The translations under genes were made by a program, and so were the position numbers. Shown one piece after another: positions 1 to 64,000 of a stretch of 64,000 bases of DNA. The notes beneath the pieces are model-generated. The model was not told the DNA's origin, did no database searches, and was given only the letters and a program-made list of their open reading frames with translations. The stretch is taken from positions 53,149 to 117,148 of the forward strand of contig DATLFB010000120.1 of assembly GCA_035525285.1 (NCBI GenBank). Reading direction: 5' to 3'. Within the stretch, counting starts at the first letter, position 1. Each line of letters begins with the position of its first letter. The DNA is from Thermoanaerobaculia bacterium. GTDB lineage: Bacteria; Acidobacteriota; Thermoanaerobaculia; Gp7-AA8.

Positions 1-67
1 GGCGCTGCAGGACGTCGGGGTTTCTTCTTCGCAGCAGACGTCGCCTTCTTCTTCGCCGGCGTAGCCT

Positions 68-122
68 GGAAGGCGGACGTCCCGTCCGCCTTCCGAGTGG
101 CGGACGGGACGTCCGCCCTCCT
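68..122. repeat. Family A palindromic repeat (GGAGGGCGGACGTCCCGTCCGCC-N5-9-GGCGGACGrGACGTCCGCCCTCC)
   Basis: Two inverted half-sites, each an 8-bp-stem/TCC-loop hairpin; variant left end GGAAGGCGG. Confidence 0.8.
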
Positions 123-343
123 CGTCGGCGCCTTGCGCGAAGCAGCCGCGCGATTGCTGATCCATACATTTCCCGATCACTCCGGATCAGGCATGAGACT
201 CCTCGTAATGCCACAATTGGTCCTCCGCTTGCGGGCGTTTGCAGGGCTCGTTCCACGAAGGGCAGCGTGTAAGTCTTTTCTTATTAGCTTTTTACATCGA
301 AGTCGGCGCTGATCTTGCAAACGGAGCCCGTCTGGCAGAAGCA

Positions 344-2656
344 ATGTCCTCCTCAATCAGACGGATGCTCTGGGGAAGCTTCGCAGGGCTGACCCTCCTC
401 GTTGCCGCCGGCGTGGCGCTCACCATCGCCGTGCTGCGGATGGAGCAGCGCGTGGAATACGCGATCGTGCAGCAATCGCGGCCGCTCGTCGACGCCGTAC
501 GCACGATGGACGCGTCGCTGGCGACGATGGTCTCGGCCGCGCGCGGCTATCAGATCAGTCGTCAGACCGCCTTCGAGCAGCAGTATGCGGATGCCGCGCG
601 TGAGTTCGACAAGGCGAAGAATCTCGCGTTCGACAACGTCATCGATCCGCGCGACCGGCAGCTTCTGAACGAGTTCAATCAACACTTCCTGGAAATCAAA
701 CGGCGGCTCGACCGCCAGCTCGAGCTATTCGCGAACGAGCGCGATGCGACCAACCAGATGACGGCCATCGCGAATCTGCGACGCGACGCGCCCGACTACG
801 CGGGCCTCATCACCGAACGCGTTCGCGCCGAACAGGTCGCGGGAGTCGATCGCATCGCCAGCACGCGCCAGTGGGTGATGATGGCCATCGTCTTCTTCGG
901 CATCGGCATCATCGCCGCGTCGGCGATCGCGACGTGGCGCGTGGAGCAGTTGCTGCGCGAGACGATCAGCCGCCAGGGCCGGCGCACCGAGGCGATCATC
1001 GGCGGGATGTCCGACGGCGTGATGCTCGTCGACGGCGAGGGGCGCACGGTCTTCGTCAATCCGGCCGGACAAAAGCTCCTCGGCAAGTCCGACATCGACG
1101 TGCCGATCTATCGCCACTCCGAGGTGTACCGGTTGCGCGATGCACAGGGACGCCTGCTCGATCCCGGCGAGCTTCCCGCGGCGCAGGCGCTCTCCACCGG
1201 GCGCACCGTGCAGGACGTCACGGTCATCATCGCGCGCGACCAGGGACGCGTGGCCGTTTCCATGAGCGCCACGCCGCTGCACGAAGACAATCGCATCAGC
1301 GGCGTCATCGTGATATTCCGCGACATCACCGAGCGCCGCGCGCTCGAAGAGCAGATGCAGCTGCAGGGCGAGCGCGCGCAGATCCTCGCCGACGCCGGCG
1401 CGTTCTTCTCCAGCAACATCGATCCGACCTGGGTCACGCAGGCCATCGCCGAGCGCGTCGCGGAGATTCTCGGCGACTGGTCCGCGGTCATTCTCCGCAA
1501 CAGCCCCGACGCGAAAGATCTCCGCGTTGCCGCGATCTATCACCGCGACATCGCCTCCCTCGGACTGGCCTGGTCCTACATCTATCGCCAGCCGCTGGCC
1601 GTCGGCGACGGTCTGATCGGGCAGGTCGTCTCGACCGGATATCCCTCGCTCACGACCAACGTCGGACCGGCGATCGCCGCGCCGAGCGCCGGCGGGATGT
1701 ATCACAGCGCGCCGATGAAGATGGCCTCGCTGCTCGTCCTGCCGCTGCGCACGCGCCGCGAGATGATCGGCGCGATCGTGATCGCCGCGAATGATCCCGA
1801 GCGCGCGATGACCGACGACAAACTGCCGCTCGCCGAGCTTCTCACCGAGCGCGCCGCGCTCGCCATCGAGAACGCGAAGCTCTACACCGAACAGGTCGAA
1901 GCGCGGCGCAAGGTGGAAGACCTCTCGCGCCTGAAGGACGAGTTCCTCTCCATCGCCTCGCACGAGCTGCGCACGCCCGTCACGTCGATCAAGGGCTACA
2001 CCCAGCTCGCGAAGATGCTCATTCGCGAAGGCGACCTCGGGACGTCGGAGGAGTATCTCGACATCGCGCTCGACCAGATCGATCGCATGTCGCGGCTCAT
2101 CCTCGAGCTGCTCGACGTGTCACGCATCGAGACCGGGCGTCTGGAGATGCGCCGCGATCACATTCCGTGGGCGCACTTCGTGCGCGAAGTCGTGCATCAC
2201 CATCACACCGCGGTCAGCGACCGGCGCTTCCACGTCAGCGTGCCGTCGGACGGAAGGGTCGTCACCGGCGACCGCGACCGCCTCGAACAGGTTCTCGGCA
2301 ATCTGCTCGAGAACGCGGTGAAGTATTCGCCCGACGGCAGCGACGTGACGGTCTCCGTCGAAGACCGCGGCGATTCGCTGCTCACCGCGGTGTGCGATCG
2401 CGGCATCGGCATTCCGGCCGACGAGCTCGGCCAGGTCTTCGAACGGTTCCACCGCGGACGCCAGGTCTCGTCGACGAACTACGGCGGCCTCGGCCTCGGC
2501 CTCTACATCGCCAAGCAGATCATCGAGCGCCACAGCGGCTCGATCTGGGTGGAGAGCAAGGAAGGACAAGGCACGACGTTCTACTTCGCGCTTCCCGTCG
2601 CCGAACAGATGACGCACATGTCGCAGCCCCCAGCGCAAGCCGTCGCACATTCGTAA
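344..2656 (+). CDS. Sensor histidine kinase (TM, PAS/GAF, HisKA, HATPase_c). ORF opens at 239; ATG at 344 is preferred because it precedes a TM helix
   Basis: H-box SHELRTPVTSIKGY; G-boxes GLGLGLYIAKQIIERHSGSIWVESKEGQGTTFYF; N-terminal TM GLTLLVAAGVALTIAVL. Confidence 0.8.
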   Translation: MSSSIRRMLWGSFAGLTLLVAAGVALTIAVLRMEQRVEYAIVQQSRPLVDAVRTMDASLATMVSAARGYQISRQTAFEQQYADAAREFDKAKNLAFDNVIDPRDRQLLNEFNQHFLEIKRRLDRQLELFANERDATNQMTAIANLRRDAPDYAGLITERVRAEQVAGVDRIASTRQWVMMAIVFFGIGIIAASAIATWRVEQLLRETISRQGRRTEAIIGGMSDGVMLVDGEGRTVFVNPAGQKLLGKSDIDVPIYRHSEVYRLRDAQGRLLDPGELPAAQALSTGRTVQDVTVIIARDQGRVAVSMSATPLHEDNRISGVIVIFRDITERRALEEQMQLQGERAQILADAGAFFSSNIDPTWVTQAIAERVAEILGDWSAVILRNSPDAKDLRVAAIYHRDIASLGLAWSYIYRQPLAVGDGLIGQVVSTGYPSLTTNVGPAIAAPSAGGMYHSAPMKMASLLVLPLRTRREMIGAIVIAANDPERAMTDDKLPLAELLTERAALAIENAKLYTEQVEARRKVEDLSRLKDEFLSIASHELRTPVTSIKGYTQLAKMLIREGDLGTSEEYLDIALDQIDRMSRLILELLDVSRIETGRLEMRRDHIPWAHFVREVVHHHHTAVSDRRFHVSVPSDGRVVTGDRDRLEQVLGNLLENAVKYSPDGSDVTVSVEDRGDSLLTAVCDRGIGIPADELGQVFERFHRGRQVSSTNYGGLGLGLYIAKQIIERHSGSIWVESKEGQGTTFYFALPVAEQMTHMSQPPAQAVAHS

Positions 2657-2665
2657 TTCAATTTC

Positions 2666-5662
2666 ATGCGCCCTCTCCTGATCGCGGCCCTCACGCTCGC
2701 CGCCGTCCCCGCAACCGCCGAACTTCGCCTGGAGCTCGTGCGCGAATCGCTGACGGGGATGCATTGCAGGTATCGCGAGTATGTGGATGGGATTCCGAGT
2801 GATGAGTATGTGGAGGACAGGCAATCCTGCCTGTCCTGGAAAACACAGGGACAGGCAGGATTGCCTGTCCTCCACTTGTTGCGCATCCGGGGTCGTCTCG
2901 CAATCCGCGAAATCACGCACGAAAACAGCCTTCCCTTCGCCGAGGATCGCGATCTCGAAACCGGCACGCTCATCCGCCGCGTGCCCCTCTTCTTCAACGC
3001 GAAGCCGGCGCGCGTCTTCGACCCCAATCCCGTCGCCGCCCTCAACGACACAACGCTGCAGGACAACAACGACGCCGCCAGCGCCGTCCCCGGCTCCGCA
3101 TACAAACTCGTGGAGCTCGACAACGTCGCGGACAGCGGCCCGCTGCGCGGTCCGCACATCGCGCTGGTCGACCGGCAGGCGCCGGCGATCGCGCCGCCTG
3201 ATGCATCCGCGTCGCTGTTCTTCAACCGCAACGACGACGGCTTCGAAGACGTGAACGCGTACTTTCACGTAGATCGCACGCAGCGCCATCTGCAATCCCT
3301 CGGCTACACCGGCTCGCGCGCGATCGCCCCGTACGCGGTCGAGACCGACGCGCACGCGGGCAATCTCGATAACTCGCTCTTCCTCCCTTCGCCGACGGCC
3401 AACGGCATCGGCTCGCTCTACTTCGGCACCGGCGGAACGGACGATGCGGAAGACGCCGATCTCGTCGTGCACGAGTACGGTCACGCGCTGCTCGAGTGGA
3501 TCGCGCCCGGCACGTTCAGCGGCACGTTCAACAGCCAGGCGCGCGCGTTCAGCGAAGGCTTCTGCGACTACCTCGCCTTCTCCGCACACTACGCGCAGCG
3601 CGCCGCGTCGGGGCGCGATCCGTATTGCTTCGCCGACTGGGACGCCCGCTGCTGGACCGACGCGCCGTCGGAGTTGTGCGCCTACCGGCCGGACAGCGAC
3701 TGCCTCCGCCGCCTCGACAGCACGCGCACGATGGCGGACTACGAGAACAGCGAGAGCGCGGGCGCCGAGCATCGCAACGGCACGATCTGGTCGTCGGCGA
3801 TGCGCGAGATCTTCCATGCGCTCGGACGCGACGTCACCGACACGATTCTCATCGAGTCGACTTTCGGCGCGCCGCCGCTGCCGTCGTACGCGATCATGGC
3901 GCGGCGCCTCATCGAAGCCGATCGTCTGATTTACGGCGGCGCGCACGCGAGCGCGATCTGCGCCGCGATGACGAGCCGCGGCATCGTTACCGCGGAGACA
4001 TGCTCGATCGCGCCGCGCGGCGAATGGACGCACTTCCAGAGCGTCGCCGGCGCGATCGCGATTCCCGACGCGGATCCGGCGGGCATCGTCTCGACGCTCA
4101 CGATCGGCGACACGCGCACGATCGAGAACGTGTTCGTGCGCGTCGACATCGCCCATCCGTCGCGGGGCGATCTGCGCATCGAGCTCGTCGCGCCCGACGG
4201 CACGAAGGTGTTGCTGCAGCAGGTGTCGTTCGAGCGCACGCGCGACGTGCGCGTGACGTTCGGCGTCGACGCGAATCCGGTGCAGCCGCTCAGCGTGCTG
4301 CACGGCCGCGGCGCGAACGGCGTGTGGCAGCTGCGAGTCAGCGACCAGCGCCGGCGCGACCTCGGCACGCTGCTCTCGTGGGGCCTCGCGTTCCAGTTCG
4401 CCGGCGACGCGCCGCTCACGGAGCGCCCGCGGGCCTCGGACAGGCAGACGATTCCCGTGGTCGCGCGGCGACACGGCGCGTACGACACGTTCTTCGCGAG
4501 CGATCTGCGGATCACCAACCCGCTTTCGCAGCGCACGATTGCGACGCTGATCTTCACACCGAGCGGGGCCGATGGGCGGACGACGTTCTCCGCCGTGAAC
4601 CTCACGCTCGAAGGGGGGCAGACCGCGGGCTACGACGACGTCCTCGCGTCGCTCTTCAACACCACCGGCAGCGGCTCGCTCGAAATCCTCGGGCGTGTAG
4701 TCGTCATGAGCCGCACGTATACGCGGCGCGGCGGCGGCACGGTCGGGCAGCAGGTGCCGCCGAGCACCGCCGCGACCCGGCGCGGCGGCGACGGTCTGAT
4801 CGTCGGCGGATTCGCCGAGGAGGGGCAGCGCTACAACCTCGGCCTCACGGAAGTCGCCGGTCACGAGGTAGTGGTCCGCGCCGGTCCCTACTCGGCCGTT
4901 GTCGCGCCGTACAGCCACGTACAGTTTCCCGTCTCGTCGGAGCCGCTGCTGATCGAAGTCGTAGCCGGCGAGGGATCCGTCAGCGCATACCTTTCACAGG
5001 TCGACAACACAAATCGCGACGCGATGTTCCTCGAGGCGGAGAGCACCGGCCGCATCTGCTGCGTCCCGGGCATGGCACCAGCCGTCGACGCGACGGGCGT
5101 GAGCGGCGCGCGGTGGCGCAGCGACTTCTGGATCGCGGCAGCGGAGCCGAACGGCGTTGAGAAGCTCGACTTCGTCGACGCGGTAACCGGCGAGGCGACG
5201 AGAACGACGATGATTGTTCCGACGGCGGTCACCGGCATCCTCGAGGCACTCGTTGCGCGAACGCCCGCGTTCGGCGTGCTCCGCACGAGCCTTTTCACCG
5301 GCACCTTTCACGGCACGAGGATCGTCTCCGGCAACACATCGCAGTTCGTACCATTCGTCGTGGGCGGCAACGTCGCCGACCAGCACCTCGTCTTTATCGA
5401 GAGCTCACCCGCGTACCGTACGAACATCGGTATCGTCGACGACAGACCCGTGTACGCCGATGTGACCGTGTACGACAGCGCCGGACGCAGCATCCAGCAC
5501 GACGTGCTGCTCGGCGATCACGGCTTTGCGCAGGTTGCGGTGCGCGTGCCGGTGACGAACGGACACGCCGTCGTGCGGTGGCGCGGCAATGCCGGATACG
5601 CCTACGCGTCAATGATCGACAACGCAACGGGCGACGCGACCTACATCCCGGGCCGCCAGTGA
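2666..5662 (+). CDS. Secreted zinc metalloprotease (HExxH) with proprotein-convertase P-domain and two C-terminal beta-rich duplicated domains
   Basis: Signal peptide MRPLLIAALTLAAVPATA; VHEYGHALLEW zinc motif and downstream FSEGFCDY; P-domain-like GDLRIELVAPDGTKVLL...GVWQLRVSD; internal duplication (SDLRITNP.../SDFWIAA...). Family B palindromic repeat lies in-frame at 2810-2874. Confidence 0.7.
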   Translation: MRPLLIAALTLAAVPATAELRLELVRESLTGMHCRYREYVDGIPSDEYVEDRQSCLSWKTQGQAGLPVLHLLRIRGRLAIREITHENSLPFAEDRDLETGTLIRRVPLFFNAKPARVFDPNPVAALNDTTLQDNNDAASAVPGSAYKLVELDNVADSGPLRGPHIALVDRQAPAIAPPDASASLFFNRNDDGFEDVNAYFHVDRTQRHLQSLGYTGSRAIAPYAVETDAHAGNLDNSLFLPSPTANGIGSLYFGTGGTDDAEDADLVVHEYGHALLEWIAPGTFSGTFNSQARAFSEGFCDYLAFSAHYAQRAASGRDPYCFADWDARCWTDAPSELCAYRPDSDCLRRLDSTRTMADYENSESAGAEHRNGTIWSSAMREIFHALGRDVTDTILIESTFGAPPLPSYAIMARRLIEADRLIYGGAHASAICAAMTSRGIVTAETCSIAPRGEWTHFQSVAGAIAIPDADPAGIVSTLTIGDTRTIENVFVRVDIAHPSRGDLRIELVAPDGTKVLLQQVSFERTRDVRVTFGVDANPVQPLSVLHGRGANGVWQLRVSDQRRRDLGTLLSWGLAFQFAGDAPLTERPRASDRQTIPVVARRHGAYDTFFASDLRITNPLSQRTIATLIFTPSGADGRTTFSAVNLTLEGGQTAGYDDVLASLFNTTGSGSLEILGRVVVMSRTYTRRGGGTVGQQVPPSTAATRRGGDGLIVGGFAEEGQRYNLGLTEVAGHEVVVRAGPYSAVVAPYSHVQFPVSSEPLLIEVVAGEGSVSAYLSQVDNTNRDAMFLEAESTGRICCVPGMAPAVDATGVSGARWRSDFWIAAAEPNGVEKLDFVDAVTGEATRTTMIVPTAVTGILEALVARTPAFGVLRTSLFTGTFHGTRIVSGNTSQFVPFVVGGNVADQHLVFIESSPAYRTNIGIVDDRPVYADVTVYDSAGRSIQHDVLLGDHGFAQVAVRVPVTNGHAVVRWRGNAGYAYASMIDNATGDATYIPGRQ
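2810..2874. repeat. Family B palindromic repeat (GTGGAGGACAGGCrATCnnGCCTGTCC…GGACAGGCAGGATTGCCTGTCCTCCAC), in-frame in the metalloprotease CDS
   Basis: Long form with an 11-nt central spacer. Confidence 0.85.
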
Positions 5663-5678
5663 TATTCTTCGCCGCCAC

Positions 5679-6303
5679 TATGTCCGAACCCTTGCCACGG
5701 CAGGCGCTGCCGGAAGCGCAGACGCTGGCGCAGCTCCCGTTCAGGATCCTCGAGGAAGTGATCCGGCAAATGCGCTCGACGCGCAACGACATCATTCGTT
5801 TCGGCGTCTGGAACCTCCGCAACCTCACCGACGAAGACTTCAACAAGACCGACGACCGCAAGCTCCTCGGCTACTTCCGGCAGGACCTGCTGGAGACGCG
5901 GTTTCTCTCGAAGGGCCGCCGCATCGATCTGATCCAGCTCTGGAAGTGGTACGACGATCAGATGAGCGGCGTCGAGCCGCTGCTCGTCGACGGCGAAGAG
6001 CTCTTTCTCAACATCCAGGACAAGGACCTCGAGAAAGTGCGCAAGCGCATCGCCGAGATCCAGTCGTTCTTCGCCACCCTGCGCGGCGACGACCTCGACG
6101 CCTTCCGCCGCGTGAAGTACAAGCTCCGCCGCACGGTCCTGCGCCTCACCTACGACCTCCATCATCTGTTCAAGCGGCTGGAGAAGTACCGCAAGAATCT
6201 GATGATGGCCAGCGGCGCCCCGCCGCACATCGAGCGCGACCGCGTGCCGCTCGAAGCCGTGGCCGAGATTCCGGATCCGGTCGAAGAACACGACGAAGAA
6301 TAG
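5679..6303 (+). CDS. Hypothetical protein (charged, helical, no recognised domain)
   Basis: ATG at 5679 (MSEPLPRQ...) and TAG at 6301-6303, which is the first 3 nt of a family A repeat. Confidence 0.5.
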
Positions 6304-6357
6304 GAGGGCGGACGTCCCGTCCGCCCCCCCCCGTGGCGGACGAGACGTCCGCCCTCC
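6303..6357. repeat. Family A palindromic repeat between convergent genes; TAG stops of both genes lie in its termini
   Basis: taGGAGGGCGGACGTCCCGTCCGCCcccccccgtGGCGGACGAGACGTCCGCCCTCCta. Confidence 0.85.
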
Positions 6358-9300
6358 TACATCTCCACGTCCACCGTCTGCCCTTCCCCGACCATGATCT
6401 GCTTCGACTCGACCACGGCGTCGTTCGGGCCGAGTCGCTGCAGCGTGTAGCTGCCGGCGGCGACGTCGTCGACCGGCGTCGTGCCGGGACTCGGATTCAT
6501 CGTGATGAACGGCGGGCGGTAGCTCTGGCGCGGATAGACCACGCCGCTCGCGTCGAGGAGCCGCACGCGCTCGCGCGTGGAGTGCTTCGAGCGCAGCAGG
6601 ATCGTCGCGCCGCGCGACAGGATCACGGTCTCGCTCGACGGCGCGCGCACGTTCAGGTGACGCGTTCCATAGCCGGGCGCGGCAACCGTCACGTGATACA
6701 TCCCCGGCGCGAGGTACATCCGTACTTCCGTGTCTCCGCCGCCGAAGATCCCGCGGCTCTCGTGCGCCACGCGGCCCTGCGCATCGAACGCGCTCACGTA
6801 CGCCCCGATCTGCCGGCCGTCGCGCGCGTCGATGACCTTCAGCGTGAGCGCCTCGCCGCGTGCGATCCGCAGCTCGAGATTCTCGAGCGGGCGATCGCCG
6901 ACCGTCACGTTCTGCGCGTCGTTGCCGAATCCTTCCTTGTTTGCGGTCACGACGTACGCACCGGGCGGCACGACATCGAACGTGAACATTCCCGCGGCGT
7001 CGGTGCGGATGGCCTGCTCGCCGCGCGGCCCCTGCGCGCTGCCGGCGCGCATCAGCACCGTCGCGTTCTCGAGCGGATCGCCGGTCGATGAATCCGTGAC
7101 GCGGCCGCGCACACTCGTCGCCGTGTATTCGATGTCGAACGTCGACGCGCCGCGCACCTCGTACGTCGTCGTGTACGTCGAGAAGCGCTGCATGTCGGTG
7201 ACGTAGACGTTGTACTGCCCGTCCTCGAGTCCGCTCGCGCTGTACGAGCCGCTTTCGTCGGTCAACGCGCTCGCATTCGTCTGTGCGCCGCCCGGCCTCG
7301 GCGAGAACGACACCTGCGCGCCGGACACCGGCCGCCCGTTCCGCACCACCCGGCCGCTGATGACCGTGTCGCTGCGGAACTCGAGATCGACCTGCTGCGA
7401 CGCGCCGGCCGCAACCTGCACCGTCTGCGCGGGCGAGGTCTTGCGTCCGGTGAAATTGCGCGGCTGCACGACGGCCATCACGCGCACGGTTCCCGCCGGC
7501 GCGCCTTCGAGCCGGTACGCGCCGGATGCATCGACGGCCGCGTCGCTCATCACGCCGGTGCCGTACGCCTGCACCGTCGCCGACGCGAGCTCCTCCGCGG
7601 TCAGTCCGCGCACGAAGCCGAAGATCGTGCCGCCGCTCGAAAGCACGATGCGCACCGGCGTTCCCGCCGCCGCGTCGACGTCCTTCACCGTCCCGTCGGT
7701 GAATCCGGCTTTGGATGCGACGAACGTGTACCGCGCCGGCGAGAGCGAGTCGAGCTCGAAGCTGCCCGACCCATCCGTCTTCGCCGCGCGCGGCATTCCT
7801 CCAGTCATGCCGCGCGCCTGAACCTCGGCTTCGGCAACCGGCGCTCCGCTCTCCGTCACGACGACACCGCTCACGCGATGTCCCGCCTCGAGCTGCACGT
7901 CGAGACGCGTCTCGCGTCCCTTCAGCTCCACGGTCTTCCGCGACATCAGGTACTTCGCATGCGAGATCTCGATCGTCTCCTCGCCTGCTTCGAGCGCGTC
8001 GAGCTCGTACTCGCCGCTCGCGTTCGTCGCCGTCCGCTTGTCCGTCCCGCGAATCACGTTGCCGCCCATCGGCGAAATGCGCACTGTCGCGTCGGAGAGC
8101 GCGGTGCCGTCCGGACCGGTCACCTTGCCCACCAGCTTCACGCCGGTATCGAGCGCGACTTCGAGATCGTCGACCGGCTTCCCTTCCTCGACGTGAAGGT
8201 TCACGCGCGCGCTCGAGTATCCCGGCGCCTCGGCCACCAGGTTCATCGCGCCCGGGGGCACATGCTCGAGCGTGAACGAGCCGTCGTCGCTGGTGACGCT
8301 GCGCAACAGCGGCGGCGCCATCATCACCATCCCGCCGCCGCCGCCGCGCGACTGCGACATGCCGACCTGGAACGACGTCAGCGGCTTGCGCGTGTTCCTG
8401 TCGATCACGCGTCCGCTGACGCGCGTGCCGACCGGCAACTCGATGACGACGTCGCGTCCCGGCGCGGTGATCGTGCGCATCTCGCCGACCATCTCGTCTT
8501 CCTTGCGCAGATTGACTCGCACCGGACCGGGCGAAAGGCCGGAGAGCACGAACGAGCCGTCGGGCCCGGAGACCGCGCTCGCCGGATCGCCTTCGAGAAA
8601 GCCCATGATGGAGATGCCTTCGACGCCGCTGCTGCCGCGCGTCACGCGTCCGCTGATCTCCACGCTCGGCTCGAGCGACGCCTCGATCGTGTTCGTTCCC
8701 GCGGCCGTGATGCTCTTGCCGCGCACGTTCTTCGACGAGAAGCCTTCCCGGCGCAACTGGAAGTCATACGTTCCCTCGATCACGCGCAGCGAGAACGTCC
8801 CGTCGCTCGCGGTGCGCACCGACTCGTCCTCGGGATTCGCGAACGCTCCGATCATGAAGCGCTGCATGCCGCGCCGGCCTGTCTCCGCGGGTCGCGCCAG
8901 GACGGCGACGCCCGAAAGCGGATTGCCGTCGCGGTCGGTCACCTTGCCCGTCACCGCGATCCCGCTCGGAATCGAAATGACGACGCCCGATTTGCGATCG
9001 CCCGACGCGACCTTGATCGACTCGCTCGACGCCGCCGGCAGGCCGCGCTTCGCCGCGCGCAGCTTGAAGTCGGAGTCGCCGCTCACGCGCATGCTGAAGC
9101 GGCCGTCCGGGCCCGAGACCGCGCGCGAATCGCGCGGACCGGTGCCGCGCATCACCATCTCCATGCGATCGCGACTCTCCTGCACCGTCACGGTCGCGAC
9201 AGCAACCGGCTTTCGCTCCTCGTCGACGACCACTCCGCTCACGCGCGCGAGCTGCGTGAACGTCAGCTCCTTCGTTACCGACTGGCCGGCCGTCACGCTC

Positions 9301-10319
9301 ACGTCGGTCGCACGTCCTTCGTACGCGGGATGCGACGGGAAGATCATGTACGCCCCCGCGGGCACGCTCAGCGTGAAGTTGCCCTTCGCGTCGGTGAGCG
9401 CCGACCAGCGGTCGAAGCCGAACGGACGCCGCTCACCCACGCGCACATACGCACCCGCGATCGGAACCTTCGTCTTCGCATCCGTGATCCGCCCCCCGAC
9501 CGTCGCCCCCTTCTCGACCTTGATGACGTAGGGGCGGGCTTCAGCCCGCCCATCGCGCGTCCGCGCGCCAAAAAAACTTCCCGACTGCGCCATCAACGCG
9601 CTCCACTTCGCCGGCGCGTGCGCGACCTTGAACGTCCCGTCCTCACCGCTCTCCGCCACCGGCCAGCGATCGATGAAGATCGTCGCCTTCGCGACGGGGG
9701 TCTGCCCGTCGGCGCCGACGACCTTTCCTTCCACGCTCGTTCCCGCGCTCAGCACGCGATTCAGATTCGCGACGCGATTCGGAAGAAACGGAGTGTCGTC
9801 TTCGACGATCGCGAGCTCGGGATGCAGCACGAGAATGCGCGCGTTCTTCGGCTCCGCCGTTTCGTAACGCCCTTCCGCATCGGTCTTCGTCACGTGCGCC
9901 GCCGCGCCGAACGAAACGACGACCGTCGCGCCGGCCACCGGCTTGCCGCCCGCCTTCACGCTGCCGCTCTTCCACTCCGCTCTCGCCAGCACGATCGCGC
10001 CCGCGTCTTCATCGCGCTCGATCGTCCGCAGCAGCGGCGTGTAGCCGCGCGCCACGATCTGCAGGATCGCCAGCGGATCCTTCGGCGACTCGAACGTGAA
10101 GCGTCCTTTCGAGTCGCTTTGCGTCTTCGCGAGCGCAACGCGCTCGGGCGAGTCGGACACGAGACGCGCGACGCGCACCTGACTCGTTTCGATCGCGTGG
10201 ATCGACACCGCCGCGCCGGCGACCGGCTGTCCGTCGTCGGTCATCAGCGTCCCGGTGACTGCGGCGAACGCCGAAACGGCACACCACAGCAAAGCGAGCA
10301 GAAGAATCGGACGTTTCAT
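6357..10319 (-). CDS. Giant secreted protein (1320 aa) made of many carboxypeptidase-regulatory-like / Cna-B-type beta-sandwich repeats
   Basis: Signal peptide MKRPILLLALLWCAVSAFA; about 12 repeats of GxVxDxxGxPLxGAxV modules. Stop codon lies inside the family A repeat at 6357-6359. Confidence 0.7.
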   Translation of the reverse strand: MKRPILLLALLWCAVSAFAAVTGTLMTDDGQPVAGAAVSIHAIETSQVRVARLVSDSPERVALAKTQSDSKGRFTFESPKDPLAILQIVARGYTPLLRTIERDEDAGAIVLARAEWKSGSVKAGGKPVAGATVVVSFGAAAHVTKTDAEGRYETAEPKNARILVLHPELAIVEDDTPFLPNRVANLNRVLSAGTSVEGKVVGADGQTPVAKATIFIDRWPVAESGEDGTFKVAHAPAKWSALMAQSGSFFGARTRDGRAEARPYVIKVEKGATVGGRITDAKTKVPIAGAYVRVGERRPFGFDRWSALTDAKGNFTLSVPAGAYMIFPSHPAYEGRATDVSVTAGQSVTKELTFTQLARVSGVVVDEERKPVAVATVTVQESRDRMEMVMRGTGPRDSRAVSGPDGRFSMRVSGDSDFKLRAAKRGLPAASSESIKVASGDRKSGVVISIPSGIAVTGKVTDRDGNPLSGVAVLARPAETGRRGMQRFMIGAFANPEDESVRTASDGTFSLRVIEGTYDFQLRREGFSSKNVRGKSITAAGTNTIEASLEPSVEISGRVTRGSSGVEGISIMGFLEGDPASAVSGPDGSFVLSGLSPGPVRVNLRKEDEMVGEMRTITAPGRDVVIELPVGTRVSGRVIDRNTRKPLTSFQVGMSQSRGGGGGMVMMAPPLLRSVTSDDGSFTLEHVPPGAMNLVAEAPGYSSARVNLHVEEGKPVDDLEVALDTGVKLVGKVTGPDGTALSDATVRISPMGGNVIRGTDKRTATNASGEYELDALEAGEETIEISHAKYLMSRKTVELKGRETRLDVQLEAGHRVSGVVVTESGAPVAEAEVQARGMTGGMPRAAKTDGSGSFELDSLSPARYTFVASKAGFTDGTVKDVDAAAGTPVRIVLSSGGTIFGFVRGLTAEELASATVQAYGTGVMSDAAVDASGAYRLEGAPAGTVRVMAVVQPRNFTGRKTSPAQTVQVAAGASQQVDLEFRSDTVISGRVVRNGRPVSGAQVSFSPRPGGAQTNASALTDESGSYSASGLEDGQYNVYVTDMQRFSTYTTTYEVRGASTFDIEYTATSVRGRVTDSSTGDPLENATVLMRAGSAQGPRGEQAIRTDAAGMFTFDVVPPGAYVVTANKEGFGNDAQNVTVGDRPLENLELRIARGEALTLKVIDARDGRQIGAYVSAFDAQGRVAHESRGIFGGGDTEVRMYLAPGMYHVTVAAPGYGTRHLNVRAPSSETVILSRGATILLRSKHSTRERVRLLDASGVVYPRQSYRPPFITMNPSPGTTPVDDVAAGSYTLQRLGPNDAVVESKQIMVGEGQTVDVEM

Positions 10320-10338
10320 GGCATGAGTATGACGCCGG

Positions 10339-10806
10339 ATGTGCGGAAGAGTTCCCGCGAAACGGGTGTTGCCTCAGGTTGTGAAAACTGCTGCGTTTCT
10401 CCTGCTGGCCACCACCTGTGCGACGATGTCCGCCGGACCCGTGGACATCCGCACGATCACCACCGGCGCGTACGCGTTCGGCAAGCCCACCGCGACCGCG
10501 GCGCACGCCGCGCAGGACGACGTCACGTATCGCCGCCTCTGGACGAGTCTCGTCGGCGGCGGCAGCGAAGCGCCCGCGATCGATTTCGCGAGCGAGTCGG
10601 TCGTCTTCCTCATCGCCGGACAGAAAAATACCGGCGGCTGGTCCGTCGTGCCGCGCGGCGCGAAGGTCGAAGACGACACGCTCGTCATCGACGCCGAGAT
10701 CAAAGGCCCCGGCCCGGATGACATCGTGACGATGGCGTTCACCTCGCCATATGCCGTCATCGCGGTGAAAGCGAAGGGCTACAAGAACGTCCGCTGGGAT
10801 CGATGA
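10339..10806 (+). CDS. Small secreted protein with a PrcB_C-like domain (putative protease-associated or inhibitor-like)
   Basis: Hydrophobic N-terminus; GQKNTGGWSV...TSPYAVIAVKA resembles the PrcB C-terminal domain signature. Start is only 20 bp from the divergent giant protein. Confidence 0.4.
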   Translation: MCGRVPAKRVLPQVVKTAAFLLLATTCATMSAGPVDIRTITTGAYAFGKPTATAAHAAQDDVTYRRLWTSLVGGGSEAPAIDFASESVVFLIAGQKNTGGWSVVPRGAKVEDDTLVIDAEIKGPGPDDIVTMAFTSPYAVIAVKAKGYKNVRWDR

Positions 10807-11669
10807 GACGGCGCAAGCCGGTCTCGCCCGAGCTCCTGAAGGCACGCCTCGACACGCTCGTCACGACGTTCGACGTCTCGACGATCGAGCCCGACCCGCT
10901 GCAGCTCGTGCTGCGCTTCCGCGATCCGCTCGATCAGGAAGTGGCTGGACTGATCGCCGCCGCATTCGCGTACGGCCGCGCGGACATCATCGTCGCGAAC
11001 ATCGGCGCGGTGCTCGCGAAGATGACGCCGTCGCCGTATCGCTATCTCGCATCGTTCGATCGTCGCGAAGCGAGTCGCCGCTTCGCGAGCTTCGCGCATC
11101 GCTTCCACAAGACTCCCGAGCTCGTCGCGTTGTTCGCCGCGCTCGCGAACGCGATCCGCGAGCACGGCTCGCTCGGCGCGCTGTTCGAAACGTGCTACGA
11201 CGCGAGTGATGACGACATCGGACCTTCGCTCGCACGATTCGTCGAGTCAGTGGCGGGCGGACGTCCCGTCCGCCATCGTGGGGCGGACGGGACGTCCGCC
11301 CTCCTTACTTCCCCCAACGACGGCTCCGCCTGCAAGCGCATGAACCTCTTCCTCCGCTGGATGGTGCGCCGCACGCCGCCCGACGTCGGCCTCTGGACCT
11401 TCGTCGATCCTGCGAAGCTCGTGATGCCGCTCGACACGCACATCCACCGCATCGCGACCTTCCTCGGCCTCAACGACCGCGCGACCGCCGACTGGAAAGC
11501 CGCCCGCGCGATCACCGACCGGCTCGCCCGCTTCGACGCCGCCGATCCCGTTCGCTACGACTTCGCCCTCTGCCGCCTCGGCATCCTCGATCTCTGCAGC
11601 CGCAAGCGGCGCAGGGAGAACTGCGACGTGTGTTTGTTGCGCGATGCGTGCAGGTTTCCGATGACCTGA
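10803..11669 (+). CDS. TIGR02757/DUF2400 family protein
   Basis: ORF-length conserved hypothetical; the TIGR02757/DUF2400 assignment rests on overall resemblance only. It carries an in-frame family A repeat at 11252-11304 (…AGGRPVRHRGADGTSALL…). Confidence 0.55.
   Translation: MRRRKPVSPELLKARLDTLVTTFDVSTIEPDPLQLVLRFRDPLDQEVAGLIAAAFAYGRADIIVANIGAVLAKMTPSPYRYLASFDRREASRRFASFAHRFHKTPELVALFAALANAIREHGSLGALFETCYDASDDDIGPSLARFVESVAGGRPVRHRGADGTSALLTSPNDGSACKRMNLFLRWMVRRTPPDVGLWTFVDPAKLVMPLDTHIHRIATFLGLNDRATADWKAARAITDRLARFDAADPVRYDFALCRLGILDLCSRKRRRENCDVCLLRDACRFPMT
11252..11304. repeat. Family A repeat in-frame inside the DUF2400 CDS
   Basis: GGCGGGCGGACGTCCCGTCCGCC-atcgtgg-GGCGGACGGGACGTCCGCCCTCC. 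Confidence 0.8.
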
Positions 11670-11726
11670 GGAGGGCGGACGTCCTCGTCCGCCCCGCACG
11701 AGAGGCGGACGAGACGTCCGCCCTCC
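11669..11726. repeat. Family A repeat immediately after the DUF2400 stop (terminator-like position)
   Basis: GGAGGGCGGACGTCCTCGTCCGCC…GGCGGACGAGACGTCCGCCCTCC. Confidence 0.8.
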
Positions 11727-11869
11727 AATTTTCTGACTGACAAATCCAAGGCACCGTAGCCAAGGCGAATCCCTTCGGAAATCCGTTGCCCGGTTCAACG
11801 TTATGGATCAACGGGTTAGCAGCCCGATACCCGCGGCACCCGCATTGAAAGCGGTCCTTCCCTCACGCC

Positions 11870-14686
11870 ATGCGCAGATCGGTCATTACGAACGCGTTGA
11901 TTGCCGCCCTCACCGTCGGGGTGGTCCTCGGTGCGTTCGTTTCCTTCCAGCGCAAGCGTTCCTCCTTCGAGCGCATCGACTTCTCCTTCATCCGCCAGAA
12001 CGGGATGATCATCGTCAAGAGCGTCGATCCCGGCAGCGGCGCGGAAGCGTCGGGACTGCGCGCGGGTGACGCGATCTGGCTCATCGCCGGAACGCCGACC
12101 ACGGAAGTCGAAGGCGTGCAGAAAACGCTGCGGCGCATCGGCGAAGAAGTGCCGATGCTCATCGCGCGCAACGGACAGACGCTCACCATCAACTATCGAG
12201 CGCCCGAGCTGAAGATCGATCAGGCGTATCTGATTCTGAGCTTCATCGGATTCCTCTACCTCGCGATCGGACTCTTTACGCTTTTCCGAGGAGAGACGAA
12301 CGAGAGCAAGCTGTTCTATTTCGTCACGCTGCTCTCGTTCATCGTCTACGTCTACACGCCCGCCGGCGACATCGACTGGAGCTACAAAGTCCTGCAGATG
12401 ACGGAGGAGCTGGCGTACATCTTCCTCCCGCCGCTCGCGCTCAACTTCTTCCTCCTGTTCCCGCGCCCGCTGATTCGCGAGAAGCGCTGGATCGCGTGGA
12501 TGTACGTGCCGCCGGTCCTGCTCGCGCTCTGGAGTGTCGACCTCCTCGTCTTCAACAACGCGGTCAACGTCGCCGCGCCGCGCCGCGCGCTGGAGCTGAT
12601 TCAGAAGTGGGAGCTCGTCGACTTCGGCCTCTACTTCACGCTGGCCGTGATCGCGCTCGCGTTCACCTATCAGCGGGCGGCCGCCGTCGGGAAGAAGCAG
12701 ATCAAGTGGATCTACCTCGGCCTGGCCCTCGGCTTCCTGCCGTTCCTTCTGATCTACATCATCCCGTGGCTCGTGTCGGGATCGGTCAAGCCGATCTACA
12801 CCACGCTCTCGATTCTCCCGCTCGCGCTGATTCCGCTCGCCTTCGCCGTCTCGATCCTCAAGTACAAGCTGTGGGACGTCGAGGTGGTGATCAAGGAGGT
12901 CCTCGCCTACTCGGTCACCTTCGTGTTCGGCATGATCGCCTTCTCGACGGTGAACCTGATCCTCTCGCGCGTGATCGAGGAGCGCTCGGCCATGGAGCGC
13001 AACTTCCTCGCCTTCACCTCGGGGCTGCTGATCGCGGGCGTGCTGATTCCCGTCAAAGGCAAGATCGAGTCGGTGATCGAGATGATCCTCTACCGCGAGA
13101 GCTACCGGCATCGCCGCACGATGTCGGACTTCGCGCAGGAGCTGGCGACCTTCAACGACGTGCACGAGCTGATCGCGATGATGCGCGAGCGCCTGCGCGC
13201 CACGCTGCACATCGACCGGATGAACCTCTTCACGCGTGAAGGCTCGCTGCTGCTGATCTACGAGCCGGAATCGGGCGTACCGCGCCGCGCGGCCGAGGAA
13301 GACTTCGGACCGATTCCGAAGGAAGGGCCGGTGATTCTCACCGCGCCGCGGCTGCCGGACCGCACGGAAGTGCCGTGGCAACTCCTCTCGGCGGGCTATC
13401 GTTATCTCTTCCCGCTGCGCAATCGCGGCGAGCTGCAGGGACTCCTCCTCGTCGGCACGCGCCGCGGCGACGAGCCGCTCTCGCGCGACGACCTTCATCT
13501 CATCGGCTCGCTCACCGCGCCGGTCGCGCTGGCCATCGAGAACTCGCGCCTCTACGGAAAACTGCGCCGCCAGCTCGAAGAGATCCGCGCGCTGAAGGAG
13601 TACAACGAGAACATCATCGAGTCGTCGCTCTCCGCGATCGCGGTCGTCGCCAGCGACGGCACCGTGCTCACGGCGAATCACGCGTTCTGGGACCTCGTCG
13701 GCACCGATCACTCCAACGACTCGATCCACGACCTCTTCCCGCCATACGACGAGCTGCGCCAGACGCGCGCGCACACGCTCTCGACGCACTTCATCAACAA
13801 GCACGGCGTGGAGAAGGAAGTGACGGTGACTTCGAGCCCGCTCGACGCGTCGCCGGTCGGCGTCGACGTCGCGGACGGCGCGCGCGTGCTCGTCATCGGC
13901 GACGTCACCGATCGCGTGCGCCTCGAGCGCGAGCTGCAGGACAAGGAGCGTCTCGCGTCGCTGGGCCTCCTCGCCGCGGGAGTCGCGCACGAAGTCAACA
14001 CCCCGCTGACCGGCATCTCGTCGTACGCGCAGCTGCTGTTGTCGGACACGTCGCAGGACGATCCGAAATATCGCGTCCTCAAGAAAATGGAACAGCAGAC
14101 GTTCCGCGCGTCGCACCTCGTCAACAACCTGCTCGACCTCATCGCGAACCGTCCGCGCTCGCGCGAGCTGGTGAGCGTTTCCGACCTCGTCACGTCCACG
14201 GTCGCGCTCCACGAAGATCTGCTGAAAGCGAAACACATCCACGTGCACGTGTGTGGAGGACAGGCGATCCCGCCTGTCCGGACAGGCACGATTGCCTGTC
14301 CTCCACTCGAAGTGCGCGGGAACGTTCACGATCTCCAGCAGGTTCTGACCAACGTGCTCATCAACGCGCGCGATGCGGTCGCCGAGGGCGGCAACATCTG
14401 GATCACCGTCGCCGACGAAGGGCCGCGCATCGCGATCCGCGTTCGCGACGACGGAAAAGGCATCGCGCCCGACATGATCGGCCGCATCTTCGATCCGCTC
14501 GTGACCACGAAGCGCGGCCAGGGCGGCACCGGCCTCGGACTCGCGATCAGCCGCCGAATCATCCACGCCAGCGACGGCGACATCAGCGTCGAGAGCACCC
14601 CCGGCGAAGGAGCCGAGTTTTCGATTACGTTGCCGAAGGCAACGTTCACCGCGAAAGAGAATGGTCCCGCGGTTCAGCTTCAATGA
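11870..14686 (+). CDS. Sensor histidine kinase with periplasmic PDZ domain, polytopic membrane region, GAF/PAS, HisKA and HATPase_c
   Basis: PDZ-like IVKSVDPGSGAEASGLRAGDAIWLIAG; at least 8 TM helices; H-box AHEVNTPLTGI; N/G boxes NVLINARDA, GGTGLGLAIS. Family B repeat lies in-frame at 14253-14306. Confidence 0.8.
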   Translation: MRRSVITNALIAALTVGVVLGAFVSFQRKRSSFERIDFSFIRQNGMIIVKSVDPGSGAEASGLRAGDAIWLIAGTPTTEVEGVQKTLRRIGEEVPMLIARNGQTLTINYRAPELKIDQAYLILSFIGFLYLAIGLFTLFRGETNESKLFYFVTLLSFIVYVYTPAGDIDWSYKVLQMTEELAYIFLPPLALNFFLLFPRPLIREKRWIAWMYVPPVLLALWSVDLLVFNNAVNVAAPRRALELIQKWELVDFGLYFTLAVIALAFTYQRAAAVGKKQIKWIYLGLALGFLPFLLIYIIPWLVSGSVKPIYTTLSILPLALIPLAFAVSILKYKLWDVEVVIKEVLAYSVTFVFGMIAFSTVNLILSRVIEERSAMERNFLAFTSGLLIAGVLIPVKGKIESVIEMILYRESYRHRRTMSDFAQELATFNDVHELIAMMRERLRATLHIDRMNLFTREGSLLLIYEPESGVPRRAAEEDFGPIPKEGPVILTAPRLPDRTEVPWQLLSAGYRYLFPLRNRGELQGLLLVGTRRGDEPLSRDDLHLIGSLTAPVALAIENSRLYGKLRRQLEEIRALKEYNENIIESSLSAIAVVASDGTVLTANHAFWDLVGTDHSNDSIHDLFPPYDELRQTRAHTLSTHFINKHGVEKEVTVTSSPLDASPVGVDVADGARVLVIGDVTDRVRLERELQDKERLASLGLLAAGVAHEVNTPLTGISSYAQLLLSDTSQDDPKYRVLKKMEQQTFRASHLVNNLLDLIANRPRSRELVSVSDLVTSTVALHEDLLKAKHIHVHVCGGQAIPPVRTGTIACPPLEVRGNVHDLQQVLTNVLINARDAVAEGGNIWITVADEGPRIAIRVRDDGKGIAPDMIGRIFDPLVTTKRGQGGTGLGLAISRRIIHASDGDISVESTPGEGAEFSITLPKATFTAKENGPAVQLQ
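14253..14306. repeat. Family B repeat in-frame in the sensor kinase (between the H-box region and N-box)
   Basis: Translated in the GGQAIPPVRTGTIACPP frame. Confidence 0.85.
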
Positions 14687-16092
14687 AAATCCTGATCGTC
14701 GACGATGAAGAAGTCCTTCGGGACGTCCTCGACGCCGTCTTACGGCGCGAGGGATTCGACGTCGTCACGGCGGCGAGCGGCGAAGAAGCGCTGAGCGTGC
14801 TCGACGGCGACGGGGAAGTCGACCTGGTCGTGCTCGACGTCATGCTGCCCGGCATCAGCGGCATCGACACCCTGCGCGCCATCCGCATCGCGAACCCCAC
14901 GCTCCCGGTCATCGTCATCACCGCCTTCTCGTCGATCGACGGCGCGATCGAGGCGATGAAGCAGGGCGCCTTCCACTACATCCCCAAGCCGTTCAAGAAC
15001 GAGGAAGTCGTTCTCACGGTGAACAAGGCGCTCGAGCAGCGCCGCCTCTCGTATGAGAACGAACGCCTCAAGGCCGAGCTTTCGGAGAAGTACGCGTACT
15101 CGAACATCATCGGCAAGAGCGAGCCGATGCGAAAAGTGTTCGATCTCATCCGCCTCGCCGCTCCGTCGCGCTCGAACATCCTCATCTTCGGCGAATCGGG
15201 CACCGGCAAGGAGCTCGTCGCGAAGGCCATCCATCACGCGAGCCCGCGCGCGCGCAATGCGTTCGTGACCGTGAACTCCGGATCGCTGCCGCCGGAGCTT
15301 CTCGAGTCGTCGCTCTTCGGACACATGAAGGGCGCGTTCACCGGCGCGATCGCGACCAAGCGCGGGCTCTTCGAAGTCGCCGACGGCGGATCGATCTTCC
15401 TCGACGAGATCGGCAACATCAATCTCGAGACCCAGGCCAAGCTCCTCCGCGTGATCCAGGAAAAAGAGTTCATGCGCCTCGGCTCGGTCGAGACGCTGAA
15501 GGTCGACGTCCGGATCATCGCCGCGACGAACGCCGACCTGCACAAGCTGATGGCGGAGAACCGCTTCCGCGAGGATCTCTACTATCGCCTGAACGTCATC
15601 ACCATCCAGCTCCCGCCCCTGCGCCGCAAGCGCGAAGACATCCCGCTGCTCATCCACCACTTCCTGCAGAAATACTCGGAGGAGAACAAGCGCAAAGTGC
15701 GCGAGGTGACGCCGGACGCGATGCGCATCCTCCTGGACTCCCCGTGGCCCGGCAACGTGCGCGAGCTGGAGAACACCATCGAGCGCGCCGTCGTCCTCTG
15801 CACCGGCGACCGCATCACCCCCGAGCTCCTCCCCGACTACCTCCGCTACCCGATGCGCAGCGACCAGCCCGCGATGGTCGTCCCCGCCGAAGGCCTCTCC
15901 CTCAAGGACGCCGTCTCCGCCTACGAGCGAACGATGATCCTGCAGTCCCTCGAGATCGCAAACGGAGTCCAGAAACGCGCCGCCGAGCTCCTGCAGGTGA
16001 AGCCGTCCACGCTGAACGAGATGATGAAACGCCTCGGCATCCACGCGAAGTCGAACGCGATCGTCGAAGACGAAGTGGCGGTCAACGAGTAG
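14683..16092 (+). CDS. Sigma-54-dependent response regulator (NtrC family: REC, AAA+ and Fis-HTH domains)
   Basis: MKILIVDDE; GESGTGKE Walker A; GAFTGA motif; C-terminal HTH. ATGA start/stop overlap with the upstream kinase. Confidence 0.9.
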
Positions 16093-16099
16093 GGGACCG

Positions 16100-16262
16100 T
16101 CAACCTTGAAAGCATGCGTGGCCAGCCTTGTCATCCCGAGCGTGAGCGAGGGACCCGGGTGGGCGGCGGCGCGACCCGCGGGCTTGTGCCACCCTACCCC
16201 CGGGTCCCTCGCTCACGCTCGGGATGACAAGCCTTGGTACCTACGCTTTCAATGTTGAATGT
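16100..16262. repeat. Family D MITE-like palindromic element (long form, about 160 bp): …TGTCATCCCGAGCGTGAGCGAGGGACC…GGTCCCTCGCTCACGCTCGGGATGACA…
   Basis: Nested inverted repeats with outer arms ACCTTGAAAGCATGCGTGGCCAGCCTTG / CAAGCCTTGGTACCTACGCTTTCAATGTTGAATG; located after the NtrC gene. Confidence 0.85.
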
Positions 16263-16295
16263 CCAGTCGGGCGAACCTCAGGAGTTCGCGCCACC

Positions 16296-16520
16296 TCAGC
16301 CTCGCATCAGCGCTATGATCTCGTCGGTGGTCATCTTCGTCTTCGCGCTGCCGCGCAGTTTGTCCACCACCTGCTGTCCGCGCGACTTGCTTCCCTTCAC
16401 CTTCACAATCTGCACGGCGTTCCCCTTCAACACAAATTCGACTTCCGTTTCGGGAAAAAGACCGAGCCGCTCGCGGAGTTCTCGCGGGATCGTCACCTGG
16501 CCCTTCGCTGTGATTTTCAT
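16296..16520 (-). CDS. AbrB/MazE/SpoVT-family DNA-binding protein (antitoxin-like)
   Basis: MKITAKGQVTIPRELRERLGL swapped-hairpin motif. The ORF could extend to 16580. Confidence 0.55.
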   Translation of the reverse strand: MKITAKGQVTIPRELRERLGLFPETEVEFVLKGNAVQIVKVKGSKSRGQQVVDKLRGSAKTKMTTDEIIALMRG

Positions 16521-16759
16521 CGCGTCGATCTTACGCTCCGCCCCACCCGCCACAACCCCCACGCGCTGATCACCGTCCACGCGCCCTCCATGATGATCAG
16601 TCCCGTCTGGCGCACGCTCAGAGCGGCCAGCAGCAGGAGGAAGCCGCCCGCCAGATTGAGTGACTGATAGGCGTACGTCTCGTGGCCGAGGCGTTTGAGC
16701 TGGTGCGCGGCGAAGGCGCTGAGGACCATCAGCGCGCCGGCGATCGAAACCACTTGCAT
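16517..16759 (-). CDS. Small two-TM membrane protein (hypothetical)
   Basis: MQVVSIAGALMVLSAFAAHQL...GGFLLLLAALSV...; ends overlapping the AbrB-like gene start. Confidence 0.35.
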   Translation of the reverse strand: MQVVSIAGALMVLSAFAAHQLKRLGHETYAYQSLNLAGGFLLLLAALSVRQTGLIIMEGAWTVISAWGLWRVGRSVRSTR

Positions 16760-16780
16760 TAACATCGATAGAATCCCCGC

Positions 16781-19309
<2,529 letters not shown>

Positions 19310-19310
19310 T

Positions 19311-19367
19311 GAAGGGCGGACGTCCCGTCCGCCAAACGGGGGGGGCGGACGAGACGTCCGCCCTCCT
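19311..19367. repeat. Family A repeat after the M14 carboxypeptidase stop
   Basis: Half-sites around a G-run spacer. Confidence 0.8.
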
Positions 19368-19388
19368 CATCGTAACTGCGAAAACCGT

Positions 19389-20207
19389 ATGACCATCCGC
19401 CCGCCCGCCGTCGCCGGCACGTTCTACGAAGGCACGCCCGAGCGATTGCGCGCGCAGGTCGATCAGTGCTTCGCCGCGAATCCGCCGGCGCCGCCGTCGA
19501 AGGAGCGCTTCATCGGCGCGGTCGTGCCGCATGCGGGACTGATGTACAGCGGCCACGTCGCCGCGGCGTTCTACGCGCTCGCCGACCTGCCGAAGCGCTT
19601 CATCATCCTCTGTCCGAATCACACCGGCGCGGGACATTTCGCCGCGATCAATCGCGAAGGGGCGTGGCTCACGCCGCTCGGTGAAGTCGCCATCGAGACG
19701 CGGCTCGCGGACGCGCTCATGGCGAAGACGCGCCTCCTCTCCGAAGACGCCCGTGCGCACGCGCGTGAGCATTCGCTGGAAGTGCAGCTCCCGTTTCTCC
19801 AGCGCCTCCTCGGCGACTTCACCTTCGTCCCCATCTGCCTCGGCGCGCACAAGTACGACTACGCGGACGAGATCGGCCGCGCCATCGCGGACGTGATGAA
19901 GGATGAGCGCGAGCCGCTGGCGATCCTCGCGAGCTCGGACCTCAATCACTACGAGGACCAGACGTCGACGCTGCGAAAGGACCAGCTGGCGATCGATCAG
20001 GTGCTCGCTCGAAATCCGCGGGAGCTCTGGCGCGTGGTCGACGAATACGACATTTCCATGTGCGGCTTCATCCCCACCACGACGATGCTCATCGCCGCGA
20101 ACGCGCTCGGCGCGACGAACGCGCGGCTGATCAAGCACGCCACGAGCGGCGACATCAACGGCGACTACGGGCACGTAGTGGGATACGCTTCGATCGTCGT
20201 TTCGTAG
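19389..20207 (+). CDS. Memo-like protein (AmmeMemoRadiSam system protein B family)
   Basis: MTIRPPAVAGTFYEG...VPHAGLMYSG...SDLNHY motifs typical of the MEMO1 family. Confidence 0.8.
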   Translation: MTIRPPAVAGTFYEGTPERLRAQVDQCFAANPPAPPSKERFIGAVVPHAGLMYSGHVAAAFYALADLPKRFIILCPNHTGAGHFAAINREGAWLTPLGEVAIETRLADALMAKTRLLSEDARAHAREHSLEVQLPFLQRLLGDFTFVPICLGAHKYDYADEIGRAIADVMKDEREPLAILASSDLNHYEDQTSTLRKDQLAIDQVLARNPRELWRVVDEYDISMCGFIPTTTMLIAANALGATNARLIKHATSGDINGDYGHVVGYASIVVS

Positions 20208-20214
20208 AGCTGCC

Positions 20215-21684
20215 ATGCGCGTCGTCTTCGCCACTGCCGAGGTGTCCCCGATCGCCAAAACGGGCGGGCTCGGCGACGTGTGCGGCTCGCTGCCGAAAGC
20301 GCTTCAGGCACTCGGACATGACGTCGTGGTCTTCATGCCCTTCTATCGCCAGGCGCGGCAATGGTTCGAGAAGAGCGGCGCGGACGTGCATCAGCTGATG
20401 CCGACGATCGTGATCCCGTGGGCGAACTGGGTGGCCGAGGCGACGTTTCTGCGGGTGAACCTGCCGGGAACGGACATCCCCCTGGTCATGGTCGCGAACG
20501 ATTACTTCTTCGAGCGCGATCACATTTACTCCGATGCGCCGGACGGCTGGCACGACTACCTGCTGCGCTACACCTTCTTTCAGCGCGCGATCGTTCGCGC
20601 CTGCGAGCTGCTCGACCTCCGTGTCGACCTGCTGCACTGCCACGACTGGCACACCGCGCTGCTGCCGCTCTATCTCGACTCCGGATTACGCGTTAGTCCG
20701 CAGTTCGCGAACACGCGCTCGGTGTACACGATCCACAACCTCAACTACCAGGGCGTCGCCGGATGGGACGCGCTCAGGCTCACGGGACTGCATCACCGCT
20801 ACTGGGCGCCCGATGCGCTCGAGCATTTCGGCACTCTGAATCCGATGAAGGGCGCGATTCTCTTCGCCGATCAGGTCACGACCGTTTCGCCGAACTACGC
20901 GAACGAGATCCGCGGCCCGCAGCTCGGCGCGGGACTCGACGGCGTGCTGCGCGCGATGTCGTACAAGCTCACCGGAATCCTGAACGGCATCGACGCCGAC
21001 GAGTGGGATCCCGCGACGGACACGCACCTCCGCGCGAACTACGACGCGCTCACGCTGCGCGAGAAAACGCGCAACAAACGCGCGCTCGCGAAAGAGGCAG
21101 GGCTGCCGTTCTCCGCGAAGAAGCCGATCATCGGCGCCGTCTCGCGCCTCGTCGAGCAGAAGGGCTTTCAGCTTCTCACGCCCGTGCTCAGGCAGATGCT
21201 CGACGCCGGCGCGCAAGTGGTCCTCCTCGGCAGCGGCGAGTCGCGCATCGAGAACGCGCTGCTGACGCTCGCGGAGCAGAATCCCGACCGCTGCAAAGTC
21301 TGGATCGGTTTCGACACCGCGCTCGCACACCGCATCTACGCCGGCGCGGACATGCTCCTCGTGCCGTCGATCTACGAGCCGGGCGGACTCAATCAGATGT
21401 ACGCGCTGCGCTACGGCACGATCCCGATCGTGCGCCTCACCGGCGGCCTCGCCGACACGGTGATTCCGTTCGACGGCACGAACCTCGAGCGCGCGAACGG
21501 CTTCGGCTTCATCGCCGCGCATCCGCTCGAGCTCTATCTCTCGACCTGGCTGGCGATGCTGAACTTCAAGGACGCGGGCACGTGGAAGACGCTGCAGACG
21601 AACGGCATGGATGAGGACTTTTCATGGGAGCGCTCGGCGAGGCAATACGATGACATCTACCGAAAAGCGCGCGGCGTACGCTAA
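20215..21684 (+). CDS. glgA: Glycogen synthase (ADP-glucose type, GT5)
   Basis: N-terminal AEVSPIAKTGGLGDV motif; 489 aa. Confidence 0.9.
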   Translation: MRVVFATAEVSPIAKTGGLGDVCGSLPKALQALGHDVVVFMPFYRQARQWFEKSGADVHQLMPTIVIPWANWVAEATFLRVNLPGTDIPLVMVANDYFFERDHIYSDAPDGWHDYLLRYTFFQRAIVRACELLDLRVDLLHCHDWHTALLPLYLDSGLRVSPQFANTRSVYTIHNLNYQGVAGWDALRLTGLHHRYWAPDALEHFGTLNPMKGAILFADQVTTVSPNYANEIRGPQLGAGLDGVLRAMSYKLTGILNGIDADEWDPATDTHLRANYDALTLREKTRNKRALAKEAGLPFSAKKPIIGAVSRLVEQKGFQLLTPVLRQMLDAGAQVVLLGSGESRIENALLTLAEQNPDRCKVWIGFDTALAHRIYAGADMLLVPSIYEPGGLNQMYALRYGTIPIVRLTGGLADTVIPFDGTNLERANGFGFIAAHPLELYLSTWLAMLNFKDAGTWKTLQTNGMDEDFSWERSARQYDDIYRKARGVR

Positions 21685-22123
21685 GACGTACGATGCGATC
21701 GTCTCGATCTGGAGCGAAGAAGGCGGCGCGACGCTCGATGACATCGCTTTGATGGCGACCATCAACTCGCTCCTCGTGCATCGTTTCAACTACTTCTTCT
21801 GGACCGGCTTCTACCGCGTCTGCCGCGAAAGGCTCGTCATCGGGCCGTACATCGGCACGGTCGGCTGTCTGCAGATCGAGTTCGGCCGCGGCGTCTGCGG
21901 CATGGCGGCGGAGAAACGCGAGACGATCATCGTGCCGGACGTGAATCAGTTCCCCGGACACATCGCCTGCGATCCGAATTCGAAATCCGAGATCGTGGTG
22001 CCCGTGTTCGATCGCGACCAGCAGCTCATCGGCGTGCTCGACGTCGACTCGGTTCTGCCCAATGCGTTCGACGACGAGGATCGCACGGGGCTGGAGAGGA
22101 TCGTCACGCTCTTCATGAAGTGA
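21650..22123 (+). CDS. GAF-domain protein (free methionine-R-sulfoxide reductase-like)
   Basis: FFWTGFYRV...PYIGTVGCLQIEFGRGVCG...SEIVVPVF, an fRMsr-type GAF. Confidence 0.65.
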   Translation: MTSTEKRAAYAKTYDAIVSIWSEEGGATLDDIALMATINSLLVHRFNYFFWTGFYRVCRERLVIGPYIGTVGCLQIEFGRGVCGMAAEKRETIIVPDVNQFPGHIACDPNSKSEIVVPVFDRDQQLIGVLDVDSVLPNAFDDEDRTGLERIVTLFMK

Positions 22124-22130
22124 CGTAGCG

Positions 22131-22556
22131 CCCGGCTTCAGCCGGGCGGCTTCGGCCGGCTGAAGCCGGCGCATCCGCCGACTTTCAGTCGGCGATGACG
22201 AAGCGCGGACAGGATGTCCGCGGAACGGCGGCCTGGAAGGCCGCGCTACTCACGACGTGTAGCGCGGGCCTCCGGCCCGCCGTATCGCCGGCTTCCAGCC
22301 GGCGGAAGGGGGAACCGCCGATCGGAGATTGGCGGACCGGCCGACTGGAAGCCGGCGTTCCGTCATGCGGGCGCCGCGTCCGCTGTGACGACGGGCGCGT
22401 TGCGCACGATCGGCGGTGGGCGTGACGCCGTCACCTCGCGCTCGTGTAGGTCCCGCATCGCGGCGACGACGCCGTGCCGCTTGTCCGGCCGGAACGCCGA
22501 TTTTCAATCGGCCGGTCCGCCGACTTTCAGTGGGCGATTGGCTGGCTATTAATATT
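22131..22556. repeat. Family F: 430 bp intergenic array of at least 8 different short GC-rich hairpins (6-8 bp stems, TTC/TCC/GGA loops) between convergent GAF and MerR genes
   Basis: GCTTCAGCCGG/CCGGCTGAAGC; CCGACT-TTC-AGTCGG; CGGACA-GGA-TGTCCG; CGCGCTAC…GTAGCGCG; GCCGGCT-TCC-AGCCGGC; CCGATT-TTC-AATCGG. Confidence 0.75.
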
Positions 22557-22575
22557 AATAAAGCCGGCCGCTACG

Positions 22576-22965
22576 TTACTCCAGCATCGCGAGAATCGCG
22601 CGCAGTTCTTTCCGCACGTCGGCGAGTGCCTTCGTCAGGTCTGTTGCCGCGGCCGTCTCCGCGACCGGCCCGCTCAGCTCCGTCTCGAGCTTCTTTTTCG
22701 CGCCCGCGATCGTGAAGCCATCGCGATAGAGGAGCTCCTTGATGCGCAGGATCGTGTCGATCTCCTGGCGCGTGTAGAGCCGCTGGCCGCCTCCGCTTTT
22801 CCCCGGCGCGAGCTGCGGGAACTCGGTTTCCCAGTAGCGCAGCACGTAGGGCTGCACGTCCGCGAGCTTGCAGACTTCGCCGATCTTGTAGAGCTTCTCG
22901 TCCTGTGCCGCCGCGGCCACGCCTCGATTATAGGCGTGATGACAATCACCACCTCGTGTGCGCAC
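22576..22965 (-). CDS. MerR-family transcriptional regulator, divergent from hypF. The true start is probably internal at about 22920
   Basis: [27 protein letters not shown]; short coiled-coil C-terminus. Confidence 0.7.
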
Positions 22966-23005
22966 TGTGGCAGCGGCGCACCGCCGCGCCGCCTACCTTT
23001 GGCGC

Positions 23006-25351
23006 ATGCCTCTCGTTGGCCGGCACATCGAAATTCGCGGCGTCGTACAGGGCGTCGGATTTCGCCCGTGGGTCTATCAGCTCGCCACGCGTGAAGGCGT
23101 CGCAGGACGCGTGCACAACGATTCGCGCGGCGTGGTCATCGACGCGTTCGGGACCGCCGAGGCGATCGAGAACTTCACGCTCGACCTCGGCAAGAGCATG
23201 CCCGTCACCGCGCGCGTACGCGAGATCGACTGGCAGTCGATTCCGTACGAGCCCGTCACCGGCTTCGCGATCGTCGCCAGCGCGCGCGCGGGCGAGCGCA
23301 ACATCTCCATTCCGCCCGATCTCGCCACCTGTCCCGAATGCCTCGACGAGATCTTCGATCCGAACGACCGGCGTTATCTCTATCCCTTCACCAACTGCAC
23401 GCACTGCGGCCCGCGCTACACGATCGTGCGCGACGTTCCCTACGACCGTGGCAACACGACGATGGAATCGTTCGTCATGTGCGCCGGCTGCCGGCGCGAG
23501 TACCACGATCCGCTCGACCGCCGCTTTCACGCCCAGCCGAACGCGTGTCCCGCGTGCGGACCGAAGCTCACCGCGTTGCGGCCGAACGGCCGCGAGATCG
23601 TGACCCACTCGCCGATCCGCTTCGTCGCGCGCGCGCTGAAGGCCCATCTCATCGTCGCCGTGAAAGGTCTCGGCGGATTTCATCTCGCCTGCGACGCGAT
23701 GTCATCGCTCGCGATCAATCGCCTGCGCGAGCGGAAGCGCCGCGAGGCCAGGCCGCTCGCGATCATGGTGCGCGACCTCGCGCAGGCCGAGGAGCTCGCC
23801 GATCTGACGAACGCGGAGCGCGCGCTGCTCGCATCGGTCGAGCGTCCGATCGTGCTCGTGCGCCGCCGCCGTTCCACGCTTCCCGACGAGATCGCGCCCG
23901 GAAGCCCGCTGGTCGGACTCTTTCTGCCGTACACGCCGCTGCATCACATCCTGTTGCGCGAGTGCGGCATCCCGCTGGTGATGACCTCGGGCAACGTCTC
24001 CGACAACCCGATGTGCACGAGCAACGACGACGCGCTCGACTCGCTGTCGGAGATCGCCGATCTCTTCCTGATGCACGACCGAAATATCGAAACGCGCGCC
24101 GATGACTCGGTCACGCGCGTGATCGCCGGCGCGCCGATGATCATGCGCCGCGCACGCGGCTACGTCCCGCGCGGCGTGGAGTTGAAGCGCGCGTTCGCCG
24201 AGCCGGTCCTCGCCGTCGGCGCACATCTGAAGAACGCGATCTGCATCGGCGCAGGTAAGCAAGCCTTCCTCGGCCCGCACGTCGGCGATCTCTTAACGCT
24301 CGAGACGGAGGTGGCTTTCGAACAGAGCATCGAGCAGATGAAGAAGTTCGTGGGCGTCGACCCGAAAATCATCGCGCACGATCTGCATCCGGATTACGCC
24401 AGCACTCACTGGGCGGAGGACAGGCGATCTCGCCTGTCCGGACAGGCAGGATTGCCTGTCCTCCACACCATCGCCATCCAACACCACCACGCGCATGTCG
24501 TGAGCGCGATGGCCGAGCACGGCCTCGACGGCACGGCGATCGGCGTCGCGTACGACGGCACCGGCTACGGCACCGACGGCACCTCGTGGGGCGGCGAGAT
24601 CCTCATCGCGAGCTTCACCGGCTTCGAGCGCTTCGCAACCTTCCGTCCCATCGCGCTCGCCGGCGGCGATCAGGCCATCCGCCAGGTGTGGCGCATTGCG
24701 CTCGCGTTGCTCGACGACGCCTTCGACGGTACTCCGCCGCTGCATGCGCTGCCGCTCTTCCGCATGCTCGAGCGTCCGGCGATCGAATCGATCCGCCGCA
24801 TGATCGCGAACAACGTCAACACGCCCCGCGCCCGCGGCGTCGGCCGCTACTTCGACGCCCTCGGCGCAATTGGACTCGCCATGCCGGTCGCGCGCTTCGA
24901 AGGCGAAATCGCGATGGCATGGAACAACGTCGCCGACCCGCTCGAGCACGGCCGCTACGAAGTCGTCGTGCGCGACGGCGTCACGCCATGGGAGATCGAT
25001 CCGCGCCCGATGATCAAGAGCGCCGTGCTCGAGCTCCTGCGCGGCGTCTCGCTCCCGACCATCTCCGCACGCTTCCACAACACGATCGCCGCGGCGACCG
25101 TCGAAGTCGTGCGCGCGGCAACCGCCACGCACGGCAACCTCCCGATCGTCCTCACCGGCGGCTGCTTCCAGAACGCGCTGCTCGCGGAGTCGGTCCTCAA
25201 ACGTCTTCCGCGTGCGTACATCATTCGAAGCATTCCCCCAGGCGACGGTGGCATCGCGCTAGGCCAAGCCGTGATCGCCGATGCCCTTCACCGGGAAGCC
25301 GGGCAACCGGGAAACCGGGAAGCCGGGCGGGAGGTAACAACATGTGCCTAG
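23006..25351 (+). CDS. hypF: Carbamoyltransferase HypF ([NiFe]-hydrogenase maturation)
   Basis: Acylphosphatase domain (EIRGVVQGVGFRPWVY); two CxxC...CxxC zinc fingers (CPECLDE...CTHCGPRY; CAGCRRE...CPACGP); YrdC and Kae1-like domains. Carries in-frame family B (24414-24468) and family C (25289-25331) repeats. Confidence 0.9.
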   Translation: MPLVGRHIEIRGVVQGVGFRPWVYQLATREGVAGRVHNDSRGVVIDAFGTAEAIENFTLDLGKSMPVTARVREIDWQSIPYEPVTGFAIVASARAGERNISIPPDLATCPECLDEIFDPNDRRYLYPFTNCTHCGPRYTIVRDVPYDRGNTTMESFVMCAGCRREYHDPLDRRFHAQPNACPACGPKLTALRPNGREIVTHSPIRFVARALKAHLIVAVKGLGGFHLACDAMSSLAINRLRERKRREARPLAIMVRDLAQAEELADLTNAERALLASVERPIVLVRRRRSTLPDEIAPGSPLVGLFLPYTPLHHILLRECGIPLVMTSGNVSDNPMCTSNDDALDSLSEIADLFLMHDRNIETRADDSVTRVIAGAPMIMRRARGYVPRGVELKRAFAEPVLAVGAHLKNAICIGAGKQAFLGPHVGDLLTLETEVAFEQSIEQMKKFVGVDPKIIAHDLHPDYASTHWAEDRRSRLSGQAGLPVLHTIAIQHHHAHVVSAMAEHGLDGTAIGVAYDGTGYGTDGTSWGGEILIASFTGFERFATFRPIALAGGDQAIRQVWRIALALLDDAFDGTPPLHALPLFRMLERPAIESIRRMIANNVNTPRARGVGRYFDALGAIGLAMPVARFEGEIAMAWNNVADPLEHGRYEVVVRDGVTPWEIDPRPMIKSAVLELLRGVSLPTISARFHNTIAAATVEVVRAATATHGNLPIVLTGGCFQNALLAESVLKRLPRAYIIRSIPPGDGGIALGQAVIADALHREAGQPGNREAGREVTTCA
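24414..24468. repeat. Family B repeat in-frame in hypF
   Basis: Translated as EDRRSRLSGQAGLPVLH. Confidence 0.85.
25289..25331. repeat. Family C repeat (inverted runs of 9-mer GTTGCCCGG / CCGGGCAAC-like units), in-frame at the hypF 3' end
   Basis: gggaagccgggcaaccgggaaaccgggaagccgggcggg. Confidence 0.7.
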
Positions 25352-25617
25352 GCGTCCCTGGCCGCGTCGTCTCCATCGAAGGCAGCATGGCCACTGTCGA
25401 TTTCTGGGGCATTCGCCGGCAGGTCTGCCTCGACATCTGCGACGAGCTCGTCGCACCCGGCGACTACATCCTCAACCACGTCGGCTTCGCCATCCGCCGC
25501 ATCCCGCCCGAGACGATCGCCGAGACCCTCTCGCTTTATGAAACGCTCATGCTCGAAGCGGAAGACGACGCCATGGCCGCGGACGTGCGCGGCGAGATCG
25601 AGGCAGCGCGTGAGTGA
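25342..25617 (+). CDS. hypC: Hydrogenase maturation chaperone HypC
   Basis: Starts MCLGVPGRVV (conserved N-terminal Cys2); 91 aa. Confidence 0.85.
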   Translation: MCLGVPGRVVSIEGSMATVDFWGIRRQVCLDICDELVAPGDYILNHVGFAIRRIPPETIAETLSLYETLMLEAEDDAMAADVRGEIEAARE

Positions 25618-26728
25618 GCTCAAGTTCCGCGACCCCGCGATGGCGCGGCATCTCGCGGAGACGCTTGTGCGGCTGATCGACGAGATTGGCCGCAAGGTCG
25701 CGGTCATGCACGTCTGCGGCTCGCACGAGCAGGCGATCGCGAAATTCGGTCTGCGCTCGCTCTTCCCCAAAAATCTCGAAGTGATCATGGGACCGGGATG
25801 CCCGGTCTGCGTCACGGACGTCCCCGAGGTCGACGAAGGCGTCGTGCTTGCGCGCGACGGCGTGCGCATCGCCACGTACGGCGACATGCTCAGAGTGCCC
25901 GGCACCGTGCAGTCCCTCGCGGACGCGCAGGCGAGCGGCGCGAAGATCGACATCATCTACTCCCCTTCGCAGGTCGTCGACATCGCGAAGAGCACGGACG
26001 AGGAAGTCGTCTTCTTCGCGACCGGATTCGAGACCACCGCCGTCGCCACGGCCGCGATCATCACCAGCGATCCGCCGAAGAACCTTTCCGTGCTTTCGGC
26101 GCACAAGTACATCCCGCCGGTGATGGAGATCGTGAGCGAGATGCCGGAGTCGCGCGTGGAAGGATTCCTCGCCGCCGGCCACGCCGCGACGATCACGGGA
26201 TGGGCGGTGTTCGAGCCGTTCGTCGAGCGCCATAAAGTGCCCGTCGTCGTCGCCGGCTTCGAGCCGCTCGACATCCTCGCGGGACTCGTCGAGCTGGTCA
26301 CGCTCATCCGCGACAAGGAAGCGAGAGTCGTGAACACCTTCCCGCGCTGCGTCACGCGCGAAGGCAACCTTCCCGCGCAGGAACAGCTCTGGCGCGTGTT
26401 CAAAACGATCGGCGGGCGCTGGCGCGGCATCGCGCACGTGCCGAACGGCAATCTCCGCCTGCGCGATGAATGGGCGCACGTCGACGCGCGCAAGCGCTTC
26501 AGGATCGACGTGACGTCGCTGTGGGATTACGCGCCGCCGCACCTCGCGCATCAGTGCATCTGCGGCGACATCATGGCCGGCATCCGCAACCCGGTCGACT
26601 GCAAGCTGTTCAACCGCGAGTGCACGCCCGAGAACCCCGTCGGCGCCTGCATGGTCTCGAACGAAGGCACATGCAAGATCTGGCATCTGTACGGTGGAGT
26701 CCCTGATCTCTCCGAGGTGGCGGTATGA
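25610..26728 (+). CDS. hypD: Hydrogenase maturation protein HypD. GTG start at 25610 is inferred from overlap with the hypC stop
   Basis: CGSHEQAI, GPGCPVC and FEPLD...CxxxC motifs. Confidence 0.85.
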   Translation: MSELKFRDPAMARHLAETLVRLIDEIGRKVAVMHVCGSHEQAIAKFGLRSLFPKNLEVIMGPGCPVCVTDVPEVDEGVVLARDGVRIATYGDMLRVPGTVQSLADAQASGAKIDIIYSPSQVVDIAKSTDEEVVFFATGFETTAVATAAIITSDPPKNLSVLSAHKYIPPVMEIVSEMPESRVEGFLAAGHAATITGWAVFEPFVERHKVPVVVAGFEPLDILAGLVELVTLIRDKEARVVNTFPRCVTREGNLPAQEQLWRVFKTIGGRWRGIAHVPNGNLRLRDEWAHVDARKRFRIDVTSLWDYAPPHLAHQCICGDIMAGIRNPVDCKLFNRECTPENPVGACMVSNEGTCKIWHLYGGVPDLSEVAV

Positions 26729-27810
26729 GTGCACAAACAACAGTGGAGGACAGGCGATCCCGCCTGTCCGGGCAGGCAGGATTGCCTGCCCTCCACGGCC
26801 GCGTCACCCTCAAACAGGGCGGCGGCGGCCGCGCCATGCGCGCCCTCATCGAGAAACTCTTCGTCCGCGAGTTCGCCGCCATGCCCTTCGATGGCGTCGG
26901 CCTTGCGGCGATGGACGACGGTGCCGCAATCCCGATCGGCAGCGAATGGCTCATCGTCACGACCGACTCGCACGTCATCCACCCGATCTTCTTCCCCGGC
27001 GGCGACATCGGCCGCATCTCGATCAGCGGCACGGTGAACGATCTCGCGATGATGGGCGCGACGCGCCTCCTCGGCATCACCTGCGGTCTGATCCTCGAGG
27101 AAGGCTTTCCGCTCGACCAGCTCGAAAGGGTCCAGCGCTCGCTCGTCGACACCTGCATCGAGGCCGGCACGCTCGTCATCACCGGCGACACGAAAGTCAT
27201 GGGCCGCGGCGAGATCGACGGCATCGTGATCAACACGACCGGCGTCGCGCTCGCGAAGCGCGTGGTGCGCGACAACGGACTGCGCGCCGGCGACCGCATC
27301 GTCGTCACCGGCACGATGGGCGACCACGGCCTCGCGGTCATGTCCGCGCGGCACGGGCTGCAGCTCGAAGGCGATCTCGTCTCCGACGTCGCTCCGATTC
27401 ACTCGCTCATCGCAACGGTCCTCGAGGCGATGCCGGAGGCGATCACCGCGATGAAGGACCCGACGCGCGGCGGCCTGTCCTCCGCGCTGCACGAGATGGC
27501 GCAGAAGAGCAACGTTGGCATCATCCTCGAGGAGCGCAACGTGCCCGTCACCGACGCCGTTCGCGCCGCCGGCGAGATCCTCGGCATCGATCCGCTGCAC
27601 GTGGCGAACGAAGGAAAAGCGGTGATCGGCGTGCGTGCGGAAGATGCGGAGCGCCTCGTCGCCCTGCTGCGCGCGCATCCGCTCGGCCGCGATGCGGCGA
27701 TCGCCGGCACCTGCATCGCCGAGCGGCCGGGCGGAATCATTCTCGACACGGGATTCGGACGGAGGCTGCTGGCGGAGCCGGAAGGCGAGCCGCTGCCGCG
27801 CATATGCTGA
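26725..27810 (+). CDS. hypE: Hydrogenase maturation protein HypE (carbamoyl dehydratase)
   Basis: PurM-like fold; C-terminal ...PRIC terminal cysteine. A family B repeat encodes residues about 6-23. Confidence 0.9.
   Translation: MSAQTTVEDRRSRLSGQAGLPALHGRVTLKQGGGGRAMRALIEKLFVREFAAMPFDGVGLAAMDDGAAIPIGSEWLIVTTDSHVIHPIFFPGGDIGRISISGTVNDLAMMGATRLLGITCGLILEEGFPLDQLERVQRSLVDTCIEAGTLVITGDTKVMGRGEIDGIVINTTGVALAKRVVRDNGLRAGDRIVVTGTMGDHGLAVMSARHGLQLEGDLVSDVAPIHSLIATVLEAMPEAITAMKDPTRGGLSSALHEMAQKSNVGIILEERNVPVTDAVRAAGEILGIDPLHVANEGKAVIGVRAEDAERLVALLRAHPLGRDAAIAGTCIAERPGGIILDTGFGRRLLAEPEGEPLPRIC
26743..26796. repeat. Family B repeat in-frame at the hypE N-terminus
   Basis: Translated as VEDRRSRLSGQAGLPALH. 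Confidence 0.85.
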
Positions 27811-28490
27811 ACATCGGCGTCCTCTGCTCGCGCCGCGCGCCCGGCCTCGATGTGCTGCTCGCGCATGGGAGGGCGGACGTCTCGTCCGCCGCCGTGGGGC
27901 GGACGGGACGTCCGCCCTCCTTCGAGATCGGCTGCGTCATCGCCACGCATCCCGGCACTCCGTACCTCACCCGTCCCGTCTTCTCGCCGCGCCGCGAGTA
28001 CGACGCCGGGACGCGCGACCTCCTCCGCGCCGCCGGCACGGATCTCGTCCTGCTCCTCGGCTACACGTACATCGTCACCGACACGCTGCTCTACGAATAT
28101 CCGATTCTCAACATCCACGACAGCGATCTGCGCATCACGCGTCCCGACGGCGAGCGCCGCTACACCGGCCTCCACTCCACGCGCGACGCGATCCTCGCGG
28201 GCGAGAAGGAAACGCGCTCGACGCTTCACGTCGTCACGGACAAGCTCGACGGCGGACCGATCATCAGCGTGAGCCGCGCCTATCCGGTCGCGCCATTCGT
28301 TCACGATGCCGCGAAGGCAGGCTACATGGACATCGTGAGGGCGTACGCCTACGCGCAGCGCGAATGGATGATGCGCGACTCGTGGGGCGAGATGCTCGTC
28401 GCGGCGCTGAGCAATGGAGGGCGGACGTCCCGTCCGCCCAACGTAGGCGGACGAGACGTCCGCCCTCCTCATGCGGAGGCGGCCGCATGA
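27804..28490 (+). CDS. hypX: HypX N-terminal domain as a separate ORF (formyl-THF-dependent formyltransferase fold)
   Basis: Fmt/PurN-like ILNIHDSDL...DAILAGEKETRSTLHVVTDKLDGGPII. Two in-frame family A repeats at 27867-27920 and 28416-28470. Ends with a TGA that overlaps the ATG of the crotonase ORF. Confidence 0.6.
   Translation: MLNIGVLCSRRAPGLDVLLAHGRADVSSAAVGRTGRPPSFEIGCVIATHPGTPYLTRPVFSPRREYDAGTRDLLRAAGTDLVLLLGYTYIVTDTLLYEYPILNIHDSDLRITRPDGERRYTGLHSTRDAILAGEKETRSTLHVVTDKLDGGPIISVSRAYPVAPFVHDAAKAGYMDIVRAYAYAQREWMMRDSWGEMLVAALSNGGRTSRPPNVGGRDVRPPHAEAAA
27867..27920. repeat. Family A repeat in-frame in the hypX N-domain
   Basis: Encodes …GRADVSSAAVGRTGRPPS…. Confidence 0.8.
28416..28470. 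repeat. Family A repeat at the hypX N-domain/C-domain junction
   Basis: Encodes …GGRTSRPPNVGGRDVRPP… and ends 17 nt before the ATGA junction. Confidence 0.8.
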
Positions 28491-29266
28491 CGCACATCGT
28501 CACGCACGTCGACGGCGCCGTCGGGGTCATCACCATCGACCGGAAGGAGCGCTTCAACTCGCTCGACGTCGACACCGCGCGCGATCTCCGCAAGGCGGGA
28601 CTCGCGTTCGCGCGCGATGCGAACGTGCGCGCGGTTGTGCTTCGCGGCGCGCACGGCATCTTCTGCAGCGGCGCCGATCTGAAGTACATTTGGGCCGCGG
28701 AAGCGAGTTACGGCGACACCTTCCAGCAGATCCTCGAATACATTCACTCCACGATCTCCGAGATCCGCCGCGCGCCGAAGCCCTTCATCGCGGCAGTCGA
28801 CGGCGTCGCCGCCGCGGGCGGGTTCGGTCTGGCGATGTCGTGCGATCTCGTCGTCGCGTCCGAGCGCGCGTGGTTTGAGTGGGCGTATGCGAAGACGGGC
28901 CTCACCGGCGCGGAGAGCTCGACGTTCATGCTCCCGCGCCTGATCGGCCTCCGCCGCGCGATGGAACTGCTCTTTCTGAATCCGCGGCTCGATGCGCATC
29001 GCGCGCTCGACTACGGACTGATCACCGCGGTCTCGCCCATCGAGACCTTCGACGACGACGTGATGGCGATGGCGCGGAAACTGTCCGAGGGGCCGACGGA
29101 GGCGCTGGGCATCGCCAAGGATCTGATCAATCAGGCCTCCGGCATGGACCGGCTCGACTACCACCTCGATCGCGAGCTCGACCAGCTCGCGCGCATCGCG
29201 AACGGGAAAAACGTTGCGGAGGGGCTGAGCGCATTCTTCGAGAAGCGCGCGCCGCAGTTCACATGA
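28487..29266 (+). CDS. hypX: HypX C-terminal domain as a separate ORF (enoyl-CoA hydratase/crotonase fold)
   Basis: Crotonase signature GVITIDRKERFNSLD...CSGADL...AAVDGVAAAGGFGLAMSCD. Start overlaps the upstream stop (ATGA). Confidence 0.6.
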   Translation: MTHIVTHVDGAVGVITIDRKERFNSLDVDTARDLRKAGLAFARDANVRAVVLRGAHGIFCSGADLKYIWAAEASYGDTFQQILEYIHSTISEIRRAPKPFIAAVDGVAAAGGFGLAMSCDLVVASERAWFEWAYAKTGLTGAESSTFMLPRLIGLRRAMELLFLNPRLDAHRALDYGLITAVSPIETFDDDVMAMARKLSEGPTEALGIAKDLINQASGMDRLDYHLDRELDQLARIANGKNVAEGLSAFFEKRAPQFT

Positions 29267-29934
29267 CACTCCTCGCATTGATGATCACCGCCGCGACCGT
29301 CGGCGCGCTGCACTCCCTCGCGCCCGACCACTGGCTTCCGTTCGCCGCGCTCGCCCGCGCCCGCAACTGGACGCCGCTGCGCACCTCGCGTCTCGCCTTT
29401 CTCTGCGCCCTCGGACACGTGACCGTTTCCGCGCTCTTCGGCGTGCTCGCGGTGCTCATCGGACGCGAGGCCGTCGAGGCCTTCGGAACGACGCTGCAAT
29501 CGGGTGCGCCGCTTTTGCTCATCGGCTTCGGCTTCGTCTATCTCGTCCTCGCGCTGTGGCGGATCTCCCGCGGAAAGCTCCTGCATCACGTCGATCATCT
29601 CGAAGGCGTCGCGCACGACCACGGACACGGCGCTCATCATCACAGTCACGGGAAGCCGCTGACGGAGATGGGACTCTTCGTGCTGTTCTGTCTCGACCCG
29701 TGCGTCGCGCTCATTCCGATGATCGTCGCGGCATCGACCCTCGGCTGGAACGCCGTCGGCGCGGTCGTGGTGGTGTACGAGATCGCGACGATCAGTGCGA
29801 TCGTCGTGCTCGTGCAGCTCGCGCACGCGGGCGTTCGGAAGATCCGGATGCCGTGGATCGACCGCTACGGCGACGCGGCGGCGGGCGCGTTGATCATTCT
29901 GCTCGGTGCGCTCGTCACAGTCGTGGGTATCTGA
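29263..29934 (+). CDS. Nickel/cobalt permease-like membrane protein (NicO / HupE-UreJ type)
   Basis: HSLAPDHW (H-x4-DH) motif in TM1; His-rich loop HHVDHLEGVAHDHGHGAHHHSHG; 6 TM segments; coupled to the hyp genes. Confidence 0.6.
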   Translation: MTLLALMITAATVGALHSLAPDHWLPFAALARARNWTPLRTSRLAFLCALGHVTVSALFGVLAVLIGREAVEAFGTTLQSGAPLLLIGFGFVYLVLALWRISRGKLLHHVDHLEGVAHDHGHGAHHHSHGKPLTEMGLFVLFCLDPCVALIPMIVAASTLGWNAVGAVVVVYEIATISAIVVLVQLAHAGVRKIRMPWIDRYGDAAAGALIILLGALVTVVGI

Positions 29935-30566
29935 TGGTCACAGATTCGCACGGACATGACCCTTACAACCACCTCATGGACATCGATGCCGCACAACTGA
30001 CGATCCCTCCCCGGCCTGTCGCGGCAGTCGTTTTCGCCACCGCGCCGGCGCTGCCCGACGACCATCGCGATGAAGCGATCGCCAGAGATCTGTACGCCCT
30101 CGGCGTCGCCACGATCCGCGTCCCGCTGCTCACCGTCGGCGAACTGATGACGCCTCTGCGCTCCGACGCCGAGGTTCTCGCCGACCGCTTCATCCTGCTC
30201 ACGCAGTGGATCCGCACGAAACGCGAGGTCGCCGGCATTCCGATCGCACTCGCGGCGTCGAGCTGCGCCGCGGCCGGCGCGATCATCGCCGCCGCGCAAC
30301 AGCCGCAGCTCGCAAGCGCGGTCGTGGCCATCGACGGGCGCACCGACCTCGCGGTCGATGTGCTGCGCGAGCTGCGCACGCCGACGCTCCTCCTCGTGCG
30401 CGACATGCCCGTCCTGCGGATGAACCGCGAGGCGCTGGCGATGATGCGCTGCGAGCGGCGGCTCGAGATCGTGCACGAAGGCAGCGACGCGCTCGCGACG
30501 AAGTGCGTGAACTGGCTCGCGGACAAGTTCGCCCTCGTCCCGGCGGACGCGTACGGGATGGTCTGA
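29934..30566 (+). CDS. Alpha/beta-hydrolase-like protein (dienelactone-hydrolase-like?); last gene of the hyp operon
   Basis: ATG overlaps the upstream stop; AASSCAAAG possible nucleophile elbow; no firm family assignment. Confidence 0.4.
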   Translation: MVTDSHGHDPYNHLMDIDAAQLTIPPRPVAAVVFATAPALPDDHRDEAIARDLYALGVATIRVPLLTVGELMTPLRSDAEVLADRFILLTQWIRTKREVAGIPIALAASSCAAAGAIIAAAQQPQLASAVVAIDGRTDLAVDVLRELRTPTLLLVRDMPVLRMNREALAMMRCERRLEIVHEGSDALATKCVNWLADKFALVPADAYGMV

Positions 30567-30572
30567 CGCGAA

Positions 30573-30668
30573 TGTCATCCCGAGCATAGCGAGGGACCTG
30601 GGCGGCTGGGGGGCGCGATCATCGAGCCACCCGCCCACACAGGTCCCTCGCTGACGCTCGGGATGACA
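30573..30668. repeat. Family D MITE-like element (core form)
   Basis: TGTCATCCCGAGCATAGCGAGGGACC…GGTCCCTCGCTGACGCTCGGGATGACA; between the convergent hyp operon end and the Cys-rich gene. Confidence 0.85.
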
Positions 30669-30673
30669 AACGC

Positions 30674-31180
30674 TCAGTACACCGTCGTACTCGGCCGCAG
30701 CGTCGAACGCGCTTCGGCGATCCGCTTCCGCTCGATCACCATCTCGGGATGATCGTGGCGGAACGACTCGACGATGTGGCAGACGAAGCAGACCGGCTGC
30801 GCGCTCGCGAAGACCGCCGGCAGCTCTTCCGCCGCGATCTCCTTCCACTCGCGCGTCGTGCCGTCCGCGAAGCGCACCGCGGGCGGACGCTCATGCCAGA
30901 CGATCTCGCCGATCGGTTTCGCGCAGAACGTGCAGCTCCTGCCTGCGTACCATGACGCGACGATCGACTGCACGAGGCACTCGCGCGGCGAAGCCTCGAT
31001 CTGCGCGAGGCACTCCTGTCCGCAGCCCGCCTTCTCCGGCCAGCGCGTGCAGGAGCGGAGATGCAGGTCGGGACGCGAGTCCCACAATGCGACGCGCACG
31101 GCCGCCGCGTTCCGATTTTCCGGGCAGGTAATCACCCGTACTCCGCGATACGTGCGCAGTCTCTTCAGAAACTCGAGCAT
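30674..31180 (-). CDS. Cysteine-rich hypothetical protein (about 10 Cys, possible metal/Fe-S binding)
   Basis: ITCPEN...SCTRW...GCGQEC...REC...SCTFC...CFVC cysteine clusters. Confidence 0.4.
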   Translation of the reverse strand: MLEFLKRLRTYRGVRVITCPENRNAAAVRVALWDSRPDLHLRSCTRWPEKAGCGQECLAQIEASPRECLVQSIVASWYAGRSCTFCAKPIGEIVWHERPPAVRFADGTTREWKEIAAEELPAVFASAQPVCFVCHIVESFRHDHPEMVIERKRIAEARSTLRPSTTVY

Positions 31181-31246
31181 CCCGCACCTCCAGGCTCACA
31201 GCGTCGATCCACTGCGAACCCGGAGCCGTGCGTGCGGTCACCACTC

Positions 31247-31348
31247 GAAGTGATGTAGCGCGGGCATCCTGCCCGCCGTCGCGCCGGCTTCCAGCCGGCG
31301 CGGAGAAGCGGGCGCGGGACGCCCGCGATACGGCGGGCTGGAAGCCCG
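31247..31348. repeat. Family F hairpin cluster (shares the GCCGGCT-TCC-AGCCGGC and GTAGCGCGGGC…GCCCGCGCTAC modules with 22131-22556)
   Basis: Between waaF and the Cys-rich gene. Confidence 0.7.
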
Positions 31349-31358
31349 CGCTACACGC

Positions 31359-32390
31359 TCACGCTTCGAGGTGATGCGCCGGTACCTCCGGCTCGACCTC
31401 CGCGAAAAGTCCCACCGCCGCGGTGAACACTTCGTCGACCGACACCTCGCTCATGCAGCGGTGGTGGCGCAGCGGACACTCGCGCTGGTAGCACGGCTGG
31501 CACTCCAGCGCGCGGCTGACCACGTGCGTCGCGCCCGGAATCACCGTGCGTCCCGGATCGGTCGGGCCGAAGATCGAGACCGACGGCACCGCCAGCGCCG
31601 CCGCCACATGCAGCGGTCCGCTGTCGTTCGTGATCAGCGCCGCGCACTGCGAGATCGCCGCCGCGAGCTCGAGCACGTCGCCCTGATGGCCGGCAATCGG
31701 CACGCCGTTGCACGTCGTCGCGATGCGCTGCGCCTGATCGCGCTCGCCGGGGCTCGTGAGCAGCACGACGTCGAAGCCCTCGAGCCGCAATCGCTTGATG
31801 ATCTCCACGTAGCGCGCGTCGCCCCAGTGCTTCGCGCGTCCGTACAGCCCGCCCGCGTGAATGGCGATGATCGGCCGGTCGAGGTGCAGGCCGATCTCGA
31901 TCAGCTGCCGCCGCCCGCGCTCGCGGATCGCCGGCGGAAGCTTGATCGTCGGGATATCGTCGACCACGCGCGGCGCATTCAGCGCCGCGAGCAGCGGCGT
32001 GTAGTCGTCGAGCTGATGCCCGCGCGCCTCGGGCGGCGCAACGGGATGCGTGAGCAGCAGGCGCCGGAGGTCGGTGGGATATCCCCAGCGCTCGCCGATG
32101 CCCGCCGCCAACGCGACCATCGCGGCGCGGAACGAATTCGGGAGAATGACCGCGCGGCGAAATCCGCCTCCCGCGCGCAGCGCCGCGATGCGGTTGCGCG
32201 TCGAGCCGTTCCATCCGATCACCTGCCGGAAGATCCCCGAGGCCTCGAGCAGCGCCGCGACGTTCCGCGGCGCGGCGACGGCGATGCCGCCTTCGCTGCG
32301 GAAGCGGTGCTGCAGTGCCTTGTACGCGGGGATCGCCAGGACGTTGTCTCCGACCCAGTTGAGACCAATGACGACCGTTTCACACGCCAT
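31359..32390 (-). CDS. Glycosyltransferase family 9 (ADP-heptose:LPS heptosyltransferase, WaaF/RfaF-like)
   Basis: VIGLNWVGDNVLAIPAYKAL N-terminus and C-terminal GPLHVAAALAVPSVSIFGPTDP typical of GT9. Confidence 0.75.
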   Translation of the reverse strand: MACETVVIGLNWVGDNVLAIPAYKALQHRFRSEGGIAVAAPRNVAALLEASGIFRQVIGWNGSTRNRIAALRAGGGFRRAVILPNSFRAAMVALAAGIGERWGYPTDLRRLLLTHPVAPPEARGHQLDDYTPLLAALNAPRVVDDIPTIKLPPAIRERGRRQLIEIGLHLDRPIIAIHAGGLYGRAKHWGDARYVEIIKRLRLEGFDVVLLTSPGERDQAQRIATTCNGVPIAGHQGDVLELAAAISQCAALITNDSGPLHVAAALAVPSVSIFGPTDPGRTVIPGATHVVSRALECQPCYQRECPLRHHRCMSEVSVDEVFTAAVGLFAEVEPEVPAHHLEA

Positions 32391-34083
32391 GCATGACTTC
32401 GCTTTCTCCCGTCCCTTTCCAGCGATCGTGCATCCACAGCCAGAGCTCCGGACGAGAGTGGATGCGGCGCGCGATCACGTCGTTGATTCGCTTCGTCAGC
32501 ACCACCGGGTCTCTCTCGCCCTCTGCCAGCTCGTCTACACGGATCGGCTCCTCGAATTCGAGACGATGCCTGAGCCCGTCGGGAATGCAAAAACCGAACA
32601 CAATTGTAGAGTCGCCCTTGAGCGCCATTCGCGCGGGCGCCGGAGTGGTCCACGCGGGACGGCCGAGGAACGGGACGAGGACTCCTTCGCGCGGCTGCAC
32701 GGCCTGGTCGGGAAGCAGCGCCACGACGCCGTTTCCGGCGAGGCTTTTCATGAGGAAGCGCGCGGCCCGCCGGCGGTCGATGACCTCCGCGCCGGTGCGC
32801 TCGCGCAGCCGCTGCAGATCGCGCTCGAGAAACTCGTTGTCGAGCGGACGCGCGACGCTGCGCACGTTGCGGAGAAGCGCCATCACCGCGAGGCCGCCGA
32901 TCTCCCATCCGCCCCAGTGCCCGCTCATGAGCAGCGTCCCTTTGCCGCGCGCGATCGCCTCTTCGAGATGGTGCACATTGACCAACGGGCAGCGCTCCGC
33001 GATCTGCTCGAGCGAGAAACTCTGCATCTGCACGTACAGCAGCATCTCGCGTCCGAAGTGGCGCCAGCACTTCGCGAGGATCTCGCGCAGCTCCTCGTCG
33101 CTTCGCCGCGGAAACGCGCCGCGCAGATTGCGCATGGCCAGCCGCGTGCGGCGGCGAAGCACGATGCCCGCGAGCGCGCCGAGGCGCGTTCCCCAGCGGT
33201 AGACGGCTTCCTCGGACGCCGGCTTCACCGCGCGCACGACCAGGCGATAGACCGCGTACTCGAGACGCTGCAGCAGCGGATTCTTGCGGCGTTTGCGCTT
33301 GCGCTGCTCCGGCGCGGTCGCGGCGGCAGCGATCCTCTCGAGCACGTCCGCGTCGATGTCGAACTCCGCGGGGATGGCGGTGATCGCCTTCTCGTCGATC
33401 TTTACCGCGTCTTTCTCCGTCGTCACGATGCGCGCGTCGCCCGCGGCGCGCTGGATCGCCTCGAGGTCGGCCTTCGTGTACGGGTGATGATCGGGAAAGC
33501 TCTTCGTGCCGGTGAGATGCACTCCTTCGAGCGCGCGGAAGAACTGCTCGTTGTCCGCGAGTCCCGCGAAAGCGAAGACGCGCTGTCCGCGCAACTCCTC
33601 GGGCACCAGCGTGCGCAGCCGGCGCGGGATAACGATGTGTGCATCGCGCAGCGCGGCGTGGCCCTCGCGATGGAAGCGCGCCGGCGCGTCGATCACGACG
33701 TCGAGATCGCGGTGGAGCTGGAGATGCTGGAAGCCGTCGTCGAGCACAAAAGCGTCGACATAATGCGACTTTAAATAGTGCTTCGCATTATCGTATCGAT
33801 TTTTACCAATCAATACATCGCATTTAGTCTGCCGCTTTATCAGCTCCGGTTCATCGTTTGTTTTATAGCCACGCGTTAACACGACAACGCGCAGACCGCG
33901 CTCTGTGAGAAAGCGGCAGATCGCGATCACGGCCGGCGTCTTTCCCGCCCCGCCCACGGAGATGTTGCCGACCGAGATCACCGGACGCGCGAGGCGCTTT
34001 CGCTTCAGCACGCCGCGGCGGTACAGCGCGCGGCGCGCGCGATTGAGGCCGCGGTAGAGCAGCTCCAGAGGTTTGAGTAATGT
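32380..34083 (-). CDS. lpxK: Fused tetraacyldisaccharide 4'-kinase (LpxK) and lipid A lauroyl/myristoyl acyltransferase (LpxL/HtrB-like)
   Basis: N-terminal half: VISVGNISVGGAGKTP (LpxK P-loop), with the start MTLLKPLELLYRGL inside the family D MITE terminus. C-terminal half: LPLAT acyltransferase (MSGHWGGWE). A continuous ORF on the six-frame track. Confidence 0.65.
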   Translation of the reverse strand, partial: TLLKPLELLYRGLNRARRALYRRGVLKRKRLARPVISVGNISVGGAGKTPAVIAICRFLTERGLRVVVLTRGYKTNDEPELIKRQTKCDVLIGKNRYDNAKHYLKSHYVDAFVLDDGFQHLQLHRDLDVVIDAPARFHREGHAALRDAHIVIPRRLRTLVPEELRGQRVFAFAGLADNEQFFRALEGVHLTGTKSFPDHHPYTKADLEAIQRAAGDARIVTTEKDAVKIDEKAITAIPAEFDIDADVLERIAAAATAPEQRKRKRRKNPLLQRLEYAVYRLVVRAVKPASEEAVYRWGTRLGALAGIVLRRRTRLAMRNLRGAFPRRSDEELREILAKCWRHFGREMLLYVQMQSFSLEQIAERCPLVNVHHLEEAIARGKGTLLMSGHWGGWEIGGLAVMALLRNVRSVARPLDNEFLERDLQRLRERTGAEVIDRRRAARFLMKSLAGNGVVALLPDQAVQPREGVLVPFLGRPAWTTPAPARMALKGDSTIVFGFCIPDGLRHRLEFEEPIRVDELAEGERDPVVLTKRINDVIARRIHSRPELWLWMHDRWKGTGESEVMHGV

Positions 34084-34178
34084 CATTCCGAGCGAGAGCG
34101 AGGAACCCGGGCGGGTGTGCGGCGCGATCATCGCGCCTCCCGCCCACCCGGGTCCCTCGCTCTCGCTCGGGATGACAT
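34081..34178. repeat. Family D MITE-like element (core form) at the waaA stop / lpxK start
   Basis: TGTCATTCCGAGCGAGAGCGAGGAACC…GGTCCCTCGCTCTCGCTCGGGATGACA. Confidence 0.85.
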
Positions 34179-35455
34179 CACGCCAGCAATTCGACGATCC
34201 GGCGGGCCGTCCGTTCCGAGGCTCCCCGATTCTGCAGCACCGTCTCCCGCGCCCGCGCGCCCCACGCGCGCTGCAGCTCGGCGTCATCGAACATCCGCTC
34301 CGCGAAGTCGATCACCTCGGACGCTTCCCGCACTTCCACCGCCGCCTGCTCACGCAGAAACACCTGCGCGATCTCGCGAAAGTTCGACATCGACGGCCCG
34401 AAGCACACCGGCACCCCCGCCGCCGCGGGCTCGATCGGATTGTGGCCGCCCGTCGTCCCGCCGAGCGAGCCGCCGATGAAGGCGACGGTCGCGTAACGGT
34501 AGATCTTCGCGAGCTCGCCGAGGGTGTCGAGGAGGATTACGTCGGGGTTGCCCGGTTGCCCGGCTGCCCGGCTGCCCGGCGTGGGGAGCTCACTTCTTCT
34601 AACGAAGCGCATGCTCGACGTCGCGAGCAGGCCGGCAACTTGTTCGAACCGCTCGGGTTTGCGCGGTGCAATGATCACGAACGCGTTCTGCTCCGCGAGA
34701 AAGCGTTCGATCTCCGGCAAGAGCGCCTCATCCTCGCCTTCCATCGTCGATCCGAGAACGAGAACCTTGCGGCCGGCGATCATCGATTCGAGGACGGGTC
34801 CGATCTCGAGCGGTGCGGTGTCGGGCTCGTAGTCGAACTTCACGTTTCCGCTCACTTCGACGATCTCCGCCGGCGCGCCGATGGCGACGAAGCGCGCGCG
34901 GTCCGTCTCCTCGCGCGCGAGGATGCGGTCGTAGTTGCGGAGCACCGCGCCCACGATCCCGCGGAAGGCGCGATAGCGCGGATAGGAGCGGTCCGAGATG
35001 CGCCCGTTCGCGAGCAGCATGCGCAGGCCGCGCGCGCGGGAAAGACGCGTCGCGTTCGGCCAGATCTCCGTCTCCATCGTCGCGAACACCCGTGGGCGGT
35101 GCTGATCGAGAAAGCGCCGCACCGCGAACGCGAAGTCGAACGGAAAATACGTCACCGTCGCCTCGGGGAACATCCGCCGCGCCTGGGCCTGTCCCGTGAT
35201 CGTCGTCGTGGTGAAGACGATCGACGTCTCGGGCCGCAGGCGGAGGATGGCCGCGATCACCGGCCGCGCGGCGAGCGTCTCGCCCACCGAGACCGCGTGA
35301 ATCCAGAGGTCATGCGTGTCCGCGGGGCTGCGATAGAAGCCCATCCGCGCCGGAAAGTTCGTCAGGTATTTGCCCCGCAGCACGCCGGTCAGCAGAAAGT
35401 ACGGGAGCGCCAGGAGCAGCACGAGGTACAACAGCACCTCGTAAAGGACGTACAT
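34178..35455 (-). CDS. waaA: 3-deoxy-D-manno-octulosonic acid (Kdo) transferase WaaA/KdtA
   Basis: N-terminal membrane anchor; HAVSVGE motif; GT30 fold. In-frame family C repeat at 34544-34581; stop overlaps the family D MITE. Confidence 0.8.
   Translation of the reverse strand: MYVLYEVLLYLVLLLALPYFLLTGVLRGKYLTNFPARMGFYRSPADTHDLWIHAVSVGETLAARPVIAAILRLRPETSIVFTTTTITGQAQARRMFPEATVTYFPFDFAFAVRRFLDQHRPRVFATMETEIWPNATRLSRARGLRMLLANGRISDRSYPRYRAFRGIVGAVLRNYDRILAREETDRARFVAIGAPAEIVEVSGNVKFDYEPDTAPLEIGPVLESMIAGRKVLVLGSTMEGEDEALLPEIERFLAEQNAFVIIAPRKPERFEQVAGLLATSSMRFVRRSELPTPGSRAAGQPGNPDVILLDTLGELAKIYRYATVAFIGGSLGGTTGGHNPIEPAAAGVPVCFGPSMSNFREIAQVFLREQAAVEVREASEVIDFAERMFDDAELQRAWGARARETVLQNRGASERTARRIVELLA
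34544..34581. repeat. Family C repeat inside the waaA CDS
   Basis: gttgcccggttgcccggctgcccggctgcccgg. Confidence 0.7.
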
Positions 35456-36773
35456 GGGCGCGCATGATAACGGTGCGGAACCTCTCCGGCTGTATCATTG
35501 CTCCCGCACCCGCCCGATGGAAAACACGATCGCCGCAGGCCTCATCCTCCCGAACCTCTCCAAAACCGTCGCCGAGGAACACCTCGAGGAATTGACCAGG
35601 CTCATCGAGACCGCGGGCGGCACCGTCGTCGCGCGCGTGATGGGCAAGCGTCCCGCGCCCGACGCGGCGACGTACATCGGCAGCGGCAAGGCGGAGCAGA
35701 TCAAAAAGCTGGTCGGGCATCACCGTGCGACGCTCGTGGTGTTCGATGACGACCTCTCTCCCGCGCAGGTGCGCAATCTCGAGAAGATCATCGGGATCAA
35801 AGTCATCGACCGCAGCGCGCTGATCCTCGACATCTTCGCCGGCCGCGCCCGCACGCGCGAGGCGCGCACGCAGGTGGAGCTCGCACAACTCGAGTACCTG
35901 CTGCCGCGCCTGAAGCGCGCGTGGTCGCACCTCGAACGGCAGGCCGGCGGCGCGGGCGGCGGCGCGAAGCGCGGCGTCGGCGAGACCCAGCTCGAGCTCG
36001 ACCGCCGCATCGTTCGCTCGCGGATCGCGCGCCTGAAAGACGACCTGAAGAAGATCGAGAAGAACCGCGAGACGCAGCGCAAGGCGCGCGGCGGCGCGTT
36101 CACCGTGGCGCTGGTCGGCTACACGAATGCCGGCAAGTCCACGCTGTTCAACCGGCTCACGACCGGCGACGCCGTCGCGGCCGACAAGCTCTTCGCCACG
36201 CTCGACGCGAAGTCGCAGCGCATCGCGTTCGAGATGCCGCGCGAGACGGTGGTCATCGACACGGTCGGCTTCATCCGCAAGCTGCCGCATCACCTCGTTG
36301 CGTCGTTCCGTTCCACGATGGAAGAGGCGGTGGCCGCCGATCTCGTGCTGCACGTGATCGACGCGAGCCATCCGCAGTTCGAAGAGCAACGCGAGGTCGG
36401 TGACGCCGTCCTCGCCGACCTCGGCGTCGACTCCGCGCGCATGGTCGAGGTCTACAACAAGAGCGACCAGGTCGAAGAGCACTTCGACGTTCGCCGCCGC
36501 CGCAATTCGGTCATCGTCTCCGCACTCACCGGCGAGAACATCGACCGCCTCGTGGAGACGATCCGCGAGCGCGAGCGCGAAGGCGGGTCACTGCTGCACC
36601 TCGAGATCCCGCACTCCGAATCGCGCCTCATCGCGCAGCTGCACGAGGTGGCTGAGGTGTTCGAGCAGGAATCGAACGATGAGGCGGTGGTGGTGGCGGC
36701 GTGGGTGCCGCAGGATGTCGCGCATGTGTACGAGCGATTCGCCGTAGCGGCGCGCCAGCGGCGTACGGCGTAG
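35454..36773 (+). CDS. hflX: GTPase HflX (start may be MENTIAAG at 35517)
   Basis: GYTNAGKSTLFNRLT G1; DTVGFI G3; NKSD G4; HflX N-domain. Confidence 0.85.
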   Translation: MGAHDNGAEPLRLYHCSRTRPMENTIAAGLILPNLSKTVAEEHLEELTRLIETAGGTVVARVMGKRPAPDAATYIGSGKAEQIKKLVGHHRATLVVFDDDLSPAQVRNLEKIIGIKVIDRSALILDIFAGRARTREARTQVELAQLEYLLPRLKRAWSHLERQAGGAGGGAKRGVGETQLELDRRIVRSRIARLKDDLKKIEKNRETQRKARGGAFTVALVGYTNAGKSTLFNRLTTGDAVAADKLFATLDAKSQRIAFEMPRETVVIDTVGFIRKLPHHLVASFRSTMEEAVAADLVLHVIDASHPQFEEQREVGDAVLADLGVDSARMVEVYNKSDQVEEHFDVRRRRNSVIVSALTGENIDRLVETIREREREGGSLLHLEIPHSESRLIAQLHEVAEVFEQESNDEAVVVAAWVPQDVAHVYERFAVAARQRRTA

Positions 36774-36774
36774 C

Positions 36775-36880
36775 CGTGTGGAGTGCGGCGACGCCAGTCG
36801 CCGCTTTCTACGCGGCAGCACAAGCTGCCGCGACTCGCGTCGCGGCATAGGAGAGCGGCGACTTGCGTCGCCGCACTCCA
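36775..36880. repeat. About 105 bp near-perfect palindrome downstream of hflX (terminator-like)
   Basis: GTGTGGAGTGCGGCGACGC…GCGTCGCCGCACTCCACAC with an internal GCGGCAGC-ACAA-GCTGCCGC hairpin. Confidence 0.75.
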
Positions 36881-36882
36881 CA

Positions 36883-37020
36883 CTACTTCACCGGAAAATA
36901 CCCCACCTTCGTCACGATCCCCTGCCCATCCGCGCCCGTCGCCCAGTCGATGAACGCCTTCATGTCGCCGGCCGGCTTCACGCAGAGCAGCACCGCCGGA
37001 ATGATCCATCTCTTCAAATT
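36883..37020 (-). pseudogene. C-terminal remnant of a periplasmic substrate-binding protein (PstS/ModA-like PBP)
   Basis: …KAFIDWATGADGQGIVTKVGYFPVK matches the conserved PBP C-terminal (F[IL]DW..S.EGQ.I....GY.PL); no upstream remainder of the gene. Confidence 0.35.
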
Positions 37021-37135
37021 CATCTCGTCTTCTCCGCCGGCGAGTCCAGAGACGCGGCGCAAAGGAGCAGGGCAGCGGATGTGAAGTCGATGTGAAGAGC
37101 AGCGTAGACTTTGTCGCACAAGAAGGAGGAATCGC

Positions 37136-37753
37136 ATGCGCCGGATCCCGATCGTGGTCGCTCTCTCGCTGCTCGCCGTCGCGTCATTCGCGCAACGCCC
37201 CGAGAACAACCCCGGCCAGGGCCCGCCGCGGCATTGCTGCGCGCGCGTTTACGACGCTGGCGGCAAGGAGATCGGCGAAGTGATTCGCTGGGACGACCGC
37301 GTTCCGAACTATCCCCTGAGCGCCATCGTCCGCTACAAGCTCAAAGGCGGCGACGACGTGGCCCTCGCCATCGCGCCCGAGTCGATCCGAGGCTTGCAGG
37401 AGCCGGGCGGCAGCGTCGCGATCTTCACCACGCCCGACTGCAGCGGGAACAGCATGTTCGCGATGCTCTGGGTTCCGCCGCTCACGAAGAGATACGCGAT
37501 GGTCCTTCCCGTCGGGAACCCATCGACGCTGATGAGTGCCGCGACGAACGCATGGCTGTGGGCGACCGACTATCCGCCCGCCCGCGTGAGTCCCGGCGCG
37601 ACGGTATTCAACTCGCAGTGGACCGAGAGCGGGAATTGCCAGCCCTATCCGGCGCCCGGCTACACCGTGACGGGAACGCCGCTCGGCGGCTTCTGGATGA
37701 GACGCGTGGAAGACCTCTACGCGAAGTTCAAGCGGCCGTTCTATTCGAAGTGA
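37136..37753 (+). CDS. Secreted hypothetical protein
   Basis: Signal peptide MRRIPIVVALSLLAVASFA; no recognised domain. Confidence 0.5.
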   Translation: MRRIPIVVALSLLAVASFAQRPENNPGQGPPRHCCARVYDAGGKEIGEVIRWDDRVPNYPLSAIVRYKLKGGDDVALAIAPESIRGLQEPGGSVAIFTTPDCSGNSMFAMLWVPPLTKRYAMVLPVGNPSTLMSAATNAWLWATDYPPARVSPGATVFNSQWTESGNCQPYPAPGYTVTGTPLGGFWMRRVEDLYAKFKRPFYSK

Positions 37754-37757
37754 CGGT

Positions 37758-37853
37758 TTCGGTTGCCCGGTTACCCGGTTTCCCGGTTTGCGGGTGACGT
37801 GCAGCCAGCAACGCGTTGCCGGGCAACCGGGCGACCGGGAAGCCGGGTAACCC
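37758..37853. repeat. Family C repeat, full inverted pair, intergenic
   Basis: (GGTTnCCCG)x4 …spacer… (CGGGnAACC)x4, a long hairpin. Confidence 0.8.
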
Positions 37854-37857
37854 CCGA

Positions 37858-40833
37858 TTACCGCGTCAACGTCAACCGCACGGTGAACGTCGAGCCCGCG
37901 CCTTCCTCGCTCTCGACGGTAATCGCGCCGCTGTGGGCTTCGATGATCGCGCGGGCGATGTAGAGGCCGAGGCCGAGGCCGCCGTAGTAGCGGCTCGAGA
38001 CGTTGCGCGCGCGGTGGAAGCGCTCGAAGAGCCGCGGGATCTCGTCCTTCGGGATGCCGATCCCGCGGTCGATCACCGACGTCAACGCGTGCCCGTCGTC
38101 GATCGCAATGCACACGAAGATGTCGGTGCCGTCGGGCGAGTACTTGATCGCGTTCGACAGAAGGTTGTCGACGACCTGGCGCATGCGGTCGGGATCGGCG
38201 ACGACGATCGTCTCAGGCGTCTGCGCGTCGAACGCGATCACGCGTCCCGGATACTGCACGCGGAACGCGGAGACCCGGCCGTCGATGAACTCGACCCATC
38301 GGATCGGCTGCTGATGGATCTGCAGGCGATTCGTCTCGATGCGCGACACGTCGAGCAGCTCGGAGATCAGTCCCATCATCCGCTCGATCTCGCCGAGAAC
38401 CGCATCGAAGTACGTCGAGCGCTCGACCGGCGCGAGATCGTTCACGGTCTGCGAGAGGAGCTGCGTATATCCCTTGATCGTCGTCAGCGGCGTGCGCAGC
38501 TCGTGCGATGCGACGGAGAGGAACTCGTCCTTCTTGCGATCGAGCTCCTGCAGCGCGGTGATGTCGCGGATGACGAGCACCGCTCCGACGACGCCTTCGC
38601 TGACGATCGGCGCCGCGGCGATCGAGAGATCGCGATCGGCTCCCGTGAGGAGGTGCCGTCCGATGGCGAGGTAGTCGGGAACGGTCTCTCCCGCGAGCGC
38701 ACGCGCGTACGGCATGTCCTGCAGCGCAACGACATGTCCCTCCGAGTCGCGCAGATGGAGCTTCTCGAACGACCCATGCTCGATCGCCTCGGCGCGCGAC
38801 GCGAGCCCGAACATGTTCAGCGCGGCCTGGTTCACATCGACGACCGCACCGTGCGCGTCGTACACCCAGAGTCCGTCGGTCATCGATCCGAGGATCGAGT
38901 CGAGGCGCGCCGAGCGCTCGGCCATCATGCTGGCCAGGTTCTCGATCTCGCGCCGCGCGCGCACCTGATCGCTGACGTCCTGAACGAGGATCGTCAGGCT
39001 CTGGGTGATGCCGGAGAAGCGCCCGCGCGCCGCGGAAATGATGCGGTTCACGTACGCACCGCCGACCTCGAGCTCCGTGTCGATGCGCGTTTCGGCCGTC
39101 TCGGCGACCGACTTGAGAATGCGCTCGAGTCCGGGCAACACTTCGGCGACGCGGAGATCGACGACTTTCGTGTCGAACTTGACCCTTCCGAATCGCGACG
39201 CGAAATCGAGGAAGCGCGCGTTGGCGAGCTCGAATCGCAGCTCGTCGGCGGAGATGACGGCGATGCCGATGGGTGCCGACTCGAGCACAGCCTCGAAGCG
39301 CACGCGCGCATCGACCTCGCGCCGCGCGAGCTCTTCCGCGGCGCGGTGGCCGTCCTGGGCGATGCGCGTGAGGCGATGAATGTGGCTCGCCGCGCCGATT
39401 CGTTCCGCGATCGACTGCGCGAACTCGAGATCCTCGGCGTCGAAGTTGCGCCGCGGATCGGACTGCGAGATCACGATGACGCCGATGCGCTCGCCGTACG
39501 ACTCGATCGGACAGGCCACGAGACTCTCTTCGTGCAGGGCCGCATTGACGGCGCGCTCTTCCGCGTCGCGCGCGTAGTCCAGCAGCGCGTCGCCGCGCAC
39601 CTCGAAGAAAAGCAGCGGCCGGCCGATGTGGAAGACCGTGCCGGTGATTCCTTCGGCGGGGCGATACGGATTCGTCTCGAAGTAGCCACGGTGCTGGTCG
39701 ATGCTCTTGTCGACGGCGGCGAAGCCGACGAGATCCAGCATGCCCGAAGCCGGGTGGTAGAGATAGATGCGCACCGAGCCGGCGACGGCGTGGGCGACGC
39801 GCGCGGCCGTCTCGTCGAGATTCTCGAAAGTCGGCTGGGCCGCGACCATCTCGAGGCCGAGGTTCGCGAGACATTCGGCGCGCCTTCGCCGCCACGCTTC
39901 GCGCTCCGCATTCGCCCGCTCCTCGGTGATGTCGCGCGAGAGCACGACCGAGCCGATGATGCGTCCGTCCTGATCGCGGATCGGAGCCGCCTTCAGATTG
40001 ACCACGCGCTCGTCGGCGCTCCGCGCGTCGTGCACGATGTAGTCCGACTTGACCGTGTCGCCCTGCAGCGCGCGCATCGACGGCAACTCCTCCGCCGACA
40101 ACGCCCGGCCGTCGAGATAGTGCGTGCGCGGACGCGCGTGACCGTCGGCGTCCGGCGCGAAAAGCACGGCCGGCTCGCGCTGCGCGGCGGCATTCATCCG
40201 CTCGAGGCGTCCCGTCGCGTCGTAGATCGCCGCCGACTCCGGAATCTGGTCGAGGATCGCGTTCACTTTCGCCATCTCGCGGACGGCGCGGTTGTGCAGC
40301 AGCGTGTTGTTCAGCGCGATCGTCGCGTAGCGCCCGATCTCGGTGAAGAGCGAGATCTCGTCTTCCGTCCACTGGCGCGGCGTGTCGCACTGATGAAGCC
40401 CGAATGCCCACGGCTCCTCCAGGCGCGGCCGGAGAACCTGGATCATCGCCGAGCGCACCTGAAACCGCGTCGCGAGTCCGGCATCGAGGTCAGGATCGCC
40501 TTCGACGGCGATGATCGGGCGCGCCGCGACCATCGCGCGGCGGATCAGGCCCTGCGCCGGCGCGAGCGGGATCGGACTCTTGTCCTGCAGGTCGCCTTCA
40601 TGACCGGGACTCGAGACGATGTACGCGATGCGCGCGTACTCCGCCTGCTCGCTGACCGGATGGAGCAGCCACGCGCGATCGGCGCCGAATTCCTCGCGCG
40701 TGATGGCGACGATCCGCCGCAGCACTTCGCGCAACTCGAGCGTGCCGGTGAACGCCTCGAGGATGGAGGACAGGAACCGATAACGCTCCGCGGCGGCACG
40801 CTCCGCGCCCACGCTGAGAACCTGATTGGCCAT
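37858..40833 (-). CDS. Multi-sensor histidine kinase (several GAF/PAS domains, HisKA, HATPase_c), cytoplasmic
   Basis: H-box SVASHELRTPLTTIKGY; G-box GGLGLGLYIARAIIEAHSGAITVESEEGAGSTFTV; at least 4 PAS/GAF modules. Confidence 0.8.
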   Translation of the reverse strand: MANQVLSVGAERAAAERYRFLSSILEAFTGTLELREVLRRIVAITREEFGADRAWLLHPVSEQAEYARIAYIVSSPGHEGDLQDKSPIPLAPAQGLIRRAMVAARPIIAVEGDPDLDAGLATRFQVRSAMIQVLRPRLEEPWAFGLHQCDTPRQWTEDEISLFTEIGRYATIALNNTLLHNRAVREMAKVNAILDQIPESAAIYDATGRLERMNAAAQREPAVLFAPDADGHARPRTHYLDGRALSAEELPSMRALQGDTVKSDYIVHDARSADERVVNLKAAPIRDQDGRIIGSVVLSRDITEERANAEREAWRRRRAECLANLGLEMVAAQPTFENLDETAARVAHAVAGSVRIYLYHPASGMLDLVGFAAVDKSIDQHRGYFETNPYRPAEGITGTVFHIGRPLLFFEVRGDALLDYARDAEERAVNAALHEESLVACPIESYGERIGVIVISQSDPRRNFDAEDLEFAQSIAERIGAASHIHRLTRIAQDGHRAAEELARREVDARVRFEAVLESAPIGIAVISADELRFELANARFLDFASRFGRVKFDTKVVDLRVAEVLPGLERILKSVAETAETRIDTELEVGGAYVNRIISAARGRFSGITQSLTILVQDVSDQVRARREIENLASMMAERSARLDSILGSMTDGLWVYDAHGAVVDVNQAALNMFGLASRAEAIEHGSFEKLHLRDSEGHVVALQDMPYARALAGETVPDYLAIGRHLLTGADRDLSIAAAPIVSEGVVGAVLVIRDITALQELDRKKDEFLSVASHELRTPLTTIKGYTQLLSQTVNDLAPVERSTYFDAVLGEIERMMGLISELLDVSRIETNRLQIHQQPIRWVEFIDGRVSAFRVQYPGRVIAFDAQTPETIVVADPDRMRQVVDNLLSNAIKYSPDGTDIFVCIAIDDGHALTSVIDRGIGIPKDEIPRLFERFHRARNVSSRYYGGLGLGLYIARAIIEAHSGAITVESEEGAGSTFTVRLTLTR

Positions 40834-40858
40834 TGGGCTTCCGAAGTCATGCTAACAG

Positions 40859-40912
40859 AGGAGGGCGGACGTCTCGTCCGCCAATTGAAGGCGGACGGGA
40901 CGTCCGCCCTCC
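40859..40912. repeat. Family A repeat between the sensor-kinase start and mazG
   Basis: GGAGGGCGGACGTCTCGTCCGCC…GGCGGACGGGACGTCCGCCCTCC. Confidence 0.8.
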
Positions 40913-40918
40913 TTCTAG

Positions 40919-41711
40919 AATGCAGCGCATGGCGAAACGCACCTTCGACGATCTCGTGCAACTCATGACGACCCTGCGCGGCCCGAACGGATGTCCGTGG
41001 GACCGCAAGCAGACCCTGCCGGATCTGAAGCCGTACGTCATCGAGGAGGCGTACGAAGTCGTCGATGCGATCGATCGCGACGACCGCGCCGCGCTGCTCG
41101 AAGAAGTGGGCGACCTGCTGCTCGAAGCGGTCTTCATCGCCGAGATCACGCGTGACGAAGGAACGTTCGACGTCTACGACTCGATCACCGCGATTCACGA
41201 CAAGCTCGTGCGCCGTCACCCGCACGTCTTCGCCGACGTCGTCGCGGACGACGCGGAACAGGTGCTCGTGAACTGGGAGAAGCTCAAGAGCGCGGAGCGG
41301 AAGGCGGAGAACAAGAGCGTGCTCTCCGGCGTGCCGCGATCGCTGCCCGCGCTGCTCAAAGCGTCGCGGCTGACGGAGAAAGCGGCGCGGGTCGGCTTCG
41401 ACTGGCGGCGCACCGCGGACGTGTTCGACAAGCTCGATGAGGAGATCGTCGAGCTGCGCGAGGCGGTCGTGTCGGGCGAGACCGCGAAAATCGAGGACGA
41501 GCTGGGCGATCTGCTCTTCACCATCGCGAACATCGCCCGCAAGGTGAACGTGAACGCGGAGGAAGCCCTGCAGTCGACGAATCGGAAGTTCATGAGCCGC
41601 TTCGAGGCGATGGAGTCGCGCGTCCACGCGCGCGGCCAGAATCTCGATCAGCTCACGCTCGAGGAGATGGACAAGCTGTGGGACGAGGCAAAAGCCGCCG
41701 AGCGGGCCTGA
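40919..41711 (+). CDS. mazG: Nucleoside triphosphate pyrophosphohydrolase MazG
   Basis: Tandem MazG motifs EEAYEVVDAI...EEVGDLLLE and EEIVELREAV...DELGDLLF. Confidence 0.85.
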
Positions 41712-41992
41712 TCGCCGCGCTGCTCCTCGCGATCGTGATCGGACACGATCTGTCGGTCGCGAATCATCGTGGCTTCGCCGCGCGCGCCGCGATCTTCGCC
41801 ATCGATGAGTATCGCGCGCACGTCTCGCCGCATCTGCGCGGCCGCGTCTTCTGCCGCTTCAAGCCTTCCTGCTCGGCTTACGGCCGCGAGTCGATCCGGA
41901 AGCACGGCTTCGCGAAGGGCGGGGCAAAGACGGCGTGGCGGATCGCGAGATGCGGCCCCTGGACGAAGCAGGGGACGATCGACCCGCCGTAA
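41678..41992 (+). CDS. yidD: Membrane protein insertion efficiency factor YidD
   Basis: CRFKPSCSAYGRESIRKHG (YidD PF01809 signature). Start overlaps the mazG end; exact start uncertain. Confidence 0.7.
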   Translation: MGRGKSRRAGLIAALLLAIVIGHDLSVANHRGFAARAAIFAIDEYRAHVSPHLRGRVFCRFKPSCSAYGRESIRKHGFAKGGAKTAWRIARCGPWTKQGTIDPP

Positions 41993-42672
41993 GAGGAGGG
42001 CGGACGTCCCGTCCGCCCGGGCGGACAGGATGTCCGCCCTCCTCCGAGCTCGGACACAAATCCTCGACCACGCATTCCGCACACAACGGCTTACGCGCAA
42101 TACAAGTCTGCCGCCCATGAAAAATCAGCCGGTGCGCCAAGATGGTCCACTCCTCGCGCGGCAGAAGCGCCATCAGATCCGCTTCGATCTTCACCGGATC
42201 CGCTTCCTTCGAGAGCCCCAACCGCCCCGACACCCGCGCGACATGCGTATCGACGACGACGCCGGCGCTGATCCCGAACGCATTGCCGAGAACGACGTTC
42301 GCGGTCTTGCGTCCGACGCCCGGCAGCGCCGTCAGCTCGTCCATCGTGCGCGGCACTTCGCCGCCGTGCCGCTCGACGATCCGCCTGCGCGCACGCGATC
42401 ACCGCCTTCGCCTTGTTGCGGAAGAATCCCGTCTGCCGCACGTCCTTCTCCATCTCCACCTGGCTGGCGTTCGCGAACGCGCGCGGATCGGGATACTTTC
42501 GAAAGAGCGACTTCGTCACGATGTTCACGCGCGCGTCGGTCGACTGCGCGGAGAGAATCGTCGCGATCAGCAGCTCGAACGCGTTCGTGTAGTCGAGCGC
42601 GCACTTCGCGTCGGGATGTCGCTTCGCGAGTCGCTCGTTCACCTCGCGGGCGCGGGCTTTCAGATCGGCCAT
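41859..42672 (-). pseudogene. nth: Endonuclease III (nth) with one internal frameshift near 42385 and a 3' extension through a family A repeat
   Basis: N-part (frame of ORF 42091-42858): ...LLIATILSAQSTDARVN...GFFRNKAKAVIACAQ. C-part (frame of ORF 41859-42356): MDELTALPGVGRKTANVV...CIARKPLCAECVVEDLC. Direct re-translation shows a single-nucleotide shift at GCG-GAT-CGT. Confidence 0.7.
41994..42043. repeat. Family A repeat (variant right half GGCGGACAGGATGTCCGCC) at the yidD stop / nth 3' end
   Basis: TAA of yidD lies immediately 5' of the repeat; the nth ORF reads through it. Confidence 0.8.
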
Positions 42673-42691
42673 AACGTCATAGAATCCTCTC

Positions 42692-44359
<1,668 letters not shown>

Positions 44360-44383
44360 TCAGCCAGTAAGGACTGAACAAGT

Positions 44384-44492
44384 TGTCATTCCGAGCGTGA
44401 GCGAGGAACCTGAGTGGGCGGGAGGCGCGAGAAACGGGCATTCATGCGGCCACCCGCGCCCCCAGGTCCCTCGCTCACGCTCGGGATGACAA
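44384..44492. repeat. Family D MITE-like element after hutU
   Basis: TGTCATTCCGAGCGTGAGCGAGGAACC…GGTCCCTCGCTCACGCTCGGGATGACA. Confidence 0.85.
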
Positions 44493-44574
44493 GCAACTCC
44501 GTGCATTCGGCCGTGCACGGTCTCAGGACCGTCTGCCGGTGCAACAACATCAAATACCACCAGGAGCGCGCTGA

Positions 44575-45240
44575 TCACGGGCGCAGCTTCTCCAGCAGCT
44601 TCTTCGCCTCCGCCGCGTGCTTCGCATCCTTCACGCGCAGGTATTCCTCGAGCGCGCTGCGCCCCCTTTCGAGCTCGCACGAGCAGAACACGGAAGTCCT
44701 TCCGATCTCGTACAGCGCCTCCTCGCGCTCGCTCGCGCGCAGCGACTCCCACATCGCGAACGCCTCGTCGTACTGCCGCGTTTCCTGCGACAGCCAGCCG
44801 AGCCACTTCGCCGCGCGCGATCTCGCCGTCGCGTCGCGCGCCGTGCGAACTGCTTCACGCAGCTCCCGCCGCGCGGCGCCGTACTCTTTCCTGCGATACG
44901 CGATGTAGCCGCGCGCGAACGATCCGAGCGGCGCATCGCGGCGCGTGATCTCCGCAGCCTGCGCCTTCGCCTCGCCGACATCGCCTCCGATGATTCCCGG
45001 CGCGGTCATGTGGAAGCGCACGAGATCGATGCGCACCTCGACGTTTTCCGGATCGAGGCGCAGCGCTTCATCCAGCGCGTTCCTGATCTGCACGCCGAGG
45101 GCGAGCAGGCGGAACGGGTTCGCAGTTTGCTCTGCTTCCATCATGAGAGAGCGGGCGCGGCGGTGTTCCTGATCCGCCACACGATTCGTTGCACCGGCGG
45201 CCAGGGAAACGAATAGGATTGCCGCACACGCTGTTCTCAT
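44575..45240 (-). CDS. Secreted tetratricopeptide-repeat protein
   Basis: Signal peptide MRTACAAILFVSLAAGA; 3-4 TPR-like helical repeats. Confidence 0.55.
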   Translation of the reverse strand: MRTACAAILFVSLAAGATNRVADQEHRRARSLMMEAEQTANPFRLLALGVQIRNALDEALRLDPENVEVRIDLVRFHMTAPGIIGGDVGEAKAQAAEITRRDAPLGSFARGYIAYRRKEYGAARRELREAVRTARDATARSRAAKWLGWLSQETRQYDEAFAMWESLRASEREEALYEIGRTSVFCSCELERGRSALEEYLRVKDAKHAAEAKKLLEKLRP

Positions 45241-45314
45241 CGACTCCCCGCTCTGCATACTAGCCCGTCGGATTCCTCTGGAGGTGCATCATCGAAGCAC
45301 AGAAAAAAGACTGG

Positions 45315-46382
45315 GTGAACATTGTGTTCCTCACCCTCACGCCGATCGTCGGCATCGCCGGAACCGCCGCATGGACCTGGTACGCCGGGTTCAGCCTCTG
45401 GATGCCGGTGCTCATGTTCGTCATGTATGCCGCGGTCGGCCTCTCGATCACCGCGGGCTACCATCGGCACTTCTCGCACAAGAGCTATGAATGCTCGCGC
45501 GCGATGCAGATCTTCTACGCCGTGTTCGGCGCGCTGGCCGCGCAGAACTCGATCCTCTGGTGGTCGTCGAGCCACCGCGTGCATCACAAGTACGCGGACC
45601 GCGACTGGGATCCGTACAACATCCGCCGCGGTTTCCTGTGGGCGCACATCATCTGGATCTTCTACAAGAACGAAGAGCGTGACGACACGTTCGAGAACTC
45701 GCCCGATCTGCTCGCGAATCCGATCGTGATGTGGCAGCACCGCTGGCACAAGGAGATCATGGTCCTCGTCGGATTCGGGTTGCCCACGCTGATCGGCTTC
45801 GCGTTCGGCAATCCGCTGGCCGGACTGCTGTGGGGCGGCTTCACGCGCATCGTGGTGCTCCATCACACGACGTTTTTCGTGAACTCGCTCGCGCACACGG
45901 TCGGCAAGCCGGTGTTCAACGCCGAAGCGTCGGCGCGCGACAACTGGCTCGTCGCGGTCTTCACCCTCGGCGAAGGCTTTCACTCGTTCCATCACCGCTT
46001 CCCCGCCGACTTCCGCAACGGCATCCGCTGGTACGACTTCGATCCGGCGAAGTGGATGATCCGCGGACTGAAGAGCATCGGCCTGGCCGGCGATCTGATG
46101 ACCACGCCGCTGCCGCAGATCGAGCAGGCGCGCATGCGCGCCGCGATTCGCCTCGTCGAAACCAGGATCCAGACCGCGAGCAACAATCTGGCGGAAGAAG
46201 CGCGCCGCCGGATCAAGGTCGCGTCGAACCATCTCGAGAAGGCAATCTCGCTCTGGAAGCGCGCGCTCGAAGAGAAGGCGCAGGGCATCGCGTGGCGGAA
46301 AACGAGTCGCGCGTCGCGGCGTCACGTGCGCCACTCGCGACGGCAGTGGAAGCTCGCCGTGCGGATGCTGCAGGCGGCTTAG
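45315..46382 (+). CDS. Acyl-CoA (stearoyl-CoA type) fatty-acid desaturase
   Basis: Three His boxes HRHFSH, HRVHHKYAD, HSFHHRFP; 4 TM helices. Confidence 0.85.
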   Translation: MNIVFLTLTPIVGIAGTAAWTWYAGFSLWMPVLMFVMYAAVGLSITAGYHRHFSHKSYECSRAMQIFYAVFGALAAQNSILWWSSSHRVHHKYADRDWDPYNIRRGFLWAHIIWIFYKNEERDDTFENSPDLLANPIVMWQHRWHKEIMVLVGFGLPTLIGFAFGNPLAGLLWGGFTRIVVLHHTTFFVNSLAHTVGKPVFNAEASARDNWLVAVFTLGEGFHSFHHRFPADFRNGIRWYDFDPAKWMIRGLKSIGLAGDLMTTPLPQIEQARMRAAIRLVETRIQTASNNLAEEARRRIKVASNHLEKAISLWKRALEEKAQGIAWRKTSRASRRHVRHSRRQWKLAVRMLQAA

Positions 46383-46402
46383 GAGTCTGCGCGGCAGAAA
46401 AC

Positions 46403-46467
46403 AGTGGAGGACAGGCAATCCTGCCTGTCCTTGAAGGCCGGACAGGCAGGATTGCCTGTCCTCCACT
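46403..46467. repeat. Family B repeat (long form), intergenic between the convergent desaturase and a hypothetical gene
   Basis: Only intergenic copy of family B; terminator-like position. Confidence 0.85.
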
Positions 46468-46491
46468 ACACCATGCTGCCGGCCGTGCCGG

Positions 46492-47061
46492 CTAGCGGCT
46501 CTTCAACTTCTTCAGCGCGCGTTGTGCGTCGCGGCCCTGTCGCGGGCAGACGCAGCGCTGATCCCACACCGATCGATAAATCTCGACGGCGGCGCCGGTC
46601 TCACCGGCGTCCGCCTTCTCGCGCGCGTCGTCGAGCCGCTCGTCCGCCTCGCTCATCCGGCGATCGAGCTCCACGCGCACCATCTCCTCCACCTCGGCGA
46701 TCCTTCGCGCATCGCCGCGCGCGAGCACGGTTCCATCGGCATCCGCCAGAATCGCCGCCGGCAACTCTTCGTCGACGGCGAGCTGGTCGAGCGTCGCCCG
46801 GTCGTCCGAGCGGACCACGCGCATCGCCACGCATCGCGAGGAAAAGAACGTCAACTCGTCCGAGGTGAGCAGGTCCGAGCGGCGAAGCTCCTCCGGCGAG
46901 CCCGGGACCCAGAAAAGCACCAGCGGAGCGCGGAGGTTCTCGCCCGGCTGGATGATTTTCCACGGGACGAGCGAGACGTGAGGGGCATCGGCCGGCTGGG
47001 CGTCCAGGCCGGTCATGAGGAAGGCGACCCCGGCGACAAATAGCGCCGCGCGGTGATTCAT
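46492..47061 (-). CDS. Secreted hypothetical protein (possible thioredoxin-like fold)
   Basis: Signal-peptide-like MNHRAALFVAGVAFLMTG. The upstream part of the ORF to 47181 is probably not translated. Confidence 0.4.
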   Translation of the reverse strand: MNHRAALFVAGVAFLMTGLDAQPADAPHVSLVPWKIIQPGENLRAPLVLFWVPGSPEELRRSDLLTSDELTFFSSRCVAMRVVRSDDRATLDQLAVDEELPAAILADADGTVLARGDARRIAEVEEMVRVELDRRMSEADERLDDAREKADAGETGAAVEIYRSVWDQRCVCPRQGRDAQRALKKLKSR

Positions 47062-47167
47062 CGGGCGATCTGGCTCGGAAGTGGCCGGATTATACGCCCG
47101 GCCAGAAACACGCTCGTCCGGCCCTCGCCAGCGTAGAATCGGGTGAGGTTCGCCAGTCCATATATAC

Positions 47168-49786
47168 ATGGCCGCCCTCATGGTCGAAGAAGCCGTCCAG
47201 CAGACCTTCGGTCGCTACGTGATCCTCGGCGCCATCGGATCGGGTGGGATGGGCGAGGTGTACGCGGCGCGCGACCCGCAGCTGGGACGGCGCGTGGCGA
47301 TCAAGAAACTGCCGCTGCGCCTGACCGGCGATCGCGACACGCTCGCGCGCTTCACGCATGAGGCACGCTCGGCGTCGGCGCTCAATCATCCGAACATCGT
47401 CACCATCCACGAAGTCGGCGCCGACGAAGGCGTGCCGTACATCGTGATGGAGTACATCGACGGCACCGACCTGCGCACGCTGATCAACGAGGGTCCGCTG
47501 CCCATCCGCAAAGTGCTCGACATCGCGGCGCAGATCGCGGACGGCCTCGCCGCCGCGCACGAGCGCGGGATCGTGCATCGCGATCTGAAGCCCGAGAACA
47601 TCATGCTCACGCGCGACGGCTTCGTGAAGGTTCTCGACTTCGGCCTCGCGAAGATGGTCGCGACCTCGGCCGATGCCGAGAACACGCTGGAGCTCGATCT
47701 CCCCGGCACGAATCCGGGAACGATTCTCGGCACGGTGGGCTACATGTCGCCGGAGCAGGCGATGGGCAAGCGCCTCGACTTCCGCTCCGATCAGTTCGCG
47801 CTCGGCGCGATCATCCACGAGCTCGTGAGCAGCAAGCCGGCGTTCGAGGCGGAGAACGCGATCGATACGCTGTCGGCGATTCTCCATCACGTGCCGGCGC
47901 CGGTCGGCCACTTCAATTCGCGTGCGCCCGTGCAGCTTTCGGACATCGTGCAGCGCCTGCTCGACAAGTCGCCCGAGGGGCGGTACGTGTCGACGCGCGA
48001 TCTCGCGCGCGAGATCCGCCTGCTGCGCGACCGGGTGGTCGCGGAGGAGAGCGGGTATCACTCGAGCGCGGAGAAAGTGGCCGCGCCGCGCCCGCGCGCC
48101 ACGCCTGCGATCGTCGCCGCCATCGCGCTCGCCCTCTTTCTCGTTGGCGTGTTCATCGTGACGGGCCGCCGCGAACCGTCGTCGCCGCAGCAGACTGCCG
48201 CCGTCGCCGCGCCGAAGAAATATCTCGCCGTCCTCCGCTTCCAGGATCTCAGCGGAGAGCCGAACGGCCAGCTCGTGGTGGACGGGTTCGCGGAGACGCT
48301 GACCGCGCGCCTGGCGCACTTCCCGACAGTCCAGGTGATGCGCCCGCAAACCGCGGCGCCCGAACCGACAACCACCGACCCCCGCAAGTTCGCCCGCGAC
48401 CTCGGCGCGAACCTGGTCCTGACCGGCTCGATGATGCGCGCCGGCGACCGCATCCGCGTGACGTACACGGTGGTCGAGACCCAGCCCAACGGCCGCGAAT
48501 GGCGCGACCTGGTCGAAGGAAATGTGGCGGATCTCTTCGCGGTGCAGGACGACGTCGCCGAGAGCGTGGCCCGGAATCTCGATCTCGGCGCTACCCCCGC
48601 CCGCCCGCCGCTCGATCCCGCCGTGTCGCAGCGGCGCTACCTCGAAGCGCTCGGACATCTGCGGCGGTATGACAGCGAGCAGTCGCTCGACAGCGCGATC
48701 GGGATTTTGAAGGGGCTGGGGGAGTCACCCTCGGTGCAGGCGGTTCTGGCGAGGGGGTACTTATATAAGTTCCAGATTACTCGCGAACCTGAGCTTGCTG
48801 CGGCAGCGAATACGGCAGCGGAAAGTGCTCTCCAGGCCGACCCTCAGAGCATCGACGTCAACATTACGCTTGGTGAACTGCGACGCCGCACGGGCCGATA
48901 CAAGGAGGCAGTCGACGCGTTCGTCCGGGTACTTTCGCAGCACCCAAACAACGCAGATGCGGTCCTGGGTCTAGCTGAAACGCATAAAGCGGCTGGCGAT
49001 GTGGCCAACGCAGAACAAGCGTACCGTCGCGCTATCGGACTGCAACCTAACTCGTGGAGTGCGTACAACAAACTCGGCGCGTTTTACTTCAACCAAGGTC
49101 GCTTTTCCGCGAGCATTCCACTTTTCCAGAAGGTCGTCACTCTCGTGCCCGACAACGAGCGCGGTTACAACAACCTGGGTGGCGCCTACCAGCGTTTAGG
49201 TCGCTACGAGGAGGCCGTTCACGTATTTAGCCAGTCAATCGCGCGCGCGCCCTCCGGACAGGGATACACAAATCTCGGAACGTCCTACTACTTCGCAGGT
49301 CGGTATAGAGAAGCCGCCGACGCATTTGAAAAGGCAATCGAACTCACGCCACACAAGTTTCTGTATTGGCGGAATCTCGGTGATGCTTACCGCTGGATTC
49401 CTGGCCAGGAGGTAAGCGCCAGACGTGCATACGAGCGAGCCATCGCACTGTGCGACGAAGCGATCCGCCTGAACCCAAAAGAAGCGCGCGCATACATGTC
49501 TCGCGCAAGCGCTCTCGCTAAGCTTGGCCGCACGCGAGAGGCACGTACGGCGATTCTCCACGCACTCGAGCTCGAACCGCAGTACGCTGCGAACGCTTAT
49601 GAAGCAGCGGTTGTCGCAAACATCGCCGGCTCCGAGGAAGACGCTACGGCACGCATCGAACAAGCGCTCCGTCTCGGATATCACGCCGATCACATCCTGC
49701 GAGACCCCGAGTTTGCCAATCTCAGAAAAAGCGGTAGGCTGCAAGCGATAATTGCGGGGTTCCGGTCCAAAACCTCGCCTCGGTAA
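47168..49786 (+). CDS. Serine/threonine protein kinase with one TM segment and a C-terminal TPR-repeat domain
   Basis: GSGGMGEVY...VAIK...[11 protein letters not shown]...DFGLAK...GTVGYMSPE; [19 protein letters not shown]; at least 7 TPR units. The 3' 1 kb has markedly lower GC. Confidence 0.85.
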
Positions 49787-49805
49787 ATAGAGAGGAGGTC
49801 TAGCC

Positions 49806-50105
49806 ATGGCTAATGAGCACCCAGATAAGGTCGTTCGCGTTACCCTTAATGACAAGGGGCTTGCCGTTCCTGACAGCGACCCCGTCAGAGTCAAGAAAGA
49901 CACGCAGAAAGTGAAGTGGGGCGCAGAGTTTCCATTCTCCATCGAGATTTCTGGCGCATCATCGATGCGGTCCGGCGGAAACGACCAGGAATTTTCACAC
50001 GTCGTCAAAAGCGGAACTTTCGATCGTCCGGCCGGGACACGTATCAAGTATTCGATTACGGCAAACGGTCAGACGAACGATCCAGATCTCGAAATCGAAC
50101 CGTGA
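49806..50105 (+). CDS. Hypothetical small protein within the low-GC island
   Basis: Strong SD GAGGAGG 7 nt upstream of ATG; no recognised domain. Confidence 0.4.
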   Translation: MANEHPDKVVRVTLNDKGLAVPDSDPVRVKKDTQKVKWGAEFPFSIEISGASSMRSGGNDQEFSHVVKSGTFDRPAGTRIKYSITANGQTNDPDLEIEP

Positions 50106-50443
50106 CGAGCGTTCGTCTCTCCCCTAACGATTTCCTCCACCGCCTTCCCGCCCCCGACGGCAAGCGTTTCGTGCTCGCGTTCGAGCACGGGACGCTCGCC
50201 GTGGAGCTGTACGCGCCGCGCGGGAGCGATCCGCAGACGCCGCACACGCGCGATGAAGCCTACGTCGTCGTCAGCGGGAGCGGCACGTTCGTGCATGGCG
50301 AGCGGCGCGAGGCGTTCGCGGCGGGGGACTTCCTCTTCGCCGCCGCCGGCGTCGTGCATCGCTTCGAAGACTTCGCCGACGATCTCGCGGTCTGGGTGAT
50401 TTTCTACGGGCCGGAGGGTGGAGAGCGGATCTACCGATCGTAG
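50102..50443 (+). CDS. Cupin-domain protein
   Basis: GTG start overlapping the upstream stop; cupin-like ...HTRDEAYVVVSGSGTFVHGERREAFAAGDFLFAAAGVVHRF. Confidence 0.5.
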   Translation: MTSVRLSPNDFLHRLPAPDGKRFVLAFEHGTLAVELYAPRGSDPQTPHTRDEAYVVVSGSGTFVHGERREAFAAGDFLFAAAGVVHRFEDFADDLAVWVIFYGPEGGERIYRS

Positions 50444-50601
50444 AGTTTTTGTTGTCAAGCCCTCGGACGAGTTTTCAACATCTGCGGAAATCTCGCTTCC
50501 ACTGCGATCATGGCGCTGCACGGCGAAGGCGAGGCTGTGAAAAGCACTGCGGACGACAGGGCGGCAGCGAACACCATCCGTAGAATGCTCGCCTCTCTCG
50601 A

Positions 50602-51999
50602 ATGAGTGTTGCCCAACTCGATGTTGCGCTCGACCGGCCTATGCCGCAGAGCCCTGATGCGGAGCGCGCCGTGCTCGGCTCCATCATCATCAACAACCAC
50701 GCCTTCTACCGCGTCATCGGCACCATCAACACCGAAGACTTCTTCAAGGACTCGCACCGCACCATCTTCGCGACGATGCGGCGGATGGCGGAGCGCAGCC
50801 AGGAGATCGAAGCGCTCACGCTGAAGGAAGAGCTGGCGAAGAACGCCCAGCTCGAGCAGGTCGGCGGCGTCGCCTACCTCTCCTCGCTGCTCGACGCCGT
50901 TCCCGACGTCGCGAACGTCGAGCGCTACGCCCGAATCGTCAAGGAGAAGTCGACTTTGCGCCGGCTGATCGTGATGGGCAACAGCGTCATGCGCGCCGCG
51001 CTCGAGGCGCCGAGCGAGCCGGACGAAGTGCTCAACATCGCCGAGAAATCGCTGTACGACATCGCCGAGGGCGTCACCGACAAGGGATTCGTCGCGCTCG
51101 AGCGCATCACCCGCAACAACATGACCGCCATCGAGCAGATCCACAGCGCCGGCAAGCTGCTCACCGGCATCCCCACCGGCTACGACCGCTTCAACGAGTT
51201 CACCTCGGGCTTCCAGCTGCAGGACCTGATCATCCTCGCGGCGAGACCCTCGATGGGGAAGACGAGCCTTATGATGAACATCGCCGAGTCCATCGCCATC
51301 CCCGGCAAGGACGGCGCGCCGCGCACGGGCGCACAGCGGCTTTACGCGGTCGGCGTGTTCTCGCTCGAAATGTCCAAAGAGCAGATCGGGCTGCGCATCC
51401 TTTCCTCCGAGTCGGGCGTGTCGAATCACCTCATCCGCTCGGGCATGCTCTCCGAGCGCAACTGGCGGGATCTCGCCGACGCGGCGGCGCGCCTGGCGAA
51501 GGGAAAGATCTACGTCGATGACTCGCCGGGCATGGACCCGCTCGAGATGCGCGCGAAGGCGCGGCGGCTGAAGATGGAGGTTGGGCTCGACATGGTCATG
51601 GTCGACTACCTCCAGCTCATGGCCCTGAAGGGCAAGGTCGAGTCGCGGCAGCAGGAGATCTCGCAGATCTCGCGCGGGCTGAAGGCGATCGCGAAAGAGC
51701 TGAATCTGCCGCTGCTCGCCCTCTCCCAGCTCTCGCGCCGTCCCGAGCAGCGCACCGGAGATCACCGCCCGCAGCTCGCCGATCTCCGCGAGTCGGGCGC
51801 GATCGAGCAGGATGCGGATCTCGTCGCGTTCATCTACCGCGACGAGGTGTACAACCGCGACACCGAGGAGAAGGGGATCGCGGAGATCATCATCGCCAAG
51901 CAGCGCAACGGCCCCATCGGCGACTTCAAGCTCGTCTTCCGCAACGACATCACCAAGTTCTTCAACTACGAGCCGCAGCCGGACTTCATCCCGCAGTAA
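50602..51999 (+). CDS. dnaB: Replicative DNA helicase DnaB (no intein)
   Basis: N-terminal domain ERAVLGSIIIN; Walker A ARPSMGKTS; RecA-like motifs QLSRRPEQR, DADLVAFIYRDEVY. Confidence 0.9.
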   Translation: MSVAQLDVALDRPMPQSPDAERAVLGSIIINNHAFYRVIGTINTEDFFKDSHRTIFATMRRMAERSQEIEALTLKEELAKNAQLEQVGGVAYLSSLLDAVPDVANVERYARIVKEKSTLRRLIVMGNSVMRAALEAPSEPDEVLNIAEKSLYDIAEGVTDKGFVALERITRNNMTAIEQIHSAGKLLTGIPTGYDRFNEFTSGFQLQDLIILAARPSMGKTSLMMNIAESIAIPGKDGAPRTGAQRLYAVGVFSLEMSKEQIGLRILSSESGVSNHLIRSGMLSERNWRDLADAAARLAKGKIYVDDSPGMDPLEMRAKARRLKMEVGLDMVMVDYLQLMALKGKVESRQQEISQISRGLKAIAKELNLPLLALSQLSRRPEQRTGDHRPQLADLRESGAIEQDADLVAFIYRDEVYNRDTEEKGIAEIIIAKQRNGPIGDFKLVFRNDITKFFNYEPQPDFIPQ

Positions 52000-52059
52000 G
52001 CGCCGGGTCTTCAGTTAAGCATCGCGAGGCACGACCTACGGCGCCTGATTGCGATCTTG

Positions 52060-52164
52060 TCCCCTCTCCCCGCCACGCGGGGAGAGGGTTAGGGTGAGGG
52101 GTTCTCCGGGTGGCGGACGGAACACCCCCTAACCCTAACCCCCCGTGTCCGGGGGAGAGGGGAC
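52060..52164. repeat. Family E palindromic repeat, composite (CCCCTCTCCCCGC…GCGGGGAGAGGG plus TAGGGTGAGGGG/CCCCCTAACCCTAA arms)
   Basis: After dnaB; two nested hairpins. Confidence 0.75.
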
Positions 52165-52337
52165 TCACATCACTGCATGCGAAGACTCGGGATGCTCAAC
52201 TGAAGACCATTGCGGCTAACCGGCTCTGAGCGAAGAGCTCGTCCGCAGCGGCGTCGCCCGGCGAGAGTGACGCGCGGAACCCCACACGTCGAGGAATCCT
52301 GCGAGAATGGGCGCGTTCCGATTCTCAGGAGCCTCGC

Positions 52338-53604
52338 GATGAAAACCATTCTCTCCGCACTCCTTCTCCTTTTCCTCGCCGTCGACGCCCGCGCGGAGAT
52401 CGTCCGCGTCGTGGTCGACGACATGATTCATCCGATCAGCGACGAGTACATCGGCCGCGCGCTCGATCAGGCGGCGGCGCGCAAGGCGGACGTCGTGCTG
52501 ATCGAGCTTCGCACGCCGGGCGGGCTGGAGACGTCGATGCGCGCCATCGTCGAGAAGATCATCAAGTCGCCCGTGCCGGTGATCGTCTGGGTCGGGCCGA
52601 GCGGCGCACGCGCCGCGTCGGCTGGCTTCTTCATCCTCGAGTCGGCGGACGTCGCCGCGATGGCGCCCGGCACGAACACCGGCTCCGCGCATCCCGTGCT
52701 CCTCGGCGAGAAGCTCGACGACATCATGAAGATGAAGATGCAGAACGATGCCGCCGCGTTCATGCGCAGCATCGCCCAGCGGCGCGGGCGCAACGTCGCC
52801 GTCGCGGAGAGCGCCGTACGCGAGTCGAAGTCGTTCACCGAGGACGAGGCGCTGTCGCTGAGGCTGATCGACGTCGTCGCGTCCGACGTGCCGTCGCTGC
52901 TCAAATGGGCGAACGGCAGAACCGTGAAGCGTTTCAACGGCGCGACGAGCGTGCTGCGCACGGCGAATCAGCCGATCACGAACTACGAGATGTCTCTCAA
53001 GCAGCGCCTGCTCTCGTGGATCATGGATCCGAACGTCGCCTTCATCCTGATGTCCCTCGGCATGCTCGCGCTCTGGGCGGAGTTCAACCATCCCGGCGCG
53101 ATCCTTCCCGGCGTGGTCGGCCTCATCGCGATCCTCCTCTCCGTCTTCGCGCTCAATCTCCTGCCGACGCGCTACGCCGCGTTCGCGCTGATCGTCGCCG
53201 CGTTCCTGCTCTTCGCACTCGAGGCGAAGTTCACCTCGTACGGCATCCTCGGTACGGGCGGAGTGATCTGCCTGATCTTCGGCGCGCTGCTCCTCGTCGA
53301 CGGACCGATTCCCGAGATGCGCGTGCATCTCATCACCGCGATCGTCGTGAGCGTGCCGCTCGGAGCGATCGCCGTCTTTCTGATGACGCTCGTGGTTCGC
53401 GCGCACGGAAACCCCGTGGTTACGGGAACGCAAGCGATGATCGGCGAGATCGGCATCGCGCGCACCGCCCTCGCACCCGCGGGGCAGGTGTTCGTCGGCG
53501 GCGAGCTGTGGAACGCGACGGCGAAGACGTCGATCGCGGAGGGAGCGCGCGTGCGCGTGCGGGGGGTGGAAGGGCTGCGGGTGGTGGTGGAGCCGGCGGA
53601 TTAG
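52338..53604 (+). CDS. NfeD-family membrane-bound serine protease (ClpP-class N-domain, TM segments, C-terminal OB domain)
   Basis: Signal/TM MKTILSALLLLFLAV; ClpP-like TPGGLETSMRAIVEKI...SAGFFIL; 4 TM helices; C-terminal beta domain. Confidence 0.75.
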
Positions 53605-53606
53605 GA

Positions 53607-54528
53607 TTAAGGCCCCTCACCCTGGCCCTCTCCCCGCTCGGCGGGGAGAGGGGACTGTTTGAGCCACGGCAGTTCCCAGCGGCCTTCCTCTTCGTCGAGT
53701 TTCGGCAGTGGCACGGGCTTGCCGAGGCGTTTGAGCTGCGTGAGCTCCCACAGCTTCGCGTACTTCCAGAACGTGTAGTAGACGTGCATGCCGACGGAGA
53801 TGACGCCGCGCGCGCCGTCGAGGAAGCCGAGGTTGAAGACGTAGTCGCGCACGAACCTGCCTAGCGGATGGCCGAGGATGCCGAGAAGGCTGGTGGTTTT
53901 TCCGTCGATGTACATCTGCGCGGCGGCCCAGTTCGCGTAGCGCGTCATCTTCGCGATCATGTGGTCGAACGAGCGGACGTAGTAGTGATCCATCTTGTGG
54001 CGCAGCGCGCCGGTCTCGCCGTCGACGATCAGATCGGCGTGCACGCGCTTGTTCGGATAGCGCGCATGGCCGCGATGAAAGAGCCGCGTCACGCGATCGC
54101 GCTGCAGGCCGCTGAAGCGCACCTGCTGCCCGAGCATGAAGTTGCGGCGGCCGACGGAATACGCCCAGAAAGGAGGGCGGACCTCCGGTCCGCCGCTTGG
54201 GGGGCGGACGGGACGTCCGCCCTCCAGCGTGCGCAGGATCTCGTCGCGGAGCTTCTGGGTCACGCGCTCGTCGGCGTCGATGACGAAGATCCAGTCGTGC
54301 GCGGCGAGATCGATCGCGTAGTTCTTCTGTGAGGCCGCGCCGAGGTACTCGCGCTGCTCGATGCGCGCGCGGGGAAACTTCGCGCGGACCAGGTCGACCG
54401 TGCCGTCGGTGGAGAGCGAATCGACGAGGTAGATCTCATCCGCCCACTCGACGGAGCGGATGCAGTCCTCGATGTAATCGTGCTCGTTGAGGGTGTGAAT
54501 GATGACGGTGACGGGCGGACGGGGCATT
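53607..54528 (-). CDS. Glycosyltransferase family 2 (LPS-core beta-glucosyltransferase-like)
   Basis: VTVIIHTLNEHDYIEDCIRSV...IYLVDSLSTDGT...WIFVIDADE (DxD). In-frame family A repeat at 54171-54226. The 3' end runs into a family E repeat, and upstream ORF sequence beyond 54528 overlaps the + strand gene. Confidence 0.7.
53612..53655. repeat. Family E repeat (CCCCTCACCCTGGCCCTCTCCCCGC-N5-GCGGGGAGAGGGGAC)
   Basis: Between convergent nfeD and GT2; read through by the GT2 ORF. Confidence 0.75.
54171..54226. repeat. Family A repeat (variant left half GGCGGACCTCCGGTCCGCC) in-frame in the GT2 CDS
   Basis: Encodes …EGGRPVRPPSGGPEVRPP…. Confidence 0.8.
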
Positions 54529-54587
54529 GCGGAACCGAATTCTAGTCGCCGGACCGATTTTGTCTGTTGGTCTATCAACAACGAGGT

Positions 54588-55619
54588 ATGAAAATGAAAA
54601 AGCTCGTGGCTTCCACGACGTTCGTCGTCGTCCTGTCGATCAGTGCCCCCGCGCTCGCGCAGCCCTACGGCAGTTACCTCGAGGTCCAGCAGGGACACGG
54701 CTACGTCTCGTACACGCTGGCGAATACGGCCTACGCGTTCTCGAACGGAATCACGCTGGAGGGCTGGCTCTATCTCTACGCGGCTAGCGAGGTCTGCGGC
54801 ACGATCCTCGGCCGCAACTACGAAACGGCGTACTGGGTCGCGGTCTGCGGACTCACGCTGCGCTCGCGCCTCCGCGGCAACGGCTCCGACCGCGACGGCG
54901 GCCTGCTGCCGATCGGGCGCTGGACGCATTTCGCGGTCACCTTCGACGGCACGACGCGCAGACACTACATCAACGGAGAAGAGGCCGGCGCATGGCCCGA
55001 CCCCGGACCGATCGGCTCGAGCTCGTCCGAACTGCGGCTCGGAAGCGACATCCGCTGGCAGATCAGCCCTCGCGGCGCGTTCGACGAGATCCGCGCGTGG
55101 GACCGCGCGCTGACGACGGACGAGATCCGCAAGGGAATCAACACGCCGCTGACTCCGCCGCAGCCGAATCTCGCCGGCGTGTTTCATCTCGACAACAACG
55201 CGATCGAGTCGGTGTCTGGCGAGCACGGGACGCCGGCGGGAACGTGTCAGTACAAGAAGCTTTCTTCGTCGAGCTGCACGACGACCGATGAAATGCTCTG
55301 CCTCGATCACCGTTTCGCGGTCCGCGTCGACTACTTCCTGGAAAGCAGTTCCGGCGCGGCGAAGGTCGTGAACTTCAACACCGAAAGCTCTGGACTGTTC
55401 TGGTTTTTCGGCGCCGACAACTGGGAAGTCCTCGTCAAGGCCCTGAACGGCTGTGCGTTGAACGAACGAAAGTGGATTTTCGCGGCGAGCACCACGAACA
55501 TCCGGTACGACATGACGGTCACCGACACGCAAACGGGCGCAGTCAAGCACTATCTCAACTTCCAGGGGGTCTCAGCTCCCGCGATCACGGACACGGAAGC
55601 GTTCAGAACGTGCCCATAA
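54588..55619 (+). CDS. Secreted LamG-like (concanavalin-A-like lectin/glucanase fold) domain protein
   Basis: Signal peptide MKKLVASTTFVVVLSISAPALA; LamG-type GWLYL...RWTHFAVTFDG...HYINGEE. Confidence 0.55.
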   Translation: MKMKKLVASTTFVVVLSISAPALAQPYGSYLEVQQGHGYVSYTLANTAYAFSNGITLEGWLYLYAASEVCGTILGRNYETAYWVAVCGLTLRSRLRGNGSDRDGGLLPIGRWTHFAVTFDGTTRRHYINGEEAGAWPDPGPIGSSSSELRLGSDIRWQISPRGAFDEIRAWDRALTTDEIRKGINTPLTPPQPNLAGVFHLDNNAIESVSGEHGTPAGTCQYKKLSSSSCTTTDEMLCLDHRFAVRVDYFLESSSGAAKVVNFNTESSGLFWFFGADNWEVLVKALNGCALNERKWIFAASTTNIRYDMTVTDTQTGAVKHYLNFQGVSAPAITDTEAFRTCP

Positions 55620-55628
55620 AATGAGCGG

Positions 55629-56955
55629 ATGGTGACTCGACGTGTTCTGTTCGTCGCACTGTTCGCTTTTTCCTGCGCCCATCCACGCAGCGGCGGGCTT
55701 CAGCCCGCCGACGACCGGCTGAAGCCGGTCGCTACGTCAGACAGCGCCCGCCGCTACACCGTGCTCATGGCGGGCAACACCACCGGCGCGCAGGTCGTCA
55801 CCGCGAGCGGCGATGAAACCGTCGTCGACTTCAGCTTCACCGTCGAGAACGGCGTTGCGAAATGGAAGAACACCGCGGAGTCCGGCGAAGAGAAAGCCGG
55901 CTCGCTCTACGCGAGCATGTACGGCCCGCCGGAAGAGCTGGGCATTCTCGCCAACGCGCTGCTGCGCAACGGCGGCAGACTGCCGCTCGCCGGCGGCGGC
56001 GAGGCGTCGATCCGGAAAGCGGGCAAGCTCACCCTCGACGGCAGGCGCGTCACGGCGTACGAAATCAGCGGATTCGGATTCACGCCGTTCGAAGTGTGGA
56101 CGCGCGCAAGCAGGAGCGCGGGAAAGCGATCGCGGCGAAGCTGACGCAGCGGCCGGTCGGGGATCGCTTCATCGTCACCGACGCGCGCGTGTTCGATCCG
56201 CGCAGCGGAACGCTTTCCGAGCCAACAATGATCGTCGTCGAAGGCAATCGCATCGTGTCGGTCGGCGAAGGAACGGAGCGCAGCGCGGCGACGCTCATCA
56301 AAGCAGACGGGAAGGTCGTGCTGAACGAAGAGGACGCGAGGAAGGCCGTCGATTTCTTTGCCGGCCGCGGCTACGAGGGACTGAAGATCTACAGCTCGAT
56401 CAAGCCGGAGCTCGTGCCGGTCCTGACGCGCTACGCGCACGAGAAGGGTTGCGTGTGAGCGGACACATTCCCGCGAACATGCGCGCCGAGGAGGCGGTGG
56501 ATGCGGGATATGACGAGATCCAGCACGCGAACATGCTCTTCCTCAACTTCATGCCGGACGTGAAGGACACGCGCACGCCCGCGCGCTTCACCGCGGTCGC
56601 CGAGCGCGGCGCGGATCTCGATCTTTCGTCGAGCGAGGTGCGCGCGTTCATCGAGAAGCTGCGCAGCCGCGGCATCGTCGTCGATCCGACGGTGGCGGTG
56701 TTCGAGGGGCTGTTCACCGCGCGCACGGGCTCTCTCGCTCCGAGCTACGCGATGATCGCCGAGCGCATGCCGCCGCAGGTGCGACGCGGATTCCTCACCG
56801 GCGGACTGCCCGAGGCGGGGAAGCTCGCCGACTTCATCCTCGTCGACGGCGATCCGACGAAGGACATCTCGGACATTCGCCGCGTCGTCACGATCGTGAA
56901 GGACGGACGCGTGTACGACGCGCGCGCGATTTACGCAGAGTTGGGGATTCGGTAG
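55629..56955 (+). pseudogene. Amidohydrolase-family gene (metal-dependent hydrolase) disrupted by two frameshifts (near 56100 and 56447)
   Basis: Three consecutive ORFs in three frames. The junction AHEKG|LRVSGHIPANMRAEEAVDAGYDEIQH needs a single-nucleotide slip. C-terminal ADFILVDGDPTKDISDIRRVVTIVKDGRV is typical of the amidohydrolase superfamily. Confidence 0.55.
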
Positions 56956-56957
56956 TG

Positions 56958-57122
56958 GACCTTCAACCTTGAAAGCATGCGTGGCCAGCCTTGTCATCCC
57001 GAGCGTGAGCGAGGGACCCGGGCGGGCGGGTGGCTCGATGATGGCGCCACCCTACCCCCCGGGTCCCTCGCTCACGCTCGGGATGACAAGGCTTGGTACC
57101 TACGCTTTCAATGTTGAATGTT
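56958..57122. repeat. Family D MITE-like element (long form) between the amidohydrolase pseudogene and the MBL hydrolase
   Basis: Near-identical to the copy at 16100-16262, including the outer arms. Confidence 0.85.
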
Positions 57123-57124
57123 CA

Positions 57125-57889
57125 CTAGAGCGTGTAATTCTTCTCGAGCAGCACCCGCGCGCGACGGTCACGCAAGTTCCGGATCTGCGACTCGATATCG
57201 CGCTCGTACGGAAGCTTGCGGTGGCTCGCGTACACCGGCGCGTCGACCAGGATCTTTTTCAGTTCCTCGCCGAAGGTGTTCGGCGAGAGATGCGCGGTCT
57301 CGTCGGCGAGCTGCTGCTGATCGTTCGGGAACGACGCCTCGGTGATGATCGCGACCACGTTCTCGGCCTTGTTCGTCCGCTTCCAGATGTCGTGCGTCGG
57401 GCCGGTGTCGCCGGTGAAGACGATCGTCTGGCCGTTCATCTCGAGGATCACGCCCGCGGCGGGAATCTGATGATCGACGTTGACCGCGGTGAGGCCGACG
57501 TCATTGAACACGATCCGTTTGCCCGGCGTGAGCGCGCGATATTGCACGGCGGGCTTGCCGGTGAGCGGTGAGGTGATCTCGGAGAAGTCGGGCCAGGCGA
57601 CACCGTTGAAGAGATCGCGCACGAGGATGTCCATCACCTCTTTCGAGGCGAAGAGCGTCAGCGGTGCGGCGCTCTGGCTGAATCGATTGTGGATCAGGTG
57701 CGGCAGATCGCGGGTGTGATCGGCGTGCGGATGGGTGATGAAGACGGCCTGGATGCGCGCCTGCTGCGTGAAGGAGAGCTTCGAGGTGAGAGTCCCGGCA
57801 TCCACGGCGAGCCAGTCATCGATGACATAGCCCGTGAGGTTGTGTTCCGCATCCGACGCCCCGTAGGCGCCGAGGACCTTCAGCCGCAT
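57125..57889 (-). CDS. MBL-fold metallo-hydrolase (class II cyclic-nucleotide phosphodiesterase-like)
   Basis: ITHPHADHTRDLPHL His motif; beta-lactamase-fold pattern. Confidence 0.65.
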   Translation of the reverse strand: MRLKVLGAYGASDAEHNLTGYVIDDWLAVDAGTLTSKLSFTQQARIQAVFITHPHADHTRDLPHLIHNRFSQSAAPLTLFASKEVMDILVRDLFNGVAWPDFSEITSPLTGKPAVQYRALTPGKRIVFNDVGLTAVNVDHQIPAAGVILEMNGQTIVFTGDTGPTHDIWKRTNKAENVVAIITEASFPNDQQQLADETAHLSPNTFGEELKKILVDAPVYASHRKLPYERDIESQIRNLRDRRARVLLEKNYTL

Positions 57890-57986
57890 CTCCCGTCCTT
57901 CACTTCCACCTTCTGCTCAATGGGGGACTAAGCCACTATTCTTGCAGCCGTCACATGGGTTGTCCAGCAGAGTGACGCCGCTCACT

Positions 57987-60900
57987 ATGGCGCGAAGCTC
58001 AAAAACTGACCCTGCCCTCGAGCCGTTCCATCCTGCCGTGCAGGAATGGTTTGCGGCCTCGTTCGCCGCGCCGACGCGCGCGCAGACGCTCGGCTGGCCG
58101 GCCATCGCCCGAGGCGACTGGACGCTCATCAGCGCCCCCACCGGCAGCGGCAAAACACTGACCGCATTTCTGTGGGCACTCGATCGATTGATGTTCGCGA
58201 AGCCTGCCCTGAGCGGAGCCGAAGGGCGCCCGCCGAAAGAGCGGCGCTGCCGGGTGATGTACGTCTCGCCGCTGAAAGCGCTCGCAGTCGATGTCGAACG
58301 CAATCTGCGCGCGCCGCTCGCGGGAATCGCGAACGTGGCGCGGGCGCGCGGCGACGACTTCACGATTCCGCAGATCGCGATCCGCACCGGCGACACGCCG
58401 CAATCGGAGCGCGCGCGTTTTCTCCGCAATCCGGCGGACATCCTGATCACCACCCCCGAGTCGCTCTATCTGATGCTGACCTCGAACGCGCGCGAGATGC
58501 TGCGCGGTATCGAGACGTTCATCGTCGACGAGATCCACGCGCTCGTGCCGAACAAGCGAGGGGCGCATATGGCGTTGTCGCTGGAGCGGCTCGCGGTGCT
58601 CTGCGATTCGACGCCGCAACGGATTGGGCTTTCGGCGACGCAGAGGCCGCTCGAGGAGGTTGCGCATTTTCTGGGGGGTTGCCCGGTTGCCCGGTTGCCC
58701 AGTCTCCCAGTGAAGCCTACCGGGCAACCGGGCAACCGGGCAACCGGGCAACCAGAAATCCACGACGAATTCACCGACCAAACCAAGGCGCGATTTCGTC
58801 CGATCACGATCATCGACACCGGCGAGAAAAAAAAGTTCACCCTCAAAGTCGAGGTCCCCGTCGAAGACATGGCAAAGCTCGCGGAACGGGAGATTGCGAG
58901 CGGACCGGCGTCGGCGGGGCCGCGGTCGCCGTCGATCTGGCCGGCGATTCATCCGCGGCTGCTGGAGCTGATCCGCGCGCATACGTCGACGCTCATCTTC
59001 GTCAACTCGCGGCGGCTCGCGGAGCGGCTCGCCGCTGCGATCAACGAGCTCGCTGGCGAGACGCTCGTGCAGTCGCATCACGGCTCGATCGCGCGCGCGC
59101 AACGCGTGGAAATCGAGGACGCGCTGAAATCGGGCAAGCTCCCCGCGCTCGTCGCGACGTCATCGCTCGAGCTGGGCATCGACATGGGCGCGATCGATCT
59201 CGTCATTCAGATCGAGGCGCCGCCCTCGATCGCCTCGGGCATGCAGCGCATCGGACGCGCGAGCCACCAGGTCGGCGCGGAGTCGAGCGGGATTATCTTC
59301 CCGAAGTTTCGTGGAGATCTCGTCGCCTGCGCGGCGGTCGCCGAGGCGATGCACGAGGGGAAGATCGAGCCGACGCGCTACCCGCGCAATCCGCTCGACG
59401 TGCTCGCGCAGCAGATCGTGGCGATGGTCGCCGTCGACGCGTGGCACGTCGATGAGCTCTTCGCGACGATTCGCGGCGCCGCGCCGTTCGCGGAGCTGAG
59501 CCGCGGCGTGTTCGAGGGCGTGCTGGACATGCTCTCCGGCATGTATCCGTCCGACGAGTTCGCGGAGCTGCGCCCGCGTCTCACGTGGGATCGCGTCGCG
59601 AACACGATCATCGCGCGCGAAGGAGCGAAACGCGTCGCCATCACCAACGGCGGCACGATCCCCGATCGCGGGTTGTACGGCGTCTTCCTCGCCGGCGCGG
59701 AGAAGAACCAGTCGGCGCGCGTCGGCGAGCTCGATGAGGAGATGGTTTTCGAGGCCGCGGTCGGCGAGACGTTCATCCTCGGCGCGTCGACGTGGCGCAT
59801 CGAGGAGATCACGCTCGACAAAGTGATCGTCACGCCCGCGCCGGGCCAGCCGGGAAAGATGCCGTTCTGGAAAGCGGATGCCGCCGAGCGCACGGTTCCT
59901 TTCGGGGAGACGATCGGCCGCCTCGTGCGCGAGATTCGCGAGGCGAAGCCCGCGGATGCGATTCGCCGTTTGATCAAACAGCACGATCTCGACAAGCTCG
60001 CCGCGGAGAATCTGCTGCAGTACCTGAACGATCAGGCCGAGGCGACCGGGGCGGTGCCGGATGACCGCACGGTGGTCATCGAGCGCGTCCTCGATGAGCT
60101 GGGCGACTGGCGCGTCTGCGTGCTCACGCCGTTCGGCGGAAAGATTCACGCGCCGTGGGCGATGGCCGTGAGCGCGAAAGTGCGAGCGGAGCTGGCGATC
60201 GACGTGGAGTCGATGTGGAGCGACGACGGATTCATCGTGCGTTTTCCCGAGACGGATCGCCCGCCCGCGGCGGAGCTCGTGCTGCCCGATCCCGACGAGA
60301 TCGAGCCGCTGCTCCTGCGGCAGCTCGGCGCGAGCTCGATGTTCGCGGCGAAGTTCCGCGAGGCGGCCGCACGCGCGCTGCTCCTGCCGCGACGTCGCGT
60401 GCAGGGACGCACGCCGCTGTGGCAGCAGCGCAAGCGCGCGTACGACCTGCTACAGGTCGCGTCGCGCTTCGGCTCGTTCCCGATCATCCTCGAGGCGTAT
60501 CGCGAGTGCCTGCGCGATGTGTTCGACGTTCCCGCGCTGGTCGACATCACGCGCCGCATCCAGCGCCGCGCGATTCGCGTCGTCACCGCCGACACGGAGA
60601 AGCCGTCGCCCTTCGCAGCCTCGGTGCTCTTCCGCTACGCGGCGAACTTTCTCTACGACGGCGACGCGCCGCTCGCGGAGCGCCGCGCGCAGGCGCTGGC
60701 GATCGATCAGTCGCAGCTCCGCGAGCTCCTCGGCGAGCCGGAGCTGCGCGAGCTGCTCGATCCCGAGGCGCTCGCGCAGACCGAGCTCGAACTGCAGCAT
60801 CTCGATGAGCGGCACCAGGCACGCTCGGCGGATGCGATTCACGATCTGCTGCTGCGCCTCGGCGATCTGACAGCGAGCGAGATCGCGGCGCGAAGCGAAG

Positions 60901-62534
60901 TGGAGGACAGGCGATCTCGCCTGTCCGGACAGGCAGGATTGCCTGTCCTCCACGATCTCATCACGCAGCGGCGCGTGCTCGAGGTCACGATCGCGCGCGA
61001 GAAGCGCTTCATCGCCATCGAGGATGCGTCACGCTACCGCGATGCCCTCGGCACGCCGATTCCGCACGGCGTCGCGGAGCGGTATCAGCAGCCGGTGCAG
61101 GATCCGGTCGGCGATCTCGTGCTGCGCTTCGCTCGGACGCACGGCCCGTTCACGCCGCACGACGTCGCGCAGCGCTACGGCCTCGGCATCGCGGTGATCG
61201 CGGCCGCTCTCGAGCGCTTTGTCGAGCGTGGGCGGCTCATCGAAGGGGAGTTTCGTCCGGGGGGAACGCAGCGCGAGTGGTGCGAGGCGGACGTGTTGCG
61301 CACGGTGCGCAGACGCTCACTCGCGAAGCTGCGCAAGGAGGCGGAGCCTGTCGATCCGCCCGTGCTGGCGCGCCTGTTCGCGCACTGGCAGCACGCCGTG
61401 CGCAAACGGCGCGGGCTCGACGCGCTGCTCGAAGTGATCGAGTCGCTGCAGGGATTTCCGATGGCCGCGTCGATTTTCGAGAGCGAGATCCTCGCCGCGC
61501 GAGTCGAAGACTACAGGCCGTCGGATCTCGACACGCTCAGCGCGGCGGGCGAGATCGTGTGGGCGGGCGTCGAGCCGCTCGGGGAGCACGATGGGCGGAT
61601 CGCGTTGTATCTCACTGATCACTTGTCGCTGCTTGCCCCTCACCCTGGCCCTCTCCCCGCCGAGGCGGGGAGAGGGGACTCGGTTGTCGAATATCTGCGG
61701 GCGCATGGTGCGTCGTTTTTTGCGCAGATGCAGGCGGAGCTCGGCGGGTTTCCCGGCGCGCTCGTCGACGCGCTGTGGGAGCTTGTGTGGAAGGGCGCGA
61801 TCACGAACGACACGTTCCACGCGCTGCGCGCGTTCACGCGGCCGAAGCAGCCGCGCGCGAGCGGCTATCGCTCGCGGCGCGTCGCCCCCGCATCGACGCA
61901 GGGGCGGTGGTCGCTGGTCCCGCCGCCGGCGGGCAGCGACACGCAACGATCGAATGCGCTCGCGCAGCAGTTGCTCGCGCGCTACGGGATCGTGACGCGC
62001 GAGGCGGCCGGGTTCTCGGCCGTCTATCCGGTGCTAAAGGCGATGGAGGAAGCGGGCCGCATCCGCCGCGGCTACTTCATCGCCGGCCTCGGCGCGACGC
62101 AGTTCGCGAGCGCGGGTGCGGTCGATCTTCTGCGTTCGCTGCGCGACGAGCCCGAACAGGCGGAGACGCTGCTGCTCGCCGCGACCGATTCGGCGAATCC
62201 GTATGGCGCGATCGTGAAGTGGCCGGAATCGCAATGGACGCTGTCGCGCAGCGTCGGAGCGCATGTGATTCTTGTAAACGGCCTGATGGCCTGCTACCTC
62301 ACGCGCGGCGAGAAACAGCTCTTCGTCTTTCTGCCGGAAGACGAGCCGTTGCGATCGATGGTCGCGCGCGAGATCGCAAAGGCGCTGGCGTCGCTCGTTC
62401 CGGAGAAGCGCCGCGCGCTGCTCATCAGCGAGATCAACGACGAGCCGGCGTCGCGCAGCGCACTCGGGCCGTTTCTCGCCGAGGAGGGATTCGCGGCGAC
62501 GGCGATGGGTTATCAGCTGCGAGCGAAGAAATGA
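57987..62534 (+). CDS. lhr: Large ATP-dependent helicase Lhr (DEAD/DEAH superfamily 2, Lhr-core plus C-terminal extension)
   Basis: Walker A APTGSGKT; DEIH box FIVDEIHAL; helicase C motifs; about 1500 aa. Three different repeat families are in-frame: C at 58677-58756, B at 60900-60953, E at 61636-61680. Confidence 0.85.
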   Translation: MARSSKTDPALEPFHPAVQEWFAASFAAPTRAQTLGWPAIARGDWTLISAPTGSGKTLTAFLWALDRLMFAKPALSGAEGRPPKERRCRVMYVSPLKALAVDVERNLRAPLAGIANVARARGDDFTIPQIAIRTGDTPQSERARFLRNPADILITTPESLYLMLTSNAREMLRGIETFIVDEIHALVPNKRGAHMALSLERLAVLCDSTPQRIGLSATQRPLEEVAHFLGGCPVARLPSLPVKPTGQPGNRATGQPEIHDEFTDQTKARFRPITIIDTGEKKKFTLKVEVPVEDMAKLAEREIASGPASAGPRSPSIWPAIHPRLLELIRAHTSTLIFVNSRRLAERLAAAINELAGETLVQSHHGSIARAQRVEIEDALKSGKLPALVATSSLELGIDMGAIDLVIQIEAPPSIASGMQRIGRASHQVGAESSGIIFPKFRGDLVACAAVAEAMHEGKIEPTRYPRNPLDVLAQQIVAMVAVDAWHVDELFATIRGAAPFAELSRGVFEGVLDMLSGMYPSDEFAELRPRLTWDRVANTIIAREGAKRVAITNGGTIPDRGLYGVFLAGAEKNQSARVGELDEEMVFEAAVGETFILGASTWRIEEITLDKVIVTPAPGQPGKMPFWKADAAERTVPFGETIGRLVREIREAKPADAIRRLIKQHDLDKLAAENLLQYLNDQAEATGAVPDDRTVVIERVLDELGDWRVCVLTPFGGKIHAPWAMAVSAKVRAELAIDVESMWSDDGFIVRFPETDRPPAAELVLPDPDEIEPLLLRQLGASSMFAAKFREAAARALLLPRRRVQGRTPLWQQRKRAYDLLQVASRFGSFPIILEAYRECLRDVFDVPALVDITRRIQRRAIRVVTADTEKPSPFAASVLFRYAANFLYDGDAPLAERRAQALAIDQSQLRELLGEPELRELLDPEALAQTELELQHLDERHQARSADAIHDLLLRLGDLTASEIAARSEVEDRRSRLSGQAGLPVLHDLITQRRVLEVTIAREKRFIAIEDASRYRDALGTPIPHGVAERYQQPVQDPVGDLVLRFARTHGPFTPHDVAQRYGLGIAVIAAALERFVERGRLIEGEFRPGGTQREWCEADVLRTVRRRSLAKLRKEAEPVDPPVLARLFAHWQHAVRKRRGLDALLEVIESLQGFPMAASIFESEILAARVEDYRPSDLDTLSAAGEIVWAGVEPLGEHDGRIALYLTDHLSLLAPHPGPLPAEAGRGDSVVEYLRAHGASFFAQMQAELGGFPGALVDALWELVWKGAITNDTFHALRAFTRPKQPRASGYRSRRVAPASTQGRWSLVPPPAGSDTQRSNALAQQLLARYGIVTREAAGFSAVYPVLKAMEEAGRIRRGYFIAGLGATQFASAGAVDLLRSLRDEPEQAETLLLAATDSANPYGAIVKWPESQWTLSRSVGAHVILVNGLMACYLTRGEKQLFVFLPEDEPLRSMVAREIAKALASLVPEKRRALLISEINDEPASRSALGPFLAEEGFAATAMGYQLRAKK
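58677..58756. repeat. Family C repeat, full inverted pair, in-frame in lhr
   Basis: (GTTGCCCGG)x3-ccagtctcccagtgaagcctac-(CGGGCAACC)x4. Confidence 0.8.
60900..60953. repeat. Family B repeat in-frame in lhr
   Basis: Translated as VEDRRSRLSGQAGLPVLH. Confidence 0.85.
61636..61680. repeat. Family E repeat in-frame in lhr
   Basis: Encodes …APHPGPLPAEAGRGDS…. Confidence 0.75.
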
Positions 62535-63406
62535 AACGACCACCACTCTTCATCGCCGCCGTCGCCGTCATCGCACATCTCGTCTGCATCGACGAGTACG
62601 GCATCCGCGACGACACGCGGCGTTGATCCTGCTCACCGCCGCGCTCGCGCGGCGTTTCGGCGGCGGCGCGTTCGCGCAATCGCTCGCTGCGCTATGCGCG
62701 GCGATTGCGCCGTTCTACCTCAGCGTGACGCATTTTTTTTCGATGAACGCGTTCGAGCCGCTGCTGTGGATGGGCTGCGTCTGGATCGCGATGACGATCT
62801 TCGAAGGCGCTCCAAAGGAGGGCGGACGTCCCGTCCGCCTCAGTGGCGGACCGGAGGTCCGCCCTCCATACAAAGCATCCGAGAAGCGCTGGCTGTGGTT
62901 CGGCGCGCTGGCGGGCCTGTCGCTGCAGAACAAGCAGACGACTCTCTTCTTCGGCGCCGCGTTCGCGAGCCACGGAAACGCATCGCCTCGGCAGGCTCCC
63001 GCAGCACTACGCCGACATGCATGGCTGGCCCGAGATGGCCGCGACGGTCGCGCGCGTCTACGACACGCTGACGCCGGAAGAGAAAGCGAAGTGCGCGATC
63101 TTCGGCCAGAACTACGGTCAGGCGGGAGCGATCGACTTTTACGGACCGCGCTACGGACTGCCGAAGGCCATCAGCGCGCACCAGAACTACTTCTTCTGGG
63201 GCCCGCGCGGAGCCACCGGCGAGATCATGATCGTGATGGACGATGATCGCGAGACGCTGGAGCAGCTGTTCGCGCACGTCGAGGTAGTTGCCGTCGTCCG
63301 CCATCCCTACGCGATGCCGTACGAGAACGACAGGCCGGTGCACCTCTGCCGCGGGCTGAAGATGCCGGTGAGCGAGCTGTGGCCGAAGATCAGGATTTGG
63401 GCTTAG
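62531..63406 (+). pseudogene. Degraded glycosyltransferase family 39 (ArnT/PMT_2-like) gene: truncated N-terminus and at least two frame changes
   Basis: C-terminal …FYGPRYGLPKAISAHQNYFFWGP… is characteristic of ArnT-like GT39. Upstream TM region lies in another frame and a short leader ORF holds a DE motif. A family A repeat is embedded at 62816-62866. Confidence 0.45.
62816..62866. repeat. Family A repeat inside the degraded GT39 gene
   Basis: GGAGGGCGGACGTCCCGTCCGCC-tcagt-GGCGGACCGGAGGTCCGCCCTCC. Confidence 0.8.
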
Positions 63407-63450
63407 CGCCTGCGCAGCACGCTGCACGCAGCACCCTTATAATCCCCGCC

Positions 63451-63762
63451 ATGGCGATCATCCTGCCCGGCGGCCTCACCGCATCCGAGATCCGCGTGCT
63501 CCAGGAGTTCCGGCGCCTCAACGCCGATGCGCTCACGCTCGAGCAGATCAAGGCGATCAAGCATCCCGCGGGCGCCGGGGGAGAAGCGCCGGCGGTCACG
63601 CTGGTCGGGAAAGGCTTTCTCGAGGCTGACGGAAGCAGCGAAGGCTTCTCGCTCACCCAGAAAGCCAAGGACTTCCTTGCAATAGAGGCCGTGCCGCTCG
63701 TCGAAGAGACCAGCGAGATGGCGGCCTCAGCTGCTGCCGAGCCGGGCGCGGACGGCGTGTGA
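63451..63762 (+). CDS. Hypothetical protein
   Basis: ATG with upstream purine-rich stretch; no recognised domain. Confidence 0.35.
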   Translation: MAIILPGGLTASEIRVLQEFRRLNADALTLEQIKAIKHPAGAGGEAPAVTLVGKGFLEADGSSEGFSLTQKAKDFLAIEAVPLVEETSEMAASAAAEPGADGV

Positions 63763-63879
63763 TGCACAAGGATCAGTGCACTTCACAAATGCGCTAACGC
63801 GTATACTTTTCAGTCACTTAGCCGCTCCAGATGATTTCCATTTTCGGCGACTCCCGGCCAGTCGGACCCCTAAATTGCA

Positions 63880-63908
63880 TTGACTCAATGACTTAAGGGA
63901 GATACGAT
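63880..63908 (+). promoter_or_regulatory. Candidate sigma70-type promoter (TTGACT-17 bp-TACGAT) for the partial gene at 63936
   Basis: Read directly from the sequence in an AT-richer intergenic stretch. Confidence 0.3.
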
Positions 63909-63935
63909 GTCGGCCTGAGGACTGAAATGACGCAT

Positions 63936-64000
63936 GGCGACAAAACCAAAGCCAAAAAAGCAGCCAGCAAAGCCTCAGGGAGCAAGAAAAGCAGCAAAGC
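63936..64000 (+). CDS. 5' end of a gene encoding a Lys/Ala-rich N-terminus (partial; runs off the window)
   Basis: GAGGA SD 13 nt upstream; MTHGDKTKAKKAASKASGSKKSSK; preceded by a low-GC promoter-like region. Confidence 0.3.

Follow-up and report, generated by a model that had tools for sequence, protein, structure and literature searches.

What is the dense block of hairpins that fills the gap between two convergent genes in this window (the whole stretch of DNA analysed, 64,000 nt)? A preliminary description suggested a REP/RAYT-like system, and a nursery locus at which new repeat units arise or accumulate. We find that the block at 22124-22575 is best explained, as a whole, as a BIME-like REP cluster whose units would have been moved by a putative RAYT encoded elsewhere, a reading to which we assign a probability of about 0.8. 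The array is a fresh example of a well-known class of selfish DNA, and not a new system. The features on which the argument turns are collected in Table 1.

Table 1. Coordinates of the array, its units and flanking genes, and of related repeats in the window
Feature	Position	Strand	Remarks
Left flank: GAF-domain gene	21650-22123	+	stop TGA 22121-22123
Whole array (probable REP cluster)	22124-22575	.	452 nt; fills gap between stop codons of two convergent genes
Unit 1, GTAGC-GCCCGGCT-TC-AGCCGGGC	22125-22148	+	doubles as left terminal inverted repeat
Unit 2, GCCGGCT-TC-AGCCGGC	22155-22170	-	without canonical head; inverted partner of unit 1
Unit 3, CATCC-GCCGACT-TTC-AGTCGGC	22172-22193	+	
Unit 4, GTTCC-GCGGACA-TCC-TGTCCGC	22205-22226	-	second hairpin of 46-nt double unit
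Unit 5, GTAGC-GCGGCCT-TCC-AGGCCGC	22228-22249	-	first hairpin of double unit 22204-22249
Unit 6, GTAGC-GCGGGCC-TCC-GGCCCGC	22259-22280	+	first hairpin of double unit 22259-22304
Unit 7, GTATC-GCCGGCT-TCC-AGCCGGC	22282-22303	+	
Unit 8, GGTCC-GCCAATC-TCC-GATCGGC	22317-22338	-	pairing 6/7 positions
Unit 9, GGAAC-GCCGGCT-TCC-AGTCGGC	22340-22361	-	pairing 6/7 positions
Interior, about 129 nt	22362-22490	.	enclosed by inverted double units 8-9 and 10-11
Unit 10, GGAAC-GCCGATT-TTC-AATCGGC	22491-22512	+	
Unit 11, GGTCC-GCCGACT-TTC-AGTGGGC	22514-22535	+	pairing 6/7; 22/23 identical to 22174-22196
Unit 12, GTAGC-GGCCGGCT-[14-nt AT-only palindrome]-AGCCAGCC	22540-22574	-	AT-rich loop; right terminal inverted repeat
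Right flank: MerR-family regulator gene	22576-22965	-	stop TAA at 22576-22578, minus strand
Second cluster	31255-31354	.	inverted GTAGC double units, heads outward: 31255-31299 plus, 31333-31354 minus
Isolated GTAG-headed unit, GTAG-GGGCGGGCT-TC-AGCCCGCCC	9528-9551	+	
Unit 1/unit 2-type inverted pair	55691-55735	-	GTAGC-GACCGGCT-TC-AGCCGGTC, then GCGGGCT-GA-AGCCCGC
Family A element	6303-6357	.	inverted pair of GGAGG-GCGGACG-TC[CT]-CGTCCGC half-sites
Family A copies	68-121, 11252-11304, 11673-11726, 19311-19366, 27868-27920, 28416-28468, 40860-40912, 41995-42042, 54172-54225, 62817-62867		

How unusual is the array? It consists of twelve hairpins of 16-35 nt, eight of them perfect, with stems of 7-9 bp, and four imperfect. 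When hairpins with stems of at least 7 bp and loops of 2-3 nt are counted, the eight perfect ones compare with a mean of 0.22 and a maximum of 3 in 2000 dinucleotide-preserving shuffles; the earlier count of at least eight hairpins therefore holds, and every hairpin quoted with it is present where it was placed. No other 452-nt stretch of the window is as dense in hairpins, the average being 0.55 per 452 nt, and the array folds far more stably than its shuffles (z = -11.0 as RNA and -11.7 as DNA). Its ends are 15-nt inverted repeats, CGTAGCG(C/G)CCGGCTT, and the heads of its outermost units, at 22125 on the plus strand and 22574 on the minus strand, point outward. A CRISPR-like or simple tandem array was also considered and rejected, as there are only short periodicities of 10-23 nt in 1.9 copies.

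The basic unit is a 5-nt head followed by a 7-bp stem, GCNGRCN, that is closed by a TCC or TTC loop, and most units of the array are joined two by two into double hairpins of 46 nt in inverted orientation. Inverted pairs lie at 22204-22249/22259-22304, 22317-22361/22491-22535 and 22132-22148/22153-22169. The same unit architecture is found in the array, in the cluster at 31255 and in family A, whose elements are inverted doublets throughout. Among the 49 window hairpins with stems of at least 7 bp and 3-nt loops, the loop is TCC/GGA, TCT/AGA or TTC/GAA in 31. To say that all repeat families share one architecture was an overstatement, as a family of about 100 nt (at 16129, 30572, 34081, 44384 and 56992), the CCCTCTCCCCGC hairpins at 52062, 53626 and 61649, and the runs of the octamer CCGGGNAA are built otherwise. 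The family B core, described as having an AGGA loop, in fact has a 4-nt ATCC/GGAT loop on a 9-bp stem.

At least eight different stems, together with heterogeneous linkers, are mixed in the array, where orientation alternates by doublet. That the stems differ had been seen before; they are not arbitrary, however, as all fit GC-N-G-R-C-N with compensatory changes. In the window set, stem positions 3, 5, 6 and 7 covary, so that four of the seven pairs change on both sides, and none of 500 shuffles reached the observed covariation score. The proportion of stem cells that are paired, 98%, is partly circular, since the set was preselected for pairing at six or more of the seven positions. At least three head types occur in the window, namely GGAGG, GTAGC and GGAAC/GGTCC. 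A GTAGC head is carried by four of the twelve units of the array (22125, 22249 minus, 22259 and 22574 minus) and by two units at 31255/31354, and the other window heads are GGAGG (that of family A), GGAAC, GGTCC, GTATC, GTTCC and CATCC.

Did the array arise where it now lies? The same GAF and MerR genes are present in three syntenic relatives (L199, L201 and L203), with GAF proteins 76-82% identical, and the array is absent from all three, the two genes overlapping by 21 nt or lying 9 nt apart. Because the genes abut or overlap in these relatives, the array is, on this comparison, a derived, lineage-specific insertion exactly between two stop codons. An independent 1.3-kb Logan contig with a 157-aa GAF ORF confirms the left junction; this contig ends 22 nt into the array, which indicates that such arrays break short-read assemblies. 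No RAYT gene was found in the 20-kb loci of the three syntenic relatives. Loci from other Thermoanaerobaculia MAGs (L079, L082 and L095) carry inverted doublets of GGAGC-GCGGGCG-TC[CT].

Related units are dispersed through the window. There are 37 GC-stem units in the 64 kb, or 5.8 per 10 kb, compared with 0.5-1.5 in the relatives' loci, and a 22-nt search pattern built from the window units has 15 exact matches there against 0 expected. Some of the REP units of the window lie inside ORFs. The segments 31254-31300 and 22258-22304, copies about 9 kb apart, are identical at 43 of 47 positions; the array copy is its best-conserved unit, and its identity to its inverted neighbour is 74%. A unit that is nearer to a copy 9 kb off than to its neighbour points to formation of the array by the arrival of dispersed copies, and not by local birth. 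Of the nursery proposal, then, accumulation survives, and origin at the site is not supported: the array is a derived insertion that three relatives lack, and neither family A nor family B has a unit in it. As to other features of the window, a replication origin was considered at the low-GC patch at 49-50 kb, with its GC-skew minimum, and rejected, as DnaA boxes were not found.

What would move units of this kind? The evidence here comes from other genomes. Run on genome contigs, the window-derived pattern matches at least 117 places, with record titles spanning about ten phyla and with no one genome predominating among the matches listed, and at two of the 117 genome loci among the matches listed, L057 and L045, the repeat brackets a RAYT gene. 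The two proteins pass the NCBIfam model NF047646, 'REP-associated tyrosine transposase', at 93.9 and 88.8 bits (cut-off 80), and the nearest solved structure to the RAYT profile is that of E. coli TnpAREP (4ER8, E = 8.6e-12), with IS200/IS608 transposases at E ~3e-3. At metagenomic RAYT loci, a flanking hairpin with a stem of at least 7 bp is found in 79 of 80 cases, mostly with the same architecture of head, stem and TCC/TCT loop. A stricter count, requiring a perfect 7-bp stem and a TCC/TCT loop, places a unit at 34 of the 70 RAYT loci with sufficient flank, and on both sides in 28. Within 300 nt of a RAYT gene the density of such hairpins is 2.13 per kb, as against 0.06 per kb beyond 1 kb, an enrichment of about 35-fold. 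Even when sites in RAYT flanks are selected by head and loop alone (GGNNC-N7-TC[CT]-N7), 137 of 281 pair at six or seven of the seven positions. The stem consensus of the RAYT flanks is that of the window: G-C, C-G, N, G-C, R-Y, C-G, N.

Several array hairpins have counterparts beside RAYT genes. In L183/L190 a RAYT gene is flanked by the hairpin of unit 2, there under a GGAAC head; those of units 4 and 6 flank RAYT genes in L122 and L146 and in L120 and L121, respectively, and that of unit 7, with a GGGAGC head, does so in L151. Unit 8 compares with the CGCCAATC-tccc-GATTGGCG units that flank RAYT genes in L180/L188/L191. Half-sites identical to those of family A bracket the RAYT gene of L205 and abut that of L142, L204 and L206. 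Judged by their Labrys-like relatives, the RAYT loci with exact copies of the family A half-site look alphaproteobacterial, not acidobacterial, and in a homologue search with the L142 RAYT the named matches were Labrys and other Alphaproteobacteria. The suggestion of a REP/RAYT-like system is thus borne out in that the units belong to a RAYT-linked class; the link is supported at the level of the class, through other genomes, and the cognate enzyme of the host genome is putative.

In the window itself, as the preliminary description had it, there is no RAYT gene or remnant detectable by the RAYT profile in six frames (best E 0.25, which is noise) or by tblastn (best E 0.71). A weaker test, tblastn with approximate E. 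coli YafM and IS200 queries, also gave noise in the window, and the same queries flagged the RAYT genes in L057 and L045. Is there a single mobiliser, and does it recognise structure rather than sequence, as was proposed? The covariation in the stem fits recognition of structure, as does the finding of at least two distinct stems around the same RAYT gene in 23 of 41 loci. Sequence is not disregarded, however: in RAYT flanks the loop keeps its sequence, as do three stem positions (1, 2 and 6) and the GGANC head, which is that of about 120 of the 123 perfect RAYT-flanking units; the second head position is G in 122. Unlike these units, five of the twelve array units have T as the second head position (GTAGC, GTATC and GTTCC), and no GTAG-headed unit lies beside any of the 85 RAYT genes examined. 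Given this, and the presence of three or more kinds of head, two or more mobilisers are as likely as one.

How might the array have been built? We propose that the units are non-autonomous elements, which a RAYT, a HuH Y1 enzyme encoded elsewhere, would cut and rejoin as single-stranded DNA. If the RAYT reads the head and the shape of the hairpin, most stem pairs would be free for compensatory drift. Copies may have landed in the near-zero spacer between the convergent stop codons, where insertions would be harmless, and later copies would have accreted beside earlier ones. The double units may be viewed as head-hairpin-linker-hairpin elements of 46 nt, arranged in inverted pairs as in REPINs. 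A likely side effect is that both convergent mRNAs would end in stable stem-loops without U-tracts, and these would presumably stop 3' exonucleases and shield each transcript from the other.

Might the array instead be the relic of a REPtron, in which a RAYT gene once stood here amid REP arrays and was later deleted, leaving its flanks? Multi-unit, mixed-stem arrays are typical of RAYT flanks, as the 23 of 41 loci above illustrate, and arrays of 4-8 units adjoin RAYT genes in L133, L135 and L161. The outward-pointing heads of the outermost units are the commoner arrangement around RAYT genes, and E. coli is known to have lost REPtrons through deletion (PMC3733652). We nevertheless think a relic improbable. 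The profile search found no RAYT remnant in any frame, the interior at 22362-22490 included, and this interior has no second copy in any sequence compared. Since the three relatives have neither array nor RAYT gene at the junction, a whole REPtron must have arrived and then lost its gene, yet the published view is that REPtrons do not move as a whole (PMC6006769).

A bidirectional terminator, an insulator or an mRNA-stabilising 3' UTR, locally evolved for a selected function and not mobile, would sit well between convergent genes and would explain very stable hairpins; REP elements do stabilise upstream mRNA and affect termination (PMC6006769). No array hairpin precedes a T-run, however, and in a scan of 21900-22800 the sole terminator-like site was at 22676, inside the MerR gene, with none in the array. 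In the relatives a spacer of 0-9 nt suffices, and these units are also present at other places in the window, in ORFs, and beside transposase genes across phyla. We regard such an origin as very unlikely; a function may nonetheless have followed secondarily from the insertion. Could the units, as 17-bp palindromes of 7-3-7 form, be operators for a DNA-binding protein such as the adjacent MerR-type regulator? The adjacency is real, but the array is downstream of both genes and has no promoter-like site, the regulator is present in relatives that lack the array, and the half-sites differ between units, with compensatory changes that preserve pairing and not a fixed recognition sequence, so that the idea has hardly any claim on belief. 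No more credible is a gene for a small protein (22214-22552 plus or 22250-22507 minus) or for a structured non-coding RNA: the predicted structure is strong and the region is spanned by ORFs of 112 and 85 aa, but the ORFs are made up of palindromic repeats that read open on both strands, neither has a Pfam match, the window has no Rfam match at the gathering threshold (the best, generic hairpins, score 17-25 bits against cut-offs of 35-268), and the region is wholly missing in the relatives.

Which known systems does the array, read as a REP cluster, resemble? Work by Nunvar in 2010 reportedly described REP elements with RAYT transposases. REPs or REPINs together with their RAYT (TnpAREP) form REPtrons (Bertels & Rainey 2011, PMC3116915; Di Nocera 2013, PMC3733652; Quentin 2018, PMC6006769), and REP families are known as clusters, as head-to-head or tail-to-tail dimers, as intragenic units and with repeat-specific REPtrons (PMC3733652, PMC6006769). 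Cleavage and rejoining of single-stranded REP DNA by a RAYT has been demonstrated only for E. coli TnpAREP (cited in these last two papers), and RAYT groups beyond groups 2 and 3 of Bertels are reported to lack abundant REPs (PMC5581495; PMC6006769). The repeats studied here resemble REPtron components in being short, GC-rich hairpins with a conserved 5' head, in high copy number, in inverted doublets and clusters, with occasional in-frame intragenic copies, and in that, in other genomes, NF047646 RAYT genes have units of this class directly beside them. They depart from the canonical pattern in that the usual guide is GT[AG]G, whereas most heads here are GGANC or GGAGG, with GTAGC in the minority, and in that many units are 46-nt double hairpins. 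E. coli BIMEs, like the array, have up to about a dozen alternating REP hairpins with short linkers and typically lie at gene 3' ends and between convergent genes. They are built, however, from few REP types (Y, Z1 and Z2) with defined linkers and known IHF and gyrase binding, whereas at least eight stems and several heads are mixed here; the array is BIME-like in its working, and not a member of the E. coli family.

The subterminal ends of IS200/IS605 elements (TnpA-IS200) also combine a hairpin with a short 5' guide, are read as single-stranded DNA by a HuH Y1 enzyme, and give no target-site duplication. In the present case the ends enclose no transposase, the number of units is far higher, and the RAYT profile fits TnpAREP 4ER8 much better than the IS200/IS608 transposases. 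Rho-independent terminators are likewise stable, GC-rich stem-loops downstream of stop codons; the array differs in having no U/T tract, in having twelve hairpins in a row, and in having repeats elsewhere, including inside genes.

What does the finding mean? A striking 452-nt structured intergenic block is explained as ordinary selfish DNA, and the REP reading also accounts for many other repeats of the window and for several odd peptide insertions in annotated proteins; REP arrays generate spurious ORFs. The units also offer a natural experiment on how a RAYT reads its substrate, in that the head, three stem pairs and the loop are fixed, and the other stem pairs change in compensated fashion. 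REP families are usually presented as lineage-specific, whereas near-identical units are found here in MAGs assigned to about ten phyla, which is unusual for REPs. Six of the unit sequences were looked for verbatim in the literature and turned up in no paper, and the papers searched hold no description of this REP class or of its guide. We offer, as a tentative and somewhat doubtful extension, a REP superfamily in about ten phyla, with a GGANC/GTAGC head, a GCNGRCN stem and a TCC loop, that one large RAYT clade might service. The clade, marked by MPNHVH and YIExNPVKAGL motifs, might read the shape of the hairpin together with its head and three fixed stem pairs, and tolerate any compensated change elsewhere in the stem. 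If so, a single enzyme could sustain several 'families' distinguished by their stems alone, and near-identical 20-mers across phyla would be due to a common constraint on recognition or to the enzyme's repeated horizontal transfer, and not to descent of the copies from one ancestor. Arrays of mixed stems, this one among them, would then record successive captures.

We put at roughly 80% the probability that the array between the GAF-domain and MerR-family genes is a BIME-like cluster, resembling the mosaic arrays of E. coli, of REP elements of the type that goes with REP-associated tyrosine transposases (RAYTs). The hairpin cluster of the preliminary description is real, as eight perfect hairpins (stem 7-9 bp, loop 2-3 nt) compare with a mean of 0.22 and a maximum of 3 in 2000 dinucleotide-preserving shuffles; four imperfect hairpins lie in the array as well. 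It is the densest such stretch, the nearest rival 452-nt stretch of the window being far behind, and it folds as a single strand well beyond its shuffles (z = -11.0 as RNA, -11.7 as DNA).

What makes a unit? Oriented so that the loop reads TCC, all units begin with a head of 5 nt, which is followed by the two arms of a 7-bp stem around a TCC, TTC or TCT loop. Stem sequence is constrained: positions 1 and 2 are invariant G-C and C-G, positions 4 and 6 are G-C and C-G in 14 of 16 units each, and two-sided, compensated changes are found at positions 3, 5, 6 and 7. The covariation set has 23 cells with double changes and a score reached by none of 500 shuffles; 98% of its cells are paired, a figure that is partly circular because the set was selected on pairing at ≥6 of 7 positions, though the number of pair types is unaffected. 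Among the heads, GGAGG belongs to family A and, as GTGGAGG, to family B; the others are GTAGC and GGAAC/GGTCC, and weaker ones (GTATC, GTTCC, CATCC) occur where a hairpin comes second in a doublet. Double units of 46 nt (head-hairpin-6 nt-hairpin), in which the starts are spaced by 23 nt, account for most array units. The right-most unit has an AT-only palindrome in place of its TCC loop, in a genome of 66% G+C.

Positions of the array, related repeats and neighbouring features (L-numbers are loci from other genomes or metagenomes)
Feature	Source	Position	Remarks
Array	window	22124-22575	fills gap exactly, stop codon to stop codon
GAF-domain gene, left flank	window, +	TGA stop 22121-22123	
MerR-family gene, right flank	window, -	TAA stop 22576-22578	
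Inverted pair of double units	window	22204-22249 and 22259-22304	9-nt spacer
Inverted pair of double units	window	22317-22361 and 22491-22535	enclose unique interior of ~129 nt
Array ends	window		15-nt inverted repeats CGTAGCG(C/G)CCGGCTT, each abutting a stop codon
AT-only palindrome	window	22548-22561	ATTAATATTAATAA, 14 nt
Further unit 1/unit 2-type copies	window	55691-55735; 9528-9551	
hypF, hypD, hypE-like AIR-synthase-family gene	window	22958-27810	in block 22958-31180
REP cluster	window	31255-31354	the block ends at this cluster
Family A doublet	window	11252-11306	in frame in DUF2400 gene (ORF 10803-11669), encodes ...GGRPVRHRGADGTSAL...
Family B in long ORFs	window	2810-2876 (ORF 2666-5662); 60899-60964 (ORF 57942-62534)	translated GQAGLPVLH
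Family B in KdtA-like gene	L199	14638-14683	
~100-nt palindrome	window	16129-16231; 30572-30670; 34081-34179; 44384-44493; 56992-57090	TGTCATCCCGAGCG...CGCTCGGGATGACA
Same, with ~40-nt flanks each side	window	16089-16273; 56952-57132	flanks about 95% identical
CCCTCTCCCCGC hairpins	window		
CCGGGNAA 8-nt unit or complement, short tandem runs	window	25289-25335; 34546-34580; 37761-37855; 58677-58764	last two are inverted pairs of arrays
Low-G+C patch	window	49001-50000	56.8% G+C, about 66% elsewhere
RAYT ORF	L057	7097-7693	repeats 7074, 7755, 7794
RAYT ORF	L045	about 1517-2107	repeats 1479, 2137
GCCGGCT-TCC-AGCCGGC	L151		RAYT flank, identical to array hairpin
GCCGGCT-TC-AGCCGGC	L183, L190		RAYT flanks, identical to array hairpin
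GCGGACA-TCC-TGTCCGC	L122, L146		RAYT flanks, identical to array hairpin
GCGGGCC-TCC-GGCCCGC	L120, L121		RAYT flanks, identical to array hairpin
In-frame family A half-site in RAYT gene	L142; L204; L206	1354-1376; 318-336; 1563-1581	RAYT genes of the family A-flanked subclade; reads ...MADETSAL...
Tandem near-identical units, metagenomic contigs	L161; L135; L133	2740-2940; 2820-2930; 2848-3800	30-35-nt periods
GTAGC-headed doublet GCGCGCC-TCC-GGCGCGC	L203	10563-10618	in frame near 3' end of MerR gene (10499-10861)

The shared loop proposed earlier holds for 31 of the 49 window hairpins with stems of ≥7 bp and 3-nt loops, which read TCC/GGA, TCT/AGA or TTC/GAA. Family B, however, has a 9-bp stem and a 4-nt loop, ATCC/GGAT, and the likeness does not extend to all repeat families, since at least three others in the window (the ~100-nt palindromes, in five copies, the CCCTCTCCCCGC hairpins and the CCGGGNAA octamer runs) lack the head, stem and TCC architecture; the palindromes are a separate family. 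At the family A site the DUF2400 orthologue in the syntenic relative L199 (81% identical) aligns with a gap of 7 residues and otherwise differs, so the element has become part of the coding sequence. Around the low-G+C patch, 2.1 kb of sequence hold no gene that could be called with confidence; the patch sits immediately upstream of a DnaB-like gene, close to where cumulative GC skew is lowest. A replication origin there is not supported, because DnaA boxes were not found.

Do such units accompany RAYT genes elsewhere? A degenerate 22-nt pattern, written to match both GTAGC units and family A half-sites, was scanned over one genome per species and matched at least 117 stretches, most of the matches listed reading GGAGCGCGGGCNTCCNGCCCGC; by record titles these span about ten phyla, a count that is approximate because some MAG bins may be contaminated. 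In two of the loci listed (L057 and L045) the repeat brackets an ORF of ~195 aa that carries MPNHVH as its HuH motif and YIExNPVKAGL as its tyrosine motif. Each ORF clears the thresholds of Pfam Y1_Tnp and of the NCBIfam equivalog NF047646 ('REP-associated tyrosine transposase'). At E ≤ 1e-10 the family numbers no fewer than 7800 homologues, many going by the name RayT, and among solved structures the closest to it is that of E. coli TnpAREP (4ER8). When an alignment of 24 RAYT proteins was used to scan metagenomes, 79 of the 80 loci recovered had one or more hairpins with stems of ≥7 bp no farther than 300 nt from the RAYT gene, mostly of the same architecture. When a perfect 7-bp stem and a TCC/TCT loop were demanded, 34 of the 70 loci with ≥150 nt of flank on each side had a unit, 28 of them on both sides. 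Such hairpins number 2.13 per kb close to the gene, against 0.06 per kb at distances above 1 kb. Selecting flank sites by head and loop only (GGNNC-N7-TC[CT]-N7) gave 281, of which 137 have 6-7 of their 7 positions paired; the pairing counts are bimodally distributed, and the window units share the resulting stem consensus. Of the perfect 7-3-7 hairpins in the flanks, 76% have a TCC/TCT loop, and some 120 of 123 have the head G-G-A-N-C. In L205 the RAYT gene lies between family A half-sites (GGAGG-GCGGACG-TC[CT]-CGTCCGCC); half-sites of this family abut the RAYT stop codon in L142 and L204, and the RAYT gene of L206 is flanked by them too. The loci with exact half-sites have Labrys-like relatives among the Alphaproteobacteria.

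The mobilizer of the window units is another matter. A profile search of all six frames of the window yielded no RAYT gene or remnant (best E = 0.25), as the preliminary description had said. Its single, structure-reading mobilizer survives in part: compensated stem differences around single RAYT genes (23 of 41 loci) speak for it, and the sequence conservation of head, three stem pairs and loop, with several head types in the window, speaks against it. GTAG heads occur on 4 of the 12 array units; because none was found beside the 85 RAYT genes examined, and 122 of 123 flank units have G as their second head base, the GTAGC subfamily may depend on a different RAYT.

How did the array arise? 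Three syntenic relatives (L199, L201 and L203) keep the GAF-MerR gene pair in convergent order, the GAF proteins being 76-82% identical. Because their junctions are a 21-nt overlap (L199, L203) or a 9-nt gap (L201), and their 20-kb loci almost lack such units, the array is, judged by this comparison, a derived insertion, specific to its lineage, at a junction with almost no spacer. The left junction recurs in an independent Logan assembly, which breaks off 22 nt into the array. GGAGC-type inverted doublets occur at other Thermoanaerobaculia MAG loci, so the REP class is present in the group. L203 carries its own in-frame doublet at the end of the MerR gene, a net insertion of 10 residues relative to the window protein, so insertion at this gene end also took place separately in a second lineage. 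The hyp genes and the ~3 kb of poorly coding sequence after them form a block between the MerR and Glyco_transf_9 genes found only in the window lineage; in the three relatives those genes are adjacent or one small ORF apart.

The idea that the array is a nursery is not supported. The array accumulates units, and its best-preserved one resembles an arrival from a dispersed pool: double unit 22258-22304 matches 31254-31300, 9 kb off, at 43 of 47 positions; with its inverted neighbour it shares no more than 74% complementarity. Nor does the array hold any family A or family B unit; family A has 11 copies within the window. Arrays of 4-8 units adjoin RAYT genes in L133, L135 and L161, and if any type of locus merits the name it is these tandem arrays.

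One might think instead that the array is a relic REPtron, the flanks left behind by a lost RAYT gene. Mixed-stem arrays and outward-facing heads do look like RAYT flanks, but the window holds no remnant and the relatives lack both array and RAYT gene, and we regard this as unlikely. Less likely still is a terminator or insulator evolved locally; no U-tracts follow the array stem-loops. An operator array of the adjacent MerR protein is very improbable, as is a small ORF or RNA gene, for which there were no Pfam or Rfam matches.

The array as a REP cluster belongs to a known kind of element, because heads degenerating from GTAG, stems of 5-13 bp with short loops, dimers joined head-to-head or tail-to-tail, units that often cluster or lie within genes, and repeat-specific REPtrons with several REP subfamilies each have all been described (PMC3733652; PMC6006769; PMC3116915; PMC5581495). 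Less expected are the non-GTAG head GGANC, the double-hairpin units and near-identical units across about ten phyla; six unit sequences searched verbatim in the literature returned no paper. REP abundance has been linked chiefly to RAYT groups 2 and 3 (PMC5581495). For the window, a RAYT encoded elsewhere would cut and rejoin units as single-stranded DNA, new copies would attach to existing ones, and copies would pile up between the convergent stop codons, where they may be harmless. Both convergent mRNAs now end in stable stem-loops that lack U-tracts, and it is plausible that these stabilize or insulate the two mRNAs.

Follow-up and report, generated by a model that had tools for sequence, protein, structure and literature searches.

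A hyp-linked formyltransferase and crotonase pair in Thermoanaerobaculia as a putative two-protein analogue of HypX

Introduction

HypX/HoxX is known from C. necator, R. leguminosarum and A. aeolicus, with a structure available as PDB 6J0P. No other enzyme is known to synthesize the CO ligand of [NiFe]-hydrogenases, and accounts of HypX, which come mainly from Pseudomonadota and Aquifex, present it as one protein with two domains (review PMC12134894). In HypX, CoA passes through a single uninterrupted cavity that joins the fused domains, and mutation of Tyr439 and Glu449 results in a HypX-minus phenotype (PMC6802093). Our search of the literature available to us returned no two-gene or split HypX, and no HypX in Acidobacteriota or Gemmatimonadota.

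Here we analyzed a 64-kb stretch of DNA from a Thermoanaerobaculia bacterium (64,000 nucleotides; hereafter the window) in which a formyltransferase gene (fmt, ORF1) and a crotonase gene (ech, ORF2) follow hypE. A preliminary description of the locus had read the pair as HypX encoded by two overlapping ORFs and had suggested, as one of two options, that a repeat insertion split an ancestral fused gene. We propose that ORF1 and ORF2 constitute an undescribed, non-orthologous two-protein analogue of HypX, a putative function to which we assign a probability of roughly 0.6.

Results

Gene anatomy and operon layout

The operon runs hypF-hypC-hypD-hypE-fmt-ech-(Ni permease), with ORF1 and ORF2 as distinct, translationally coupled genes. 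Its features are as follows.

22576..22965, minus strand: MerR-family regulator (Pfam MerR_1, E 6e-21), divergent from hypF
22958..25351, plus strand: hypF, carbamoyltransferase (TIGR00143, E 4e-220)
25342..25617, plus strand: hypC (PF01455, E 3.4e-24); the true frame starts MCLGVPG
25610..26728, plus strand: hypD (TIGR00075, E 3e-121); GTG start at 25610 probable
26725..27810, plus strand: hypE (TIGR02124, E 1.4e-112)
27804..28490, plus strand: ORF1, PurN-type hyp-linked formyltransferase, 228 aa including two repeat-encoded inserts
28475..28490, plus strand: coupling junction, with a GGAGG Shine-Dalgarno at 28475-28479, a 7-nt spacer and ATGA at 28487-28490
28487..29266, plus strand: ORF2, hyp-linked crotonase with a HypX-like Tyr134/Glu143 pair, 259 aa
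29263..29934, plus strand: ORF3, probable Ni/Co permease, a membrane protein with an HX4DH motif and a His-rich loop

The order given in the preliminary description, a formyltransferase-fold ORF and then a crotonase-fold ORF joined by an ATGA overlap after hypE, was borne out by domain searches. ORF1 lies directly 3' of hypE, which it overlaps by 7 nt, and carries Formyl_trans_N (PF00551, E 1.2e-14) as its sole Pfam domain, while ORF2 matches ECH_1 (PF00378, E 5e-49) and has the crotonase fold. The ORF2 ATG (28487-28489) and the ORF1 TGA (28488-28490) share the ATGA, and ORF2 and ORF3 are joined by an ATGA overlap as well. Given that their GC3 values are 0.86 and 0.88, ORF1 and ORF2 look like real genes. 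Identical proteins are present in NCBI from a Thermoanaerobaculia MAG under the names 'formyltransferase family protein' and 'enoyl-CoA hydratase-related protein'.

Elsewhere in the operon, the hypC/hypD overlap (GTGAGTGA) is arranged as in the relative L001, and C. necator HypC used as a tblastn query also matched the hypC site of the window. The longest ORF covering hypD begins at 25538. The position of the MerR-family regulator is kept in relatives L067 and L068. ORF3 matches NicO weakly (E 1.7e-4, under the Pfam cutoff) and is kept 3' of the crotonase in most Thermoanaerobaculia/Acidobacteriota loci. Hydrogenase structural genes, hypA and hypB, which the preliminary description had raised as possible companions elsewhere in the genome, are found nowhere within the 64-kb window.

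Separate fmt and ech genes are ancestral in two soil phyla

Thermoanaerobaculia and Gemmatimonadota are abundant soil lineages. We compared the window with 65 related loci, drawn from Thermoanaerobaculia/Acidobacteriota, Gemmatimonadota and one Nitrospiria, and found fmt and ech to be separate genes in every one. In 61 of these loci hypE sits directly upstream of fmt, and in 62 ech lies downstream of fmt on the same strand; a 4-nt ATGA or GTGA overlap joins the two in all 30 Thermoanaerobaculia/Acidobacteriota loci. In L057, the Nitrospiria locus, the genes run hypD-fmt-ech-hypE, and the hyp linkage of fmt-ech thus survives rearrangement. On C. necator pHG1, hypX directly follows hypE and occupies the slot held here by ORF1-ORF2, such that a place in the hyp cluster beside hypE is common to HypX and the pair.

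Protein lengths conform to this arrangement. Among the matches listed, with the window's own protein excluded, all ORF1 homologues (n=119) measure 172-273 aa and all ORF2 homologues (n=119) 240-315 aa; neither set contains a fused fmt-ech homologue, and a canonical HypX N-domain was not found in any of 64 loci. HypX proteins among the matches listed (n=120) span 566-639 aa, with precomputed Pfam domains from PF00551, PF02911 and PF00378. A HypX would be one polypeptide of about 570-640 aa carrying Formyl_trans_N, Formyl_trans_C and ECH_1; the window encodes 228 + 259 aa in two. Collectively, these comparisons show that separate fmt and ech genes are the ancestral condition in both soil phyla, without a causal part for the repeat described below. 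Thermoanaerobaculia also inherited the operon layout from their ancestor, and they share its hypD-hypE-fmt-ech core with Gemmatimonadota.

A 50% representative library also contained apparent fmt-ech fusions of 345-483 aa (P0251, P0311, P0335, P0254, P0255 and others). We rejected these as frameshifted chimeras; the long 'fusion' proteins contain out-of-frame Arg/Ala/Pro-rich stretches.

We also considered whether programmed -1 frameshifting by ribosomes close to the junction could produce a single fused HypX-like polypeptide. Relative to ORF1, ORF2 does occupy the -1 frame, which stays open upstream to 27635; however, a search for frameshift signals found no X_XXY_YYZ slippery site anywhere in ORF1, the upstream extension of the ORF2 frame has a non-coding GC3 of 0.58 as opposed to 0.86-0.88 for the genes, and ORF2 possesses its own GGAGG-N7-ATG. 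In Gemmatimonadota, moreover, fmt and ech are 1-74 nt apart in varying frames. We therefore give this mechanism next to no credence.

In-frame palindromic repeats within ORF1

ORF1 contains two copies of a palindromic repeat, both read in frame.

27868..27920, no strand assigned: repeat copy 1, 53-nt palindrome, in frame, encoding GRADVSSAAVGRTGRPPS
28416..28468, no strand assigned: repeat copy 2, 53-nt palindrome, in frame in the ORF1 C-terminal tail, encoding GGRTSRPPNVGGRDVRPP

The preliminary description had placed one copy inside the ORF1 N-domain, where we located it as well, and another close to the junction; this latter copy is present with a slightly different boundary, ending at 28468 and 18 nt before the ORF2 ATG rather than at 28470 and 17 nt. 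Both copies have 23-nt arms that are 96% complementary, and their RNA hairpins are calculated at -61.6 kcal/mol (z -6.6) for copy 1 and -68.7 kcal/mol (z -7.3) for copy 2. The family is far above chance in the 64 kb, since 25 half-site matches, corresponding to 11 elements of 23-56 nt, were found against 0.01 expected. Elements occur about once per 6 kb and are mostly intergenic; three copies lie in frame within coding sequences, each adding about 18 residues in surface regions. Rickettsia palindromic elements (RPE) likewise insert in frame into genes. Rfam holds no family matching the repeat, and the window elements have the attributes of REP-like/RPE-like sequences, namely short imperfect palindromes in many dispersed copies that are mostly intergenic and sometimes in frame within coding sequences.

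Closer inspection of the nearest relative, L001, revealed what ORF1 looks like in repeat-free form. Relative to L001, the window is longer by 42 nt at the copy 1 site and by 57 nt at the copy 2 site, both multiples of three. The flanks of copy 2 align, with an identical 3' flank and an identical, repeat-free junction (GCGGAGGCGGCCGCATGACGCACATCGT) in L001, which matches the window exactly in the ORF1 C-terminus (AEAAA*), the Shine-Dalgarno and the ATGA. Copy 1 is absent from all 17 aligned homologues, and a scan of 66 loci detected the repeat in none. In the predicted ORF1 structure, pLDDT falls below 50 at residues 25-32 (copy 1 region) and 207-228 (copy 2 region), the only low-confidence parts of the model, suggesting that the repeat-encoded segments form a disordered loop and tail.

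These observations bear directly on the proposal that an insertion of this repeat (family A of the preliminary description) split an ancestral fused hypX, with the ATGA overlap evolving later and restoring coupled translation. The closeness of the repeat to the ORF2 start lends this scenario its appeal. The repeat is nevertheless an in-frame insertion inside ORF1, the junction of L001 is intact without it, the -4 overlap is universal among the 30 repeat-free Thermoanaerobaculia/Acidobacteriota loci, and no fused homologue is present among the matches listed, the library 'fusions' being chimeras. Repeat-free relatives with two genes are the very observation that the preliminary description had named as one that would refute it. 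We consequently abandon the repeat-split scenario as almost certainly wrong. The ORF1 repeats are lineage-specific, REP-like, in-frame insertions; the two palindromes are copies of a genome-specific REP-like element whose insertion kept the reading frame, once in a surface loop and once in the C-terminal tail. They are unconnected with the gene boundary and are probably tolerated passengers. The three in-frame insertions in coding genes provide a small, clear case of proteins tolerating repeat-encoded loops.

ORF1 belongs with PurN-type formyltransferases

The best match of ORF1, in both sequence and structure, is PurN; its score against the PurN equivalog model TIGR00639 is 51.8 bits, below the cutoff of 150.1. 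Asn103, His105 and Asp149 are invariant in the ORF1 family and align to the PurN catalytic residues, with His105 and Asp149 also aligning with HypX His74 and Asp109. For HypX Asp80, which orients the histidine, the alignment gave no clear counterpart; an HD(S)D motif is invariant in the ORF1 family, with Ser107 about 90% conserved. ORF1 lacks Formyl_trans_C (PF02911), and pairwise BLAST detected no similarity between ORF1 and the HypX N-domain, such that the sequence relatedness to be looked for in a HypX N-part is not seen. Together, these features suggest that ORF1 is a single-domain PurN-type N10-formyl-THF formyltransferase with a remodelled acceptor site.

ORF2 is PaaG-like and carries the HypX-essential residues

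ORF2 matches PaaG-like crotonases best (TIGR02280; PDB 4FZW_C; 4.5e-40) and is probably a crotonase derived from that branch, although its scores fall short of the family cutoffs, at 176.7 versus 345 for the PaaG equivalog and 192.6 versus 300 for the oxepin_alt model. In hhalign comparisons, the score of the ORF2 family is 566 with PaaG-like crotonases and 127 with the HypX C-domain. The HypX C-domain in turn gives 127 for the ORF2 family versus 157 for generic crotonases, and on these profiles generic crotonases are at least as close to the HypX C-domain as the ORF2 family is. NCBIfam has no HypX-specific curated model, and C. necator HypX itself matches only fmt and generic ECH models there, all under their cutoffs.

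The active site tells a more specific story. Tyr134 and Glu143 are conserved in 59/59 ORF2-family sequences and fall in the columns of HypX Tyr439 and Glu449, so ORF2 possesses the essential Tyr and Glu of HypX (Re Y439/E449; Aa Y416/E426), spaced 9 residues apart as opposed to 10 in HypX. Ala110, Gly141 and Glu143 are common to ORF2 and HypX; among 97 neighbouring crotonases their frequencies are 2%, 7% and 0%, respectively. The active-site loop reads G-A-E in every ORF2-family member, G-S-E in HypX and P-D-G in the relatives of ORF2. Tyr134, which precedes this loop, is common to ORF2, HypX and PaaG-like relatives; because it is present in 68% of the PaaG-like relatives, only Glu143 is distinctive.

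A further possibility is that an ancient fission separated the HypX N- and C-domains, with fmt and ech as their true orthologues, which have since diverged. Domain order and the position after hypE are those of HypX, and the catalytic His/Asp and Tyr/Glu residues align; yet the HypX N-domain is Fmt-type with PF02911 whereas ORF1 is PurN-type without it, hhalign of the ORF1 family with the HypX N-domain reaches only 78% probability over 89 columns, and the ORF2 family is far nearer to PaaG-like crotonases. We regard ancient fission as very improbable. Given the disparity between 566 and 127, the pair is therefore best described as an analogue and not as a fission product of canonical HypX. Of the original reading of HypX in two ORFs, the hypX-like position and the HypX-compatible catalytic residues stand, and the identification as HypX itself does not.

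Discussion

A HypX-like function for ORF1 and ORF2 is suggested because the genes are linked to hypD/hypE across phyla, the Asn/His/Asp residues of the transferase are kept and the HypX-essential Tyr and Glu are invariant. Under this two-protein analogue, ORF1 would use N10-formyl-THF to formylate the thiol of CoA, the putative acceptor, and ORF2 would decarbonylate the resulting formyl-CoA to CO and CoA by means of Tyr134 and Glu143. The CO would then pass to the iron on HypCD. We infer these substrates and CO production from residue conservation and gene context, and ORF1 and ORF2 may work as a complex.

The pair could alternatively have another role in hydrogenase maturation or in the operon, or belong to unrelated acyl-CoA and one-carbon metabolism that is carried along, for example by formylating a different acceptor or by acting as an acyl-CoA isomerase or hydrolase. 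Database names would accommodate such a role, being generic (PurN and PaaG at JGI, 'family protein' at NCBI), as would the sub-threshold matches of ORF2 to the oxepin_alt and PaaG models. On the other hand, the tight linkage to hypD/hypE spans phyla and persists through rearrangement, both proteins score well below the PurN and PaaG cutoffs, and a HypX-type Glu replaces the PaaG-type Asp in every ORF2-family member. We consider a different role unlikely, albeit one to be taken seriously.

Extending the two-protein analogue to the lineages that carry it, we see about an even chance that Thermoanaerobaculia and Gemmatimonadota obtain the CO ligand of their [NiFe]-hydrogenases from a convergently evolved two-protein formyl-THF decarbonylase, comprising a PurN-derived formyl-THF:CoA formyltransferase and a PaaG-derived formyl-CoA decarbonylase, that replaces HypX. 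If true, a two-protein system has been hidden under the generic names 'formyltransferase family protein' and 'enoyl-CoA hydratase-related protein', and represents an independent solution to CO-ligand synthesis with a different ancestry and the same operon position. Such a system would show whether the CoA shuttle of the fused HypX domains is dispensable, and would allow the potential for H2 oxidation to be annotated better in soil metagenomes.

Comparison with known systems

The window repeat resembles REP and RPE in being a short palindrome, here of 48-56 nt, with a very stable hairpin, many copies and in-frame insertions in coding sequences; it differs in its unrelated sequence and in its acidobacterial host lineage.

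In ORF1 the PurN catalytic residues (Asn-x-His and Asp) are retained, as is the folate-binding core. ORF1 departs from PurN at the N-terminal GAR-phosphate loop, which by our reading is replaced in the ORF1 family by an invariant S9-x-R11-A12-P13, in an 8-residue insertion after HDSDL, and in a unique, conserved, family-specific C-terminal helix (YAYAQREWMMRD). ORF1 is always found in hyp operons and not in purine operons. With PaaG-like crotonases, ORF2 shares the A-Y motif and the oxyanion-hole motifs, and the two differ in context, which is paa for PaaG and hyp for ORF2.

Compared with HypX, the component parts have different origins: HypX has an Fmt/FDH-like N-domain that includes a Formyl_trans_C subdomain whereas ORF1 is PurN-like without one, and the crotonase ancestry of the HypX C-domain differs from that of the PaaG-like ORF2. 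Their order is the same, with a transferase fold followed by a crotonase fold in both HypX and ORF1-ORF2.

Organization of the hyp-fmt-ech operon

The window derives from a Thermoanaerobaculia (Acidobacteriota) MAG and carries a hyp operon that continues into a formyltransferase-fold gene (fmt, ORF1), a crotonase-fold gene (ech, ORF2) and a membrane-protein gene (ORF3). The ORF1 and ORF2 proteins match NCBI entries at 100% identity under generic names ('formyltransferase family protein' and 'enoyl-CoA hydratase-related protein').

Genes of the hyp-fmt-ech region
22576-22965, - strand, MerR-family regulator, divergent from hypF
22958-25351, + strand, hypF
25342-25617, + strand, hypC (begins MCLGVPG, PF01455; overlaps the hypF end)
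25610 (probable GTG start) to 26728, + strand, hypD (hypC/hypD overlap GTGAGTGA)
26725-27810, + strand, hypE
27804-28490, + strand, ORF1 (Formyl_trans_N)
28487-29266, + strand, ORF2 (ECH_1)
29263-29934, + strand, ORF3, His-rich membrane protein (HX4DH motif, HSLAPDH; His-rich loop HHVDHLEGVAHDHGHGAHHHSHG)

ORF1 and ORF2 both show coding GC3 values (0.86-0.88) and are joined by an ATGA overlap, with GGAGG located 7 nt 5' of the ORF2 ATG; a second ATGA overlap joins ORF2 to ORF3. ORF3 gave only a sub-threshold match to the NicO profile and is kept 3' of ech in most Thermoanaerobaculia/Acidobacteriota loci, and we consider it probably a nickel/cobalt permease of the same operon. Given that the MerR gene holds the same position 5' of hypF in two relatives (L067 and L068), its product is a candidate for control of hyp-fmt-ech expression. 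An ORF at 25344-25541 was rejected as hypC, being out of frame with a GC3 of 0.44; its off-frame translations still matched other loci because the DNA itself is conserved.

Repeat insertions and the ORF1/ORF2 boundary

The preliminary description proposed that ORF1 and ORF2 encode HypX in two parts, with a palindromic repeat beside their junction as a possible cause of the split. The 64 kb hold 11 elements of this repeat family, against a chance expectation of 0.01 matches.

Copies of the palindromic repeat
27868-27920, site 1, in ORF1
28416-28468, site 2, in ORF1
11252-11304, in the DUF2400 gene (10803-11669, + strand), in frame, encoding AGGRPVRHRGADGTSALL
68-121, intergenic
6303-6357, intergenic, filling the entire gap between two convergent genes
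11704-11726, intergenic, half copy
19311-19366, intergenic
40860-40912, intergenic
41995-42042, intergenic
54172-54225, intergenic
62817-62867, intergenic

Both ORF1 copies are 53-nt palindromes of the form GGAGGGCGGACGTCYCGTCCGCC-N7-GGCGGACGRGACGTCCGCCCTCC, with predicted hairpins of about -62 to -69 kcal/mol. Upon aligning ORF1 with 17 homologues, we observed that the two repeat-encoded peptides are insertions found in the window genome alone. The nearest relative (L001; 85% nucleotide identity in the ORF1 gene) matches the window in gene order (hypC-D-E-fmt-ech-membrane protein) and is identical to it in the junction GCGGAGGCGGCCGCATGACGCACATCGT, the ORF1 C-terminus (AEAAA and stop), the Shine-Dalgarno sequence and the ATGA, while the window is longer by 42 nt at site 1 and 57 nt at site 2, both multiples of three. 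Relatives thus show two genes and the overlap, and no copy of the repeat was found in 66 related loci, which refutes a repeat-induced split. The two-gene state and its coupling overlap are almost certainly older than the repeat, a grading that applies jointly to our anatomical and evolutionary claims on the fmt-ech pair.

A programmed frameshift joining ORF1 and ORF2 was likewise rejected: the frameshift signals raised in the preliminary description were not found, ORF1 having no slippery heptamer, and the stretch over which the ORF2 frame stays open upstream is non-coding (GC3 0.58). The AF2 model of ORF1 (mean pLDDT 81.8) is confident except at residues 25-32 and 207-228, which correspond to the two repeat inserts and the tail, suggesting that the inserts are disordered surface additions. 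Apart from the encoded peptide, the DUF2400 protein aligns with the whole length of its Pfam model. These in-frame coding insertions (3 of the 11 copies) are reminiscent of Rickettsia palindromic elements. Intergenic copies measure 23-56 nt with a variable loop, and several abut stop codons exactly. Rfam gave no match and the 66 related loci hold no copy, so the family appears specific to the lineage of the window's genome.

Conservation of the fmt-ech pair

We surveyed 65 loci, comprising L001 and 64 from a species-representative genome collection. hypE lies directly 5' of fmt in 61/65 and ech follows fmt on the same strand in 62/65, with no fused fmt-ech gene and no canonical HypX N-domain among the surveyed loci. 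The 4-nt overlap (ATGA/GTGA) is common to all 30 Thermoanaerobaculia/Acidobacteriota loci, since the three that seemed to deviate are alignment artefacts whose junction strings read ATGA; fmt-ech spacing in Gemmatimonadota ranges from -16 to +74 nt. The pair is linked to hyp genes in three or more phylum-level lineages, even where the gene order has been rearranged, as in a Nitrospiria locus ordered hypD-fmt-ech-hypE (L057, 998-2625) and a 'Halobacteriales' bin in which ech is divergent from fmt yet beside hypE (L065, 4868-6432); the archaeal label may reflect a binning error or horizontal transfer.

Seven library proteins of 326-483 aa with a crotonase core (P0251, P0311, P0335, P0254, P0255, P0258 and P0309) were rejected as fusions: they are chimeras created by frameshifts in the gene calls, with Arg/Ala/Pro-rich stretches translated out of frame. 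In some, the sequence continues into a HypA-like segment (MHEYSIV...), suggesting that certain relatives have hypA 3' of ech. No hydrogenase, hypA or hypB was found within the 64-kb window; in Gemmatimonadota relatives, a large subunit of group-1-like type that shares about 47% identity with C. necator HoxG is encoded upstream. The sole in-window hint of aerobic life, a weak one, is a fatty-acid desaturase homologue (45315-46382, + strand, PF00487), from an O2-dependent enzyme class.

Relationship of ORF1 and ORF2 to HypX

C. necator hypX (L002:13681-15474, 597 aa) lies directly 3' of hypE, and in this species and related ones HypX is one polypeptide of 566-639 aa, with Pfam matches from among Formyl_trans_N, Formyl_trans_C and ECH_1. 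Unlike the HypX N-domain, ORF1 has Formyl_trans_N as its sole domain; BLASTP against HypX returned no match, and profile-profile comparison with the N-domain reached 78% probability over 89 columns only. ORF2 and the HypX C-domain share 32% identity over 151 residues, but the ORF2 family scores 566 in hhalign against PaaG-like crotonases versus 127 against the HypX C-domain, which itself scores 157 against the same generic crotonases. The ORF2 family is therefore far closer to PaaG-like crotonases, and ORF2 differs in ancestry from the HypX C-domain. These differences make it unlikely that ORF1 and ORF2 are orthologous fission products of hypX.

Asn103, His105 and Asp149 of ORF1 are invariant and align to PurN N106/H108/D144 and HypX H74/D109. 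The PurN GAR-phosphate loop, as the alignment reads, is missing and an invariant S-x-R-A-P stands instead; the ORF1 score falls far under the PurN cutoff. Together, these features mark ORF1 as a folate-dependent formyltransferase with an acceptor other than GAR. The family further carries inserted residues after HDSDL and gains a C-terminal helix (YAYAQREWMMRD-WG) that is strongly conserved.

The ORF2 family is highly conserved, with 67-85% identity among the top 119 matches, excluding the window's own protein. Its invariant Tyr134 and Glu143 align with HypX Tyr439 and Glu449, the proposed bases for formyl-CoA decarbonylation, whose mutants have a HypX-minus phenotype (PMC6802093). Of 117 sequences representing the closest crotonase clusters, just 9 carry Tyr and Glu together (44-77% identity), all with the FE[WY]AY...[AT]E motif, and we took these as ORF2 orthologues. 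A three-way alignment revealed Ala110, Gly141 and Glu143 to be common to the ORF2 family and HypX, versus frequencies of 2%, 7% and 0% in 97 generic neighbour crotonases, which read P-D-G at this site. Tyr134 is also frequent in PaaG-like relatives (68%), and the Tyr-Glu spacing is one residue less than in HypX. Judged by these residues, the ORF2 active-site loop is HypX-like.

Separately, most orthologues have a loop of 13-36 residues (consensus RAGG..DL.YL.P...) following the LKYI motif, which is missing from window ORF2 (28680-28700, residues ~66-75); some orthologues are similarly short.

A putative two-protein counterpart of HypX

Collectively, the proposed HypX identity fails in its canonical sense by sequence and persists as analogy, through hyp linkage and the aligned catalytic residues. 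We place the probability that the pair functions as a non-orthologous, two-protein HypX analogue at about 0.5-0.6. ORF1 would formylate CoA from N10-formyl-THF, and ORF2 would decarbonylate the resulting formyl-CoA, the CO being destined for the Fe(CN)2CO unit on HypCD. Coupled synthesis in roughly equimolar amounts would follow from the 4-nt overlap and suits an ORF1-ORF2 complex, and ORF3 would probably supply nickel. The interest of the locus lies in a conserved fmt-ech module with in-frame repeat insertions rather than in a repeat-induced split. In full-text literature searches, a 2025 review included, HypX was found solely as a single polypeptide; the putative two-protein, non-orthologous counterpart would be new relative to that known form.

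Follow-up and report, generated by a model that had tools for sequence, protein, structure and literature searches.

What does an abrupt change of base composition inside a single gene signify? In the window, the 64-kb stretch of Thermoanaerobaculia DNA analysed here, GC content falls partway through a gene for a Hanks-type Ser/Thr kinase with TPR repeats, stays low through a small downstream open reading frame (ORF) and recovers at the next gene. A preliminary description had interpreted this as a horizontally acquired 3′ cassette that replaced the sensor module of the kinase and brought in a cargo gene. The parts of the locus, in window numbering, are:

47168–49786, plus strand: Hanks-type Ser/Thr kinase gene of 872 codons (ORF; Pfam Pkinase and TPR)
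47168–48679, plus strand: conserved head of the kinase (kinase domain, TM helix and ~160-aa ectodomain; residues 1–504), GC3 0.88, following the genome background
48680–49786, plus strand: variable TPR tail (residues ~505–872), 5′ part of the cassette, with the GC3 step at 48761
49792–49798, plus strand: Shine-Dalgarno motif GAGGAGG of the small ORF, read from the sequence
49806–50105, plus strand: small gene for a putative partner protein of 99 aa, 3′ part of the cassette, GC3 0.58
50102–50443, plus strand: Cupin_2 gene, 3′ flank or anchor of the cassette, host-like GC3 of 0.85
50602–51999, plus strand: dnaB, conserved downstream flank, 96% amino-acid identity to the related locus L029

The kinase gene encodes, in this order, a kinase domain, a single TM helix, a conserved ectodomain and the TPR tail; in the NCBI annotation (P0151) its start codon lies 27 codons further downstream. 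Pfam placed Pkinase (PF00069) at residues 17–274 (E = 5.8e-48) and TPR families at residues ~547–806 and identified no other domain, so that the protein is not a two-component histidine kinase. Catalytic and SPE motifs typical of Hanks-type enzymes are visible in the translation (MSPE). The only hydrophobic segment spans residues 309–335, and the repeat register of the tail comprises eight units at 561–839 plus a TPR end domain. PADLOC returned no defence-system-specific protein: its matches to the kinase (PD-T4-6, MAD6, MkoA) span only residues ~10–435 and nearly all end by ~340, essentially covering the kinase domain, and the small ORF, the cupin gene and the hypothetical gene of the locus had no match. 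The strong Shine-Dalgarno motif described for the small ORF is indeed present, 7 nt ahead of its ATG, and the GTG start of the cupin gene overlaps its TGA. A 270-aa ORF on the minus strand (49235–50047) has a junk-like translation.

The low-GC island is real. GC content over 48750–50105 is 0.566, compared to a mean of 0.661 (sd 0.020) for all 1350-nt segments of the 64 kb; the lowest of these segments starts at 48751 (0.566, 4.7 sd under the mean), and a two-change-point fit to plain GC returned 48755 and 50140. Within the kinase frame, GC3 drops from 0.88 (codons 1–527) to 0.61 (codons 528–872) while GC1 and GC2 stay nearly flat, and maximum likelihood set the change point at codon 531 (nt 48761) with a log-likelihood ratio of 45. 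The sliding GC/GC3 check proposed earlier hence detected a marked shift, with A/T-richer third positions in both the kinase tail and the small ORF (GC3 0.58), a host-like kinase domain upstream and a return to host composition in the cupin gene (0.85); the remaining genes of the window range from 0.80 to 0.91. The shift does begin inside the kinase ORF, as had been reported, but not directly after the TM and juxtamembrane region, since the conserved ectodomain of ~160 aa (residues ~345–504) intervenes.

Several local causes of the low GC3 were ruled out. Amino-acid composition of the TPR repeats does not account for it, as the tail written with the codon preferences of the head would have a GC3 of 0.87 instead of the observed 0.61, and a different TPR protein encoded in the window reaches a GC3 of 0.81. 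The codon shift is a general flattening, toward A-ending and T-ending codons alike. An effect of operon position or polarity is countered by the translationally coupled downstream cupin gene (0.85), and constraint from the overlapping antisense ORF by the saturated, unconstrained synonymous sites of the tail.

The island lies in an otherwise conserved, syntenic locus across Thermoanaerobaculia. Among the relatives, all of them metagenome contigs or metagenome-assembled genomes (MAGs), the order desaturase, hypothetical gene, kinase-TPR, small ORF, with or without cupin, and dnaB recurred in more than 25 loci. The cupin gene was found in only some of these, whereas TPR tail and small ORF both occur in every orthologous locus, and the small ORF starts 17–25 nt past the kinase stop codon in nearly all (112 nt in L009). 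As a conserved family directly downstream of the kinase in each case, the small ORF is not the cargo gene it had been taken for. Tail GC3 was reduced in 21 of 21 orthologues examined, by 0.03–0.27 beyond the amino-acid expectation; the drop correlates with that of the small ORF (r = 0.81), and the change point fell at residues 501–556 (window numbering) in nine loci. The GC3 step marks the junction of conserved and variable sequence.

Since every orthologue has a lower GC3 in its tail, low GC is no sign of a foreign donor, contrary to the initial interpretation. Separate searches with the TPR region, the small ORF and the kinase head likewise revealed no taxonomic discordance among named matches: the best matches of all three lay in Thermoanaerobaculia/Acidobacteriota, as judged from the minority of matches with names. 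The tail-only protein search yielded mostly fragments and missed full-length orthologues, and its best match (73%) is not the nearest neighbour. The window's allele is without a close counterpart elsewhere, the best tail identity being 0.77.

The island shows neither an integrase nor a tRNA, and no flanking repeat or other scar, including at the ~48750 boundary, where an inspection for recombination scars had been proposed. Direct repeats of at least 20 nt were absent from 48600–50200, with none of note in 46500–51500; no tRNA occurred between 40 and 56 kb of the window; and scans of the island for Rfam families, promoters and terminators, tRNAs and repeats returned nothing relevant. Nor does the segment behave as a mobile-element island, as it lacks flanking and internal repeats and is present in all relatives, or as the target of a diversity-generating retroelement (DGR), as no template/variable repeat pair was found and divergence extends over 1.4 kb and affects all bases. 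A single recent acquisition from a lower-GC foreign organism, replacing the sensor module and bringing in cargo, would agree with the sharp compositional step at both ends, and a cassette replacement did take place in the lineage of the window or of L029 (see below). Yet it would leave unexplained why tail and small ORF are found in every orthologous locus, why low GC3 is common to all alleles irrespective of background, why tail, small ORF and head are all best matched in Thermoanaerobaculia at similar identity, and why integrase, tRNA and repeat are all absent, rendering it highly improbable. Nor is there any need to invoke an ancient transfer that has ameliorated incompletely, which the near-saturated synonymous sites of the tail make difficult to defend.

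Instead, comparison of close relatives revealed replacement of the segment as a unit. L030 and L031, two soil strains from samples of one soil metagenome project, are 97–100% identical across ~10 kb, whereas the cassette, which starts at kinase codon ~489 and extends through the small ORF, has a DNA identity of 0.58–0.73. At the protein level, flanking genes share 98.8–100% identity and kinase residues 1–488 share 99.6%, compared to 69% for residues 489–853 and 75% for the small ORF. The 3′ crossover lies at the stop codon of the small ORF, and identity recovers in the first ~100 nt of the cupin gene. Tail GC3 is low (0.36–0.62) in both alleles, and the related L007 harbors a third.

The same pattern emerged for the window locus and its closest relative, L029. 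Amino-acid identities of 86% (desaturase), 96% (DnaB) and 84–88% (kinase head) contrast with 64% for tail residues 601–872 and 50% for the small ORF; DNA identity is 0.82–0.95 up to ~48500, 0.52–0.70 over 48700–50600 and 0.90 at dnaB. Head trees paired the two loci as sisters in 100% of bootstraps, tail trees in 3%. The previously noted boundaries, one in the kinase ORF and the other at the end of the small ORF, delimit the replaced tract of both this pair and L030/L031. Either the window lineage or L029 would have replaced its cassette after their split; L029, whose tail is the more aberrant, is the likelier recipient.

More broadly, head and tail identities were only loosely related across 112 orthologues (correlation 0.35). 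Fourteen pairs with heads at least 95% identical had tails of only 57–85% identity, a single head cluster (at least 90% identity) held five tail classes, and one tail class was common to two head clusters. Breakpoints of replacement fell at residues ~500–600 of the window kinase in seven pairs. Tail and small ORF are not always swapped together: the tails of L015 and L025 are 61% and their small ORFs 84% identical, and tail and small-ORF distances across 22 loci correlate at 0.39. Of the original proposal, a replaceable unit of TPR tail and small ORF is supported, while a foreign donor and a cargo gene are not.

Could the segment have diverged in place, through a regional change of mutation or selection that accelerated AT-ward evolution without any exchange? 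The GC3 drop carries phylogenetic signal, and the clades L005/L007/L009 and L015/L025 are well supported in both the head tree and the tail tree. Synonymous turnover is also faster in the tail, where four-fold-site identity is close to saturation (0.29–0.37 vs. 0.25–0.26 expected), while the head is unsaturated (0.51–0.67 vs. 0.41–0.43 expected). However, mutation in situ cannot produce 30–40% DNA divergence and saturated synonymous sites beside flanks that are 97–100% identical, and purely vertical descent explains neither the bootstrap conflict over the window locus and L029 nor the same tail class in different head clusters. As regards localised hypermutation, which would permit a vertical route, no DGR-like repeat was seen within ~2 kb of the segment. 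An intermediate model, a vertically inherited region of relaxed GC3, was overturned by L029 and by the decoupling of head and tail; purely vertical descent is thus very unlikely.

All the data come from metagenomes, in which chimeras typically arise at conserved domains such as that of the kinase, and heads of one organism might have been joined to tails of another during assembly. However, a contig from the independent Logan assembly (L001, SRR8556377) is 100% identical to the window over 47732–51190 and thus reproduces both junctions. L030/L031 would need two switches per contig, with both flanks matching at 97–100%; the decoupling also appears on long MAG contigs, up to megabase scale (1.2 Mb, P0170); and no locus lacks the GC3 step. 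Taken together, an assembly artefact is barely conceivable.

We therefore consider it probable that the island is the window's allele of an anciently polymorphic cassette, comprising TPR tail and small gene, that is swapped by homologous recombination. Alleles differ by 30–45% at the DNA level even between strains with flanks of 97–100% identity, so that entire cassettes are exchanged by homologous recombination, the crossovers lying 5′ within the conserved head and 3′ within the flank formed by cupin and dnaB. The old allele pool may be kept diverse by diversifying or negative frequency-dependent selection on the exposed TPR ectodomain. Against this, per-site entropy is only moderately higher in the TPR tail than in the head (1.03 vs. 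0.58–0.82), and the variability has no clear focus on the concave binding face. The small protein would be a partner linked in function to the kinase, and the cassette would thereby dictate for which ligand or partner the kinase is specific, with an unchanging catalytic head. The low GC3 could have a related origin: the weak GC-ward force that holds the rest of the genome at a GC3 of ~0.88, be it codon selection, GC-biased gene conversion or both, would be less effective in a segment split among many deeply diverged alleles that cannot recombine internally, allowing AT-biased mutation to prevail.

The small protein belongs to a narrow family, for which 1.84 billion proteins yielded no more than 47 representative clusters. 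Its members are 93–100 aa in length, and an alignment of 30 proteins has 16 invariant columns; the small protein has neither a hydrophobic segment nor a signal peptide. AF2 predicted an all-beta, Ig-like beta-sandwich (pLDDT 85.7). Searches of Pfam, NCBIfam and PADLOC returned no match, and a fold search returned generic Ig-like matches only (TM 0.4–0.56). Profile matches to large repeat proteins were weak, heterogeneous (Sushi, FctA, Big) and uninformative.

This protein bears on what the cassette might be selected for. Given the same cassette dynamics, the ectodomain may instead vary so as to escape phages, bacteriocins or other antagonists, with the small gene hitch-hiking in the recombination tract. 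As the TPR tail is predicted to be extracytoplasmic and the small protein lacks an export signal, direct binding between the two is not obviously possible, which favours such a scenario, as do the uncoupling of tail and small ORF in L015/L025 and the high number of alleles (66 clusters at 80% identity among 113 sequences) in place of a few discrete groups. A mere hitch-hiker would, however, hardly be expected to diverge more than any other gene of the locus (0.56 mean pairwise identity), to have a GC3 drop that tracks that of the tail, to keep position and spacing so strictly, or to have the L030/L031 crossover right at its stop codon. We thus regard antagonist escape as possible, if on balance unlikely.

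Returning to a swapped cassette with a linked partner, known systems offer partial parallels. In Staphylococcus agr (agrB, agrD and the sensor part of agrC), the variable segment likewise consists of part of a receptor-kinase gene and an adjacent small gene, with the remaining kinase pathway tracking the genomic background. However, the agr receptor is a membrane histidine kinase as opposed to a Hanks-type Ser/Thr kinase with a TPR ectodomain, its small gene encodes a peptide precursor as opposed to a predicted folded beta-sandwich of ~95 aa, and it has four specificity groups as opposed to dozens of alleles; an AgrB-like processing gene is absent here. In Bacillus subtilis comQXP, conservation is poor in comQ, comX and the 5′ sensor part of comP but not in the remainder, and a single cm3 of soil can harbor several pherotypes (PMC6334282), reminiscent of L030 and L031 with their common soil project. 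Here, though, the variable part is at the 3′ end of a gene for another kinase class, without an isoprenyl-transferase or pheromone pair. The locus thus shares with both systems a hypervariable sensor part and an adjacent small gene, decoupled from conserved flanks; its small product, with a confidently predicted fold and no hydrophobic segment, does not resemble an exported, processed peptide, and none of the neighbours (desaturase, hypothetical gene, cupin, dnaB) is a dedicated processing or modifying enzyme.

By analogy, Acidobacteriota might here use a eukaryote-type Ser/Thr kinase as the basis of a system for kin recognition or akin to pherotypes. The small beta-sandwich protein would leave the cell without the help of a classical signal peptide, and the TPR ectodomain encoded just upstream would bind it in an allele-specific manner. 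We put this forward as speculation with a rather low chance of being correct. If true, co-occurring soil strains that differ in their cassettes would each 'hear' none but their own kind, and negative frequency-dependent selection would have left its population-genetic footprint in the dozens of old alleles and their low GC3. Intragenic mosaics are already known for peptide quorum-sensing histidine kinases and toxin tips, while we found none described for Hanks-type kinases with TPR ectodomains. An anomaly resembling routine horizontal transfer here marks a hyper-polymorphic module of putative specificity in an abundant uncultured soil class, where near-clonal strains from one soil project differ in their sensor tails as much as distant species do. 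In Acidobacteriota, the locus is a candidate site of recognition between strains or of arms races over receptors, and might serve as a strain-typing marker.

The compositional signature is matched most closely by Rhs and CdiA-CT proteins, in which a GC-rich core is followed by an AT-richer variable extension in the same ORF and by small downstream ORFs (PMC7259588). The layout of conserved N-terminus, variable tip and small ORF is common to both, whereas Rhs/CdiA-CT tips are unrelated toxin domains and the tails described here are homologous TPR arrays, 55–85% identical. A Pfam search of the locus identified no YD, FHA or toxin domains and no secretion-system features, and where those systems have a delivery scaffold, the kinase has a signalling enzyme as its head. 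Intragenic low GC3 need not imply a foreign donor but can persist as a feature of an allele pool under balance, and the locus could provide a test case for the AT-richness of long-lived polymorphic cassettes. Capsule and O-antigen loci are variable low-GC cassettes swapped between conserved flanking genes; recombination in these flanks exchanges deeply diverged alleles, and GC content stays persistently below that of the genome. They are multi-gene biosynthetic clusters, whereas the cassette described here measures 1.4 kb and starts inside a gene.

The kinase gene and the small ORF directly 3′ of it come from a Thermoanaerobaculia MAG (proteins P0121 and P0151, locus tag VNA69_20950) and are laid out as follows:

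47168–49786, plus strand: kinase-TPR ORF, 872-aa product in four parts
residues 17–274: Hanks-type kinase domain
residues 309–335: single transmembrane helix
between this helix and the TPR units: conserved ectodomain of ~160 aa
C-terminal part: eight TPR units and a TPR end domain
49792–49798: Shine-Dalgarno sequence GAGGAGG, preceding the small ORF
49806–50105, plus strand: small ORF (99 aa)
50102–50443: cupin gene

We refer to kinase residues 1–504 as the head, to residues ~505–872 as the tail, and to tail plus small ORF as the cassette. The NCBI kinase model (P0151, 845 aa) begins 27 codons after the first ATG (47249 vs. 47168), which would truncate the glycine-rich loop; orthologues begin at the MVEE site (window 47180).

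The low-GC island reported in the preliminary description was borne out, as were its onset inside the kinase ORF, the strong Shine-Dalgarno sequence and the return of the cupin gene to host composition. Positions 48750–50105 have a GC content of 56.6% (window: 66.1%), the minimum among all 1350-nt windows (mean 0.661, sd 0.020). Along the kinase ORF, GC1 and GC2 are almost constant, and GC3 drops from 0.88 (codons 1–527) to 0.61 (codons 528–872). A single break is best placed at codon 531 (nt 48761; log-likelihood ratio 45), and fitting two breaks to plain GC puts them at 48755 and 50140. GC3 is 0.58 in the small ORF, 0.85 in the cupin gene and 0.80–0.91 in the remaining genes of the window. 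The codon shift is a flattening towards A- or T-ending codons in every codon family, and amino-acid composition does not account for it (expected tail GC3 0.87 vs. 0.61 observed). A Logan contig from run SRR8556377 is 100% identical to 47732–51190, so that both junctions are reproduced in a second assembly. The second-lowest GC stretch (~11550–11900; 0.615 in 1350-nt windows) is located around an intergenic region and the start of a PDZ histidine kinase gene.

Gene order is constant in >25 loci, drawn from species-representative MAGs as well as metagenomes: (urocanase), small TPR protein, fatty-acid desaturase and a hypothetical gene on the minus strand, followed by kinase-TPR, small ORF, ±cupin, ±rotamase, dnaB and nfeD. 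The small ORF, previously taken for cargo, keeps its place behind the kinase stop throughout (spacing 17–25 nt in nearly all loci) and is a conserved partner gene. The cupin gene is present in some orthologous loci only (L003, L007, L015, L030; compare L002, L005, L009, L029). In loci that carry it, its start abuts the small-ORF stop directly or overlaps it, by 4 nt (GTGA, across the TGA) in the window, L003, L007 and L030; in L031 this junction differs, and the cupin ORF call is 24 codons shorter. Two relatives at greater distance (L026, 2827–5341; L028, 3157–5323) have kinase and TPR part called as two ORFs, with overlaps of 11 and 20 nt. The division, genuine or due to a frameshift error, lies upstream of the GC3 step.

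Tail GC3 was below the expectation from head codon preferences in 21 of 21 orthologues (excess 0.03–0.27). The distant L026, with only 49% tail identity, has the same dip. The change point fell at window residues 501–556 in nine loci, and the deficit of the small ORF tracked that of the tail across lineages (r = 0.81). Low GC3 is therefore not peculiar to the window's genome and, being family-wide, by itself no indicator of a foreign donor: it is a standing property of an allele pool, not a donor signature. Neither discordant taxonomy nor boundary scars emerged. Searched separately, tail, small ORF and head had named best matches in Thermoanaerobaculia or Acidobacteriota, and scans of the cassette boundaries gave neither a tRNA nor a flanking repeat, and no match to an Rfam family or a promoter/terminator.

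The segment is NEVERTHELESS a recombination cassette. The clearest replacement is seen between L030 and L031, two contigs of one soil metagenome project. Proteins of their flanking genes are 98.8–100% identical and kinase residues 1–488 99.6%, whereas residues 489–853 share 69% and the small ORFs 75%. DNA identity falls from 0.99–1.00 to 0.58–0.73 at kinase nt ~3392 (window residue ~505) and is regained within 100 nt of the cupin start; a related strain, L007, carries a third cassette allele. Point mutation cannot yield 30–40% divergence and saturated synonymous sites when the flanks of two strains are nearly identical. Assembly chimeras, which would have to be double, are implausible: the flanks match on both sides, long MAG contigs of up to megabase scale are involved, and the window's allele was assembled independently.

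In a set of 112 full-length orthologues, identity in the head was only weakly correlated with identity in the tail (r = 0.35). Fourteen pairs combined heads ≥95% identical with tails of 57–85%, and tails fell below 75% in 42 of the 72 pairs with heads ≥90% identical. Five tail classes occurred within one head cluster (≥90% identity), and one tail class in two head clusters. Breakpoints in seven pairs mapped to window residues ~500–600, the start of the TPR region, coinciding with the window's own GC3 step-down.

For the window's allele, species-level comparisons had first pointed to plain vertical descent: both the head and the tail shared ~73% identity with every relative, and their trees had the well-supported clades in common. 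This was upset by a head-only search, which found the nearest relative, L029. Amino acid identities to L029 are 86% for the desaturase, 96% for DnaB and 84–88% for the kinase head vs. 64% for tail residues 601–872 and 50% for the small ORF. DNA identity is 0.82–0.95 up to ~48500, 0.52–0.70 over 48700–50600 and 0.90 from the dnaB start; synonymous identity falls from ~0.77 to ~0.4 near codon 450. Bootstrap support for the two as sisters is 100% for head residues 200–450 vs. 3% for tail residues 601–872. The cassette was replaced in one of the two lineages after their split. As the L029 tail lies farther from all 112 orthologues than the window's (best identity 0.66 vs. 0.77), L029 appears the likelier recipient. 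Of the proposed replaced 3′ cassette, replacement by recombination holds, in L030/L031 as in the window and L029; the foreign low-GC donor and the cargo gene do not, the donors being homologous alleles from the same class.

Homologous recombination replaces whole cassettes allelically; the crossovers lie in the conserved head on one side and in the cupin/dnaB flank on the other, and an allele pool diverged as deeply as the whole gene family is shuffled among backgrounds. Function, selective agent and cause of the AT shift we infer as follows. The diversity may be maintained by selection, diversifying or negative-frequency-dependent, that acts on the exposed TPR ectodomain, and the small protein would be a partner linked by function. 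In support of such a role, no gene of the locus is more divergent than the small ORF (mean identity 0.56), both resolved replacement tracts include it, and its GC3 deficit co-varies with that of the tail. As caveats, no export signal was found in the small protein, whereas the tail is predicted outside the membrane; tail and small ORF are separable (L015/L025: tails 61% vs. small ORFs 84%); and variability is not clearly focused on a TPR binding face. At 4-fold sites, the head is still correlated between lineages and the tail near random, indicating weaker GC-ward constraint in the tail. We propose that low GC3 could be a consequence of the polymorphism: dozens of alleles too diverged for internal recombination would undergo less GC-biased gene conversion—a process reportedly put forward for bacteria—and weak codon selection would be less effective in a segment split into diverged alleles.

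The small ORF is a real gene, although it has no match in Pfam, NCBIfam or PADLOC. Among 30 homologues, 16 columns are invariant and the C-terminus has a common motif, KYSITANGxTNDPDLxIxP; the AlphaFold model is confident and all-beta (pLDDT 85.7) with generic Ig-like fold neighbours only. An exhaustive profile search of 1.84 billion proteins returned just 47 representative clusters. Distant relatives occur in contexts other than the kinase-TPR locus: a 100-aa protein with an acidic C-terminal extension (L023 and L024, 5986–6288; 37–40% identity), and, in L027 (1676–2200), a protein of 174 aa that has a hydrophobic segment near the N-terminus and a similar C-terminal motif, ...DPDEEIIINP, and is encoded downstream of another TPR-tailed protein, which likewise shows reduced GC3.

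The agr variable region and the comQXP pherotypes come closest in dynamics: in both, part of a receptor kinase and adjacent small gene(s) are hypervariable, unlinked from their flanks and moved by recombination, different comQXP types coexisting within one soil sample (PMC8768832, PMC6334282). Unlike there, the receptor here is not a histidine kinase, and the locus encodes neither a peptide precursor nor an enzyme to process one. In composition, Rhs is the nearest parallel: a single ORF passes from a GC-rich core into a variable, AT-rich extension, and small ORFs lie downstream (PMC7259588). The kinase locus has neither a toxin domain nor a delivery apparatus, and PADLOC matches were essentially limited to the generic kinase domain. 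With these defining features missing, the cassette is classed apart from all three systems, as a polymorphic, recombination-shuffled cassette with a putative specificity role. Our literature search turned up no work on Thermoanaerobaculia kinases like this one, and the strong population-genomic signal is unexpected for a Hanks-type kinase.

The window also carries near-perfect palindromes of one family, whose core GGACAGGCAGGATTGCCTGTCC occurs in inverted pairs (six copies in 64 kb vs. 0 expected by chance; none in 31 related loci):

46404–46468: ~100-nt insertion relative to L029, folding into a 28-bp stem (−71 kcal/mol, z −9.7)
2815–2870: within the peptidase ORF 2657–5662
14258–14301: within the histidine kinase ORF 11849–14686
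24418–24461: within the HypF ORF 22943–25351
26748–26791: further copy
60905–60948: within the Lhr helicase ORF 57867–62534

The four copies within these intact long ORFs are in frame and add peptides, e.g. EDRRSRLSGQAGLPVLH, recalling Rickettsia palindromic elements.
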